64,000 nt of DNA, from positions 9,240,001 through 9,304,000 of the forward strand of contig CM075990.1 in the NCBI GenBank assembly GCA_038087875.1, written 5' to 3'. A program made the translations under genes and the position numbers. Shown piece by piece: positions 1-64,000 of this stretch. The stretch comes from Malacoraja senta (taxonomy: Eukaryota). How positions within the stretch are numbered: position 1 is the first letter of the stretch; the number at the start of each line of letters is the position of its first letter. A model generated the notes under the pieces. That model did not search any database, was not told the DNA's origin, and saw only the letters and a list, made by a program, of their open reading frames with translations.

Positions 1-378
1 CAGCAGCTCTTACAACCTCAGAAAATGTCAGGTGGAATAGGCCTATGGTGTGAAAATCAGTAATTAGCCAGGTGGATCAAGAATAAAGGTGGGTCACATA
101 AAATGACATGGCATGAGGAATAGGGGTCTTTAATTGTAGACACAAGTTCAGACACTGGAGTTCCCCAAATCTTAACTATAGCTGATTTGTGAAGGTATTT
201 ACCAATAGCAGTAAATAAATAGTTGGTTTCAACTTCTGCCTTGTTCCTTGCATGCTATTGGCGTTGAGGGTGAATGAGCAAGGGGAAAGGGGTTTGTGAG
301 GACACTTCGTAATAATTTAAAAATCTGTCTGAGACCACAAATAGTTTGTACTGCCTCAGTGGAAAATTGTCCAAGTTA

Positions 379-986
379 AGGGCCTGTCCCACTTGGGCGA
401 CCTAATCTGCGAGTTCGCCCTCGACTCATACTCGCAGCATGGTTGACACGATGTCGTAGGAGGTCTTCGTAACTCTCCTTCATGCTCGAGAGTGGTCTCC
501 GCGTACTCGAGGCCTCAGCTAGGTCACGGGGTTTTTTTCAATATGTTAAAAACTGCCCACGAGTAAAAAAAGGCGCCATGGAAAAAATCAATACTTTTTT
601 TACTCGTAGGTTTAGTCGTAGTAGGTCGGCATGTGAGTCGTAAGTAATCGAGGGTAGTCGAAGGATGTCCAAGGTAGTCGTAGATAGTCTTCATCATAGT
701 CGAAGGGAGATCGAAGGAGATCGAAGGAGGTCGTCTTCACTCTCCACTATTCGGTGTCCAATTTTCCCAAAGTTAGTCGTAGCTAGTCGTGCCTAGTTGA
801 AGCTGGTCTTCAACATAGTCGAAGGAGGTCTTCTACATAGTCGAAGGAGGTCTTCTACATAGTCGAAGGAGGTCTTCAACATAGTCGAAGGAGGTCTTCT
901 ACATAGTCGAAGGAGGTCTTCAACATGTCATTTTTTTCAAACTCTTCTAAACTCGCCAATTAGGTCGCCCAAGTGGGACAGCCCCT
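379..986. mobile_element. PIF/Harbinger-like MITE with internal 22-bp tandem array
   Basis: TIRs AGGGCCTGTCCCACTTGGGCGACCTAAT / ATTAGGTCGCCCAAGTGGGACAGCCCCT; TTA on both flanks (376-378, 987-989); no ORF. Confidence 0.85.
816..925 (+). repeat. 5 x 22-bp minisatellite TAGTCGAAGGAGGTCTTCWACA inside the MITE
   Basis: Five head-to-tail copies differing at one position; degenerate copies upstream. Confidence 0.9.
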
Positions 987-2166
987 TTAAATGGTTACGT
1001 GTTCAAGATACAATTCAAAGATGAGTACAAAGATGAATGCTGGTACACTTTTACAGAACCAAGAAGCTGCTGCAAAGCCAGGACTACCTTTCAGATTTGA
1101 TGATAAGCACTTTGAGCTCTTGTAGCTCAATTTAAAAAGAATGCTCTCTATTAATATCGCTAAGAGTATCACATGACTAGTTGAGGGATCTTGCTGTGTG
1201 AAACTGACTTCCAGCAACCATAAAATGTGTCGCAATCTCTTGAAAGGTACAATTTAAATCAAAATCCTTTTTTATGCAGTTCACGGACCCAATGATGACA
1301 CCAAGTAAAAAATGATTTATAAGATGTCCTATGGTTTTTCTTTTTGTACAGAACTTTTACTTTCGGAATTGAAGTAACAGAACCATTGCACATTTTTTAA
1401 CTTATCGTACTCAACATTACCTGTCGCTGAACTGTTTAAACATTGCTTAGCGATGCCTTCTACTCGAAACAACGAGTATGATACTTAACCATCTCAATAA
1501 CGGATATGTTTGACAGGGCATAGAGAGAAGAAGCATAAGAAATATGTTTTGGTTAATAGAAATTTCACACGTCAACATCATTGTGTGTTTTGATGCACTC
1601 TTAAATGTCACTATTTTAATGGTATTTTAACATCGTACTGCAGTCAATGCTTATTAATCTGTGCTTGATTAACCTTGGTTCTTTAAATTATGACAAATAT
1701 GACATTACACTCTCCTTACTGAATCTTTCTCATTTTCTGCACCAATGTACGAATATACAGTCCTAATAAAGCAGCACAACACGCTAATGATGTCACGTCA
1801 TCAATCCTTCCTCGTGATTTCTCTGGATGGTTGACTATCCTCAAGGGACGCAATATGGACATATTCACTGCCTTAATTAAATGGATTTTTGTGACTTAAT
1901 TAGAATACCAACTAAGCAAATCAGCTATAGAGATGACTTTTATCTAACCGAATTGTATGCCCACTATAATTGCAAATTGGTTAACCCTCTGATTCCAGGG
2001 AGTTAAAAGTCCTCCATTGAAAGATTCAAATTAGATATAGACTCGATATTCCAGAGGTGGTGGGGCTCATCTGACCTCTTTTAGAAGTGCATCACAAGTA
2101 GTTCAAATAACTAAATTAAATATACTTTTGTACAAGTGTATCCAAAACATTTTAAGACCCATCAAT

Positions 2167-2471
2167 GGCAGCACAGTGGTGTAGAGGTAGAGCTACAATG
2201 TTACAGTGCCAGGGACCCGGGTTTGATCCTGACCAGGGATGCTGTCTGTACAGAGTTTGTATGTTCTCCCCGTGACCTGCATGGACCTTTCCAGATCTTT
2301 GGTTCCCTCCCACACTTCAAGGATGTATAGGTTTGTAGATTAATTGGCATAAATGTAAAAAAATGTTCCTCATGTGTGTAAGGAAGTGTTAATTTGCAGG
2401 GATCGCTGGTTGGTGCAGACGCGGTGGGCCAAAGTGCCTGTTTCCATGTTGTATCTCTAAACTAAACTAAA
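2167..2471 (+). mobile_element. tRNA-derived V-SINE (HE1-like)
   Basis: A/B-box-like head (GGCAGCACAGTGGTG..., GGGTTTGATCC), V-domain-like GAGTTTGTATGTTCTCCCCGTGAC, CR1-type tail GGGCCAAAGTGCCTGTTTCC followed by (CTAAA)n. Confidence 0.8.
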
Positions 2472-2529
2472 GTGACCAAACAATCTTATCCATTCTATGC
2501 AGTAGGCCTATAAGCAATATGCTTTGAAC

Positions 2530-3360
2530 TTTGGAACATCAACAAGAAGAAAGAGACCACTGGTGAGCTTACCAATCGCAAAGGGACTGGCAGGCCAAGG
2601 AAGACCTCCACTGCTGATAACAGAAGAATTCTCTCTATAATAAAGAAAAATCCCCAAACATCTGTCCGACAGATCTGGAGTCAGGTGTGGATTTGTCAAT
2701 GAGCCGCAAAAATAGGATGGCCAGGTTACAGTTTGCCAAGAAGTACTTAAAAGAGCAACCATAGTTCCGGAAAAAAGATCTTGTGGACAGATGAAGCGAA
2801 GATGAACTTATATCAGAGTGATGAAAAGAACAAAGTATAGAGGAGAGAAGGAACTGCCCAAGATCCAAAGCATACCACTTAATCTGTGGGAAACACGGTG
2901 GTCGGTGGCCTGGGCATGTTATGGCCTGGGCATGTATGGCTGCTGAAGGTACTGGCTCACTTATCTTCATTGATGATACAACTGCTGATGGTAGTAGCAT
3001 GGCCTGGCAGAGCATCACCAGAGAAGATACCCAGCAACTGGTGATGTCTGTGAATCACAAATTTCAAGCAGTCATTGCATGCAAAGGATATGCAACAAAA
3101 TACTAAACATGACTACTTTCATTTACATGACATTGCTGTGTCCCAAACATTATGGTGCCCTTAAATGGGGGGACTATGCATAAACACAGCTGTAATTTCT
3201 ACACGGTGAAACCAAAATGTATAAAAATGGCCTTTATTAAAATCTGACTATGTGCACTTTAACCACATGTGATTTTTTTCTATTACAAATCTCAAACTGT
3301 GGAGTACAGAGGCAGATAAATAAATGATGGGTCTTTGTCCAAACATTATGGAGGGCTCCG
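2530..3360 (+). mobile_element. Tc1-like transposon relic (decayed transposase plus right IR/DR end)
   Basis: GRPRKTS, LWTDE and VMAWACMA motifs, C-terminal ...AVIACKGYATKY; repeat CCAAACATTATGG at ~3143 and ~3339; terminal TA at 3361. Confidence 0.85.
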
Positions 3361-4165
3361 TAAAACCTAAGTGATAATGGTATTTATAACCCATTTATAC
3401 ACTGTATCTAAGACTCATTTATCTTATTCTGTACATGAAAGCGGGAGAATTTACATCTCAGTGTCATGCAGTTCAAAGTAAATTCCCCAAATGACAAAAA
3501 GATTTTACCAATCTTTTATGTTGTCTTTTATAGCCAAAGTACATTGACTAATTTATAGATGAAATTATACACCATCATTTGGAGTTAACAAGTCTTCAAT
3601 ATTTCCTGTTAGAGATGATTTGCCTTAAAGGACATCAATATTTCAAGTGCACAAAAGGGCACAATATGCCTTGATTCATCCTTTCTCCTGGTCTGTCTAT
3701 ATTTCCCTCTGTATCCTCTTCACAACTCTCACTGCTCTCATGGCACAACTTTGTATCATAACCAAACTTTGATATGTTCCACGTTGCCTCAACCACATCC
3801 TTGATATAGAATGTGAACTGCTGGGATGCAAAGCTGATCCCTATTGCCCTGTACTACAACGAGCTCACTCAGCCCAAAATTGTCTTTGTTCATTCTGTTC
3901 ATTAATTATTTCTCTATACCAGTATGTAACCACAAATCCCATGTGCTCTAATTTTCTTTAATTTTCTCACCAAGAAGTTTGTTGAAGGTTTTCTGAAAAT
4001 CTAAATGTATTATATCCACTGTCCCTATTAACTCTGCTCATTACAATCTCAAAATTCAAACACATTTTTCAAACTTGATTTGCCTTTCATAAATCTTCAT
4101 TAACTTTGCCCAATTCTGTTACTATTTTTAAGTCCCCTTCAATCATCATCTTAACAATGAATTCT

Positions 4166-4255
4166 GACCTAGAGAAGGGTCTCAGCTCAAAACGTCACCT
4201 ATTCCTTTTCTCCAGAGATGCTGCCTGACCCGCTGAGTTACTCCAGTTTTCTGTG
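4166..4255 (+). mobile_element. Penelope-like terminal fragment with degenerate hammerhead core
   Basis: AGAAGGGTCTCAGCTCAAAACGTCACC...AGATGCTGCCTGACCCGCTGAGTTACTCCAG matches ends of the longer PLE copies. Confidence 0.65.
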
Positions 4256-5221
4256 CATATTTTCAAATTCAATTATGTATTTGCTTATATTTACCAATGC
4301 CCATGAGAATGCTGAATTGGGTCAACTTTTTTATTGAATTTCATATGAATTTCAATTGTTTACAAATACTATCAATTAATCTAACTTCAGTTTTATAGTA
4401 CTTAATAAATTATTTAATGAATGAAACACTTGATGAAACAAAATATGTAATTTGTAAACAAACTGGAATAACATACTGGTTGCAATCATATTGCCTATTA
4501 ATAAGATTCTGCAGTGCAATTTTTGGCTAAAGACCAGGAACTGGTTTCTTTTGGATTGTACACAATTTCCCTTTCACCAATCTGAATACATTGTACAAAA
4601 CATATTTCATTTGTCACCCTTTTCCCAGAGATACACATTCATTCAATATTTTACCATCACAAGTGTTTTATGTACTCAGACACATCATTTCTTTCACAGC
4701 ACTCTATCAATGATTAGTCCCTTTACAGCAAGATTAATCCCAGTTTTTCATCAACATTCCCATATGTTAGGTTTTAAGGCATTAGTCTAATCTGTTCAAA
4801 AGGACCAGAGTTAGTCCAGATTCCACATGAATACCCAATACCAGGGGGTATTCTTTTTATTTCATAGGTTTAGCGGACAGGAAATGTTAATAAATTAATC
4901 AGTCATTTTACACTAAACACGTTGTTACACATATGTTGCCTATTTTGATTTGAATTACGTTGTAACAAGGGCTCTTTACCAAGAGATGAAAGAGCTCTTT
5001 GATTCTAGATCAAGAGCAGTTTGCCATTTTGGATTTCTAATTAAATGAGTGAGTTAATAATTCAGCAAATGTGAGTGACTCCCACTATACCCTGTATCAC
5101 ATGAATCCAGTTGAGTTACCCTTTTAAACATTTTTCCCCAACACCGATTGTATTTATTTGTTCAATTATCAGGTTGTCTGGAAAGACAGCATTGAATAAG
5201 TATTGCAGTTATCCCAACTTT

Positions 5222-6141
5222 AAGTCAAGAGTAAAAAATCAAGTGTTTTTGTCATGTGTCCCAGATAGGACAATGAAATTCTTACTTGTAAGAAAAAAAG
5301 TTTAGTGTGTATATATACACATTCACACATACTCAATAAATAAACAAATATAGTGCCATAATAATAATAATAGTCTGTTATAGTTCAGAGCTTATTTGCT
5401 GTCATGTTAAATAGCCTGATGGCTGTAGGGAAGAAGCTGTTCCTGAACCTGGTTGTTACAGTTTTCAGGCTCCTGTACCTTCTTCCCGATGGCAACGGTA
5501 AAATGTGTGTGGCCAGGATGGTGTGGGTCTTTGATGATGTTGGCCACCTTTCTGAGGCAGCGATTTCGATGGATCCCTTCGATGGTGGGGAGGTCAGAGC
5601 CTGTGATGGACTGGGCAGTGGTCACAACTTTTTGCAGTCTTTTCCGCTCCTGGATGTTCAAGTTGCCGAACCAAGCCACAATGCAGCCAGTCAGTATGCT
5701 CTCTACTCTGCACCTGTAGAAGTTCAAGAGAATCCTCCTTGACATATTGACTCTCCGTAATCTTCTCAGGAAGTAGAAGCGCTGATGTGCCTTCTTTATG
5801 AGTACATCAGTGTGCTGGGTCCAGGAAAGATCTTCAGAAATATGCACGCCCAGGAATTTGAAGTTTTTGACCTTCTCCTTCCCCTTCCAAAGTCCACAAT
5901 CAGTTCCTTGGTTTTACTGGTGTTGAGAGCCAGGTTGTTGTGCTGGCACCATTTGGTCAATCGGTCGATCTCACTTCTATACTCTGATGCGTCGCCATCT
6001 GTAATTCGTCCAACAAGAGTGGTGTCGTCAGCGAACTTGATGATGGAGTTCGCCCTATGTCCGGCTACACAGTCATGAGTATAGAGTGAGTAAAGCAGGG
6101 GGCTGAGCACGCAGCCTTGAGGTGCTCCCGTACTGATTGTT
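5222..6141 (-). mobile_element. Rex1/Babar-type LINE, 5'-truncated
   Basis: GAPQGCVLSPLLYSLYT, IKFADDT, KTKELIVDF and KKAHQRFYFLRRL motifs; 3' UTR shared with the copy at 32358-35337. Confidence 0.9.
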
Positions 6142-6419
6142 TAAGCAGATGGAAAGCTTACTTATAATTTCTTTACTCCACTTCTACATTGTAGATATTT
6201 CAAAATGATACACAATGGTACAACTAAAAATTGCCTTGCTACTATCTATTTCTCAAAGATCGCTTTGCATTTTTTCCCTGACAGTTTCTATGAAGGGCAA
6301 TTACAGACTGGGCTTATTGCATTTACATTTTTCATGTTCATATGGGTTGCGTCCTTTGAATCTATAGTAAAATGTTAATAAACAGAATACAACCTGTTAC
6401 ATTACAGGTTGTATTGTGC

Positions 6420-7225
6420 ATAGATTCAGATCTGGCTTATTCATAGAAGACTGAGGGTTGTGGTAGAAGGTAGATATTATGGCTGGAGGTCTGTGATCAG
6501 TTTAGTTCCGCAGGGATCTGTGCTGGGAACCTTGCTGTTTGTGATATATATAAATTACCTTAATGTAAATGTAGATGGGTTGGTGACTAAGTTTGCTGCA
6601 ATACCAAAATTAGAGGAGTTGCAGTCAGCGAGGAAGGTTGTCATTAGATATGGTGGGATAAAGATCGGCTGCAGAAATAGCGAAGAAATGGCATATGGAG
6701 TTTAACTTGAGCAAGTGCGAGGTGTTCCACTTTGGGAGGTTGAATGTAATGGGACTGTCCCACTTAGGCGATTTTTCAGCGGATTGCCGGTGACTGTCAA
6801 GTTGCCGGCAGTCGCCTGTAAAACTGGCACTGGAACGCCGACTGTCAGTGGAACACACACACTCACACAAACACAACGCTTCCTTCACCAGCCCGTTATG
6901 CAGGCAGGGGACAGGGTAAGCGGGGGGAGCGCTGTCTAAAAAATTAACACGGTGCAAAGCCAAGGTGATACAGACACACACCGCGATGAACAGGAAGGTT
7001 GGCGCTGTAATTATGATGTGTACGGAACGCATTGCCTGAGGTGGTGGTGGAGGCAGAGAAGATGGTGGCACTTAGAAGGCTTTTGGATAGGCACATGGAA
7101 GTGCAATGAATAGAGGGGGTATGGATCGTGTGCAGGTAGATAAGATCAGTTCAGCAAGGCACCATGTTTGGCATAAACATTGTGGGCCGAAGGGTTGTTC
7201 CTGTGCTGTACTGTTCCATGTTCTA
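6420..7225 (+). mobile_element. CR1 (HER1-like) LINE fragments interrupted by a MITE piece
   Basis: VPQGSVLG motif; 3' tail GGGCCGAAGGGTTGTTCCTGTGCTGTACTGTTC. Confidence 0.75.
6750..7040. mobile_element. Harbinger-like MITE, left end only
   Basis: TAA then TGGGACTGTCCCACTTAGGCGA, similar to TIRs at 379 and 13689; right boundary approximate. Confidence 0.55.
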
Positions 7226-7435
7226 TACATACACCATTTGCCAGTGTAATTTATTCAGACCATATTTGGATTATACATCGCTGGACATTGCCCAGTCTGC
7301 AAGTCCTGTCACTTCAATTCTCCACACAATTCTATTCCATCTTTGATTTTCTATACTATTCAAGTAACACTTAACGACATCCAGAGGAAAAGAGCCTCGT
7401 CTTTCAGATAAGCCATTTATAGTTAATGTAACTTG

Positions 7436-7650
7436 TGTAGATCAGTGCATGTTCCTTTAACATAGTGACCTCACCACTACTAACCACTCCCCATTATCTT
7501 CAGTATAATTGTAGCCTCCACACCCCCAGCTCTCTCTCTCTCTAGCTCCAGTGACGGACCACGAACAGCTAGGGCACTATGTGTGTGTATGATTACTATG
7601 TCTGCAATAAACTAGTAGTGAAGACTTCACGTGCCTGACAAGTCTTTACA
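7436..7650 (+). repeat. 5' LTR
   Basis: TGTAG...TTTACA, contains AATAAA; differs from 3' LTR by 5 substitutions and 4 bp of (CT)n (counted by eye). Confidence 0.95.
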
Positions 7651-8177
7651 TGGTGTCAGAAGTGGGATTCGAACCCACGCCTCCAGTTGGCCCGCCACGC
7701 CAGCGTAACATTCCCGCACCCGCGAGGGACAGCCCACGTCGCTGCCCCAACTGCAACTTCGCCAATCATCAATTTAATGTTTGCCCTGCGCTGGGAAAAT
7801 CTTGCAATTTCTGTAGGAAGCTGAATCACTTCTCCGCAGCATGTCATTCCAGGGGCCAGCCTGTCCCTGCTCCGAGAAGGAGTCTAAACAACCTTGCTGT
7901 GACTGATAGCGCTCATGGTTCCCAGTACCATTCAGACAAACTCCCTGATTCTGATAACAGTTCCTCCCATGATGAATCGCTTGTTTTTGCACTTTTGGGT
8001 GCACCTGCTTTGATATCTGATCCCTCAGTGCGAGTTACTGTGAATGGAATGACCTTTCCTGCAAAGGTCAACACGGGGGCGTTTGCCAATGTTATGTCAT
8101 TAAGCCTCTTTGAGCAGATAAGATCTGGCGAGAAGGTTACTGCCGACGACTCCCGCCTTCGTGCCTATGGGGGGGGG
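7650..8177 (+). CDS. gag: Truncated Gag (two CCHC knuckles) plus protease N-part with catalytic D>N
   Basis: CPNCNFANHQFNVC and CNFCRKLNHFSAAC; AKVNTGA in place of DTGA; frameshift at G9 run 8169-8177. Confidence 0.85.
7651..7685 (+). promoter_or_regulatory. Extended primer-binding site complementary to the 3' ~35 nt of tRNA-Leu(CAA), including CCA
   Basis: TGGTGTCAGAAGTGGGATTCGAACCCACGCCTCCA is the reverse complement of TGGAGGCGTGGGTTCGAATCCCACTTCTGACACCA. Confidence 0.9.
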
Positions 8178-9206
8178 AGTGCTCGTACCAGTCGGGAAGG
8201 CAACCCTTATCTGCACAGTTCTGAAGACCTCTCGGCCCCTCTCTTTCCTCCTGCTGGAAACTGAGAATGTTACTCTGTTGGGCGCCAGTGCGTGCCAGGA
8301 CCTCGGTTTGGTTTCCTTCCACCGCGATATCCACCTGGTGCAGGGCCCCATGGACCCCATGAGCGAGTACCCTGATCGTTTTGACGATGTATTGGGCAAA
8401 CTACCCTTCAATTACGAAATCGATGTGGACCCGGGGGTCATTCCGTTAATCCACCCGGCTCACCGCATCTCCTTTGCCATGAAGGACAGGGTAGAGTCGA
8501 CTCTGCGCCACATGGTGGCCGTGGGCATCATCAAGGAGGTGAGTGATCCCACCCGGTGGGTCCCCACCATGGTCGTTGCTGCTAAGAAGGACAAGAGTGA
8601 GATTCGGATCTGTATAAACCCCAAGGACCTGAACCTTGCCATCAAGCGCCTGCACTACCCCATGAGAACGGTGGAGGACGTCGCTGCACTGGTTGGCCCA
8701 GCCACTGTCTTCTCTGTCCTTGATGCCAAGAGCTCTTTCTGGCAGATTCCACTGGATGAACGTTCCTCCTTCCTGACCACTTTCGGTACACCTTTCGGCA
8801 GGTTCCGTTTCCTCCGCATGCCTTTCAGGATCAATTCTGCCAGCGAGGTTTTCCAGCGCACCATGGAACAGCTATTTACCGGTCTGCCGTGTGCTATCAT
8901 CGTCGATGACATCTTAGTGTACGGGAGAGATGTCGCTGAGCACGACCTCCACCTCCGCCAAGTCCTGGATAGGGCTCGTGAGATCAACCTCAAACTGAAC
9001 CCCAGAAAGTGCCGTTTCCACGTCCCGGAGGTCACGTACGTGGGCCACGTTTTCACGGCTGAGGGTCTAAAACCAGACCCACAGAAGACAGCTGCGGTCT
9101 CGGGGATGCCAGCCCCGGTCGACGTGCCCAGCCTGCAGCGCTTCTTGGGCATGGTGAACTACCTGGGGAAATTAATTCCCGACCTCAGCGAGCTGAGTGC
9201 GCCCCC
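8161..9206 (+). CDS. pol: Pol: protease C-part and reverse transcriptase
   Basis: FSVLDAKSSFWQI, FLRMPF, IIVDDILVYG, LQRFLGMVNY; frameshift at C5 run 9202-9206. Confidence 0.92.
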
Positions 9207-11212
9207 TGAGGGAACTGACCAAGAAGGACACTGCCTGGGTTTGGTACCCGCAGCATCAGACAGCCTTCGATGCCCTGAAGTCCCGGCTGGTTTGCACCCC
9301 CACTCTCAAGTTCTTCGACTTAAAGCGCCCCATCGTCCTCACCTGCGATGCCTCAAGTTTCGGTCTCGGTGCCGCCTGCCTGCAACTCTACGACCGCCTG
9401 CAACTACCTGTCTCCTACGCTTCCCGCACCATGACCCCTGCCGAACAACGCTACACCCAGATCGAGAAGGAGCTCCTTGCCGTGGTGTTTGCCAGCTCGA
9501 AGTTCAAGGACTACATTCTGGGTAACACTTTCACTATTGAGACCGACCACCAGCCGCTGGTCACAATCTTGAACAATCCGATACACGTTGCCTCTTCCCG
9601 TTTGCAGCGTATGATGCTGCAGCTCCAGCGCTTCACGTTTCGAATCGTGTACCGAAAGGGCAAAGACATGTTTGTGGCCGACACGCTGTCCCGCGCACCG
9701 CTGGCATCTACTGACCGCCACCCGTACGAATCGTCCGACCTGATGGTGCTAAACGTTAACTTTGTGCCTTCCCGGCAGATGCAGTCCCTGATTCATCACA
9801 CTGCCAATGATCCTGCCCTGCAACAGCTTGTAGACGTCATCCGTCGTGGCTGGCCTGACCGTCGCTCATTCTTGCCGGCTGGTGCTGTGCCCTACTTCCT
9901 AGTCCGGGATGAACTTGTGCTGCATGCCGGCGTGGTGGTGAAGGGCCACAAGGTGGTGGTGCCTGCTGCGCTACGGGACCACTATTTCCAAACTGCCCAC
10001 GGCGGCCATCCCGGAGCCGATGCCACCCTGTCCCAGGCCCAGAGCCAATTTTATTGGCCCGGCATGGCACAGGACATCCGGGATAGGGTCTCCGCCTGCT
10101 CAACCTGCAATACCCTCTCTCCCCACCAGCAACGCCAGCCACTCCTGCAACAGCCTGCCCCCGACCTGGCGTGGATGGCGGTCGCTACTGACATATTTGA
10201 GTGGCGTGGCAAACATTTCCTGGTCCTTGTAGACTCCTATTCCAGCTGGTTCGAGGTGGATCAGCTGCACTCCCTCACTTCTGCTGCTGTCATCGGGAAG
10301 CTGCGCCGCAACTTTGGGATCTTTGGCCCTCCTGTGACTTTGCAGTCTGACAACGGCGGCCAGTTCTCGAGTGCGGAGTTCCGCGCCTTCGCTGCCGCCT
10401 GGAACTTTCGCCACATCACCAGCAGCCCTGAGTACCCGCAGAGCAACGGCCTTGCTGAGCGCGCCGTCCGCAGTGCCAAGGAACTGTTGGAGCAGTGCAG
10501 ACTGTCGCACTCGGATTTTTACCTGGCCCTACTGAATCTCCGCAATATTTCTCGTGACTCTGCCCTGGGCTTGCCTGCTCAGCGGCTCATGTCCCGCACC
10601 ACACGCCCTCCGATCCCTGTCTCCCAGCGATCCCTAGAGCCCGCGGTCCGCAGCCCTGCGGAGCGCATTGCCCAGAAACAGGCTATCCAGAAGCGCTCCC
10701 ATGACAAGTCCTGCCGTCCCCTTCCGCGTCTCTTCCAGGGCCAGGTCGTCCGGATGCAGTCCCCCTCAGGACACTACCGGCTGGCTGTGGTCGTCGGCTC
10801 TGCAGACTCTCCGCGGTCTTACCTGGTTGACTACGAGGGTACCACCTACCGCCGGTCCCGCCAGCATTTGCTGCCGGTCAACGAGCCCGCTCCGCCTCCT
10901 GCAGCCCCTTTTGCACCTCCGGTTGCTACCTCTCTGCCTACCGCTCCTCACATGCCCAGAACTCTGCCCTCTCAACCCTTGGTGCCCCGTTCTCCCACTG
11001 CTCCTACCTCTCCCGCTCGCGTGCCCGCTGCGGTGCCCGTTTCTCCTCCCCGGTCTCCTCGTCCTCCCTCTCCTGCTCATTCTCCTGCCCGTTCCCCTAT
11101 CACCGCTCCTGCTCCTGTCCCTGCTCTTCCTGCGGAGGGGGGAGAGGGCGGCCTGCGTACCTGCTCCGGGCGGTTGGTCAAGCCGCCTATGCGTTACGGG
11201 GAGACTGCTTGA
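9197..11212 (+). CDS. pol: Pol: RNase H, integrase and Pro-rich tail
   Basis: LTCDASSFGLGA, IEKELLAV, ETDHQPL; HHCC (HGGH...CSTC); DDE core (TDIF, SDNG, NGLAER); C-terminal RTCSGRLVKPP. Confidence 0.93.
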   Translation: MRPLRELTKKDTAWVWYPQHQTAFDALKSRLVCTPTLKFFDLKRPIVLTCDASSFGLGAACLQLYDRLQLPVSYASRTMTPAEQRYTQIEKELLAVVFASSKFKDYILGNTFTIETDHQPLVTILNNPIHVASSRLQRMMLQLQRFTFRIVYRKGKDMFVADTLSRAPLASTDRHPYESSDLMVLNVNFVPSRQMQSLIHHTANDPALQQLVDVIRRGWPDRRSFLPAGAVPYFLVRDELVLHAGVVVKGHKVVVPAALRDHYFQTAHGGHPGADATLSQAQSQFYWPGMAQDIRDRVSACSTCNTLSPHQQRQPLLQQPAPDLAWMAVATDIFEWRGKHFLVLVDSYSSWFEVDQLHSLTSAAVIGKLRRNFGIFGPPVTLQSDNGGQFSSAEFRAFAAAWNFRHITSSPEYPQSNGLAERAVRSAKELLEQCRLSHSDFYLALLNLRNISRDSALGLPAQRLMSRTTRPPIPVSQRSLEPAVRSPAERIAQKQAIQKRSHDKSCRPLPRLFQGQVVRMQSPSGHYRLAVVVGSADSPRSYLVDYEGTTYRRSRQHLLPVNEPAPPPAAPFAPPVATSLPTAPHMPRTLPSQPLVPRSPTAPTSPARVPAAVPVSPPRSPRPPSPAHSPARSPITAPAPVPALPAEGGEGGLRTCSGRLVKPPMRYGETA

Positions 11213-11305
11213 ATGTTTCAAGTTTTTCCTGCCGGTGTACGCGCGGGTGTGTTTCTAGCGTATGAGTCGTGGTCGCACTGTCATCGTTGTAATGTTTTGT
11301 TTTCC

Positions 11306-11316
11306 AAGGGGAAGTA
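11306..11316 (+). promoter_or_regulatory. Polypurine tract
   Basis: AAGGGGAAGTA immediately before the 3' LTR. Confidence 0.8.
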
Positions 11317-11527
11317 TGTAGTTCAGTGCATGTTCCTTTAACATAGTGACCTCACCACTACTAACCGCTCCCCATTATCTTCAGTATAATTGTAGCCTCC
11401 ACACCCCCAGCTCTCTCTCTAGCTCCAGTGATGGACCACGAACAGCTAGGGCACTATGTGTGTGTATGATTACTATGTCTGCAATAAACTAGTGGTGAAG
11501 ACTTCACGTGTCTGACAAGTCTTTACA
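11317..11527 (+). repeat. 3' LTR
   Basis: Near-identical to 7436-7650; followed by TSD ACTTG. Confidence 0.95.
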
Positions 11528-12821
11528 ACTTGGTTCTTTAAATTATTTTAGATTAGAATCATTGCTTTTTCCATTTAGCAGGTATTGGTAATTTTGCTGT
11601 TCAGGATCCATCTTTCGCATCTTGCCCATTACCATTCCCTTTGGTCATTTATTCTCTCCTGAATTATATCTATTCATAGACCGTCTTTGTTATTCTCTAC
11701 TTCCCAGCCTCTGCACTAGCTTACCATTTCAAATGAAGGGACATCAATCTATTGTAGAAAAATCAGTTTCCCTCCCTGAAGCTGCCTCACCTGCTGCAAA
11801 TCTCCAAATTATTCAGGATATTCATGATAGTTAATACAAACACCGCTATTCTGCTTCACTGAGCCAAGTAGTGCAAGTCTACTGTCATCTGCTTTTGAGT
11901 TTTTGAGTGCACTCTCTCAAGCTCTCTGCCTCTGACTCTTTTTAGGTTTTGTTCAAAGCTGTTTTTTGCATTAAAATAACAAAATGTAAATAAAACCTAA
12001 AGCCACCACATAAATGGAATGACACTGTAAAACTAAAGCTGGGTTAGAGAGACTGAGCATCCAGGCATGGTAGCGGAAAGGAGAGCAGGATAAATGAACT
12101 AGGATAATGGGATAGATGAAATGTTCGCGTCGAGCTTGCAGTCACATGAATGCATATTCATGGAGCATCACATTGGCTGCCTGCCATGGTAGTTTTAAAA
12201 GGCTATGCAGACGTAATAATGCAGAAAATATATAAAAATGATCAACAGCTCACTCAGCTGTGATACTGAAAACTGTGATCAGGTATTGTTGAGATTACAA
12301 CATCCCGGTAGAGTTCAATGGCCAGCTCAACTGCATTTGACAATATGTTTATCAATTGAGTTAAATGGGTGATCCAATTCATTTAAATGGTCTGAGAAGT
12401 GTAGGGAAATCATTAGAAAATAATTTGTGCAAAGATTATATTTCACTAATGAGGACAATGCACAGCTGCAGAGTAGCAATTTTTGGATTAAAATAGGATA
12501 AAATTGATTTATTTTGTTCCTTTGTAATTCCATAACCCATTTTTTTCCATGCAATTTCTAAACATGTACACCTTTCACCAGTGGATATTTTTGCTTCATC
12601 ACACTGACAAAATCATCTCTCCAAATTATTTCCCATATCAAGTGTAAGGATATATTAATTACCAAGTTGGACATCATGCACAGTAGTGTCACTGGTTGTC
12701 ACATCTAGCCATCACTCTGCTGGCTCCTTAACCCTCCATCTCCAAGAGACTCATCTGCAGCTCTCCGATGACGGGCAACATAAAGACCATCAGAGATTAT
12801 TTGGACAAGTAGCCTTCTACC

Positions 12822-13032
12822 ATAAAATGCTGGAGGAACTCAGCAGGTTCGGCAGCATCTGGGGAGAGAATGAACAGACAATGTTTCAGGTAGTGACCCC
12901 TCCTCAGATTGAACTTTATATCTGAAGATGAGTCTCGATGCAAAACATCGTCTATCCATTCCCTCCACAGATGCTGCCTGACCCACTGGGCATCTCCACC
13001 CCTTTGTTTTTTTCATAAGATTTCAGCATCCA
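12822..13032. mobile_element. Inverted pair of Penelope-like termini
   Basis: TGCTGGAGGAACTCAGCAGG...CCTCCTCAGA, then TCTGAAGATGAGTCTCGATGCAAAAC...AGATGCTGCCTGACCC. Confidence 0.65.
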
Positions 13033-13688
13033 GTTTATTGAGTAGCCCTTTGCCATGCTGTCTGTGCAATGCATTGATTTCCAGGCAATGGAAATAGTTT
13101 TGAAAAAAAAAACCTTCAGATACAGGAAATCGGAAGCAAAAGCAGAAACAGCCCATTTCTGATTTTATTGAAAATAGCTTGGTTTTTGTGCATTGTCTTT
13201 CCATTTTTTTAAACTGCCTTCACAACTGCCTACTGTAAAAAACATTGGTGTCAAGGCATCCTTCCTTTCCATTTACCACAAACATCAAAAGCTCTGTTTG
13301 TTTTATCAATGAGTTTCTAATTAGGCTCTCAAATCCACTGCTTCTGTAACCACTAAGTGTGTTCTTTGATTCCCCACTTCGAATATCACAGGCCATTTAT
13401 GTTTGTGACCAATACTTTCAGAGTTTCTATGGTGCAGATGGTATTGTACCTACATTTGTGGGTCTCCAGTACTGTGCTAGTATTTGCTGTGAAAGTCAAT
13501 GACAGAAAATTGTTAGTTATATCAGAATTTATATTTTTTATATTTAACTTTCATCCCTCGGATTATTGTGACATTACCAATGGCTGTTTGGGAACAATTT
13601 TTTTTCAGATATTTAGAATGTAATGGATTATATATCTCCCTTAAATAGAAGGCTTATCAACCATTTATTGACCCGTGTGTTACTTTGA

Positions 13689-14010
13689 AGGGCCTGTCCC
13701 ACTTACGCGACCTTTTCGGCGACTGCCGGCACACGTCATAGGTTGCCGAAAATGTTCAACATGTTGAAAATTCAGCGGCGACCAGAAAGACGCTACGACT
13801 CTTTGGGTAACTAGGAGACTACTCACGACCATACAGGCAACGCCTGGCGACATGTCGCGGGTGTCGCAGGGCATCACCAGGGGGCATGTCGCCAGGGGGT
13901 CGCCTGTATGGTCGTGAGAGGTCTCATAGTCACCCAAAGAGTCGTAGCGTCTTTCTGGTCACTGCTGAATTTTCAACGTTGAAAAAGGTCGCGTAAGTGG
14001 GACAGGCCCT
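13689..14010. mobile_element. Palindromic PIF/Harbinger-like MITE
   Basis: TIRs AGGGCCTGTCCCACTTACGCGACCTTTT / AAAAGGTCGCGTAAGTGGGACAGGCCCT; internal arms also complementary; flanks TGA/TAA. Confidence 0.88.
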
Positions 14011-15327
14011 TAACTAATTTGACAAGTATATAACATAATCAGAATAACCATATTTAGAAACAAGGAACTGCAGATGCCGGTTTTGAAATAAGACTCAGTG
14101 CTGGACATTTTTCAGCTGATTGACATTTTCCACACAGAGATTTGCTAAAGCACCATTTTGCACTTTCTTCTGACGCAGTTTCCAATTCTACATCTTCTAA
14201 ACTTTCAAGACATAATTGGTCTCATTTGACAACGTTAAAATGATTTGCAATTCAAGTTTGATTTGCAAGTTTAATAAAATCACACTTCCATCTTGCACCT
14301 GTTATGAAATCATGTAGCTTAATCATGTGTATAGAATTCAGACCTAACGTTGTTTACAATGACATGCAGAGATTTATATAATAGGATATGTCCCTGTTAC
14401 ACGGTACAAATTAAGTACAATTGCCACCGTTTTTGAGCATTGTCTTTTTCAAAACTGCCTAATCATTGTAGTTGAGACAAATTAGACGATTTTTACCGTT
14501 AGAACAAAATTTAGTGGACATTATTCTCAAATAATATTACTCCTAAACTGACATCGACTTTAACTTTTTCAATGAATGACTAAATTAATTGAACTGATAA
14601 GAGCATAGACATTTTTTTTTAAATAACTCATCTTCCAGCTTTAAGGAGTCTTATGCCTTAAATCTTTATTCAACAAACCTTTGGTGTGAGTAGATGAAAA
14701 TGCAACCATCTTCCCATACGGTAGCTGAGTCATTGCTTTCTCAAACATGCCTCTTCCCTATTGACTCAGACTAGCTCACCTATAAACAGTGCCTAAGATA
14801 TTAAGTACTAATGAAATATTTTCTTCCATGAAAGAACTGAAATTCTAAACAGTAAGGTTAAGTAAAATGTCAAAATCCTTTGAAGAATGCATGTCTCATA
14901 TAAGCTGATTAACAATACCGCAAAGATGATATCCTGACACTGATGTAAGACATTTATCATGAGTAATTATTAGTATACAGATTAATTTGATTTAGGGATC
15001 ACTTGTTTTTCATTGATGCATGTACAGTTATTGAGAGTAACATAGGAAAGATTATGCAAAAACATCATTTTTTGAGTCTTTGGTGAGTTTTTATTTATGA
15101 TAAACATTTAGTACTAATTTAAAATTAAGCAGTGCCTAAGATACATGATAATGTGAGGGTGATTTTAAATCATCTACTTAAATCAGGAAAATGTCATTAT
15201 AATGTTAAAACTAGCATTGAAGTTTTTTCTCCAATCTAAAGGTCCAAAGAACATACAATCTTCTTTTGTGTAAAGATCTGCTACGCTGATTCTATCAGTT
15301 GGTACAAAACATTCAGGTTCTAGCCTT

Positions 15328-16422
15328 GGTAGATAGACACAAAAAGGTGGAGTAACTCAGCGGGACAGGCAGCATCTCTGGAGAGAAGGAATGGGTGATG
15401 TTTCGGGTCGAGACCCTTCTTCAGACTGGTTAGGGATAAGGGAAACGAGAGATATAGACGGTGATGTGGAGAGATTAAGAACGATGCAAAAAAGTTGCAT
15501 TCAGCCTCACTCTGACAATGGAGGAGACCGAGGAAAGGAAGGTCTGTGTAGGAATTGAAGGAGAATTAAAGTGTCCAGCCAGGAGATCAAGTTGGTTCAC
15601 GCAGCCTGAGCGAAGGTGTTCTGCGAAGCGATCGCCCAGTCGGCGCATTAGAGTCCACATCTTGAACAACGGATATAGTAAATGAGGTGCAAGTGAATCT
15701 CTGCCTAACCTGTAAGGACTTTCTGGGTCCCTGGACAGAATTGAGGGAATCTTCTGCAGGGGAAGGTACCTGGGGAGGGAGTGGGTTTGGGTGGGAAGGG
15801 ATGAGTTAATAGGGGAGTTGTGGAGGGAACGGTCTCTGCGGAAGACGTAAAGGGGTGGAGATGGGGAAATGGGGCTAGTGGTGGGATCCAGTTGAAGCTA
15901 GCAGAAATTTCAGAGGATTATGTTTTGTATTCGACAGCTGATGGGGTGGAAGGTAAGGACTAGAGGGACTCTGTTTCTGTTGGGACTAGGGGGAGGGGGA
16001 GCAAGGGCGGCGCTGCGGGGTACGGAGGAGACAAGAGTGAGGGCATCATCTATGATGGGAGAGGGGAACCCCTGTTCCCTAAAGAATGAGTACATCTCGG
16101 ATGTTCTAGTATGGAACACCTCTTCTTGGGCGCAGTTGCGGCGTAGATGGAGGAATTGGGAGTAGGGGATAGAGTCTTTGCAGGAAGCAGGGTGGGAAGA
16201 AGTGTAGTCGAGATAGTTGTGGGAGTCAGTGGGTTTCTAATAGATGTTAGTCAGTCTATTTCTTGTGATGGAGACTGTGAGATCAAGGGGAGGGAGGTGT
16301 CAGAGATGGTCAAAGTAAATTTGAGTGCAGGATGAAAATTGGTGGTGAAGTTGATAAAGTCCATGAGTTCTGCATGGGTGCAGGAGGTGGAAGCGATGCA
16401 GTCATCAATGTAACGGAGATAG
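15328..16422 (-). mobile_element. Penelope-like element (RT C-part, GIY-YIG remnant, terminus)
   Basis: YLRYIDD at ~16400-16422, RVPLVLTFHP, RRLGDRFAEHLRS; hammerhead core at 15397-15424. Confidence 0.88.
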
Positions 16423-16913
16423 GTAGCCTTTTAAACCATGACCTGCACTGGTGTAGTTCACAATGCTAAATAAATGTTAAATGCATTCATCCAAATTATG
16501 TGTGAATGATAACATACACCACCATTAAACTAAAGCGTCAACGACTGGACAGAGACTTTACCCAAACTACTACTTTCAATACTGTACTCATCAAAATTTG
16601 ACAATGTGACCAAAGGCAATGATGCCTTCATACTGTTTTATAACTGTCAATATGCACCTTAAAATAAACCACTGTTAATATATCTGGAAACAAATAGATA
16701 ATTTTATGCTGGATTAAAGCAAAACACATTGATTTAGACAAGAAATGCTAACGTCTGGTAAACATTCAAACCAAAATTGCTCAGAAAAAAAGTTAGTGAA
16801 TGTAAAAGCATGAGAATAGAAGTAACAGTAGTACATATAGCCCAACCATACCTCACCTGCCAATCAATAACATCATGGCTGATCTCCTATCGTATATTAG
16901 TTTCACACACTAA

Positions 16914-17125
16914 TGGCCCTGTCCCACTGTAAGAGTTCATTCAAGTGCTCTCCCGAGTTAAAAAAAAAATCAAACTCGTGGTAAGCATGTAGAATGAACG
17001 TAGCAGGTACGTCAGAGCTCGGGACATCTCTTAGCGGCTCGTAACGCTAACGGCAGGTATTCGGGAAGACTCGCTATCAGCAGGTAAGCTCGGGAAGACT
17101 CGTGAAGATTTTTCAACATGTTGAA
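16914..17125. mobile_element. Harbinger-like MITE, left part
   Basis: TAA then TGGCCCTGTCCCACT; internal TTTTCAACATGTTGAA motif as in the 13689 element. Confidence 0.55.
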
Positions 17126-19669
17126 TAAGAGAATGAGAACTGAGAATTAAAAATTCAGAAGGATGATAATGAGGAAAGCAAAAAAAAAGTTTAAAATACA
17201 AATCTATGTTTACGTGCACGTTGAAAGCTGTGCCATGCTCCTTGCATACTTCAGTTCTGCAAGAAGCTCCAGTTAAATACTCCTCATACATACACATAAT
17301 CTTACAATTATTATAAAAAGCTGGAACTATAATTCCATTTGACAGAATAGAAATCAGATTTTAAAATCTCAGCAAAAGCACATAGGTCAAAAAGGTACAA
17401 AACTGATTTGATTGATGCAAGGAAGATTAGCATTACAATAATTTAGATAAATAAATGATCAACTAAAATGTGAATGCCCGCATAAATTTTGGAATCATCA
17501 AATACACACAAACAATTAAGCGAGAAAAGCTGCTAGCTATCAGCTGCCATAGTGGATTAAGCATTGAGAAATGTATAAGAACAATGCTTAATACCTACAT
17601 CTTTCTTCACAATCATTTCTGACAGCTATATTTGAATCACTGATATCAACTGATTAACAGGCTTATTTTAGATGAACAAGGACTATTGATCCAACCTGGA
17701 TTGTGGTGCCCCAAACACAGCCATTACAAATATCCATGATTAAGCCCTGATCATATCTTAAACAATTCTTCTCATTTTATGTCTTTCAACTCAAGGTCAA
17801 GCTCAATCTGCTCTGCCAAAGTCTCAACGAATCGAATAGATAGACACTCCAAATAACACATTAAAAAAATATATTATCTTCAATTAGATTAATTTTCCCC
17901 TTGCCAATTGTGTCTTTGGTTTGCATATAGTTTATAATATTTGAAAAACTTAAAATGGTTATGAAGAAAATCTCCAAAAATAATAAATTAATCTTTTCTT
18001 TGGATGGCATGTTGATCAATTCAGAATATGATGACATGTAATATTTTTACAAAATGTAAGACTATCCTTTATTAATCTGATTTGGCAGCCAACACGTATT
18101 AATGTTAAAGTTGAACTGCATTTAAACTTCTTATCGAGTCCACACACAAGATTAGAAGTTGTTCAGCCAGAGCTGAACACACTTCTCGGCATCTGCATAC
18201 AATGGTGTCTGTCTTGCGCTTCTTGTCCTTAACTTAGAAAATGTTATATTCAATCAGCTTTCATAATTACAAAAGATATTTGGTTTAATTCGTCTTTGCA
18301 ATGAATGAGGACGTCAATACTGAGGAAATAAACTCTCTGCTACTTTTGGTAATCAGTTCCAGCTGCAAATCTTTATATCAATTCTTGCAAGGCCTAGACA
18401 TAGATACAGATTGTATAATTTCACTGGTTCCATTTGATGGACATAAAGTCTGAAGATTTTATTCCATTGCAAAAAAAAAAAATTTAATTGCCATTTATGA
18501 GAGTCACTATTAACTCTAAAATATCTGCGTTGCATGGATAATATGCTTTTACTTCATTCCTTTTGTTTAGTCTAGACTTTGGGAAAATGATAGCATTATT
18601 TTATCCAGTGATTTTATTTTGTTACTGAGTAGCTGCCTCCAAAGCCACACGCTGGTAATACAATAGAGATAGCTACTCAGCATTCATCAGAGTTGAAATC
18701 TCTTGACATCAATATATCTGAATTGTAACAATCACAACCCACAAATGGAACTATTTATGAATTTATTTGCAGATAAAATAATGGTACTGCAACTTTAATT
18801 CAGAAAATGTGCAACGGATTTGAGCCATCATGTCCCTGCTCATCTTGCTCCTTCTAACACTAGGTCCATAGCCTGGCAAGTCATGGATCTTCAAGTGCAT
18901 ATCCAATGTTTACTTTCGGTAAGCATCTTAATTTAACCAAACAGCATAATATTTTGATCAAGAGAAAAAAAACAACCAAGTCTCATGAGAATCCAAATCA
19001 CAGTTGGTGAAGCCCTTAAGGATCACTTCCCCATGGAAGTCAATCAACACAACCTGGTGAAGATATCTGAGATACCTCACATGTGCCATAGTAAGGGAAA
19101 GGGCACAAATAACAAATACAATTTGATTTGCCATCTTACATATCTTCTGCTGCAATTAAGAACCTATGTGTTATTCTGATTCAGGACGTCACTTTCAACG
19201 AGGCAACATCAACAAAAATTCAGCCTCTGGATTTTTCCTGTGCTCATGGCCTGGGAGCAATGGCAAGGCCAACATTTAATATTCATCTCCAATTGCCCTT
19301 GAGAAGCTGTTGATGAACAGCTTTCTTTTGTTACAGTCTGCAAAATGCAGGATGTAGGTTCTCCTAGACTGTCAGACTAGTAGAGAATCAGGATTTTGAT
19401 TAAGTAACACATTTCCAAGTGTGGATGGTAGGACACTTGAAAGAGAACATGCAGCTGGTGGCAGGCCAATGCATCCTTTGCCCGTAGCCTTTTAAATGTT
19501 AGTAAGTGATAAGAACCCTTGGTAAAACTTGGCAACTGTAGCAATGCCCTTGGTAAAACTTGGCAACTGTAGCAATGCATTGCTTGCAACGTTTCTTTTA
19601 CGACAAATATACAATAAGATTTTACAGAAGGACATTGGTAAATATTTAACAGAATAAGTAGAACAATCA

Positions 19670-19866
19670 AAATGAGGATGGTGGGTGTATGGAATGCGAT
19701 GCCAGAGGAGGTAGTTGAGGCAGGAATGAAAACAACATTTAAAAGACACTTAGACAGGTACATGGATTGGAAAGGTTTGGAGGGATATGGAATGAATGCA
19801 GGCAAATGGGATCAGCTTAGACAGGATATCTTGGTTGGCATAGAAAAGTGAGCCGAAGGGCCTGTT
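19670..19866 (+). mobile_element. CR1 LINE 3' end
   Basis: GTATGGAATGCGATGCCAGAGGAGGTAGTTGAGGCAGG...GAGCCGAAGGGCCTGTT. Confidence 0.7.
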
Positions 19867-21267
19867 GACTATGAGATAAATGAGCAGGAATGCAGCTTGT
19901 ATCCTGAAAAAATTGTAGTATAAATTCTCAATAACAAAGGAATAAACCTTTAACACATTGCTGAAACTCTAGCATCAAAGGAAATACATAAATGTTTGAA
20001 GTGCAGCATTTGCATTCAAGACATCACATTCCATGTCACATGCTGTTTTTCTTCAGCTTTTGGTATCCCACCAGAGAGCACCGTACTTGGATGTTTCCAT
20101 GTCCCCACTGACCAGGTCTTGATGCAGCGGGGCATTTGTGCTGACTTGAAGCATCCCAAACTCTCATGGGTTAGTTTGGATAAGGTTTGGCTCTCTGGAA
20201 TTGCAAAGAGAAACTGCAGCCTGTTAAAGACACGGGCAGCTGGCAAATCATCTCAGCCCTGCCAGTTTAAAAACTATGTAATTTTAATAATTGCTGAATA
20301 TTTTGATTTTCAGCATGAAATTTTGATTTTGTGCATCATGTGATTTTCTTCCCTCTGAAGCCAAGAAATGACAACTTTGCACCACTGACAAACTACCTCA
20401 GTCTTTTCTCTAATTATTTTAACATTTTACATTTTCTTTCATGGAATTTTCATGATTATTTGTGTTGCATCCCATTTCTATTTATGTTTTTATTCCCGGC
20501 TTCTCTACCCCACTTTCCCCAATCTTAACCAAGTTACCATTATGGATCGGATCAGTTTATCCCAAAGCAAATGCATTGATCAATGATTTCTTCACATACT
20601 ATCTGTATGTTGAAGGTCCCTGTGGCATTTTTAAAGCAGAATGCATGGCAATATAAATTCTGCATGGTTGATATTTATTGCACACAGAGTATCACCAAAT
20701 AACAACATTTCTAACCTGTTTTCAATCAGGTTTCAGGTAGCATATTTTCAAACTTTTATCAATTAAAGCTGAAAAATTCAGAGCTAAGCATAATAAATCA
20801 TCTTTCTACAAATTATAAACAAACTCCACAAGTGAACCTTCACCAGTAAAGTCACAGATAACTTGTTTTTCAATACAACATGTGAAAAAGTTACTGAGAT
20901 TGCCAGCAATTTAAGATCCATATATATTTAATATAGATGTACGACTAGATTAATTCAAAGTCATTTCATACTGTGCAGAATACATCCATACCAAGGTGTT
21001 AAATGGGAGAATTTTGTAAGTGAATCGTATCCTAACATAGTCTTTTTTTAAATTCTGCAGGCTTGAATTTGTTTTAGGAATGGTATTTGGAATCACTTCA
21101 CTGTTTAAAGTGGATACATTTGTGCTTCCTTTGCTTCCTGTATATTAAGGAGAAATATACTATAACTGCAAAAAGTACACTAATATGAATGCAAATGCAA
21201 AAAAACAAACAATAAACTTAACACAAACATGAAACCAGCAGAAAAAAATGACTGTTCAAGCAAATTA

Positions 21268-21703
21268 AAAAATATATATTTTTATTTATTAGAAGTATTG
21301 TACATTGCCGTGATATCAACCAAAAGTAACATAATACATTTCTTGTACCACTTCTTATTTTAAACTTTAAAAAGAAGAAAAATAGAAAGAGTTAGATAAG
21401 ATAGTGAGTGCGTGAAAGAGTGGTCCAGAGAAACCCGTAGGGACGTAAACCACAAGAAAGAGTTAAAAAGAAAACCAAAGAAAAAGAAAGAAAAAAATAG
21501 AGAACAGTAGAAAGTAAGATAAGATAAGATAAAAGGGATGTACCTACTTCGTATCTTTACACACCCCTCACCAGGTCCTGAAACCATTTATTTTCAAAGT
21601 TATGTTGCACCCTATGCTTGTAATAAGTTGATAAATGGAGACCAAATCTTTTGGAAATGGTCTGATTTGCCTGCTAAGAGGAATCTCATGTCTTCCAGGT
21701 GTT
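21268..21703 (-). mobile_element. L1/Tx1-type LINE 3' end
   Basis: Minus-strand HLEDMRFLLAGKSDHFQKIWSPFINLL* resembles an L1 ORF2 C-terminus; T-rich UTR with AATAAA. Confidence 0.6.
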
Positions 21704-23941
21704 CAAGCAAATTTAAACTGTCATTTTTTATAAATATTTGGGTGCTTAAAAAGTCTATCCTGGAGATATCAGTACAGAATTCTGATATATTTCTTTGAGA
21801 CAGATAGATGAAACAGCTCAGCTATATTGCTTGTACACAATCCAATACTCCCATAATTTTGCACAGAACAATTTCAATATTGTCTAGATAATTAATTCAA
21901 GTCTCCAATTCAGTAAGCTGACCATCACACTAACATAGTACTTACCTTCAGTGTGTTCATTACCTTTCCCCCACTCACCTATTAATTCCTATGCACCCAA
22001 TTTCCTAGATCAGATGAAGATACTGACTATTATGGGAACCCTGTACAGACTCTTGTTGCTCTTCCATCAGCGCATACTTTTCATGTAAACCACAGGTACA
22101 TAATTGAAAAGTAACGTTTTTTAGAGGCTCTTTGAGTTAAACTCAGAGACCAAGTTGAATGGTAAAATGTGACTCAAACAAAGCAATATATTTGAACAAA
22201 CAATAATTGTACATGTTAGATCCAAAGTACACAAAAGCACAAAGTTTATTTCAGATAAGTGTTTATGGTGTAATGGAAACCAATGCACCTTACTTAGAAG
22301 AACTGCAATAAGGGCACCAAATGAAAATAAAGCTTTTGTCCTGGCACTGAGAGTAGGAGAGTGATATTCAAAAAAGGTACTGCCACTGAGGAAATATAGT
22401 CGCATATGGGAAATAAAGTCAGAGAAATGAAAATAAATGTTTCTTCAGAACGACGTTGAGGATTCCACATACCAGACGAGATGGAATTAAAAGATCCCGA
22501 AGTTCTATTTTAAGTTTAAGGATTGGTCCCAATATCCTGAGCAACATTCCTCCTGCAACCAATACCAAAAATGGATAAATGGCTAATTGCCAATGGTAGA
22601 TTTTACTCTGTGCAAATAGAATACATCGCAATAGAGGCTGCAAGTTCATGAGCAGATCACTGACTGTGAAATTCTGAGAATCCAGAAGTATAAAATTGCA
22701 AATTATCCTTTTAACAAAGCAACTAGCAATTGAGCCGAATGACCATTATCACAAAGCGCTTCATGCTTAGATGCCGTTATCTGTGATGTTTCCTGCTTGT
22801 AATTTTATTTCAAGATCTTCTGTGTTCTTCATCTGCGGTCTTCATCTGTGCTGTAAATTTCTATGATTCTCGAAGTAATTGGAGATTCAAGGACTGAACA
22901 ATTATTTCTTCTTACTGATTGATTTCTTTCTCCTTTATTTTCTTCATCAAACACAATTGTTGGCCCAGCTGAATTACCCGAGAAATTACATATCATTTGC
23001 CTTTATAAATCTATGCACAATAATATATATCCTTTTTCCATTCTTCCTCTGACTTATCTTCATAAGTAGTAAATGTTTGAAAAAAATGTTTTTAAGCTGC
23101 AGTGAAGAGGGAGGAATAGCAAACATTCCTCTTTGTTCTTCCCACCCCTCCCTCTTCTCTGGAACATAAAGCAGGCTTGTGAGTAACAATTCCTCATTCC
23201 GGTAAAACGTCTGGTCACTTTCTCTCTCTTCAGGTGGAATCAACCAGCTGAATATTTACAGTAATTTCTGTCTATATTTCAGATTATCAACATCTACTGC
23301 TTCTTGATCCCCATGTGATTTTAAATTTGTGAATGCTAACCTTTCACAAACATTCAATATCAGTTCTGACAGCAGGTGACAGGGCTGACTGGACCTTACC
23401 AGCTCTCATAGCCATTCTAACAGTATACCTGGCTACTTGTGCCATGACAACTCTTATGATGCACCATATCATACTCTGGTGCAGGGGCTAAGGGCTAGCA
23501 TGCATTTAATCATGCATCTCAAAGATTATTTAGACATGATGGTATGAACCGTGATTTAGTTGTTTGCAAATGCCACAAAAACTAGCCGTGTGGTTGAAAG
23601 TGAGCAATGCAAAAAGTAGACTGCAGACTTGCCAGCTAAGTGACAAATGGTATGAGTTTTAAAGAATAGCATGGCATGGCATTTAGTAAATATAGAAATT
23701 ACAAGTGAATGTGCAACAAATAATATGATCATGAGTTTATGCTTACAGGTTATGAAAGGGCATACGGAAGGTGGATATGGTTTAAAAATATATTTATTCA
23801 TGGTAAATCATTGGCAAAGGCAGCATTTGTTGTGCATTCAGGAAATAAAGGGTATACAAGATACTTCCTTTCACAGGATAAGGCATAGAAGAGCAAGGAA
23901 TTCACACTCAAAGTGTATTGCCACAGGCAATGATGGTCTAA

Positions 23942-24463
23942 TTCTATACGGCCATCGTAGAGTCTGTCCTCACCTTCTCCATCATGGTCTGGTTTGGCTC
24001 AGCCACCAAGCATGACATCCGGAGGCTGCAGCGAATCGTCCGATCAGCTGAGAAGGTTGTTGGCTGCAACCTTCCCTCCATTGATGAACTGTACACTGCG
24101 AGGGACAGGAAGCGAGCGGGTAAGATCATCTCTGACCCCTCCCACCCTGGCCACAAACTCTCTGAATCACTTCCCTCTGGAAGGCGACTCCGGACTGTCA
24201 AAGCTGCCATAGCCAGACATAAAAACAGCTTTTTTTCCACGAGTAGTAGCTCTACTCAATAATCTGTATCCTCCTTTCGCTCTGGTATTTTATTTAAATC
24301 ACATGTTTAATCAATAATGTTTTATTAATAATGTTTAAAGTTTTATGTGTCATTCCAAACTGTTACTGTATGTCATGTTGTTACTTGCGGGCAGAGCACC
24401 AAGGCAAATTCCTTGTACGTGAATACTTGGCCAATAAACGTATTCATTCATTCGTTCATTCAT
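23942..24463 (+). mobile_element. Rex1/Babar LINE 3' end
   Basis: FYTAIVESVLTFSIMVWFG...RLQRIVRSAEK...LPSGRRLR; AATAAA followed by (ATTC)n. Confidence 0.88.
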
Positions 24464-25124
24464 AAACACTGACCACATCAAAGAAACTGTCGACATTTGC
24501 AATCACTCACAAGAAGGATGGGGCTTCACTGGAGAGAGAAATAAGAACATTTGTGAGGATTATTTTTTTCCATCTGGAGGATGGAAACTCAATGTCTAAA
24601 GAGTAGTTGAGTGGTGCAGTAATATATTGGCTATTCCACTCATCTTAAGCCATCCTTGTGCTCATTTCCAAGTTTGTGAACCCTCTGACCATCTTCTGCA
24701 ACTTCAGTCAATATACAGGTACATGCTTGGTATGGATATGCGCACTTCCTCGGTAAGCTAATGGACACATTCTGATATGTCAAAATACATACATTGCCTG
24801 TAGTTGAACATAAAACTTGTGGCTGTTTAGTTTAGTATTAATGGGTACTGACGTACAGTGAAAACCTTTTGTTGCATGCAATCCAGTCTAGCAAAAAACT
24901 GTACATAATTACAATCAAACCCTCCATTATACAGATAAAGGGTGTAGCATGTGGTGTAAAATAACGTCTGATAAAGTCCCTCAAACCTGCGCCACTACTC
25001 AAGATGATCATTGCTGATCTATGCCAGCTATGAAAAGTAATGAACAGAATTAGATACTCCACAAATCTTTCCTTTTCCTATAGCTTCATAGGAGATAAAT
25101 TGAATCTCGCTCAAAACCACCAGT

Positions 25125-25834
25125 TGGCGCCAGCATTGGCTGCCTCGCCAACTCTCTGTCTGTCTTTTCCTTATTTGTGTTTGTTTTGTATGTGTTAAAT
25201 GTATGTTTTTTTAGTGTTCTTTAGCTTGTTTATGTATGGGGATGGGGGGTGGGGGGAGGGGAGTTAGTGGAAACTTTTTCTAACCTCATACCTCGATGGA
25301 GATGCGATATTTTCCCGTATCGTATCTCCGTCCGCACTGCGATCTAACATTGTGGTGTTGGCGGCCTTTGCTGGAGATCGTCCGGAAGCTCCATCGCGGG
25401 AGCCTGTGGACTTACCATCACGGAGTTCGCGATCCCTGTCGGGGGTCGTCTTTGGCTCCAACCATGGGAGCCTGCGCATCTTTAACATCGCAGAGCCCAC
25501 GGTCTCTGGTTAGAGACCGACATCGGGGACACCAAGCTGCAGGAGTTTCGACAGCCCAGATGCGGGAGTTTCGATCACCCCGACGCGGGGGCTTCGATCG
25601 CCCCGACTGCGGATGGCTCGACTGCCCCGACCACGGGAGAATAAAGAGGAAGGAGATTGGACCTTATTGCCTTCCATCATGGTGAGGAATGTGGGGAATC
25701 TGCTGTGGTGGATGTTTATGTTAATTTTTATGTCGTTTTGTGTCTTGTTGCTATTTTTTAGTATGGCTGTATGGTAATTCAAATTTCACTGTACCCAAGG
25801 TACATGTGACAATAAACTGACCTTGAAACCGTGG
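25125..25834 (+). mobile_element. Non-coding structured retroposon, copy A (Rex1-type tail)
   Basis: TSD AAACCACCAGT / AAACCATCAGT (25114-25124, 25835-25845); tail GACAATAAA plus CCTTGAAA-like repeats; homologous to copies B-D. Confidence 0.8.
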
Positions 25835-28800
25835 AAACCATCAGTGCAGTTTTCTTTCTTCTCAGTGAAATACTTTACAGAAAAGCTTTCTGCCAAACAT
25901 CCTTGACATGATTACATTTTGACCCACTAGTTGTGTCTGATCACAATACTCAATTATTCTCAAAGCAATACTATGCTTCATTTCTCATTGAGATGTTATA
26001 TTTCATTCTTTCTGCCCTACTGCTTATGTTATTTCATTCTTTCTGCCCTACTGCTTATGTTATATCATATTCTCAATCACGAACTGTGGCTACAGTTTGA
26101 TTTGTATTCTTCGCAACAAAAAACAAAGAAAAATTCACTGTTTACCACCAGGCGATTATAATCATAACGCCAAGAATATTCTCAGCATCTCTTTATTCAT
26201 CATATATTATGACAATTCTTAGAGGCATCAACCATGGTCCAGTCTTGCAGAGTGTGCACATCTACTCTTTCATTGACTTACTGCTACTACAACATCATTT
26301 CCAGGTTATGGTTGATAAGTTCACCTTTCATTTGAAAATATTTCCTCTATCAGGGTTCCCACTAATCCTCCCACGTGTTCTAGCCATCCATACTTGAGAA
26401 GGTAGCCCAGTTGCTTAATCACTGTCTAGCACATGGTGAAGACATCAGTGCCTAAAACAAGTTCAATTTGTGCCACGTGGACACTAATATGAAAACAAAA
26501 CAATGTCAAAAATGCATGTTTCCAATTCCAAAGTTACAAAATTAATTCACACCACCAATTATATTTATATGTTTATGATAATCCATTACAATGCAACCAG
26601 CTGTTGGTATCAACATTTGTTGATCTGAAAGATGTTAGTTTCACCATCTATCTTTGATGCGATTCACCAGACTCCCCTGTCAATTAAATATTCAGGATTG
26701 TATTTTTCAAGATAGAAAATGTGCTTTGCTTTGCTCATTCTATTTTGAGACAATAGCCCACTATTCTACACCCTGATCTCAAATGCTCAGTTGGAGGTAC
26801 ACTCCAGCATTGGAGACTTGCTGCTACTTGTAATATCAATCATAGTATGAGGAATGCCCATGCATAAATGTTAAACTCAAACACATGGTTAAATATCAGG
26901 AACATTTTCTGCCTCCGTATATGCACATTTCATTTTCCAGAATAGTTCAATAGATTTTCACAGTGTGCATTGTTACAACAATTAGTAAAATTGACATGTT
27001 TGAAGTTCATGCAACTAACATATTGACCATAATCAATAAACTACTTTGAAAGAAAATACTATATTTATGGAACACTTTTTGCATTTAGATGGATAGATTT
27101 ATTGATTGATTCCTAAATCCTTCTGGGAAATATTTATTTGCAACCATCACCTTCCAATATGTAATGAATGTATCCAAACACCTTTACCATGTGAAATCAT
27201 TCAATCTTTTAAAAACAAGAAATAATTTATCGCCAGTAATGACTTTGGATAATTATTGATAAAGGTACCCATTAAATAGCCCACTGTGTTAAATGTTTTC
27301 TGATGTCTCTTTAAATCTCGCCTACCGCAGATCCTGTGGAGGATCTGTTGTGCAGGAGAAGAACTTTGGAATTAAATACAAAAATGTACTATAACAAATG
27401 ACCCCCTTCAATATTGACTGTCTTAAATATTCTTAATTTTATCCAGTCACGACTCACTGGACATAGAGAACACGTGCAAACAAAGTGTATGGAACTACCC
27501 ATCTTTAAATGTGCGTTCTTATGCAGAACTAAGCCTTTGGACTACTTCCAAAATAATTCATGGAATACCCGATGAGAGTTTCTGAATTACCTCCACTGGA
27601 CTGAACTGAATTAACATCAGAAACGATATCATATCACCTCGACATATGATGGCTTTACTCGTCACTATTAGAAAACGGAGAGTAATTTATACGAAGATAA
27701 ACTTAAAATGCTGGAGTAACTCAGCAGGACAGCATCTCTGGATAGAAGGAATGGATGACATTTTGGGTCGAGACCCTTTCTCACACTACATGCATGATTT
27801 ATACGCATGGATATGTGCACGGCCGTACTAAATGTTTTCACTGCTAACATCACATGTCGAATTGTATAGGCTATCTGAACTATTCCATATTATTTATGAA
27901 ATTATCTTTTTTGTACCTAATCTTTAGGTCAAGGCTGACCTGGTTCTCTTCTATGGGCTTGAACATGGCTGATAAGGCGATTGTCAGATGTGCAGACACT
28001 GCCACAGATGGAGCAGTATTAGACTGGAGAATACTGCTTACTGAATAGTGTGGGAGGTGGCACCCTCCTCCTGCCTCCTTATCATCTGCCTGGACTTTTC
28101 TGTGGTAGCCCAGACTCCCATTTTGAACAACACTATTTGATCGACATGGCAAATTCATTTATAAAGACATTCAAAGGAACTTGCAACTTAACACTGATTT
28201 GTACCTTAGCTTTCCTCTCCAGATGAGATTGGATGCATTATTTAGAAACGACACATATTTGGTATGGAAAATAAAATATCAATAAAACAGAGGACATTAA
28301 ATGTTCTCAAAAATCATGTTTCATAATAGCAAACCATGCCATACTACCTGCTCTGGAACCTACCAAGTGCTTTTGAAAAGCAAAACAAAAGAAAAACAAA
28401 TCTATATTTGTTCGAGAATATAAATTTTCAGTGCAATGGATATCCTGAAAATCAAGCAGGAAGAAGATAGTTCGATTAAACAGGCCCTGGAACCATGCTA
28501 AATAGCTGATTAGGAGATTATGCGATGGAACATAGTGCAGATAAAGGAGTTATTCAACATTTTGAATCACAGCAGTGGCCCTATTGGCACATCACATCAA
28601 TTGTGGAGGACAAAAGAGAGGGTGGAGTTCATGCTCTCAATCTATAGATATTTCACTGGCCCAGACACTTGAAAGAGCTAAAATGGATCAAAACCAAAAT
28701 GATTTGAGTTAAATTTACAACTAAAAGCTGTTTAGGTGAGTGCCTCAAAGAACCTTTCAGGGTTATTACAAAAGTAAAGGATGAAAAGGGGAATATGATA

Positions 28801-29502
28801 GATGTATTGGTGACGAATCTGCCCTGCTCTTTTCAACTCATCCAAACAACAGCCTAGCAAAAACTTCAATTAGACCAGCAAGTGACAAATGGAATAGACG
28901 GTTACACAGTTGAATTACTGCAACTCAAAGGCCATTTTTCAGTTGAAGTAGCTAATGGCACTGTCTATCCATTCCCTGGATGTGCTGAGAAAGCTGACTT
29001 CAATATTTTGCTAAGAGATGTTGTTTTTTATTACTATGAATTTTCAGAAAACAAATGTGGGAACATACAAATCATCATTTTGCTGGATACAACCATCAAA
29101 ACATGCTCTTTGAAGAATAAGAAGGAAAAAAAACATATTGGTTTTCTCATCAGTTGATTTTTAAAGCAATAGTTTCTTCAAAGGTGCCTGGATTAGTTTG
29201 CGTCACTGACACCCTTTTTACTTATTCAAATTTGTATTCAATAATTATAGGAAACTGCATGATCTTTGATGATAACATTGTTATGAAATTACACAATACC
29301 CGCAGGCTGAGGCTTCATAGGTCAGGGATAAGAGGAATGCAGTTGGGTTTATCGCCAAGGTAATTAGGAACCTGAATGCGAGTCGCCATATATCTAAATG
29401 ACGAGGCCCAATCAGAACACCAGAGAAAAGCTGGTGTACATTCGAGCTGATCATGCGGGATTAATGAGGTCAAAAACAATTGATTGCTTCTGTACCTGTT
29501 CA

Positions 29503-29980
29503 TAAGATCATAAGTGATAGGAGCAGAATTAGGCCATTTGGCCCATCAGGTCTACTCCGCCATTCAATTATAGCTCTCCCTCCTAACCCCATTCTCCTGC
29601 CTTCTCCCCACAGCCTCTGACACCTGTACTAATCAAGATTCTATCTATCTCTACCTTAAATATATCCACTGACTTGGCCTCCACGGCCTTCTGTGGCAAA
29701 GTATTCCACAGGTTCACCATCCTCTGACTGAAGAAGTTCCTCCTCACCTCGTTCCTAAAAGAACGTCCTTTAATTCTGAAGCTATGACCTCTAGGTCTAG
29801 ACTCTCCCACTAGTGGAAACATCCTTTCCACATCCACTCTATCCCAGCCTTTCACTATTCTGTACATCTCATTCTTCTAAACTCCAGCGAGTATAGGCCC
29901 AGTGCCGTCAAACGTTCATCATATGTTAACATCATATGTTAACCTACTCATACCTGGGATCATTCTTGTAAACCTCCTCT
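29503..29980 (-). mobile_element. CR1 LINE 3' end
   Basis: RGHSFRIKGRSF...FFSQRMVNLWNTLP; tail GGGCCAAATGGCCTAATTCTGCTCC. Confidence 0.88.
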
Positions 29981-30782
29981 GGTATGGTGCCCAAAATTGT
30001 TCTCTGAGTGCTGATGACTATATGTCTGTAGAATGGGTAAAAATGTTGAACATAATGAGTCTCAGAATGCCCAGCTTTGCACAATCAGAGAGGGGATGTG
30101 GCCTACATTTGATAAAGATAGATGGGTCATTTTCCCTCCTGCAGCTGTATGAAGTCAATTGAATAAATATGCTTCTGCTTATATTGGGAACTGTCATGTG
30201 CGAATGATTATTTTCTTCGTTACAGGAGCGCATATTCAATGTCACATTTATTTTGTGGAAAAGCTCCAGGAGCAGGTGCTATACTAGTAGCAGTCTTCAA
30301 AGAAGGGGGACAACTGTTGATTGGCAAACTGACAGAACTACTTCAAGTATTTTGGAACAAGAAAAAAAAACATCCCAGGACTTCAAGGATGCCTCAATTA
30401 TCCACCTACACAAGCATTAGGGGAACCATCCATTGTGCGATAATCACAGAGGAATCTCTTCACTCTTGGATCCGAGTAAAACTATTGCCAGAGTCCTGTT
30501 AAACAGACTGATCACTCACCTTTAGGGTGGCCTACTTCCAGAAAAGGGAAGCTGATATACAGAAAACCGTGGGCAAAATTGCCTAACATACACCAAACAC
30601 CCCATACACAGAACAATACATTTTGTGAATTATCGGAAAAATGTCTGACGACAGAATAACAAACCAAAATACTTTATAGAGAGCTAACTGAGGGCAAACA
30701 CGTGGTCCACAGAAACGAATTCAAAGGCTCTCTTAGAATATCGCAAAAGAGCTTCAACATTGACACACAACACTGGGAACAA

Positions 30783-30872
30783 GTCTGAAGAAGGGTCTCG
30801 ACTCGAAACGTCACCCATTCCTTCTCTCCAGAGATGCTGCCGCTCCCACTGAGTTACTCCAACATTTTGTGT
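30783..30872 (+). mobile_element. 90-bp Penelope-derived insertion beginning at a hammerhead core
   Basis: 15-bp TSD CAACACTGGGAACAA (30768-30782, 30873-30887). Confidence 0.88.
30785..30812 (+). ncRNA. Minimal hammerhead ribozyme-like core
   Basis: CTGAAGA - stem II (GGGTC/GACTC) - GAAAC - GTC. Confidence 0.65.
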
Positions 30873-32495
30873 CAACACTGGGAACAACACACATTGGATC
30901 ACCCTGTCTTCCGTACCCACATATAAAGTGGCGTTTGTTCATGTAAGGAAGCTAGAATAAAGGAAACAACGAGGAAAAAAATCTTGAAACTCAAGAACCA
31001 TTGATGATACTACATGCCTACACCTCTCATCTGTGCGGAAGGTATTTTCAAGCCCAGAGTGGTCTAATTATCTATCTCCATGCACGTTAAAACACGATAG
31101 ACTAGATGTCAAAGGGCTTACTTGAGAACAAATGATGGGTCTAAGAATAGAAGAATCCAAATTTTGGCCCAATGACAACGAAAAAAATGGCAATATATTT
31201 CCAAACTGGGAAAGGCTATGGTTCCTTACCCTTGTTGCAGTCAGCAAGGGTTTTGAAGTGCTATTGATGAGGCCTTCATGAATAATTGCTGCACATTTTT
31301 TGAATAATAATGCCATTGAATGTCAAGGACAATCACAACCCAAATCCTTGTGGCAATAAATCCACAGCAAATGCATCAAAGATGTTGGATTAGCATAATC
31401 ATTCTCAAAATATGTAAAAGCATAAGATTGGAAAGGTGGAGTAAGGAGAATTTACGCAGGCATGGGGCATACTTTTGAAGACAAACTGACTCCTCCACTT
31501 TCAGAACTGGTTTGGAGTTTCACTCCATTTCTCCCGATAATTCACAGCAATTCTTTACAAATAATCACAAACCCCAAACTCTTAATGCTATATTGTTGCT
31601 CACCAGTTACTAGGATGCATTTGAAACTAATGTCACATTTTTTTCTGTACTGCTTTGGATTCTTTTTCTAAACTTTGCATCAGTTGATCAAAACCACTGA
31701 GGTGTTACTAATACCAGTATTAATGAATTTAATGTGCAATATAACAGAATTGAGACAATTCAGCAACATGCTCTTCACAAACATCAGCATACTTGAATGC
31801 ACAATTATTAATATACAAATTGTAAATTGGACTCGTCTTTGAAAATAATTGCAATGTTAATTATCAACATAAAGTTACCGAATAATACAAAAAAAATACA
31901 GCTAGCAGGAGGCCCACATACATTCATGTATTATATAAATAATGCTCACTTTCATAACAGTGCATAATGTGTAGTATAGTATTGCCAAGGAAAAAGGAAC
32001 ACATTATAAATAATAGAACAGTAAAAAGTGCAAAAGAACAGAGGGATATTAAAAAGCATATCCAGAAATTCTTACAGGCAGCAACACAGTCAGATACAGG
32101 AGTTAAGGCAAGTTACTTGCAGGATATTTGCCTTTATAGCCATGGCACAAAGTGCATGAACGGGGTCATCGTGCTAGACCGATATAAAATATTATTTAGG
32201 ATACAGCTAGGAAACTATGTACAACACTGTGCAGCACACAAAACGATGCGTTGAGTGTTTACAAAGACGATGCCATGGCTGGAGAATTGTATTGCTCCTT
32301 TGAAACAATGGAGCCCGAGGCTAAATTTAACAAGGTATATAAAATCATGAGAGATCCAAGTCAAGAGAGTTTATTGTCATGTGTCCCAGATAGGACAATG
32401 AAATTCTTGCTTGCTGCAGCACAACAGAATATTGTAGGCATAAATAGAGAACAGATCAATGTGTCCATATACCATAGAATATATATATATATATT

Positions 32496-34373
32496 TAGAA
32501 TTTAGAATTTAGAATGCCATTTATTGTCATTTAACACCAAGGTTCAACGAAATTTCGTTCCTGCAGTCATAACAGCAAAATAAAAAAAATAAAAAAACCA
32601 CACAATTAACACAATTACACACAAACATCCATCACAGTGAATCTCCAAACACCTCCTCACTGTGATGGAAGGCAAAAGTCTTATCTCTTCCCTGTTCTCT
32701 GTTCTTTATTCTTCTCCCGCAGTCAAACTGCTGCACCGAGCTGATCGAGGCTCTTGATGTTGGAGCCCCCATTCAGGCCGCGCCTGGTGATGCAAGGCCG
32801 CGCTCCGGGTCTTGATGTTGAAGCCCCCGGTAGCGCCAGCAAGTCCAGCGGCCATTTAAAGCCGTGCCGGGCGATGTTAGACCCCGCTCCAGGCCATCTT
32901 GAGGAACGGCTGCAAAACAGCAGCCGTCCGTTAATTGCACTTTTTTACTAAGTTTTTTTATTTTTCTTTAAGTCTTTGTTTTTATTTATTTTGCCTTTAA
33001 TGTGGGGGGATCAAGGGGAAACCACTTCCTGGTCCCTACCTGGTCGGTGAGGCAGCCTTCTCTCCGGCTGCCCATTCGACCCGTCCTCGCGGCCTACCAG
33101 CGGGCGTGGAGCGGCGTTTCCTGGCGGGAACCGCACAGCACCCTCAGCTTCGGTGGCGGCACGGCGCTGGAGCGCTACTGTGCAGCGGAGCGGGCGATGC
33201 CTTGCCTGGGTCGCCGCGCTGGACCGACGCTCTGGAGCTCCGGTGAGCTGGACCGCCGAGCTCAACACCTCCGGGACTGGAGCGACCATTCGCGGGCGGC
33301 AGCGCCGACTCCAACACCGGGAGCCTTGAGCTCCAAGTCGGCGCGGCCTTATCGGCTTCAGGTGCTGCGGACGCCTGCGGGAAATCGGCCGTTCCAGCCG
33401 TAGTTACGGCCTCCGGTGAGGGATGCGGCCGTTCCATGTGGCCCAGCTGCTGGAGGACTCTCCCGACGCCGGGGCTACATCACCCGGCGAGAACGGCCAG
33501 GATCATCGGGCCTCCGTAGAGGCAATAGCGGGGGCTTCATTTGGCCTGACTTTTTTGGGTGAACTGGGGCTGGGGACTGGATATTGTGCCTTCCCCCACA
33601 GTGGAAATCATTGTGGGGGGATGATTTTTGTATGTAATTGTTTGTAATTGTATTTGTTAGTCTGTGTTCAAGATGGCGGTCGGAGGGGAGAGTGGACGCT
33701 GGCGTTAAATTGCCGCTGCTCTCTCCTCAAATTGTGCTTCTGATTTTCTTTTTTTTGTGTTTTTGGAAGGAATTCTGTCCCTGATTTATGTATTGGTCTT
33801 TATAACCTATTTTTTTTTAAATTCTGATTATATGTTTTCTATAAATCTCTGTATGGTGTCCTTGAGACCTCGGTATAAGGCGCCCGTAAATAAAATCCAT
33901 TATTATTATTATTATTATCCTCAACCCCGCAACTCGGGCGGGAGATGTTGCCGTTGCGGGAGCCCCGAAAAGCGGTCTCCCACCAGGGACCCGCGAGCTC
34001 CCGATGTTACCGTCCACCGGGCCGGCGGCTGGAGCTTCCGAATCTCCGGGGTCGGGTAGCAGCCGCGCGCCACCACAGCTCTCCACGCTCCGAACTCGGT
34101 CAGCTCCGTGATGGTGAGTCCGCAGGCTCCGCGACTGGAGCCCCAGGTCGCTCCGGTTGGAGACCGCTCCACGGTGCTAGGCCCCAACGACAACGGAGAC
34201 CCGACAGGGAAAAGGTCGGGTCTCCCGTGCAGGGAAGAGACTTAAAAGTTTCCCCACCCATACCCAGCTAAAAAAAACACTCAAAACACTACACTCAAAC
34301 GAGACAAAAAAAAATTTAAAAGACAGACGGACTGCAGAGGCCGCTGCGACGTGAGTCGCGCCGCCTACCGCCT
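32496..34373 (-). mobile_element. Non-coding structured retroposon, copy B (Rex1-type tail), interrupted by copy C
   Basis: Tail GACAATAAA plus (TTCTAAA)n; perfect hairpins at 34195-34225 and 32628-32669. Confidence 0.78.
32901..33917 (+). mobile_element. Non-coding structured retroposon, copy C (L2-type tail)
   Basis: Same architecture as A, B and D; ends GTCCTTGAGACCTCGGTATAAGGCGCCCGTAAATAAAATCCA(TTA)n. Confidence 0.78.
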
Positions 34374-36929
34374 ACAAATACACACACATAAATAAACAGA
34401 TAAAGTGCAATAGGCTGTTATAGTTCAGAGTTTGTTTGAAGTTGTGTTTAATAGTCTGATGGCTGTGGGGTAGGAGCTGTTCCTGAACCTGGATGTTGCA
34501 GATTTCAGGTTCCTGTACCTTCTACCAGATGGCAGCAGAGAGATGCGTGTGTGGTCAGGATGGTGTGGTTCCTTGATGATGTTGGTAGCCTTTTTGAGGC
34601 AGCGACTGTGATAGATCCCCACGATGGTAGGGAGGTCAGAGCTGATAATGGACTGGGCAGTGTTTACAACTTTTGCAGCCTTTTCTGCTCCTGGAAGCTC
34701 AAGTTGCCGAACCAAGCCACAATGCAACCGGTCAGCATGCTCTCTACTGTGTACCTGTAGACGTTCGAGAGAGTCCTCCTTGACATACCGACTCTCCGTA
34801 ATCTTCTCAGGAAGTAGAGCCGCTGATGTGCTTTCTTTATAATTGCATCCGTGTGCTGGGACCAAGAGAGATCTTCGGAAATATGCACGCCCAGGAATTT
34901 GAAGTTCTTGACCCTTTCCACCATCGACTCATTGATATAAACGGGACTGTGGGTCCCCATCCTACCCCTTCCAAAGTCCACAATCAGTTCCTTGGTTTTG
35001 CTGGTGTTGAGAGCCAGGTTATTGTGCTGGCACCATTTGGTCAATCGGTCGAACTCACTTCTATACTCTGACTCGTCCCCATCAGTGATATGTTCCACAA
35101 CAGTAGTGTTGTCGGCGAACTTGATGATGGAGTTTGCACTATGTCCAGCTAAGCAATCATGACTATAGAGTACAGCAGGGGGGTGAGCACACAGCCTTGA
35201 GGTGCTCCTGTGCTGATTGTTATCGAGGATGACACATTTCCACCAATACGGACACACTGTGGTCTGTGAATGAGGGTCGAGGATCCAATTGCAGAGGGAT
35301 GCGCAGAGACCCAGATCTGAGAGCTTAGTAAGCAGCTTGGTATCCAGAGAGGATTAAAAAAATAAACTATTTCCCGCAGCAGGGAGATCATAGGTTTTAA
35401 TTAATTTGTAAGTGGATGAGGTGAAAGTGGAGAGCAATTGGTACTGAAGGCCTGAAACTCACTGCGTGATTGGATGTTGGAGGTAGCTCTCACCGCGTTT
35501 GAAAAGTACATGAATACATGGGAACTGAAATACTGCAGGGCTCTGGACCAAAGGTTTGGAAAATGTGTTCCTTCTGTAGTCTAATTTTCAGTTATTTCCA
35601 TGAATTTGAAAACATTTTACATACAATAGAACAATACTATTCCAACATGAATTTGTCAGTTCATTGAAGTGCTAATCGAAGGGGAATAAATAGATTGCCA
35701 GAATATATTTAGAATCATTTTAGAACTGTAATATAACAGTTGAACAAAATTTTATTCAGCCATTGAAATACATTTTCAGCACATTGCCATTGTCATATAC
35801 TCATACAGCCTTTTGTCTCATCACATCCATGCCAATCATTTTGCCCACTAAAATTGTCTTTGACTGATAATTTATCTTTGCTGCTTGAGTTTTCATGAAA
35901 AGACCATTGAATAAAAATAAAACTGTTTTAATCTAAGATCAAACCATGGTAAAAAAAAATGCAAGAAGAACAAACCTCATAAGGTATGCAAATAAGATTT
36001 GCAAGCATTCAAGCAGATTAAAGGAGAGGTGTTACAATTAGAAAATGGGAGAAATGGTACTTTGGAGTATAAACATCATTACAGTGAGCCTGTCTTAATA
36101 CTGTGATTATCAAACTCAGGGCTAGCTCTGATGTTGACACGTGGCAATACTGAAATTGTGTTAAATCACATTAAGAAAAATCCAAAGCTTTTTAAGGATG
36201 TGGAACATTAACAATAAAGACATTCATTAAAGCTTTCCTATTTGCATTTTTACGGAAAACACAATGACTTCATTCTCATATAAATGTTAGCTAATATACC
36301 GGCTGATAAAGAGAAAACTTAAATATTTTGATTCAGGATTGATTGCACTCAGAATATTTTAGATATGTAGATTCCTGCATAAACATTTTTAGTAGGACTA
36401 AACCACAGTTTACTATGATTACTAGCTTAAATTGTCTAAAATTTCCATCCGTAGCGTAAACACAAACGCGCATTACAAATATAAGTTGATTTCCCTGACA
36501 GAAAACAAGTATTCAAAAATAACAACATTTAGATAATTTGCTATCAGTTCTTGGCAAGCACACTGTAAATTTATGTTATTCAAGAGGGAAGCTTCAGTTA
36601 TGACAGATGTTGTATGACTGTTCAGCATGCAGCATTATGCAGGATGGACAATAACCATTTCCTGAGCTTGATTACAAGCACCATGGAAAGCTGCAGAAAT
36701 CAGCATCTACAAAATGTAAACAAATATTTGTAGACTGGATTTGTGTATCAAAGACTTTAATTTTCCAGAATAGAACTTTTCAGCATTGCAGGGTGAAGCA
36801 GCCATTCACATGATGTAATATTAATCGATATAAATAGATATATTGCTGACACATTTTAATAGTAACTCAGTCAAATAATTTGTTCAATGAAGGCCAAGTA
36901 TTCAGAAAAATCACTGAGCAAAAGATGAT

Positions 36930-37610
36930 GGAATGCGACAATTAAGAAGCAGAAGTGGCAGAGAATATGTGATATATGGGAGTCTTTAAAGGCCACCTGG
37001 TTAAAGTTCAGGACCAGCATGTTCCAGTGACAAATGGAAATAAGGATGGCTAGGTTCAGAAACATTGGATGACAAGAGATATTGCAAATGTAGTCACAAA
37101 GTAAATAGCAGGATATGTGAGGTTAAGGAAGCTGAAATCAAACAAAGCCGCTGAGAGACATGAAGGAGCAGGAAAGAATTTAAACAAGGACCCATGGTAC
37201 ATTGTGGCAAGTAGGATTAAGGGAAAAACCCAAGGCATTTTACACATAAACCAGGTGCAATAGGGTAGCTAGGGAAAGGGTTCGGTGAACCATGGGCAAA
37301 GGAGGGAATTTATGCATGGGCCTGATGAATTTAGCAAGGTCATTAGTGAGGCTTTGCTGGGTAAAATTTAGGAAATAGCAATGATGACATTGTAAGACTT
37401 AAGGTAGCTATAGAAAAGGAGATGTTGTGATTTAAAGTAAAAATTATGAATCTGAGGAAGACCGATTGCAAACGGATGAGAGTGTCTCTGGCGCAGGTAA
37501 ACTGGAACCAAAAATTGACAGGCAAAACTAATGGAATAATGGACTGCCTTTCAGGAAGAGGTGGTTCAAATACAGCAGAGGCACATTCCCATGGATTTCC
37601 ACTCTCCTGG
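36930..37610 (+). mobile_element. Old CR1 ORF2 fragments
   Basis: Degenerate CR1-like segments (ACATTGGATGACAAGAGATATTG; AGGATTAAGGGAAAAACCCAAGGCATTTTAC). Confidence 0.55.
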
Positions 37611-37904
37611 GACAACATAACAGTGATACAAAGGCTTCAAATTTAAAGGCAAGGAGGTGGCACACTTAGGGCTCATACAGCAGTCCAGTGTTGTGGCAAA
37701 ATATGACGATTATGCAAAGTCACATTGCCGTTATAAGTTAGAACATGAAAATCATTGTGGACAAGTCACGCGAGTGTCATGTTCAATATCACTCTACCAA
37801 ATTGATTCAACAACTCAACCATTTTGTATGTCGTGATTTTGAGGGAAATATTGAAAGGAAAATTAGGAAATTCCCTGCGTTGCTTTCAGTATTATCAGAT
37901 GCCC

Positions 37905-38040
37905 TATCAGAATGACAGCATCTCTGCCAATGTACCCTCACATCTGGACTGAAGTGTCCATTTAGATTATGTGCACGAGTCCCGAAACTGGATCTGAACA
38001 TAAAAACTTCAGATGTAGAGGAAAGATACTCTAAATTAAG
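37905..38040 (-). mobile_element. Ancient SINE head remnant (LF-SINE/SacSINE-like)
   Basis: Weak recalled similarity (GACAGCATCTCTG...GAAGTGTC..TAGATTATGTGC); not aligned computationally. Confidence 0.35.
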
Positions 38041-38802
38041 CCAATGTACGAAGAGAGCTCATTAAAGCAATCTAAATTTTCATAAATCTTGTCTACCCAA
38101 GATATGTGATTCACTCACTTTCAAGAAGATTCTGTGCAGGAAAATAGCATCTTGCAGAGATCAGGGACTACGATGAAAAAGTAAAATAGATTACAAAATA
38201 ACATAAACCTTGGGATAATACAACTGTCCGAGGAGGTTTTGGTTAATGAGGCTTGTCTGCATCAAAGCAAGATTGTATTTCATTCATAAGAAGGGGTTTT
38301 ATATTTTAAATGCACTAATGTTGGAAATAATAGGAATAGAATTGCAGTGGCCTCAAGCAATCCTCTACCCACATCATGAAGCACCGTGACATACATCATT
38401 TCAAGTGCCTGTGCAGATTGCCATGGCAGAATAATGGCACCAACTTTAAGTCTTTACGTGGTAACAGCTTCTGCTTTATAAAGGTCCATGGCAAGGACAG
38501 CATCGGCAAACACAGAAAATAAAGTTGACGTATAGTACCGGTGGTACAATGACACAGCACATAATACTTCTGTGTCACAATTTCAGCACTGGATTTGACC
38601 TGGTTACAGGGAAATAAGTGTGTGGGGGGGGGGGGGGGGGGAAGAGGAATGGTATCATTCGGATCCTCAGTCTAGACATGATGGGTTGAATGGCCTCTTT
38701 CTACAATTTGAAGAAATATGAAACATTTTACTAAATAGTGGAGCAGGCTGAATAACATAATGACAAGCAGGCTAAATGTAATACAACACCAAACTTAAAT
38801 AT

Positions 38803-39788
38803 TAATAATAATAATAATAATAGATTTTATTTATATAGCGCTTTTCAGGACTCAAAGTCGCTTTACAATTGAGAGTCAGGAATAAACAAAACAAAATAGA
38901 GCAGTAAGACAGAGGGGGGGGGGAACATGGGACTAAGGGTATGCAGAGGTGAAGAGATGGGTCTTGAGGCGGGACTGGAAGATGGTGAGGGACTCAGAAT
39001 TTCGGACCGGTTGTGGGAGGGAATTCCAGAGCCTGGGAGCTGCCCTGGAGAAGGCTCTGCCTCCAAAAGTGCAGAGGTTTGATTTCGGAGTGGAGAGGAG
39101 ACCAGCTGATGTGGATCTGAGGGACCGTGAGGGTTGGTAGGGGGAGAGGAGGTCAATGAGATAAGGGGGGGCCAGGTTGTTGAGAGCTTTGTAGGTGAGG
39201 ACCAGGATTTTGTAGGTGATCCGGTGGGAAATGGGAAGCCAGTGAAGTTCTTTGAGAACTGGGGTGATGTGGTGCCAGGATTTGGTGTGGGTAATGAGTC
39301 GAGCGGCTGCATTTTGGACCAGTTGGAGTCGTTTGATGCTGCTGGAATTGATTCCGAAAAGAAGAGAGTTACAGTAGTCCAGTCGGGAGGAGATGAAGGC
39401 ATGGATGAGTCTTTCAGCAGCGGGGGGTGTGAGAGACGATCTGATTTTTGCAATGTTGCGGAGGTGAAAAAATGATGTTTTGACAACATGGCGGATGTGA
39501 GGCTCAAGGGAGAGGGTTGAGTCAAGGATCACGCCAAGGTTGCGTGCCTGAGGAGATGGGGAGACAGTGGTGCCGTCGATAGTGAGAGTGGGGTTGTTAA
39601 TTTTAGTGAGTGTTGATTTGGAGCCAATGAGGAGAAATTCTGTTTTGCTACTGTTTAATTTAAGGAAGTTGAGTTGCATCCAAGATTTGATGGCTGATAG
39701 GCAGGAGTTGATATGGGAGAGAGGGGGGTGGTGGGGGGACTTGGTGCTGAGATAGATCTGGGTGTCATCAGCATAGCAGTGGAAGCTG
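38803..39788 (-). mobile_element. L2-clade LINE, 5'-truncated, ORF2 end uninterrupted
   Basis: FHCYADDTQIY, RNLGVILD, SRLDYCNSL, LHWLPI, APRLWNSLP; tail TGTAAAGCGACTTTGAGTCCTGAAAAGCGCTATATAAATAAAATC(TAT)n. Confidence 0.93.
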
Positions 39789-42164
39789 CATGGTTGATTA
39801 ATTTGGCAAAATAGAAAAGTTTGCTTCAGGTTGGTATCTGATAATAATTCAATGCCATTTCCCAAAACAGGTGATAGAAACATAAGGTGGCAAATCTAAT
39901 AATTTGACAACATACTCCAGGCTTAAATTGTTGATAATTATAAAGTAGCCCTAATCCTTTCAAAAGGATACTTTGTAACTAACAATTGTTCCACTCTTTC
40001 AATTAATTGTTATAAAATATATTTTGGAAAGCAAATAACATACTTTATTAATCAAGGTTTGTGTCAGTGTTACATAATTTAACAGTGTATACCTTTCACA
40101 CTCTGAAGAATAATTTATTCTCCAGTTCATGTGCCTTTTTTAATTCTCCCATCCTAATCAATCCTTCCACTTCCATAGAGCAATTGGAATTTAGGCTCGT
40201 TAATAATGGATTACTCTAATGTTACTTGAGGCGAAAATACTGATTTGGTTTCTATATGAATCTTCCCAGCCAAGAACTGGAATTAAGAATGCAAGTTCCT
40301 CAAAAAGTCCAAAATATACATTACTACATCAAAGGGTTTCATGTGTGAAAAAACCTGATTATGAGCTCTTTAGGTAGTTCAGTGTTATGAGAACAGTAAA
40401 TAATCGAGTTACTTTAAGAACTGTTAGAGTTTCATTCTACCTGTAACTCACCATATGTGCATATGACAATAAGCTCAACTGGACTTGATGTATACAAGAT
40501 AAACCTGGTAATGTCAATGGCAAGTTGTAACTCATGAAACAAAGTTTAAAATATGGTCGACTGGTGAAAAATCATAACTGCAAAGAAGTTCCTCTACTCT
40601 TTCAATGTTCAGATAAATTGATGGAAGCAATTGCAGATGGCAACAGAGTTTTTCTGCAGCCTCCAAAGGTTGTTACATAACTACCAGTAGTTGCAAGTTT
40701 TATACTTAGACTGCATACCAATCACAACTATGCATTAAGTATAACCAGAGGTTGCTTTTGGCTTTGGAGAATTGAAACCCCATCCACCATTTCACTGAGA
40801 AGCATCAGAGAAAAAAGTTCTGTTGAATTTTGCTTTTTAAGTGTGGAGATGTTGAACTTAGATATTGATCCAAAAATAGTGTATGTTTAGTGTGTATTTT
40901 AAAGTGTGGAGAACCAAGTAGCACATTTGAGGAAAGGATGGATAATAGTAAGATATTTTAGAGAATCAATATAATTTATCCTGCAGGTTTTATTACAGGT
41001 GTAAAAGGTAATGGATGGGACACCACCAAAATGGACTGATGTAAAAGCATTTGACAGAATGGCTAAGCATTGTCATAATAAAAATAATTGACGCTGTTTT
41101 GGCAGACAAAGCATTTGGTACATATTTCAATTTCTGTTACTTCCATGAGCTCCTGGAGTTGGGATGTTCATTAAATTTTATACATGACAGGCAAGATCCA
41201 GATTCGTTTAAATAATTCTGAAACTCCCAAATCACCCAGGCTATGCAAGCGACTCTAAATGCCTTCCCCTTCAGGGATAGGGAATCTGCAACGGCTTTGG
41301 TCTCACCAATATCAGCAATATCATAATTTAATATAATTATGTTTAATAATTAATGTTAAAATAATTGAACAAGCAAAAACTGTGTCTGAACAGTTATTCA
41401 TCAATATATTTTATTTTTCAAAACAACTATAACCTAAATGCCCAGGAAATTGATCTCTCTCAATGAAATGAGAAAGGCTATTGCTAGTTGCCACTAGTGA
41501 ATCCAACCTTGAAGAGAACAATAATGTGCAGCTTATTAAGCAGAATATACACTGAACACAGACAGTAATGTTGGACCATGATTATTTCATTTAACATCTA
41601 CATCATTAGTGGCATTCTTGTGATTATTTTAAAATATTAAAAATACAAAGTAATGTTTTATTTATAACATAGAGAAGAAATGTGATAAAACAAAATGGTT
41701 TTGCACAAATGGTTCACCCTCTTCAGCAAGCAGCCTGAACCGATCAGAAATCTGCATTAAAATGCGAAATGTGTTATCTGGGGAGGGAAAAAAAATCATT
41801 CTTCCCTCTACAATTCTTTGATTTAACAGGGCCCGAGTGGAATCCAGAAAATAAATCACTACCTAACCAAACAGGAAAAAATAAAAACCTTCTGATTATC
41901 AATTTGGCAGAAATCTAAAAAGTAGCATAATAATTTTTAAACCAGGAAAAAGCAGAGACTGAATATTCTTAGCCAGTCTCAAAGTTAAAACTGAGTTAAA
42001 TCTGGTTCTTTTAATGTCAGATCATAAGAAGCATTCAAAAAATCTTAAATTATCAAGAGATTTTTATTATTGGAATTTTAGTGTTATATCTCAGATATTT
42101 ATTTCAACCTTTAACCAGAAGGAATGACCATCTTTAAATAGGCTGTTTTATTGTCTTAAATGTA

Positions 42165-42372
42165 ATAGGAAGGAACTGCAGATGCTAGTTTCTACCAAAG
42201 ATAGACAAAAAATGCTGAAGTAACTCAGTGGGTCAAGTAACATCTCTGGAGAAAATTGATAGGTGACGTATGGACAGAATCTCAAGAAGGGTCCCAACTC
42301 CAAATGTTACCTACATTTACTCAACAGATGCTGGCTGACCTGTTGAGTTACTCCAGCATTTTGTGTCTATCA
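42165..42372. mobile_element. Inverted pair of Penelope-like termini
   Basis: GATAGACAAAAAATGCTGAAGTAACTCAG ... GAGTTACTCCAGCATTTTGTGTCTATC are reverse complements. Confidence 0.7.
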
Positions 42373-42611
42373 TCTGTTTTAATGTTTATTTGGCTGATTT
42401 GAAGTCAACTCCATAGCCTGGGAAGTAAAATTTGGTCAGTTTGTCAATCAAAATTACAAGATTTATACATTTATTGATCACCAACTAATGTTTAGAGCAA
42501 AACAAACACAAATTAGATAAAGCAAATGCTAGAAATCACCAATTGAAACTGCTGGACTTAGATGTTCTGCCACTAGATGTCAGTAATATTTGTATATTAA
42601 GTTTAATGGTA

Positions 42612-43065
42612 TTTCCGGATTCAGGGACAATTTCTTCCAAGCTGTTATCAGGCAACTGAAACGTTCTCTCACCAGTTGGAGTGCGGACCTGACATCTCAT
42701 CTACCTCACTGGAGACCTTTGAACTATCTTTAACGGATTGTATCTTGCACTACATGTTATACCCTTTATCCTGGATCATTATACTATGGATGGCTTGATG
42801 GTAATCATGAAAAACGTGAGCTCCCAGTTCAAGAACAGCTTCTACTCAATAACCATCAGGATCTTTAACTCGACAAAACACTAACTAAACCATGAATTGT
42901 CATGGTTGCAACTACACTGGGCTTTTTGCACTAATGATTTTTATTAATTTATTGAATTTCTAAAAATTATGTTATTAATGAGTACTGCGTTTACAAGCAG
43001 GTTATGCTGTTGCAAGGAAGAATTTCATTGTTCTGTTGTCAATACCTAGGACAATTAAACACTCA
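42612..43065 (+). mobile_element. Rex1/Babar 3' end fragments
   Basis: GATTCAGGGACAATTTCTTCCAAGCTGTTATCAGG and GTTCAAGAACAGCTTCTAC; tail GGAAGAATTTCATTGTTC...GACAATTAAAC. Confidence 0.6.
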
Positions 43066-43119
43066 TGAAGCTCTACATAATTTAACAATATCATCTCATC
43101 TTTAACCCTAAAGATGAGA

Positions 43120-43778
43120 TGATATTCCTGATCAATTCGTCCCTTCCCACCCAAACCACCTCCTCCCCTAGTACTTTCCCTTGCAACCGCAGGAAATGCT
43201 ACACTTGTCGCTTTACCTCTCACCTCGGCTCCATCCAAGGACCCAAGCATTCTTTCCAGGTGAGGCAGAGGTTCACCTGCACCTCCTCCAACCTCATCTA
43301 TTGCATCCGCTGTTCCAGGTGTCAACTGCTCTACATTGGTGAGACCAAGAGCAGGCTTGGCGATCGCTTCGCCCAACATCTCTGCTCAGTTCGCATTAAC
43401 CAACCTGATCTCCCAGTGGCTCAGCACTTCTACTCCCCCTCCCATTCTGAATCCGACCTTTCTGTCCTGGGCCTCCTCCATGGCCAGAGTGAGTGCCACC
43501 ACAAATTGTAGGAGCAGCACCTCATATTTCACTTGGGTAGTTTACACCCCAGTGGTATGAACATTGACCTCCAACTTCAGGTAGTCTTTGCTTTCTCCCT
43601 CCTTCCCTTCCCCTTCCCAGCTCTCCCACAACCTACTGTCTCCGCCTCTTCCTTTCTTTTTCCCGCCCCCCCCCCGACATCAGTCTGAAGAAGGATCTCG
43701 ACATGAAACGTCGCCTATTCATTCGCTCCATAGATGCTGCCTCACCCGCTGAGTTTCTCCAGCATTTTTGTCTACCTT
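43120..43778 (+). mobile_element. Penelope-like element (GIY-YIG endonuclease plus terminus)
   Basis: CNRRKCYTC, NLIYCIRCSRCQLLYIGETK; hammerhead-like core at 43685-43712; AACCCTAAA on both flanks. Confidence 0.9.
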
Positions 43779-43827
43779 CAACCCTAAACATATTCGTTTT
43801 AAAAACAATCATTAACTGTCACATAAG

Positions 43828-43935
43828 GGTGACACGATGATGAAGCTAATGGTGCTGCTGCCTCACAGCACAGGGATTCAATTGTGACCACCAGTACAGT
43901 CTGTGTGGTGTTGTGTCCCATGACTGCATGGATTC
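43828..43935 (+). mobile_element. Degraded V-SINE/HE1 head
   Basis: GCTGCTGCCTCACAGC...GTCTGTGTGG...CCCATGACTGCATGG resembles the SINE at 2167. Confidence 0.5.
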
Positions 43936-44625
43936 CAGAAGCCTTAAATGTGATTCGACCTACAAGCTACGAAAGGTTAATGAAGATCCGGCAGAAGTGA
44001 ATGCAAGTCGCTAGCCGGTTCAAGTTTAATCCAGCCCACTAGTTTGACTCTTTGTACATCTTCATTTATTACGCACACATGGTGGCGATACAAAAAAATC
44101 ACATTATACCTCTTATATACCACTATAACACTAGTCAGCTATGCTTTTCCTTGTTTCAATGAGAATGTGCAAAATATAAATAATACCAGCATAAAACAGC
44201 TGGGCATCAAATGAGAACAGTCTGGTGATTATACATTAAAGTTTAACCCTGATCCAAATTAAACTATTAGATCTTTCTAATAACCTATTATACAACTAGC
44301 TTTCAACATCCAAAACCCCCCATTTCTGATAAAACTGAAAAATGGGGATTTATATTCTGAAATGGGCAAAAGGGGCAACTGTTTTATATGCAGCTCGTAT
44401 CCCCCAATTCAGACTAAGTTTGCAGAGTCAACAAACCACATTAGCACTTTACTATCAATTATTATCCACCTTCCATCTTCAATTATGTGATATTTAAAAG
44501 TCAACTTTCTATTCTAAATTTAAGTGTTTCCAAATACAGATTTAAAATCAATGTCAATGCAATAGAAAGAACAGGAAAGAGGAAATGTATAAGCTGCAAC
44601 ACAAAACCATGAGTTACATAGCACA

Positions 44626-46530
44626 TCACTCAGTGCAGCACAGGAATAGGCCCTCAGCCCATAATATCTGCCAATCATGATGCTAAATTAAACTACTGCG
44701 TCCGGCCTGCACGCGATCCATATGGAACCACACCCTGCATATTCATGTGCCCATCTAAAAGCCTCTTAAACGCTACTATTGTATCTGTTTCCACTACCAC
44801 CCTTGCTCCACACATCTCCTTTAATCTTCCACCCTCCCCCTCTGACCTTAAAGCTATCCTCTCGTAATGACAGTTCCATCTTGGGGAAAAAAGTTCTTCC
44901 GATTGACCATATCTAATGTCTCTCATAATTTTATAACCAATGCAGAAAAAACAATCCCAGTTTGTCTAACCTCTCACATTTATGAGTAAATCCTGACCTA
45001 GTTTGTCCTGTCGAAATGCAATACCTCATGTTTTTCTGAATTAAACTCCATTTTCCACTACTCAGCTTATTACCTCAGTTAATCAAGATGCTATTGTATT
45101 TATAGATAACCTTCTTCACGATCTACACCACCAATTTTTGTGTCATTCACTATTTTATTAAACACACTACATATATTCACATCCAAATCATTATTAAACA
45201 GCAATGCACCCAGCACTGATCCCAGTGGTACACTATTCATAACAGGCCTCTGGTCTGAAAAACAATCCTCTACTGCCACCATCTGTTTCCTCCCTTCAAA
45301 CCAATTCTGTATTCAATTGGCAATTCAGGATACCACATGATCTATCCTTTCAGACCATTCTACCATGCAGTACTTCATCAAATGTCTAGCTCATGTCTAA
45401 ATAGACAGCGTCTACTGTAATATTCTCGTTGATTTTCTTGGTCATCGTCTCAAAAAATGCAATCAAATTGGCCAGATGCAGAAACTAAGCTAAATTACCC
45501 ACCATTGATGTAAGGCCCACAAAAATGCTGGAGAAACTCAGCGGGTGCAGCAGCATCTATGGAGTGAAGGAAATAGGCAACATTTCGGGCCGAAACCCTT
45601 CTTCAGACTGATAGGGGGTGGGGAGAAGAAAAGAAAATGGAAAAAAGGCGGAGGAGGAGCCCAAGGGCTGGGGGATGGGAGGAAACAACCAGAGGGTTGA
45701 TGAAGGAGAGGGGACAGCAAGGGCTAGCAGAATTGGGAGAATTCAATGTTCAAGATGTAAGGCCCACTGGTCTATAGTTCTCAGGCATTTTCTTGTAGCC
45801 TTATTTAAATAAAGCACAATATTGGTCCCCCTCCAGTCTCCTGGCACCTTACCCATGCTGCTTATGATACGTCCCCCTGCCAGGGACCCCACAATTTCTT
45901 CCCAAACATCTTACAATGTGCTGGGATACAATTGAACAGGTTCAGGGGATGCATCTTCTGTTATACTTTTTAAGACCTCCAGCCCGTTCTCTTCTGTAAT
46001 GTCAACTCTCTTCAATACATCAATCTTGACTTCTCCAAGTTGCCGAGCATCCATGTCTTTCACCACAGTAAATACAAATGAGAAATGCTCATTTAACACA
46101 TAGCCCATCTATGCCTCCATACAGAGGCAACTTCTTTGACTATTGAGGGGTTCTATTCTCTTTTTGCTCTTAATATCCTTGTAGAACCTCTTTGGATTCT
46201 CCTTTACTTTATCTACCAAAGTAATTTCACGTCCACTTTTGCCCTCCTGATTTCCCTCCTATATCCTGCAGCTCCCATAATCCTCAAGTGATTCACTTGA
46301 TTCTAGCTGCGTAAACCTAACATGCCTCTTTTTTTTTAACCAGAGACTCAATATCTCTTATCTTCCAGGTTTCCCCGTTCCTGCCAGCCTTGCCCTTCCC
46401 TCTAACAGGAACATGCTGCCATGAACCCTTGCTAATTCATGTGTAAAATTTCCCTCCCACTTATCCTGATGCCCTAGATCTGCAAACAGCCTTCCCCAAT
46501 CAACTTCTGAAAGTTCCTGTCTGGTACCAC
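44626..46530 (-). mobile_element. CR1 LINE fragments, interrupted by a Penelope piece
   Basis: SVPLGSVLG, DTKIGG, VLNEHFSFVFT motifs; CR1 tail near 44640. Confidence 0.75.
45521..45753 (-). mobile_element. Penelope-like 3' fragment
   Basis: 14-bp TSD GATGTAAGGCCCAC (45507-45520, 45754-45767); hammerhead-like core. Confidence 0.88.
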
Positions 46531-46699
46531 AAATTGGTACTAAACAACTAATACCACTGAACATAAATTTAGGAATTCAATTATTGGACCAGTCCTATCC
46601 TAGCAAAATTAAGGAGATTCATTCCCATTTCAAATGTGCGCCCTACCACTACATCATATTAAGCTAAGACCCAAGGTGAACAAAATATTTTACTCAACT

Positions 46700-48160
46700 T
46701 TAAAAAAAGACAAATATAAATGGTGCTCTATGCGAACATGCAAAATATTCATAATAAAGTTGATGAAATCAAAGCGTAAATCGATATATATGAGTACAAT
46801 ATTATTGCCACGGTTATAGGATGGCCAGGGTTGCGAACTCAATGTTTAGAAAGGACAAAAAAAAATAAAGGAGTTGCTGTGACATTGTAAGGAAAGTGTG
46901 AAATCAAAGCAACAGCATGAAAAGAATATTACCTTGGAAAATTAAGATGATGCATCAGTCTGGGGTAACCAAGAATCACCAAGAAGCTGAAAACGAGTAA
47001 TCAGGATATCCATTGAAGATACAGCAGGCAGTTAAGGCAGCAAATGATAATGAAAGCCTCCAGGAAAAAGGTTTTCAATACAAGAATATCTAACCATATT
47101 TATACCGGTAATTGGTGAGACCACATTTGGAGAATAAGGTTCAGTTTATATTTATCTACCTAAAGGACACATTTGCCACAGAGGGATGCAACCAAGGTTT
47201 ACCAGACTGATGGCAGCACAAGATGCTGCACATGCTGTAATCTGTAACGAGAAAAAAGAACTGCTGGAGGAACTGACCAGTCAGACAGCATCTGTGGAAA
47301 GAAATTGGTTGTTGATTTTTCAGGTCGAGATTCTTCACCTAGAATGAGTAAAAGTTGAGTGGGAGTAGCCAGTGCAAAGAGGTGCGTGGTGAGTTTCTCC
47401 AGCTGCTCGCCTATTTTTTCTTGTGCATATTCCAATATCTGCAGTCTCATGTCTCCATTTTACTGCTCCAGTGCAAAGTCTCTTCAAGGCAGCCCACTTT
47501 GAAGAGGTTTTCCTCCTCTTTGATGGACTTTTAGTGATTTCCACTCCTCTTCAATGCTTCAACTATGTTCTCACCCAGACTTGTTACCACATCCACAGAT
47601 CTTTCCTCAGCAGTCATCTTCATTGCCATCTTGTCCTGCATGACTTCCAACTTCATTTCCTCCCCCTCCCCACATTTTTCAATCTTATTGCCTCTACTAA
47701 TTCCAGTCCAGATGAAGGATCTTCCCATCAGAGATGCGGTCTGACCCGCTGACCCCATTAGCTTTCCGTTGGTTTAAACCATACTGGTTATAGGATAGTG
47801 GAAATGTTGTACCAGGAGAGACTAGGCAGACATTCACTGTAGTTTTGAGAAAGGAGTGATCTCAATGGATTGTGCAAACATTTGACAGAGTTTTACTGGC
47901 AAGATGGGGGGAGGTTTGTTTGGCTGGAGAGTCTAAGGAAAGGAATCATGGTCTCAAGATACAACCAAAACATTTTTAGATGAGGGGAAAACATCTTCAT
48001 CAGAGGGTAGTAAACCTGTGGATCTGTTAAAGGCTGCACATACCAAGTTGATGAATATTTTTAAGAAAGTGAAAGATAAATTTCTAATCACCAAAAGGAA
48101 TCAAAATGTTTTGGGAGAAAGCAGAAAGCAAATGGCCTACTCCTGCTACTTTTCTATGCC
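46700..48160 (+). mobile_element. Old CR1 fragments with an embedded Penelope-like piece (~47220-47755)
   Basis: GTGAGACCACATTTGGAG (VRPHLE); tail ATGGCCTACTCCTGCT. Confidence 0.55.
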
Positions 48161-49772
48161 CCACTACTACTGAAAACACATTGTCATCTATCAAATACAT
48201 TGATCCATGACCAGAGTGGGGAAGTCAAGTGTCATCAGGGCACAAAGGAGTAATTGAAACAAAGACCAGTGAGGGCCATGTAGGAGGGGACATGTCACAT
48301 GTGGTGGGAGGAGTGGAGGGATACACCCCTCCCACCATCCATTTACGGTGTGCATCATTCGCAGGACTCCTTTATACAAATGAAATTTGCACATGCCAAA
48401 AATGAGTGATGCATGGAATTTGAAGTCACTCCACATATCCAGCAAATTCCAATACACAAAATCCAAAACACAATATAAATACATGAAGTTTAGAACAGAT
48501 TCAGCAAACTGAACAACCCACACAGCCAACCTGATGTCACGAAGTATTCTTGTTTCCATTTAAATTCTGTTGAATGTCTAACAAAGCATTGCAAAATACA
48601 AAGGAACCTGTAGACCATTATGTCCTCACAAAACTGTTTTGTGTAAGGTGCAATGGCATTGCAATAAATGCGGTTATTTACTATCTGGATTGAGTCTTCC
48701 CACTCCTTAAAATCAGTGACAGCAGCAACCAAGCTATAAATCCAACACAGATTTTGGTTCAGGTCCATGACACTCCACAAGTGTTCCAAACTTTGGGCAA
48801 GTCAATAGAAAACAACAATACAGCTATTATAGATGATGCATCAAATGCTATTCTCATACACCTCGTGTCTGGCGACTGCTGAGTTCTGTGACCAATTCAT
48901 TCAGCCTGCAGCCTTCGAAATGATCTGCAAGGACTTGTCTAAGTGGGAAAGTGGTTCAAAAATGATTTAGGATAAATGAATAGAGTATACTATCTGACCA
49001 CAATTGCCAGCCTAATATTGGACACGGGGATGTGCAAACCAAATCTAATAGTAAGATTATTTCCAACTGCCTGCTGCTGGAGAAAACAACTAAAATTATG
49101 ATTGCAGCCAAGAAATACATTCCTGCATCTACACAACATCATGCTCTGGAAAGCTTTTAAGAAATATTTTCTGGAAAAAACAGCTGCTTAGAAATTTTAT
49201 ATAGACGACTGCAAATTTCATTTCGTTCATTCACTGCAGTAAATTCGTTAAATTTAAAAGAAGAATTTGTGAAAATGTGCATCATAACCAAATGACTTCC
49301 CAAGTAATTGTTTAACCAACATTGATCCCAAGAGGTAGACGAAAAAGGATGTTAAATAAATGTGATCAATGGTTTTATATGATCAATTTACTACAGTTTC
49401 ATACTTCTTTGAGAATCCTTCAGAATATTCTGTAATTAGTTCCCAGGCATTGGCCAATTGTTGCATATTTAATAAAGTTTCTGCGAAAAAGTACTTTCTA
49501 ATTTCATTCCTCATTGGTTTAGTAACTACCTTTAAACACACATTTTATTTAACTCCTAACTTTGGATGTACAACACTCACAAATGTTTTTTTTAAACATA
49601 CTGCCAATCAGTATTTCTTTATTGTCCTTTTCTCCCATCTCAAACCAATTACTATCCAATATGACAAGGTTACCTTCAATTCCATACTCCATTTACCCAA
49701 CTGTTTGTTACGTGAATGTTTTTTTCAAGTAACTTCACAAAGCACTACAAAGAGCACATTCAAAGATACTTC

Positions 49773-50705
49773 ATTCTTCAGGGAACGGGGGTTCCCCTCC
49801 TCCACCATAGATGAGGCTCGCACCAGGGTCTCTGCCATACCCCGCAACACTGCTCTCTCTCCCCGTCCCCCCCACTCACAACAAGGGCAGAGTTCCCCTA
49901 GTCCTCACCTTTCACCCCACCAGCCGTCACATACAACAAGTGATCCTCCGTCAGTTTTGCCACCTCCAACGTGACCCCACCACTCGCCACATCTTCCCAT
50001 CTCCCCCCATGTCTGCCTTCCGCAAAGACCGCTCCCTCCATAACTCCCTTGTCAATTCTTCCCTTCCCTCCCGTACCACCCCCTCCCCGGGTACTTTCCC
50101 TTGCAACCGCAAGAGATGCAACACTTGTCCCTTCACCTCCCCCCTCGATTCCATTCAAGGACCCAAGCAGTCGTTCCAGGTGCGACAGAGATTCACCTGC
50201 ATCTCCTCCAACCTCATCTATTGCATCCGCTGCTCTAGATGTCAGCTGAACTACATCGGTGAGACCAAGCGTAGGCTTGGCGATCATTTCGCCGAACATC
50301 TCCGGTCGGTCTGCAATAACCTACCTGACCTCCCGGTGGCTCAGCACTTCAACTCCCCCTCCCATTCCGTATCTGACCTCTCTGTCCTGGGTCTCCTCCA
50401 TGGCCACAGCGAGCAATACCGGAAATTGGAGGAATAGCACCTCATATTCCGCTTGGGCAGTCTACATCCTGGGGATGTTGAATTCTCCCAACTCTGCTAG
50501 CCCTTGCTGTCCCCTCCCCTTCAGCAGCCCTCTGGTTGTCTCCTCCCATCCCCCCGCCCTCGGGCTCCTCCGCCTTTTTTCCTTTTTTTCCTTTCTTCTC
50601 CCCACCCCCTATCAGTCGAAGAAGGGTTTTCGCCCAAAACGTTGCCTATTTCCTTCGCTCCATAGATGCTGCTGCACCCGCTGAGTTTCTCCAGCATTTT
50701 TGTGT
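49773..50705 (+). mobile_element. Penelope-like element (GIY-YIG plus terminus)
   Basis: 17-bp TSD ACATTCAAAGATACTTC (49756-49772, 50706-50722); VPLVLTFHP, NLIYCIRC...YIGETKRRLGDHF. Confidence 0.92.
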
Positions 50706-50919
50706 ACATTCAAAGATACTTCCCTACTGACCATACTTGTGTCCAGCCAGGTTATAGATCAGCAAAATCACATGAAAGCAGCATGAAAGCCACAGAAGGA
50801 ATACAAACCAATTCCTTATGCCAAGGATAACACTGTGAGGAAAACCAAAACAACCTCCAATTCAAAGGCACCGTTAATAAAGGAAGGTGCATTGGAACCC
50901 CGCAGAGCATTTGTTTTGA

Positions 50920-52510
50920 GCAAAAAAAGACATGATGTGCTGGAGTAGCTCAGCAGGTATGGCAGCATCGCTGGAGAACAAGGATAGGCAACATTTAAGG
51001 TTGTGACCCTTCCTCAGACTTATTGTAGAAGGGGGTAAAAGGCTGGAAGAGGGGTGAGGCAAGACCAAGTCTGGTAAGTGATAGGTGGATACATAGATAC
51101 ATAGATACATAGAAAATAGGTGCAGGAGTAGGCCATTCGGCCCATCGAGCCTGCACCGCCATTCAATATGATCATGGCTGATCATCCAACTCAGTATCCC
51201 GTACCTGCCTTCTCTCCATACCCCCTGATCCCTTTAGCCACAAGGGCCACATCTAACTCCCTCTTAAATATAGCCAATTAACTGGCCTCAACTACCCTCT
51301 GTGGCAGAGAGTTCCAGAGATTCACCACTCTCTGTGTGAAAAAGTTTTTCCTCATCTCGGTCTTAAAGGATTTCCCCCTTATCCTTAAGCTGTGACCCCT
51401 TGTCCTGGACTTCCCCAACATCGGGAACAATCTTCCTGCATCTAGCCTGTCCAACCCCATAAGAATTTTGTACGTTTCTATAAGATCCCCTCTCAATCTC
51501 CTAAATTCTAGCGAGTATAAGCCAAGTCTATCCAGTCTTTCTTCATATGAAAGTCCTGACATCCCAGGAATCAGTCTGGTGAACCTTCTCTGCACTCCCT
51601 CTATGGCTATAATGTCCTTCCTCAGATTTGGAGACCAAAACTGTACGCAATACTCCAGGTGTGGTCTCACCAAGACCCTGTACAACTGCAGTAGAACCTC
51701 CCTGCTCCTATACTCAAATCCTCTTGCTATGAAGGCCAACATACCATTCGCTTTCTTCACTGCCTGCTGCACCTGCATGCCTACTTTCAATGACTGGTGT
51801 ACCATGACACCCAGGTCTCGCTGCACCTCCCCATTTCCTAATCGGCCACCATTTAGATAATAGTCTGCCTTCCCGTTTTTGCCACCAAAGTGGATAACCT
51901 CACATTTATACAGGTGGGGGTGCGGGGGGGGGGGGGGGGTGGGGGTGGTGATTAGCAGTTCTGTTTCTCCATTTCATGTGTACCCTCACTCTGGCAATGG
52001 AGGAAGACCCAAGACAGCAAGGTCAGTATGGGAATGGGAAGAGGAGTTAAAGTCCTTGGCCAACTAAGGACATGTGTTTAGCAAAACGGTCATCTTGTCA
52101 ACCCTTGGTGACACCGAAGTAGAGGTAGCCTGAGCATGAACACCGAATGCCAAAGATGAGGTTAGAGGGGATGCAGACCTCTGTCTAACTTGGACGGCCT
52201 GCTGGGGTCCTTGGATGGATGTGAGGAAGGAGGTATAGGGATAGATGTTACATTTCCTATGGTTGCAGCGGAAAGTAAATGGGTAGGGGTGGTTTGGGTG
52301 GGAAGGGATAAGTGAAACAAGGAGTTGCAAAGGGAATGGTCTTTGCAGAAAGCAGAAAGGGGTGGGGATGGGAAGATGTAACTGGTGGTGGGATCACATT
52401 GAAGGTAGCCGAATGTCGAAAAATGATGTGTTGGATGCACAGGCTATTGGGGTGAAAGTTAAGGACCAAGGGGACTCTATCCTCATTCCATTGGGAAGGA
52501 GGGGGGCACA
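50920..52510 (-). mobile_element. Older Penelope-like element split by a CR1
   Basis: DRVPLVLNFHP, CNHRKCNI; terminus at ~50925-51015. Confidence 0.75.
51089..51907 (-). mobile_element. Young CR1 LINE 3' end
   Basis: 182-aa ORF RDLGV...LVRPHLEYCVQFWSP...TRGHSL; tail (CTATGTAT)n. Confidence 0.93.
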
Positions 52511-52589
52511 TTATGAGCACATTTGAAAAAGTAATTTTAACTAGGCGCATGTGAAAGCTTCTTAAGACAGAAGCAAATACAGAGGACAG

Positions 52590-53200
52590 ACGACCCGATG
52601 TTCAGGCCCTCTCGCCGGGATGATCGGAGCACCGGCGTCGGAACGGAAGAACACTATCAGCGGCTTGGAGTTTCCGAATCAGCCACTTCTTACCGGAGAC
52701 CGCGGCTTCCGAGTCCACAGGCCGAGCTGGGTGGAGCTCCAACACTGCCGATCCCCGGCAAAGGATCCCAGGAATCAGCGATGTCAAAGTCAGCGCCGTC
52801 CGCGGCTGGAAGCTCCGCAGACCACAGTTCCATTGTGTTAAAGTCAGCAGGCCCAACACTCCGGAGCTTCACACGGCGATCCCGGGTAAGGCATCGCCCG
52901 CTCCGCGATGGTAAATCAGTGCTGCGCCGCTGCTGAAGCTCTGGCCGGTCTCCGGCAGGAAAGGCCGCGCCAATCCAGATGGTAGGGCGCGAGGGGGAGG
53001 GCGAAGATGTGACTCGGAGAATAGACGCATCCTCGACCAGAAAGTGACTGAGAAACGGTTTCCCCTCTTTCCCAATCCCACGCACCCACTTAAAAAAGAC
53101 TAAGAAACCTCCAGAAACATACTTTAAGACAGACTAAAAATAACAAAAAGGGTGAAAGGACTTTCAGCTGCTGGCATGGCTGCCGCGCGCGGCGCCACCC
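52590..53200 (-). mobile_element. Non-coding structured retroposon, copy D (3' end lost)
   Basis: Colinear with copy C (GCGGAGCGGGCGATGCCTT; CCGACGCCGG; CCCGGCGAGA..GGCC; CATCGGG). Confidence 0.75.
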
Positions 53201-54313
53201 GATTCAGAGATTCAAGGCAGGAATCTCTGAGAAATTGGTTATCCAAGTTCTTTTGTAAATGAACGAGAACAGATTAGCATAAATGAGTCTCAATAGATGG
53301 AGGGCAACTTTACACCTTGATAAATAATCAAAAGAAAGGCTTCACCAGATAAAGATTGAATTGCAAGTGGAAGACCTGGCAGGTTACAGACTAACCCATA
53401 TTTTGTCTATCAAGTATCCTGGCAAAGTGTTCCATGAAAAAATACTGGTTTAAAAAATTCTCACCTGAGAAAATGACGTGTCCCAATACATTAAAGCTAA
53501 AAATTGTAAAGCATTAAAACACAAATAAATGTAAAATCTATCTCCAGTGCTTGCACATTTCTCTACCAATCCAATCTATGCATATCATTTAATAATACTA
53601 CTACAAATTAAATAGCATGTCAATTTGTTAGCAGTGAATGTGACCTTCACTGTTATCACAGCTTCCGCCTGTCAAAAAATGAGTTTGCTCAAAATTATCA
53701 TATGATAAACTATGAAGTATAATTACAGAGAAGCCCAAAGCAAAGCTTGATTTATCACAATGCAATAGTAACTGTGGCACACGATAACACGGATTGTCCC
53801 TCCAGTCACTGCAGATTATAGATATTTCACATAATCTTTTCTCTCAGCACATCCTTCTTAACTATTCAGTTACAATGTTTGCAAGGAAAATAAAAAAAGT
53901 TTTTTTAATCAAGCAACAGTATCAATTCACATTGCATGAATACATAATTCAAATATTCTAGTGGTATATTCTTCATATTAAACCATTTATTAAAAAATAC
54001 GGAAGAATATTCGACTTTGAAATGATAAAAATCACTACTTGGCTGATGTGATGCTCCACAAGAAGTTTACATGACAAATTATTTGATTGGAACAGCTTCC
54101 ACAGTTAATGCTTTAGGTATATCCATAATGGTCATTGTTGATCAAACTTGAATCTTCGTAGCCTGTACTGAAACAAAAATTACAAAAAGATAAATCTGTG
54201 GAAGCTAGCTTCCATGAAATTTTACCTCTTGGAATGGCCGTGGGTCATGCTCCAATCAAAAAATAAACAATCTTCAGTTTACTTTTGACATTCATACAGC
54301 TTGCAAAATGGCT

Positions 54314-55015
54314 GTAGATAGACACAAAAAAGTGGAGTAACTCAGCGGGACAGGCAGCATCTCTGGAGAGAAGGAATGGGTGACGTTTCGGCTCAAGGCC
54401 CTTCTTCAGACTGGTTGGGGATAACGGGAACGAGAGATATGGACGGTGATGTGGAGAGATAAAGAACAATGAATAAAAGATATGCAAAAAAGTAACGATG
54501 ATAAAGGAAACAGGCCATTGTAAGCTGTTTGCAGGGTGAAAATGAGAAGCTAGTGCGACTTGGGTGGGGGAGGAATAGAGAGAGAGAGAGGGAATGCCGG
54601 GGCTACCTGAAGTAAGATAAATCAATATTCACACCACTGGCTGTAAGCTGCCCAAGCGAAATATGAGATGCTGTTCCTCTAATTTGCATTTAGCCTCACT
54701 CTGACAATGGAGGAGGCCTAGGACAGAATGGTCTGTGTAGGAATGGGAAGGAGAATTAGTGTCCAGCAACCGGGAGATTAGGCACGCTCAGGCTGGCTGA
54801 GCGAAGGTGTTCCACAAAACGATCGCCTGGTCTGCGTTTGGTCTCGCCGATGTATAAGAGTCCACATCTTGTACAACGGATACAGTAGATGAGGTTGAAG
54901 GAGATGCAAGTGACCCTCTGCCTAACCTGAAAGGACTGTCGGGGTCCCTGGACAGAGTTAAGGGAGGAAGTATAGCGACAGGTGTTGCATCTTCTGCGGT
55001 TGCAGGGGAAGGTAC
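54314..55015 (-). mobile_element. Penelope-like element
   Basis: NLIYCIRCTRCGLLYIGETKRR; hammerhead-like core at 54382-54409. Confidence 0.9.
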
Positions 55016-56150
55016 AATGCCATTCAGCCCAACTCATCCATGCTGATTAAGATGCCTATCTAAGGTAATCCCAAGTGCCCGTGTTTGACACATATCCACC
55101 TGCATGTTTTCTGCCTATGTACCTGTCAAAATGTCTTATAACTGTTGTAATTCTTTCTAACTCAACCACTCGCTCCATATTTCAATAAAACACAAAAAAA
55201 AGTTGCCCCTCATGTTCCTATTAAATAATTCCCCTCTCACCTCAATCTTTGCCCATTAGTTCTTAATGCCCCAACCCGGGGGAAAGAAAAAACTGTTTCC
55301 CACAATTCTATACACTTCTACAAGATCACCCCTCAGCCACACAGGCTCCAAGGATAAAAGTCTCAGCTTGCCAATTTTTTTCTGCACTCTTTCAGCATGA
55401 CATCTTTCCCTAAGAAGGATAACTAAAACAGGACATATTAACCTCACCATATAAATGCAACATAACATCCCAACTTCTGCACTCAATGTCCTGACTGACT
55501 CACAAGTGTGCCAAAAGCCTTCTTCGCCATCCTGTCGACCTGTGACTTCAATTTCAAGGAATTATGGTCCCACTGTTCTACTGCAAGCCCAATGCCCTAC
55601 CATTCACCATTCATTGTGAAGCCCCTATTCTGGTTGGACCTCCTAAAATACAGCCCCTCACATTTACTTGAATTAAACTCCATTTGCCATTTATTTTCTA
55701 CCTTCACTAACATGCGGTCCGCAGGGAGCACTGCAGAGATTACTACCTTTGATGACTTGTTTTTGAGCTTTTGCCCAGCTCCCTCCCTATATTCACTCTG
55801 CAGGAGCTCATCCCTTTTTCTACCGATGTCATTTGTGCCAACGTGCACGACAACCTGACTGCTCACCCTCTCCCTTGAGAATGTTCTGCAGCCACTCAGA
55901 GACATCCTCGACCTGGAACCAGGGAGACAACAGACCATCCTGGAATCCCATTGCAGATTCAGAATCTCTTCACTGTCCAGTCGCCTATCGCAATAGCACT
56001 ATTTGACTTCCCCGCAGTGCATCAGAGTCAGTTGTGATGCCACAGACCTGGCTGCTGATGTTTTTTCCTGAACGACCAACCCCTTCTCCAACCCCGTACT
56101 CCATCCCCCGCCCCACACACCCCTGAAATGGTATACACGTATAATGTTCA
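55016..56150 (-). mobile_element. CR1 fragments including ORF1 SGNH-esterase piece
   Basis: VCCLPG...VVVHVGTNDIG; KWQMEFN; LRGDLVEVYRI. Confidence 0.75.
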
Positions 56151-56417
56151 GGACCCAAGGTGTTTTCGGGCTTTATTTTATTTATTACTACATTGGCATA
56201 AACAACCACACATTTACTGGGCATGTTTGGATGATTGTGGTGGTGACACGGTCCTTGCCCTTGCTCTGGTGCAGAGAGAATTGGTGAGAATGAGGCTCCC
56301 ATGTAAAGTTTGAAAAAATATTGAATTACCCACAAATAAAAAGTTAAATTAAAAGTCAAGCAACTTTGAGAGAACAATCTTCTGATGAATATTCTCACAT
56401 ATTTGGAAGGCAACGTA

Positions 56418-56925
56418 CACCAGCAAGCCCTCCTTCGCCTACTGCACGATTCAGTTGATGCGGCTGTTGTTGCAGCTCATGTTGTAGCATCTAGGGACAG
56501 CATTTTCTTCAGGCCGCAGCCACCGACAGGATGCGCTCGGTCACCGTAGGGCTCCCTCCCTGTCGCCTGCTTCAACTATCTCCTTCACTTTGTCCGCTCC
56601 TTCCCCCCCCACCCCCCCCTGCTGTTCCGTTACTCTGCACACTCGGCCTCTGCCCCCCTCCACCACTGCCTCCTCCTCCTCCCCCGGAGTTGCAGATATA
56701 CTCCACTTTGGAAGATGTCGGCGGCTGTGGGGGAGAAGGAGGAGGCGGCGGTGGTGGCAGTCAAGCGGGAAGCGGACATAGCGACGGTTAAGAGGGGAGT
56801 GCGCCCCACGGTGACTGAGGGTGTATTGATGTTGGCAGCGGCCTGAAGAAAGCACAACCAGCCAGGGACTATGACGTGAACTGCAACATCACCCACTTCA
56901 ACATTTGAAGAAAGGCTCGCTGGTG
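56418..56925. repeat. ~500-bp degenerate inverted repeat (fold-back)
   Basis: Several nested complementary blocks around a centre at ~56707, including perfect TTTCTTCAGGCCGC (56504-56517) / GCGGCCTGAAGAAA (56838-56851). Confidence 0.8.
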
Positions 56926-56967
56926 CAGACCAGCGTCATCAGCGCCTAGTTTTAACGTGAACTGATG

Positions 56968-57112
56968 CAAAGTGCTGGAGTAATTCAGCAGACTGAAATG
57001 GTTAGGTCCCGAAATCACCTAACCATGTTCTCCAGCGATGCTGCCTGACTCACTGTTACTCCAGCACTTTGTGTCCTTTTGTGTATTAACCATCATCTGC
57101 AGTTCTTTGTTT
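56968..57112. mobile_element. Short inverted Penelope-like termini
   Basis: CAAAGTGCTGGAGTAA ... TTACTCCAGCACTTTG. Confidence 0.6.
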
Positions 57113-58820
57113 CAACTACATACAATGATAATACCTTAATCAGTTATAGCGGACAAGCAGCAATAACGTACACCTGTCCCTCCTTTGTTCCGTTATAACG
57201 AGGGTTTGCTATATTTTTGAAATAATATCTTAATATAGAAATATGCAGCCAATCTACAAAAAGCAAGGTCCTCTAAATTGAAAAGTGAATTAGTAAGAGA
57301 ATAATTAAGAGCATTTAGTGACATTGGTTTACAGATATGTAACATCCAAGTGAGTTATTTTCTTTAAACTACACAACATCAGAAGAAATGTTGCTATTGC
57401 TGACAAAGCACAATATTATAATTTACTCAGTTCATTGTGCAGCAGTACAAAGCATTAAAGCTTTGAGCTTTATGTAGACATTTGCGAATGATCAAATAGT
57501 TGTGTGCACAGTAAAGCTTTCTGGAGGCCCAACAGATCTTTCCCCCCTTCAATTGTCATTGTTAGCACAACTGGAAAAATATGTAAAACTATGCTCAGAT
57601 CTCATATGCATCATCAGCATCACGTAGCTTCCAATTTAATCAGAACAAACAAATTTGCATTCATTGTCCAATGAACTTTTAAAGGAGGGTGCATAGAGTC
57701 CGTCACATTTCAAAGCTTGCTGCTTTTCTTAACCTCGAGATATTAAGAAAAAAAGCTACCAAGGAAGAACATAAATGCTTAAATTCATCTGGAGTGCTTT
57801 CCCTTTATTACATTTCCGAAGAGATGTTGTCCCAGTATTGCACTATCCACAAGTATATTACCACTTGAGGCTTTTGTGCACTAATTTCCTCCTATCATAA
57901 AGCAAATGAAGAAACTGAGGTAATTGGAAACTTTGATGACAGGAAGGTGACATGTACAAATTCTACCAAGGTGTTTGAGAAAGTCCTGCAAAACAGCTGA
58001 GATGGAAAGCGAAAATGGCCTCCAAGTAAAGGCGCCTTGATCGAAAAATTTGCTTCCTGGGGAAAAATGAGGAAAAATACAAATTTTAAGGATGAACACT
58101 GTGCATAGTGGAGTTCTGCAGGTATAGGGTCCTTATTTCTCCTGATATATATTAATATCTTCAACTTGAATGTGGGAGCCATGATTAAGAAAATACCTCA
58201 TTGGAATTGTACTTGTGTGGAGGAAAGTATGAAATTGCATTAAGCTTGCAATGGATTGGTTGGATGAACATAACAATGACAAATGGAATTTACTTTGGTA
58301 GAGTTTAAATATATGGTTAAAGGTGAGGAAATAAAACAGCCAAAATATATTATAAGATTATAAGATTGCAGAATTAACATTGTGAGGTCACAGCTAGAAG
58401 ATCATATATTGCACTGGTCACCTCACAACATAAAAAATATGAAAGCAGTAGAGAAATTGACCAGATTTTCTTCAGAACATTAACTGGAAGGAGATTTAAT
58501 GAAGGTGTACAAAATTATAAAGAGACTTGGACAGTGTGAGCAGATAGAATCTAATTTAATTGCTTGATGCATCAATGATTAGTGGACAAATGGACATTGA
58601 TTTAAGTTAACGTTGGAGGATTGAAGGACATCGTGGACAAAATGTTCTCACCTAAGCAGTCATGAATCTGGAAAAAACTGCCCAAAAATATATTTAACAC
58701 AAAAACTCTTATTACATTGAAATAGTGCATGGAGGAAGAGTTGTAAGCTCCAAAACTATAGTCCAAGAACTGGAAAATGAGAGAAATATTTAATTGTCAT
58801 GTGCACCACGAACAAAACAT

Positions 58821-59290
58821 GCGTAGGCTTGGCGATCGCCTCGCCGAACACCTCCACTAGGTCCGATATAACCAACCTGATCTCCCGGTGGCTCAGCACT
58901 TCAACTCCCCCTCCCATTCCGAATCCGACCCTTCTGTCCTGAGCCTCCACCATGGCCAGAGTGAGGACCACCGGAAATTGGAGGAGCAGCACCTCATATT
59001 TTGCTTCGGCAATTTATACCCCAGCGGCATGAACATTGATTTCTCCAATTTCAGGTAGCCCTCACTGTCTCCTCCCCTTCTCAGCTCTCCCTCAGCCGTC
59101 TGGCTCCTCCTCTTTCTTTCTTCTTCCCGCCCCCCCCTCCCCCCACCCCCACCCTACATCAGTCTGAAGATGGGTTTCGGCCCAAAACGTTGCCTATTTC
59201 CTTCGCTCCATAGATACTGCCGCACTCGCTGAGTTTCTCCAGCACTTTTGTCTACCTTCAATTTTCCAGCATCTGCAGTTCCTTCTTAGA
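58821..59290 (+). mobile_element. Penelope-like element inserted in a short Rex1-type tail
   Basis: RRLGDRLAEHL...PVAQHFNSPSH; hammerhead-like core at ~59164; flanks ATTGTCATGTG / AAATTCTTACTCGCTGCAGC match the Rex tail. Confidence 0.85.
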
Positions 59291-59578
59291 CAAATTCTTA
59301 CTCGCTGCAGCTTTACGGGCACATTAACAAAATAAAATAGCCTCATTTATAACCAGTATAGTTCGACAAGCCAAATGGCCAGCTCAACACTGTTAAATTC
59401 TGTGATTCCTGAAAAATGTGAGCAATGTGAATTAATTGTATTAGTTTATTACCTGATCCCAATCTTGCCAGTTCATTTCTAGCCCCTGCATTTAAGACCT
59501 TTTCAGTTCCAGTGTCTCCATTTCCATTTGGAACTGTATTAAAATGAAGCACGAGAGCCTGGCTCCACAACCAAGTTA

Positions 59579-59922
59579 ATAATAATAATAATAATAATGG
59601 ATGGGATTTATATAGCGCCTTTCTAATACTCAAGGCGCTTTACATCGCATTATTCATTCACTCCTCAGTCACACTCGGTGGTGGTGAGCTACTTCTGTAG
59701 CCACAGCTGCCCTGGGGCAGACTGACGGAAGCGTGGCTGCTAATCTGCGCCTACGGCCCGTCCGACCACCACCAATCACTCACACACATTCACACACAGG
59801 CAAAGGTGGGTGAAGTGTCTTGCCCAAGGACACAACGACAATATGCACTCCAAGCGGGATTCGAACCGGCTACCTTCCGGTTGCCAGCCGAACACTTAGC
59901 CCATTGCGCCATCTGTGGTCCC
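59579..59922 (-). mobile_element. Full-length tRNA-derived CORE-like SINE with L2-type tail
   Basis: A box TGGCGCAATGG, B box GGTTCGAATCC, CORE-like GTCCTTGGGCAAGACACTTCACC, tail TGTAAAGCGCCTTGAG...AAAGGCGCTATATAAAT then (ATT)n. Confidence 0.9.
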
Positions 59923-61234
59923 GATGGCGCAATGGGCTAAGTTAGAAAGTGAAGAAGCAGAGACTGACCGCTAGGCCCAAGGATGCATGTTCTGAAGGAA
60001 TGCCACCAGAATTCCCTGGTTACCTTTTGACTTCCAAGTCATATAAAAACAATTCAAAATTGCAAATATCTTAAAAATAAGAAAATACATTTTCTTTACG
60101 ATAACTTAAACTATTAGAAATTATAAATTTAAAGTAAACTAAATAAACCATAACTTTTTCAACCATGTCAGCAACTCCATTTAAGTGAATAAAGTCCGGC
60201 TTGAAACATCAGCCTTAAAGGAGCAAAGTGCAATAGGTCTGGAAAGAGCAGGTTGTAGCTCCCCCTACTGAAAACTTTCCAACATTCTTTCCCCAGTAAT
60301 GTGAACATGTTCTGTATGCTTCTAATTAATGTTTGATCACCAACAATTTTTCATTCTCACAGTCTCAAGCCTTCTAAAAATATTTGATGTATCTTATACC
60401 CTGGCTCTGCTCTCTCCCCTTTCATTCCCAGTTTAATTTTTCAGTGAATGGAAACATCTAGATAATATATCATTTGAAAGAAATTGAGGAACAAGTTGAC
60501 AAATTTAATGATAAATATTAATGTAAATATGTTGTGAAGAAAAATTACTCATAATTTCCATGGCGGCAGCTAATCTTTAGGAGGGTGGTGTTCACAAAAT
60601 GAGAAATAATGAGACAATTATAGATCAAACTTCCATCTTCCATTTTTCCCAATGATTTATGAGGCACAACAGGTAAAAAATGTTCCATTTATTTCTTGGT
60701 CTCCCCTTCCTTGCAATATAAAATTTGTCAGTTTTCTTTATTTTCCTAGTTCTGACATAAGCTTATGACCGAAAATTAACCGTTCCTTTCTCCGCAGATG
60801 TTGCCTGGCCTGCTGTGTATTTCCTCACTTTGTTTATATTTCTGATTTAAATCATTGGATTTTTGTTCTCTTTTCAGTTGTTTATTGCAGACCTGCAATC
60901 ATGAAATATTTGTATGAAAGAACGTTCACAAAATACATTGGCCTTGGAGTTATTGAAAAAAGCCTTCACCTTATCGACCATATTTGGCAGTCATTCAAGC
61001 AAATTATCAACAGTAATTATTACGCAGGCCTGTAAAAAAAGATAACTAGATACATATTTATTGCGCATATCCTTCTCTCATACCACTTAAAGAATCTAAA
61101 TCTAAACTTTATTGTTTAAAGAAGCATTCTACTTCACTTTTGCTTATAATTCTATAGCCCCACTAATGCTATTATTTGCAGCCATAAAAGTACCATAAAC
61201 ATTTAGTAACTCCATATAGAGATCTGTCTCTTTA

Positions 61235-62424
<1,190 letters not shown>

Positions 62425-63444
62425 ACACATATATACATATATTCAGTCATTCAAGATGTTGTTCCAGGTGGAGGGCAAAGGGTGACATGTTTGCTGTTGG
62501 ATACAGACTCTCACTATTGTGCTAAAATTATAAAAAATACAAATAAATTGGAAAGAGAGTATGACTCATTTATGTTCATCCAACCAGATAGCTTCCATAT
62601 TTCTCATCCTTTCTTTCTAACAAATTGTCCAACTGCTTCATGATTCTTACCTCAAATGCTCCATTGGGAGGATTTTAGATTTGGCATTGACAATTTTTTT
62701 TAAAGACGGTCCTAATTGCAGTTCTGTATTTATTGGAGGGAACCCATATCCCATTATATGCTTTCATATCGCTTTCATATCTATTTTTAAAGCTATGTCC
62801 TAAATCCACTTTTTTTTTACACAACTGTCTCTTCTAATTAAGCCATTAACAATTAATGCTTAAACATATTACAATTATCAATGGCAATAAGAACATGAAA
62901 CAGCAACAAAAGTCACATGGCTCCCTCATGGGTCAATAAGGTAAAAAAGTTATTCTCCACTTTTTACTAAACTTCATACATTTGAATTTGATTTTATTTT
63001 CAAAATATCTTTGGTATTTGTTTTGATATCTATCTGCTTATAAAATAAGTAAACTAGTACATTATATACAGAGAAAGATGGCTGCACACACACTCATATT
63101 GGAATAAAAAACAGGAATGATTTATTTCCAAGTCATAGTTCACTGACTGATTTACTGAGCATGTGCGAGAATTAGTACAGCTCATACGCATAAATTACAT
63201 GGATATCGTCACATCCTTTCCGTTTTGACATCTTGAGATTACATTTCCAACAATCCAAAAACAAAGTAAACTTAAACACTTTTTTTAATACTAAACCGTA
63301 GTAATATGGTTTAACTTAACAGAATAAAACTGTTCTGTCTTATTTCACAATTTCAATCATAGTCACACTTGTGACATTTCAATAACGTAAACTAATGTTC
63401 ACATGCTTTCTTCTCATAAGCAAGTAGGTACATCACAGCAAAAC

Positions 63445-64000
63445 ACTTTTCTGGCGGTCTGACAACTCTACCTGCCCTAGTCTTTGTGATGGTGTTTCTT
63501 TCAGAAATATCTTTCTTTTCAGTAGGTACATTCTATGCATCACTTCTAGTTTCTTCTCTTGTGTCACTGTTTTTGTTTAGATTTCTCCGTGTTAAGTTGC
63601 ATCTTGTTCTGGTGATGCATGCTGTGTTGGTATTTTCCATGTCAGCTGAGGTTGCAAAGGTGTCCCAGTCTTTTCCACGTCTGGTGGTTTCTCTGGAGTT
63701 ATGTGTGGAGGTAGTTCTCCGGTCTCCTTCAGATCCACTTGATTACTTCGGATTAGAAGTCCTGACTCTCTCGACTTCGTATGATCTCTTATCCAGTCGT
63801 CTCTGAACTGTTGCGCTCTGCCATCTCTGCCATATAGGGTTTGAGTCTAATGGCATCACCTTCTTCCAGGATTGGCAGATCCTTGGCATGTCGGTTGTAG
63901 ATTTTTGACTGTTTTCCTTGCAAATCCTTCATCTTTTTCCTCTCTTCTGTGAGTCTCAGCACCACGTAGTTTGAGGAGGTTAGATGTAGTTGGAAGTGTC
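63445..64000 (-). pseudogene. Old Gypsy (Mag-like) integrase C-terminal remnant, continues beyond the window
   Basis: Minus strand reads KQSKIYNRHAKDLPILEEGDAIRLKP...KRSYEVE...TKTRAGRVVRPP, parallel to the integrase tail of the 7.4-11.5 kb element; frameshifted. Confidence 0.7.

Follow-up and report, generated by a model that had tools for sequence, protein, structure and literature searches.

Abundant non-coding retroposons in batoid-like DNA, probably dependent on LINEs and composed of LINE-derived ends around a common, probably non-LINE body

SIDE-type (short, internally deleted) elements have been described as rare, their reported sources being RTE, Ingi, Vingi, R2 and the insect CR1/Zenon lineage (PMC5786205, PMC6740152). 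One of them, Persaeus, a SIDE of the CR1-group LINE Zenon in Lepidoptera, consists of LINE 5' and 3' ends without an ORF or a Pol III promoter, and resembles the elements described here also in its high copy number, a middle without clear LINE homology and presumed transcription from the LINE 5' end (PMC6740152). The bipartite non-autonomous LINEs of Kojima 2018 (PMC5786205) are likewise composed of 5' and 3' LINE parts and presumed to be transcribed by Pol II, and exchange of tails between families has been described (PMC5786205; also PMC7245038). One conserved body combined with several LINE tails is found in the CORE, V and Deu SINEs, in HE1/HER1 of sharks and rays, and in Hpa I, SlmI and OS-SINE1 with RSg-1 tails (PMC3747384), and certain bird SINEs (Suh 2016, cited in PMC5786205 and PMC7245038) share a GC-rich 5' part and the lack of a small-RNA head. 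Here we describe four copies (A to D) in a 64,000-nt stretch of DNA (the window, that is, the whole stretch analysed), which are probably subfamilies of high-copy, non-coding, LINE-dependent batoid-like retroposons consisting of a LINE 5' end, a common non-LINE body and a LINE 3' end.

All four copies recognised by the initial annotation, together with their common layout, are present in the sequence where it had placed them. The window is repeat-rich vertebrate DNA containing fragments of Rex1-, L2- and CR1-type LINEs, Penelope-like pieces and a Gypsy-type element; the clade names of the window LINEs, including the L2-type element at 38800–39895, follow from RT motifs and from homologue sets. 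The closest named homologue of the window Rex1-type RT is from Leucoraja erinacea (75%), and the cluster to which an 89% match belongs includes a little-skate protein. Together with the little-skate gene model that best matches the longest ORF of D, this points to a host resembling skates or rays. Copy C lies within B in the opposite orientation, and B in turn is inserted in a truncated Rex1-type LINE, in the 3' UTR; the 3' end of this LINE resumes at ~32350–32495. Neither a profile nor a covariance model found a fifth copy in the window. The copies and the LINEs associated with them are:

25125–25834, plus strand: copy A, complete, with a Rex1-type head, the common body and a Rex1 tail (alignment, nhmmer and contig depth)
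33918–34373, minus strand: 5' half of copy B, with GGAAAC at 34248–34253 and its head at 34342–34365, which matches the 5' ends of skate Rex1-1, -2, -9 and -12
32496–32900, minus strand: 3' half of copy B, with ~58-nt units, a 14-bp 3' hairpin (32628–32669) and a Rex1-type tail
32901–33668, plus strand: body of copy C, inserted in B, with GGAAAC at 33017–33022 and the 3' hairpin at 33592–33620
33669–33917, plus strand: second module of copy C, with a CAAGATGGCG start, a long hairpin, a T tract, an L2-type stem and an (ATT)n tail
52590–53200, minus strand: copy D, 3' part absent, with its head at 53178–53198 and a ~126-nt internal duplication
34374–35353, minus strand: 5'-truncated Rex1-type LINE that hosts B (part of the RT and the start of the 3' UTR)
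38800–39895, minus strand: 5'-truncated L2-type LINE, the tail of which matches that of copy C

Within and around copy A, the following parts were distinguished:

25114–25124, plus strand: left target site duplication (TSD) copy
25125–25237, plus strand: head hairpin and T-rich tract, corresponding to a Rex1/L2 5' end minus the ATG
25238–25376, plus strand: structured domain with helices H1 and H2 and the CTAACA block that opens H3
25345–25630, plus strand: CpG-rich tandem units, degenerate units of ~70 nt followed by 4 x 23 nt (25538–25630)
25668–25775, plus strand: hairpin at the 3' side of the body, behind TGCCTT, with a T-rich tract; the deepest part in four of four runs
25780–25834, plus strand: Rex1-type 3' stem-loop, TGACAATAAA (25807–25816) and a short repeat tail
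25835–25845, plus strand: right TSD copy

Homology among the copies was assessed by local alignment, each score being compared with the maximum of 100 composition-preserving window shuffles and C having been removed from B. Five of the six pairs scored above every shuffle: A–B (118.5 against a shuffle maximum of 55), A–D (148.5 against 46.5), C–D (210.5 against 43.5), B–D (67.5 against 55) and B–C (58.5 against 50). The exception, A–C, remained below its shuffle maximum (47.5 against 53) and was therefore not significant by this test, but the two copies were linked by nhmmer (C against A, E=1.6e-4), and the proposed homology of the four copies holds. The core blocks were found as previously named, ACCATCRCGGAG in A, B and D and GCGGAGCGGGCGATGCCTT in C and D, and all four copies contain GGAAAC and a CTANCA block, spaced 72–77 nt apart. 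The CpG observed/expected ratio of the copies was 0.88–0.97, compared with 0.48 for the window.

Eighteen DNA runs from seven organisms contain 24–30% of the sampled words of A; there were no RNA runs among those listed as sharing these words. Three of the 18 DNA runs and one polyA RNA run were aligned to A, with 14,951, 11,012 and 13,142 contigs aligned per DNA run. Summed contig depth, which gives an order of magnitude and not a copy number, ranged in run X1 from 1.5e3 to 9.3e5 inside A and from 11 to 42 in single-copy flank bins. In each bin of A the depth exceeded that of the flanks 100- to 30,000-fold; it changed abruptly at 25120 and at 25839, falling thousands-fold at both ends of the copy. 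No contig of the aligned DNA runs spanned a whole copy, and contig loose ends beyond 25830 agreed at 0.41–0.49, as expected at the end of an element. Contigs cross the junctions of A in two organisms, suggesting that this insertion is shared and old. In the polyA RNA run, reads over A showed a 7.7-fold excess, in 18 of 18 bins, of the strand that usually represents sense RNA (head: 87.9 versus 7.6), and a neighbouring repeat was near-symmetric in strand; this RNA came from another organism, with 1616 of 2105 reads less than 90% alike. The sense bias could stem from copies serving as 3' exons of host genes, and no transcription start within A was found in this run.

The GC hairpin head and T tract are no new kind of head but proved to be the 5' terminus of ORF1-less Rex1/L2 LINEs. 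Full-length Rex1-type proteins begin at the extreme 5' end with MAPxMAA or MAARxxAAA, followed by a hydrophobic stretch (T-rich at the DNA level) and YxR. With a profile of 27 Rex1-type N-termini run over 89,153 six-frame window positions, D ranked 1st, B 6th and A 23rd, their scores being reached by 0, 10 and 18 of 2000 shuffled heads, respectively; the heads of C were not above chance (116 of 2000 shuffles for the main head, which lacks the first LINE-like block, and 804 of 2000 for the second module). LINE 5' ends for comparison were taken from the PMC13343379 supplement (579 kb), which gives the first 400 nt of each curated vertebrate CR1-group consensus, among them 33 skate and stingray Rex1 sequences (~11 of these 5'-truncated). 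By eye, 12 of the 19 little-skate and 3 of the 14 stingray Rex1 consensus sequences, as well as 2 of the 5 little-skate L2 sequences of this supplement, open with ATGG(C/T)G, in most cases with a T tract behind it. An 11-mer from the head of B occurs seven times among these 400-nt starts, each time at a Rex1 5' end; a 10-mer from the head of A and an 11-mer from that of D occur once each, again at Rex1 5' ends, in the case of A with equal spacing. The heads are of two types, GGCGGCGCG...GTCGCAGCGGC in B and TGGCGCC...GGCNGCC in A and D. Of six matches to the A/D pattern, one lay in an autonomous Rex1-type LINE (L072; tblastn E 1e-101), at its 5' end; the other five were non-LINE repeats, so that the motif is partly generic and YY1-type. 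The head hairpin of D had a z-score of +0.4. With the head identified as a Rex1/L2 terminus, the objection that the initial annotation named against its own reading, namely that the 5' part is simply the 5' UTR of a known LINE, holds for the first 30–100 nt, but not for the 500-nt body, which occurs in no autonomous element seen.

The heads of A, B and D are without the ATG. At position 25124, where the A of the ATG would be expected, G accounted for 6239 of 6732, 3111 of 3226 and 2398 of 2587 depth units in the three DNA runs and for 13 of 13 RNA reads, and with G in all four runs ATG loss is the family state for A, with the caveat that two stingray Rex1 consensus sequences of the supplement likewise start without AAGAT. 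Several Rex1/L2 LINE starts match the TISU element SAASATGGCGGC, described as a YY1-dependent initiator of joint transcription and translation (PMC2518114, PMC3177215), and the second-module start of copy C matches the TISU consensus at 11 of 12 positions; AAGATGGCG by itself was reached in 21 of 100 shuffles and is not rare by chance. As judged from these matches, TISU may be linked to these LINEs, and the matching 5' ends suggest how Rex1/L2 LINEs with a near-zero 5' UTR start transcription and translation. We interpret the last 250 nt of C, which contain a long hairpin (z -3.8), as a short bipartite L2 derivative joined to the end of the body.

In single-sequence folds of A, H1 is capped by G-GAAA-C at 25269–25274, H2 pairs 25298–25308 with 25319–25329 around a pyrimidine loop, and the CTAACA block follows at 25343–25349. 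Across this structured domain A to D are 47–66% identical (unfitted alignment of four sequences). Its fold reached a z-score of -4.2 in A, -1.2 in B, -1.7 in C and -1.8 in D, and the 200 nt behind it folded no better than shuffles (z -1.7 to +0.3). The idea that RNA structure was conserved while sequence diverged stands for at least one helix, H2, but not for the domain as a whole, the fold of which is strong in A only. In H2, 8 of 14 pairs are altered on both sides, and 82% of cells are paired compared with 36–43% for slid partners, with none of 500 shuffles equal, an estimate that is biased upward because the H2 structure was predicted from the same four aligned rows. The 3' hairpin had z-scores of -4.15 in B and -3.27 in C, with differing stem letters, and is decayed in A, where the family-majority letters at 25680–81 bring back Watson-Crick pairs. 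Contigs of the DNA runs contain joints over the tandem units of A with differing unit numbers; internal repeats elsewhere are ~58 nt long in B and ~126 nt in D, and none was significant in C. The promoter motifs YY1, ETS and GC box were each found 0–1 times in the bodies. Among 12 body motifs searched in the first 400 nt per consensus of the PMC13343379 supplement, 11 were absent and one gave a lone unrelated match; tblastn of 264 LINE proteins against the body (an earlier set comprised 120) yielded nothing at E<=0.02, and by eye the 3' hairpin was absent from five of five Rex1 3' UTRs read. Two further candidate features were set aside: a long-range helix between the G-tract and CCTA, present in the folds of B and D only and not claimed; and CCTAA as an 11-nt GAAA receptor, a motif that fails on the opposite strand. 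An intron in the element (GTATGT, branch-like CTAAC, acceptor) may also be considered, with no case among the 15 joints listed out of 233 and RNA depth not reduced.

What had been called a LINE tail is LINE-derived but not from one clade, being of Rex1 type in A and B and of L2 type in C, with D lacking its 3' end; one body thus carries the tails of two LINE clades. A bulged stem-loop fold with differing stem letters is common to the tail of A, the window Rex1 tail and a near full-length Rex1-type LINE (L023) located in fish DNA within a prokaryote assembly. The tail of B aligns with Rex1-type tails, its fold not exceeding shuffles (z +0.2), and the tail of C is identical to the window L2 tail at 30 of 31 nt. 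The 11-bp TSD of A with one mismatch was confirmed, a pair as good being found in 13 of 2000 random window pairs; no TSD was found for B, C or D. The tail unit of A was read from contig loose ends behind 25830, and the first five bases of the right TSD copy equal the junction of two tail units, which would represent microhomology.

In agreement with the reported lack of a tRNA, 5S or 7SL head and of Pol III boxes, no Rfam match was found over A to D at E<=1, and none of the four copies contains a strict A or B box; the first T4 run occurs at nt 41–53 in all four. A SINE-like trait, a 3' tail common with the partner LINE, is present in A, B and C. An ARAGORN tRNA-Arg prediction in C was rejected (internal, rod-like fold, no Rfam match), as were hammerhead and HDV-like ribozymes in A to D, for which neither strand contained a CUGANGA core or matched an HDV-like descriptor allowing one mismatch in P1/P2. 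No credible ORF was found here either: none of the six element ORFs tested contained a Pfam family, and no APE-RT ORF is located downstream of the heads of A to D. The longest ORF of D had four matches among 1.84 billion proteins, the best being a predicted little-skate THAP3-like isoform, the C-terminus of which is a D-family copy that starts directly behind an AG, upstream of which lie a branch-like CTAC motif and a run of pyrimidines. We read this as exonisation without a coding origin, and D probably contains a cryptic splice acceptor before 52949. Viral contigs contained neither the 3' hairpin pattern nor loci matching Rex1 queries, and all 22 metagenome loci matching the 3' hairpin pattern were dismissed as chance matches, none extending past the pattern. 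In prokaryote assemblies contaminated with fish DNA, the body of A had no match in three (best E 0.03, T-rich only), C gave only tail or T-rich matches in five, and the covariance model matched in none of five; as these five assemblies contain little host DNA, the absence is uninformative with regard to distribution.

ORF-less, without a Pol III head and with LINE-derived ends, the copies fit the non-autonomous, LINE-mobilised reading given in the initial annotation. They do not form a new class of elements, since their LINE-derived ends place them within the described category of SIDEs and bipartite non-autonomous LINEs, though with a conserved middle and swapped ends. A LINE-homologous 5' end is present in A, B and D (the main head of C was not above chance) and a LINE-homologous 3' end in A, B and C; as to an origin of both ends from one LINE, copy C has an L2 tail behind a body of the Rex1 family, and the middle matches no LINE seen. 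Recognition of a 3' stem-loop by the partner reverse transcriptase and target-primed insertion are established LINE/SINE biology, and the elements could be propagated in this manner. Transcription would be by RNA polymerase II from within the element, because the T-runs directly behind the head would stop Pol III, and sense-biased polyA RNA was observed for the A family. In the LINEs the head opens with a TISU-like CAAGATGGCG start, and with the ATG lost in A, B and D the RNA of these elements would not be translated from the head; the CpG-rich body probably gives promoter strength. The 3' stem-loop would be bound in trans by the reverse transcriptase of Rex1 (A and B) or L2 (C), and insertion would occur by target-primed reverse transcription, primed at short microhomology between tail and target. 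The body would be the heritable unit, in which H2 and the 3' hairpin may be maintained by compensatory change and the folded RNA most likely helps to reach or hold the LINE protein or to survive, and heads and tails may be exchanged by template switching, which would explain why the heads match several Rex1 lineages and the tails come from two clades. We tentatively go further and consider it possible, at less than even odds, that the body represents a folded RNA domain under selection that defines a Pol II retroposon superfamily, a LINE-headed counterpart of the CORE, V and Deu SINE domains, that outlasts LINE turnover by swapping heads and tails (Rex1 heads, each minus the TISU/YY1 ATG, and tails from Rex1 to L2) and captures the protein of an ORF1-less LINE in trans.

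The elements might instead be plain SIDEs, internal-deletion derivatives of a further batoid Rex1/L2 lineage whose long 5' region, together with the 3' UTR, constitutes the body, in which case the structure and the CpG-rich repeats would simply be the promoter of that LINE. Both ends of the elements are indeed LINE-derived, some ORF1-less CR1-group elements have repeating subunits of 100–500 bp near the 5' UTR (PMC13343379), GC-rich repeated 5' regions are visible in the supplement for LeuEri_Rex1-7, LeuEri_Rex1-15 and HypSab_Rex1-6, and the 3' hairpin region is 6–16 times deeper than the head, as if present in many truncated LINE copies. We regard this origin as unlikely, however, since neither inspection by eye nor motif searches revealed the body in the first 400 nt of those skate and stingray Rex1/L2 consensus sequences that are 5'-complete, the Rex1-15 repeat pattern, with 3 mismatches allowed, matched nowhere in the window, the 24 loose ends listed out of ~2535 gave no sign of running into an ORF, and one body is combined with heads of several Rex1 types and tails of two clades. 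A decayed and tandemly expanded N-terminus of the Rex1 ORF (hydrophobic stretch, KRGKR, RPPLPS), with helices of secondary origin, would be a second LINE source of the body. In its favour, GGGGGAAAC corresponds to KRGKR codons in 6 of 7 matches in the PMC13343379 supplement, and D reads KRGNR ... HLRPPPRALPSGLA (KRGNR...RPP...LPS) in frame with its head. A Rex1-region profile of 74 sequences, however, scored no better than shuffles (229, 173, 14 and 20 of 250 for A, B, C and D, respectively), the YxR motif and the linker are absent, tblastn gave no match to the body and H2 covaries as RNA, all of which makes such a relic very improbable.

Still less credence can be given to the body being a structured RNA captured from the cell or a ribozyme that has escaped recognition, which would make the group SINE- or retrozyme-like and the LINE head incidental. 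The compact domain with its GAAA-capped hairpin, constant 72–77-nt spacing and covarying helix would suit such an RNA, the pyrimidine loop of H2 could by eye pair with GGAAA, and bipartite LINEs have been tied to clades with 5' ribozymes (Kojima 2018, PMC5786205). Against it stand the negative Rfam and ribozyme searches described above and the retention of the head at a depth equal to that of the domain, which self-cleavage before the domain would not yield. Finally, the family and its anatomy may already be on record in Repbase or among the curated Dfam entries, for instance as a non-autonomous member of Rex1 or as a skate repeat classed as 'unknown'; this is a realistic prospect, albeit one that we consider rather doubtful. 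At the very high copy number, automatic detection is near certain, and RepeatModeler libraries exist for batoid genomes. On the other hand, no description was found in the literature covered (which included few subscription papers), non-autonomous elements go unmentioned in the available portion of the 2026 CR1-group survey, and the ORF-less bipartite LINE sources in that of Kojima 2018 (PMC5786205) are RTE, Ingi, Vingi and R2 only. An earlier description is compatible with our preferred explanation, that of LINE-dependent retroposons with a common non-LINE body, and touches its novelty only.

If LINE-dependent retroposons of this kind are confirmed, the category would be widened by a vertebrate SIDE group that numbers thousands of copies, has Rex1 and L2 as partners and keeps a conserved folded middle. 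Such a group would offer a testable case both for the origin and role of conserved retroposon bodies and for a non-coding RNA competing for the enzyme of a LINE without ORF1. Because their ends are common to Rex1, the elements could make the Rex1 coverage of ray genomes appear too high; if the body is a selected RNA domain, they may account for a considerable part of the sequence masked as 'Rex1' in rays (6.6% of the genome in the little skate, 9.1% in the stingray). They also seed CpG-rich sequence and splice acceptors, as exemplified by the D-family copy in the little-skate THAP3-like isoform. SVA/LAVA composite retroposons are, like A to D, non-coding elements with a CpG-rich tandem-repeat middle of variable unit number, and are transcribed by Pol II, as A to D probably are, but they are mobilised by L1, have a polyA tail and contain Alu and ERV parts, and no homology is implied. 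The available portions of the Rex review, the 2026 CR1-group survey and the 2026 ray genome preprint do not describe the A–D family. Relative to described SIDEs, its novelty lies in the conserved folded body and the exchanged ends, a combination that, judged on the literature alone, is apparently undescribed. In the SINEs with a conserved body treated in PMC3747384, the head is of tRNA or 5S type and the promoter one for Pol III, whereas A to D have a LINE head and T-runs impassable to Pol III. The bird SINEs combine a head of unknown origin with tails of bipartite RTE elements (Suh 2016, cited in PMC5786205 and PMC7245038), whereas the head origin of A to D is identified and their partners are Rex1 and L2. 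The bipartite LINEs in the available portion of PMC5786205 are restricted to RTE, Ingi, Vingi and R2, with no mention of Rex1, and have no conserved non-LINE body unless a Pol III head was gained. Persaeus is ~260–320 nt long, with a taxon-specific middle that is non-homologous between lineages, and Rex1 and L2 are unmentioned as its partner clades in the available portion of PMC6740152; A to D, in contrast, have a ~500-nt middle that is homologous across subfamilies and contains a covarying helix, and this middle occurs with varied Rex1 heads and with tails of either Rex1 or L2.

The 5' ends of Rex1 and L2 LINEs lacking ORF1, as represented by the first 400 nt of each consensus sequence in the PMC13343379 supplement, matched the TISU element CAAGATGGCGGC. 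In this portion of the consensus sequences, the match extended to 12 of 12 positions in three skate Rex1 elements, the matching sequences included those of the little skate LeuEri_Rex1-1, -2 and -12 as well as others, and a second ATGGC motif was often found downstream. Further matching starts were located at:

L072:62-90, 5' end of an autonomous Rex1-type LINE
window 33669-33680 (+), start of the second module of copy C

A TISU-like start may explain how Rex1 and L2 elements are transcribed and translated with almost no 5' UTR. The paired repeats L073-L076 (G001), which start AAAGATGGCGCC...ATGGCCGCC, are not LINE 5' ends. Close to the 5' end of the catshark consensus ScyCan_Rex1-3 (first 400 nt, PMC13343379 supplement) lie a branch-like motif, a pyrimidine tract and the triplet CAG, and GC-rich repeats come next.

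Copy C opens with 5-6 nt that are reverse-complementary to the sequence on the right of its tail (window 32899-32905 and 33918-33924); in place of a direct duplication, they form a short inverted target copy. The predicted last exon of P0232, a little-skate THAP3-like protein (isoform X2), is a D-family copy joined via a probable cryptic acceptor, and was compared with:

52949 and downstream (-), stretch within copy D

With the conserved CTANCA block as putative branch point, A-D-type elements could be prone to exonisation in sense.

Other mobile-element and RNA-like features of the window were:

7436-11527 (+), Gypsy-type LTR element (215-nt LTRs, 95.8% identical)
24820-24900 (-), orphan high-copy Rex1-type tail
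23930-24460 (+), Rex1-type fragment
5242-6141 (-), Rex1-type fragment
4173, 12821, 12921, 15330, 27700, 30780, 42200, 42280, 43680, 45520, 50610, 50940, 54320, 57010, 59160, 90-nt repeat
59845-59919 (-), candidate tRNA-Ala (ARAGORN prediction)

The pol reading frames of the Gypsy-type element are long and frameshifted, and one of the two Rex1-type fragments has a (TTCA)n tail. The 90-nt repeat, present at about 15 places and often adjoining Penelope-like ORF pieces (43086, 49811), probably represents Penelope termini or a SINE fragment; the predicted tRNA-Ala may be a SINE head. A GC-rich near-palindrome (56646-56760), set within a larger GC-rich inverted arrangement, gave several Rfam microRNA matches, all sub-threshold.

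Several bacterial assemblies were contaminated by fish LINE DNA (19 loci, L023-L041), nine of these loci lying in one 17.8-Mb assembly labelled Metamycoplasmataceae. Full-length Rex1-type proteins (P0046, P0130, P0134) start with a signal peptide-like or membrane anchor-like hydrophobic stretch (residues 10-36) ahead of the YxR motif.
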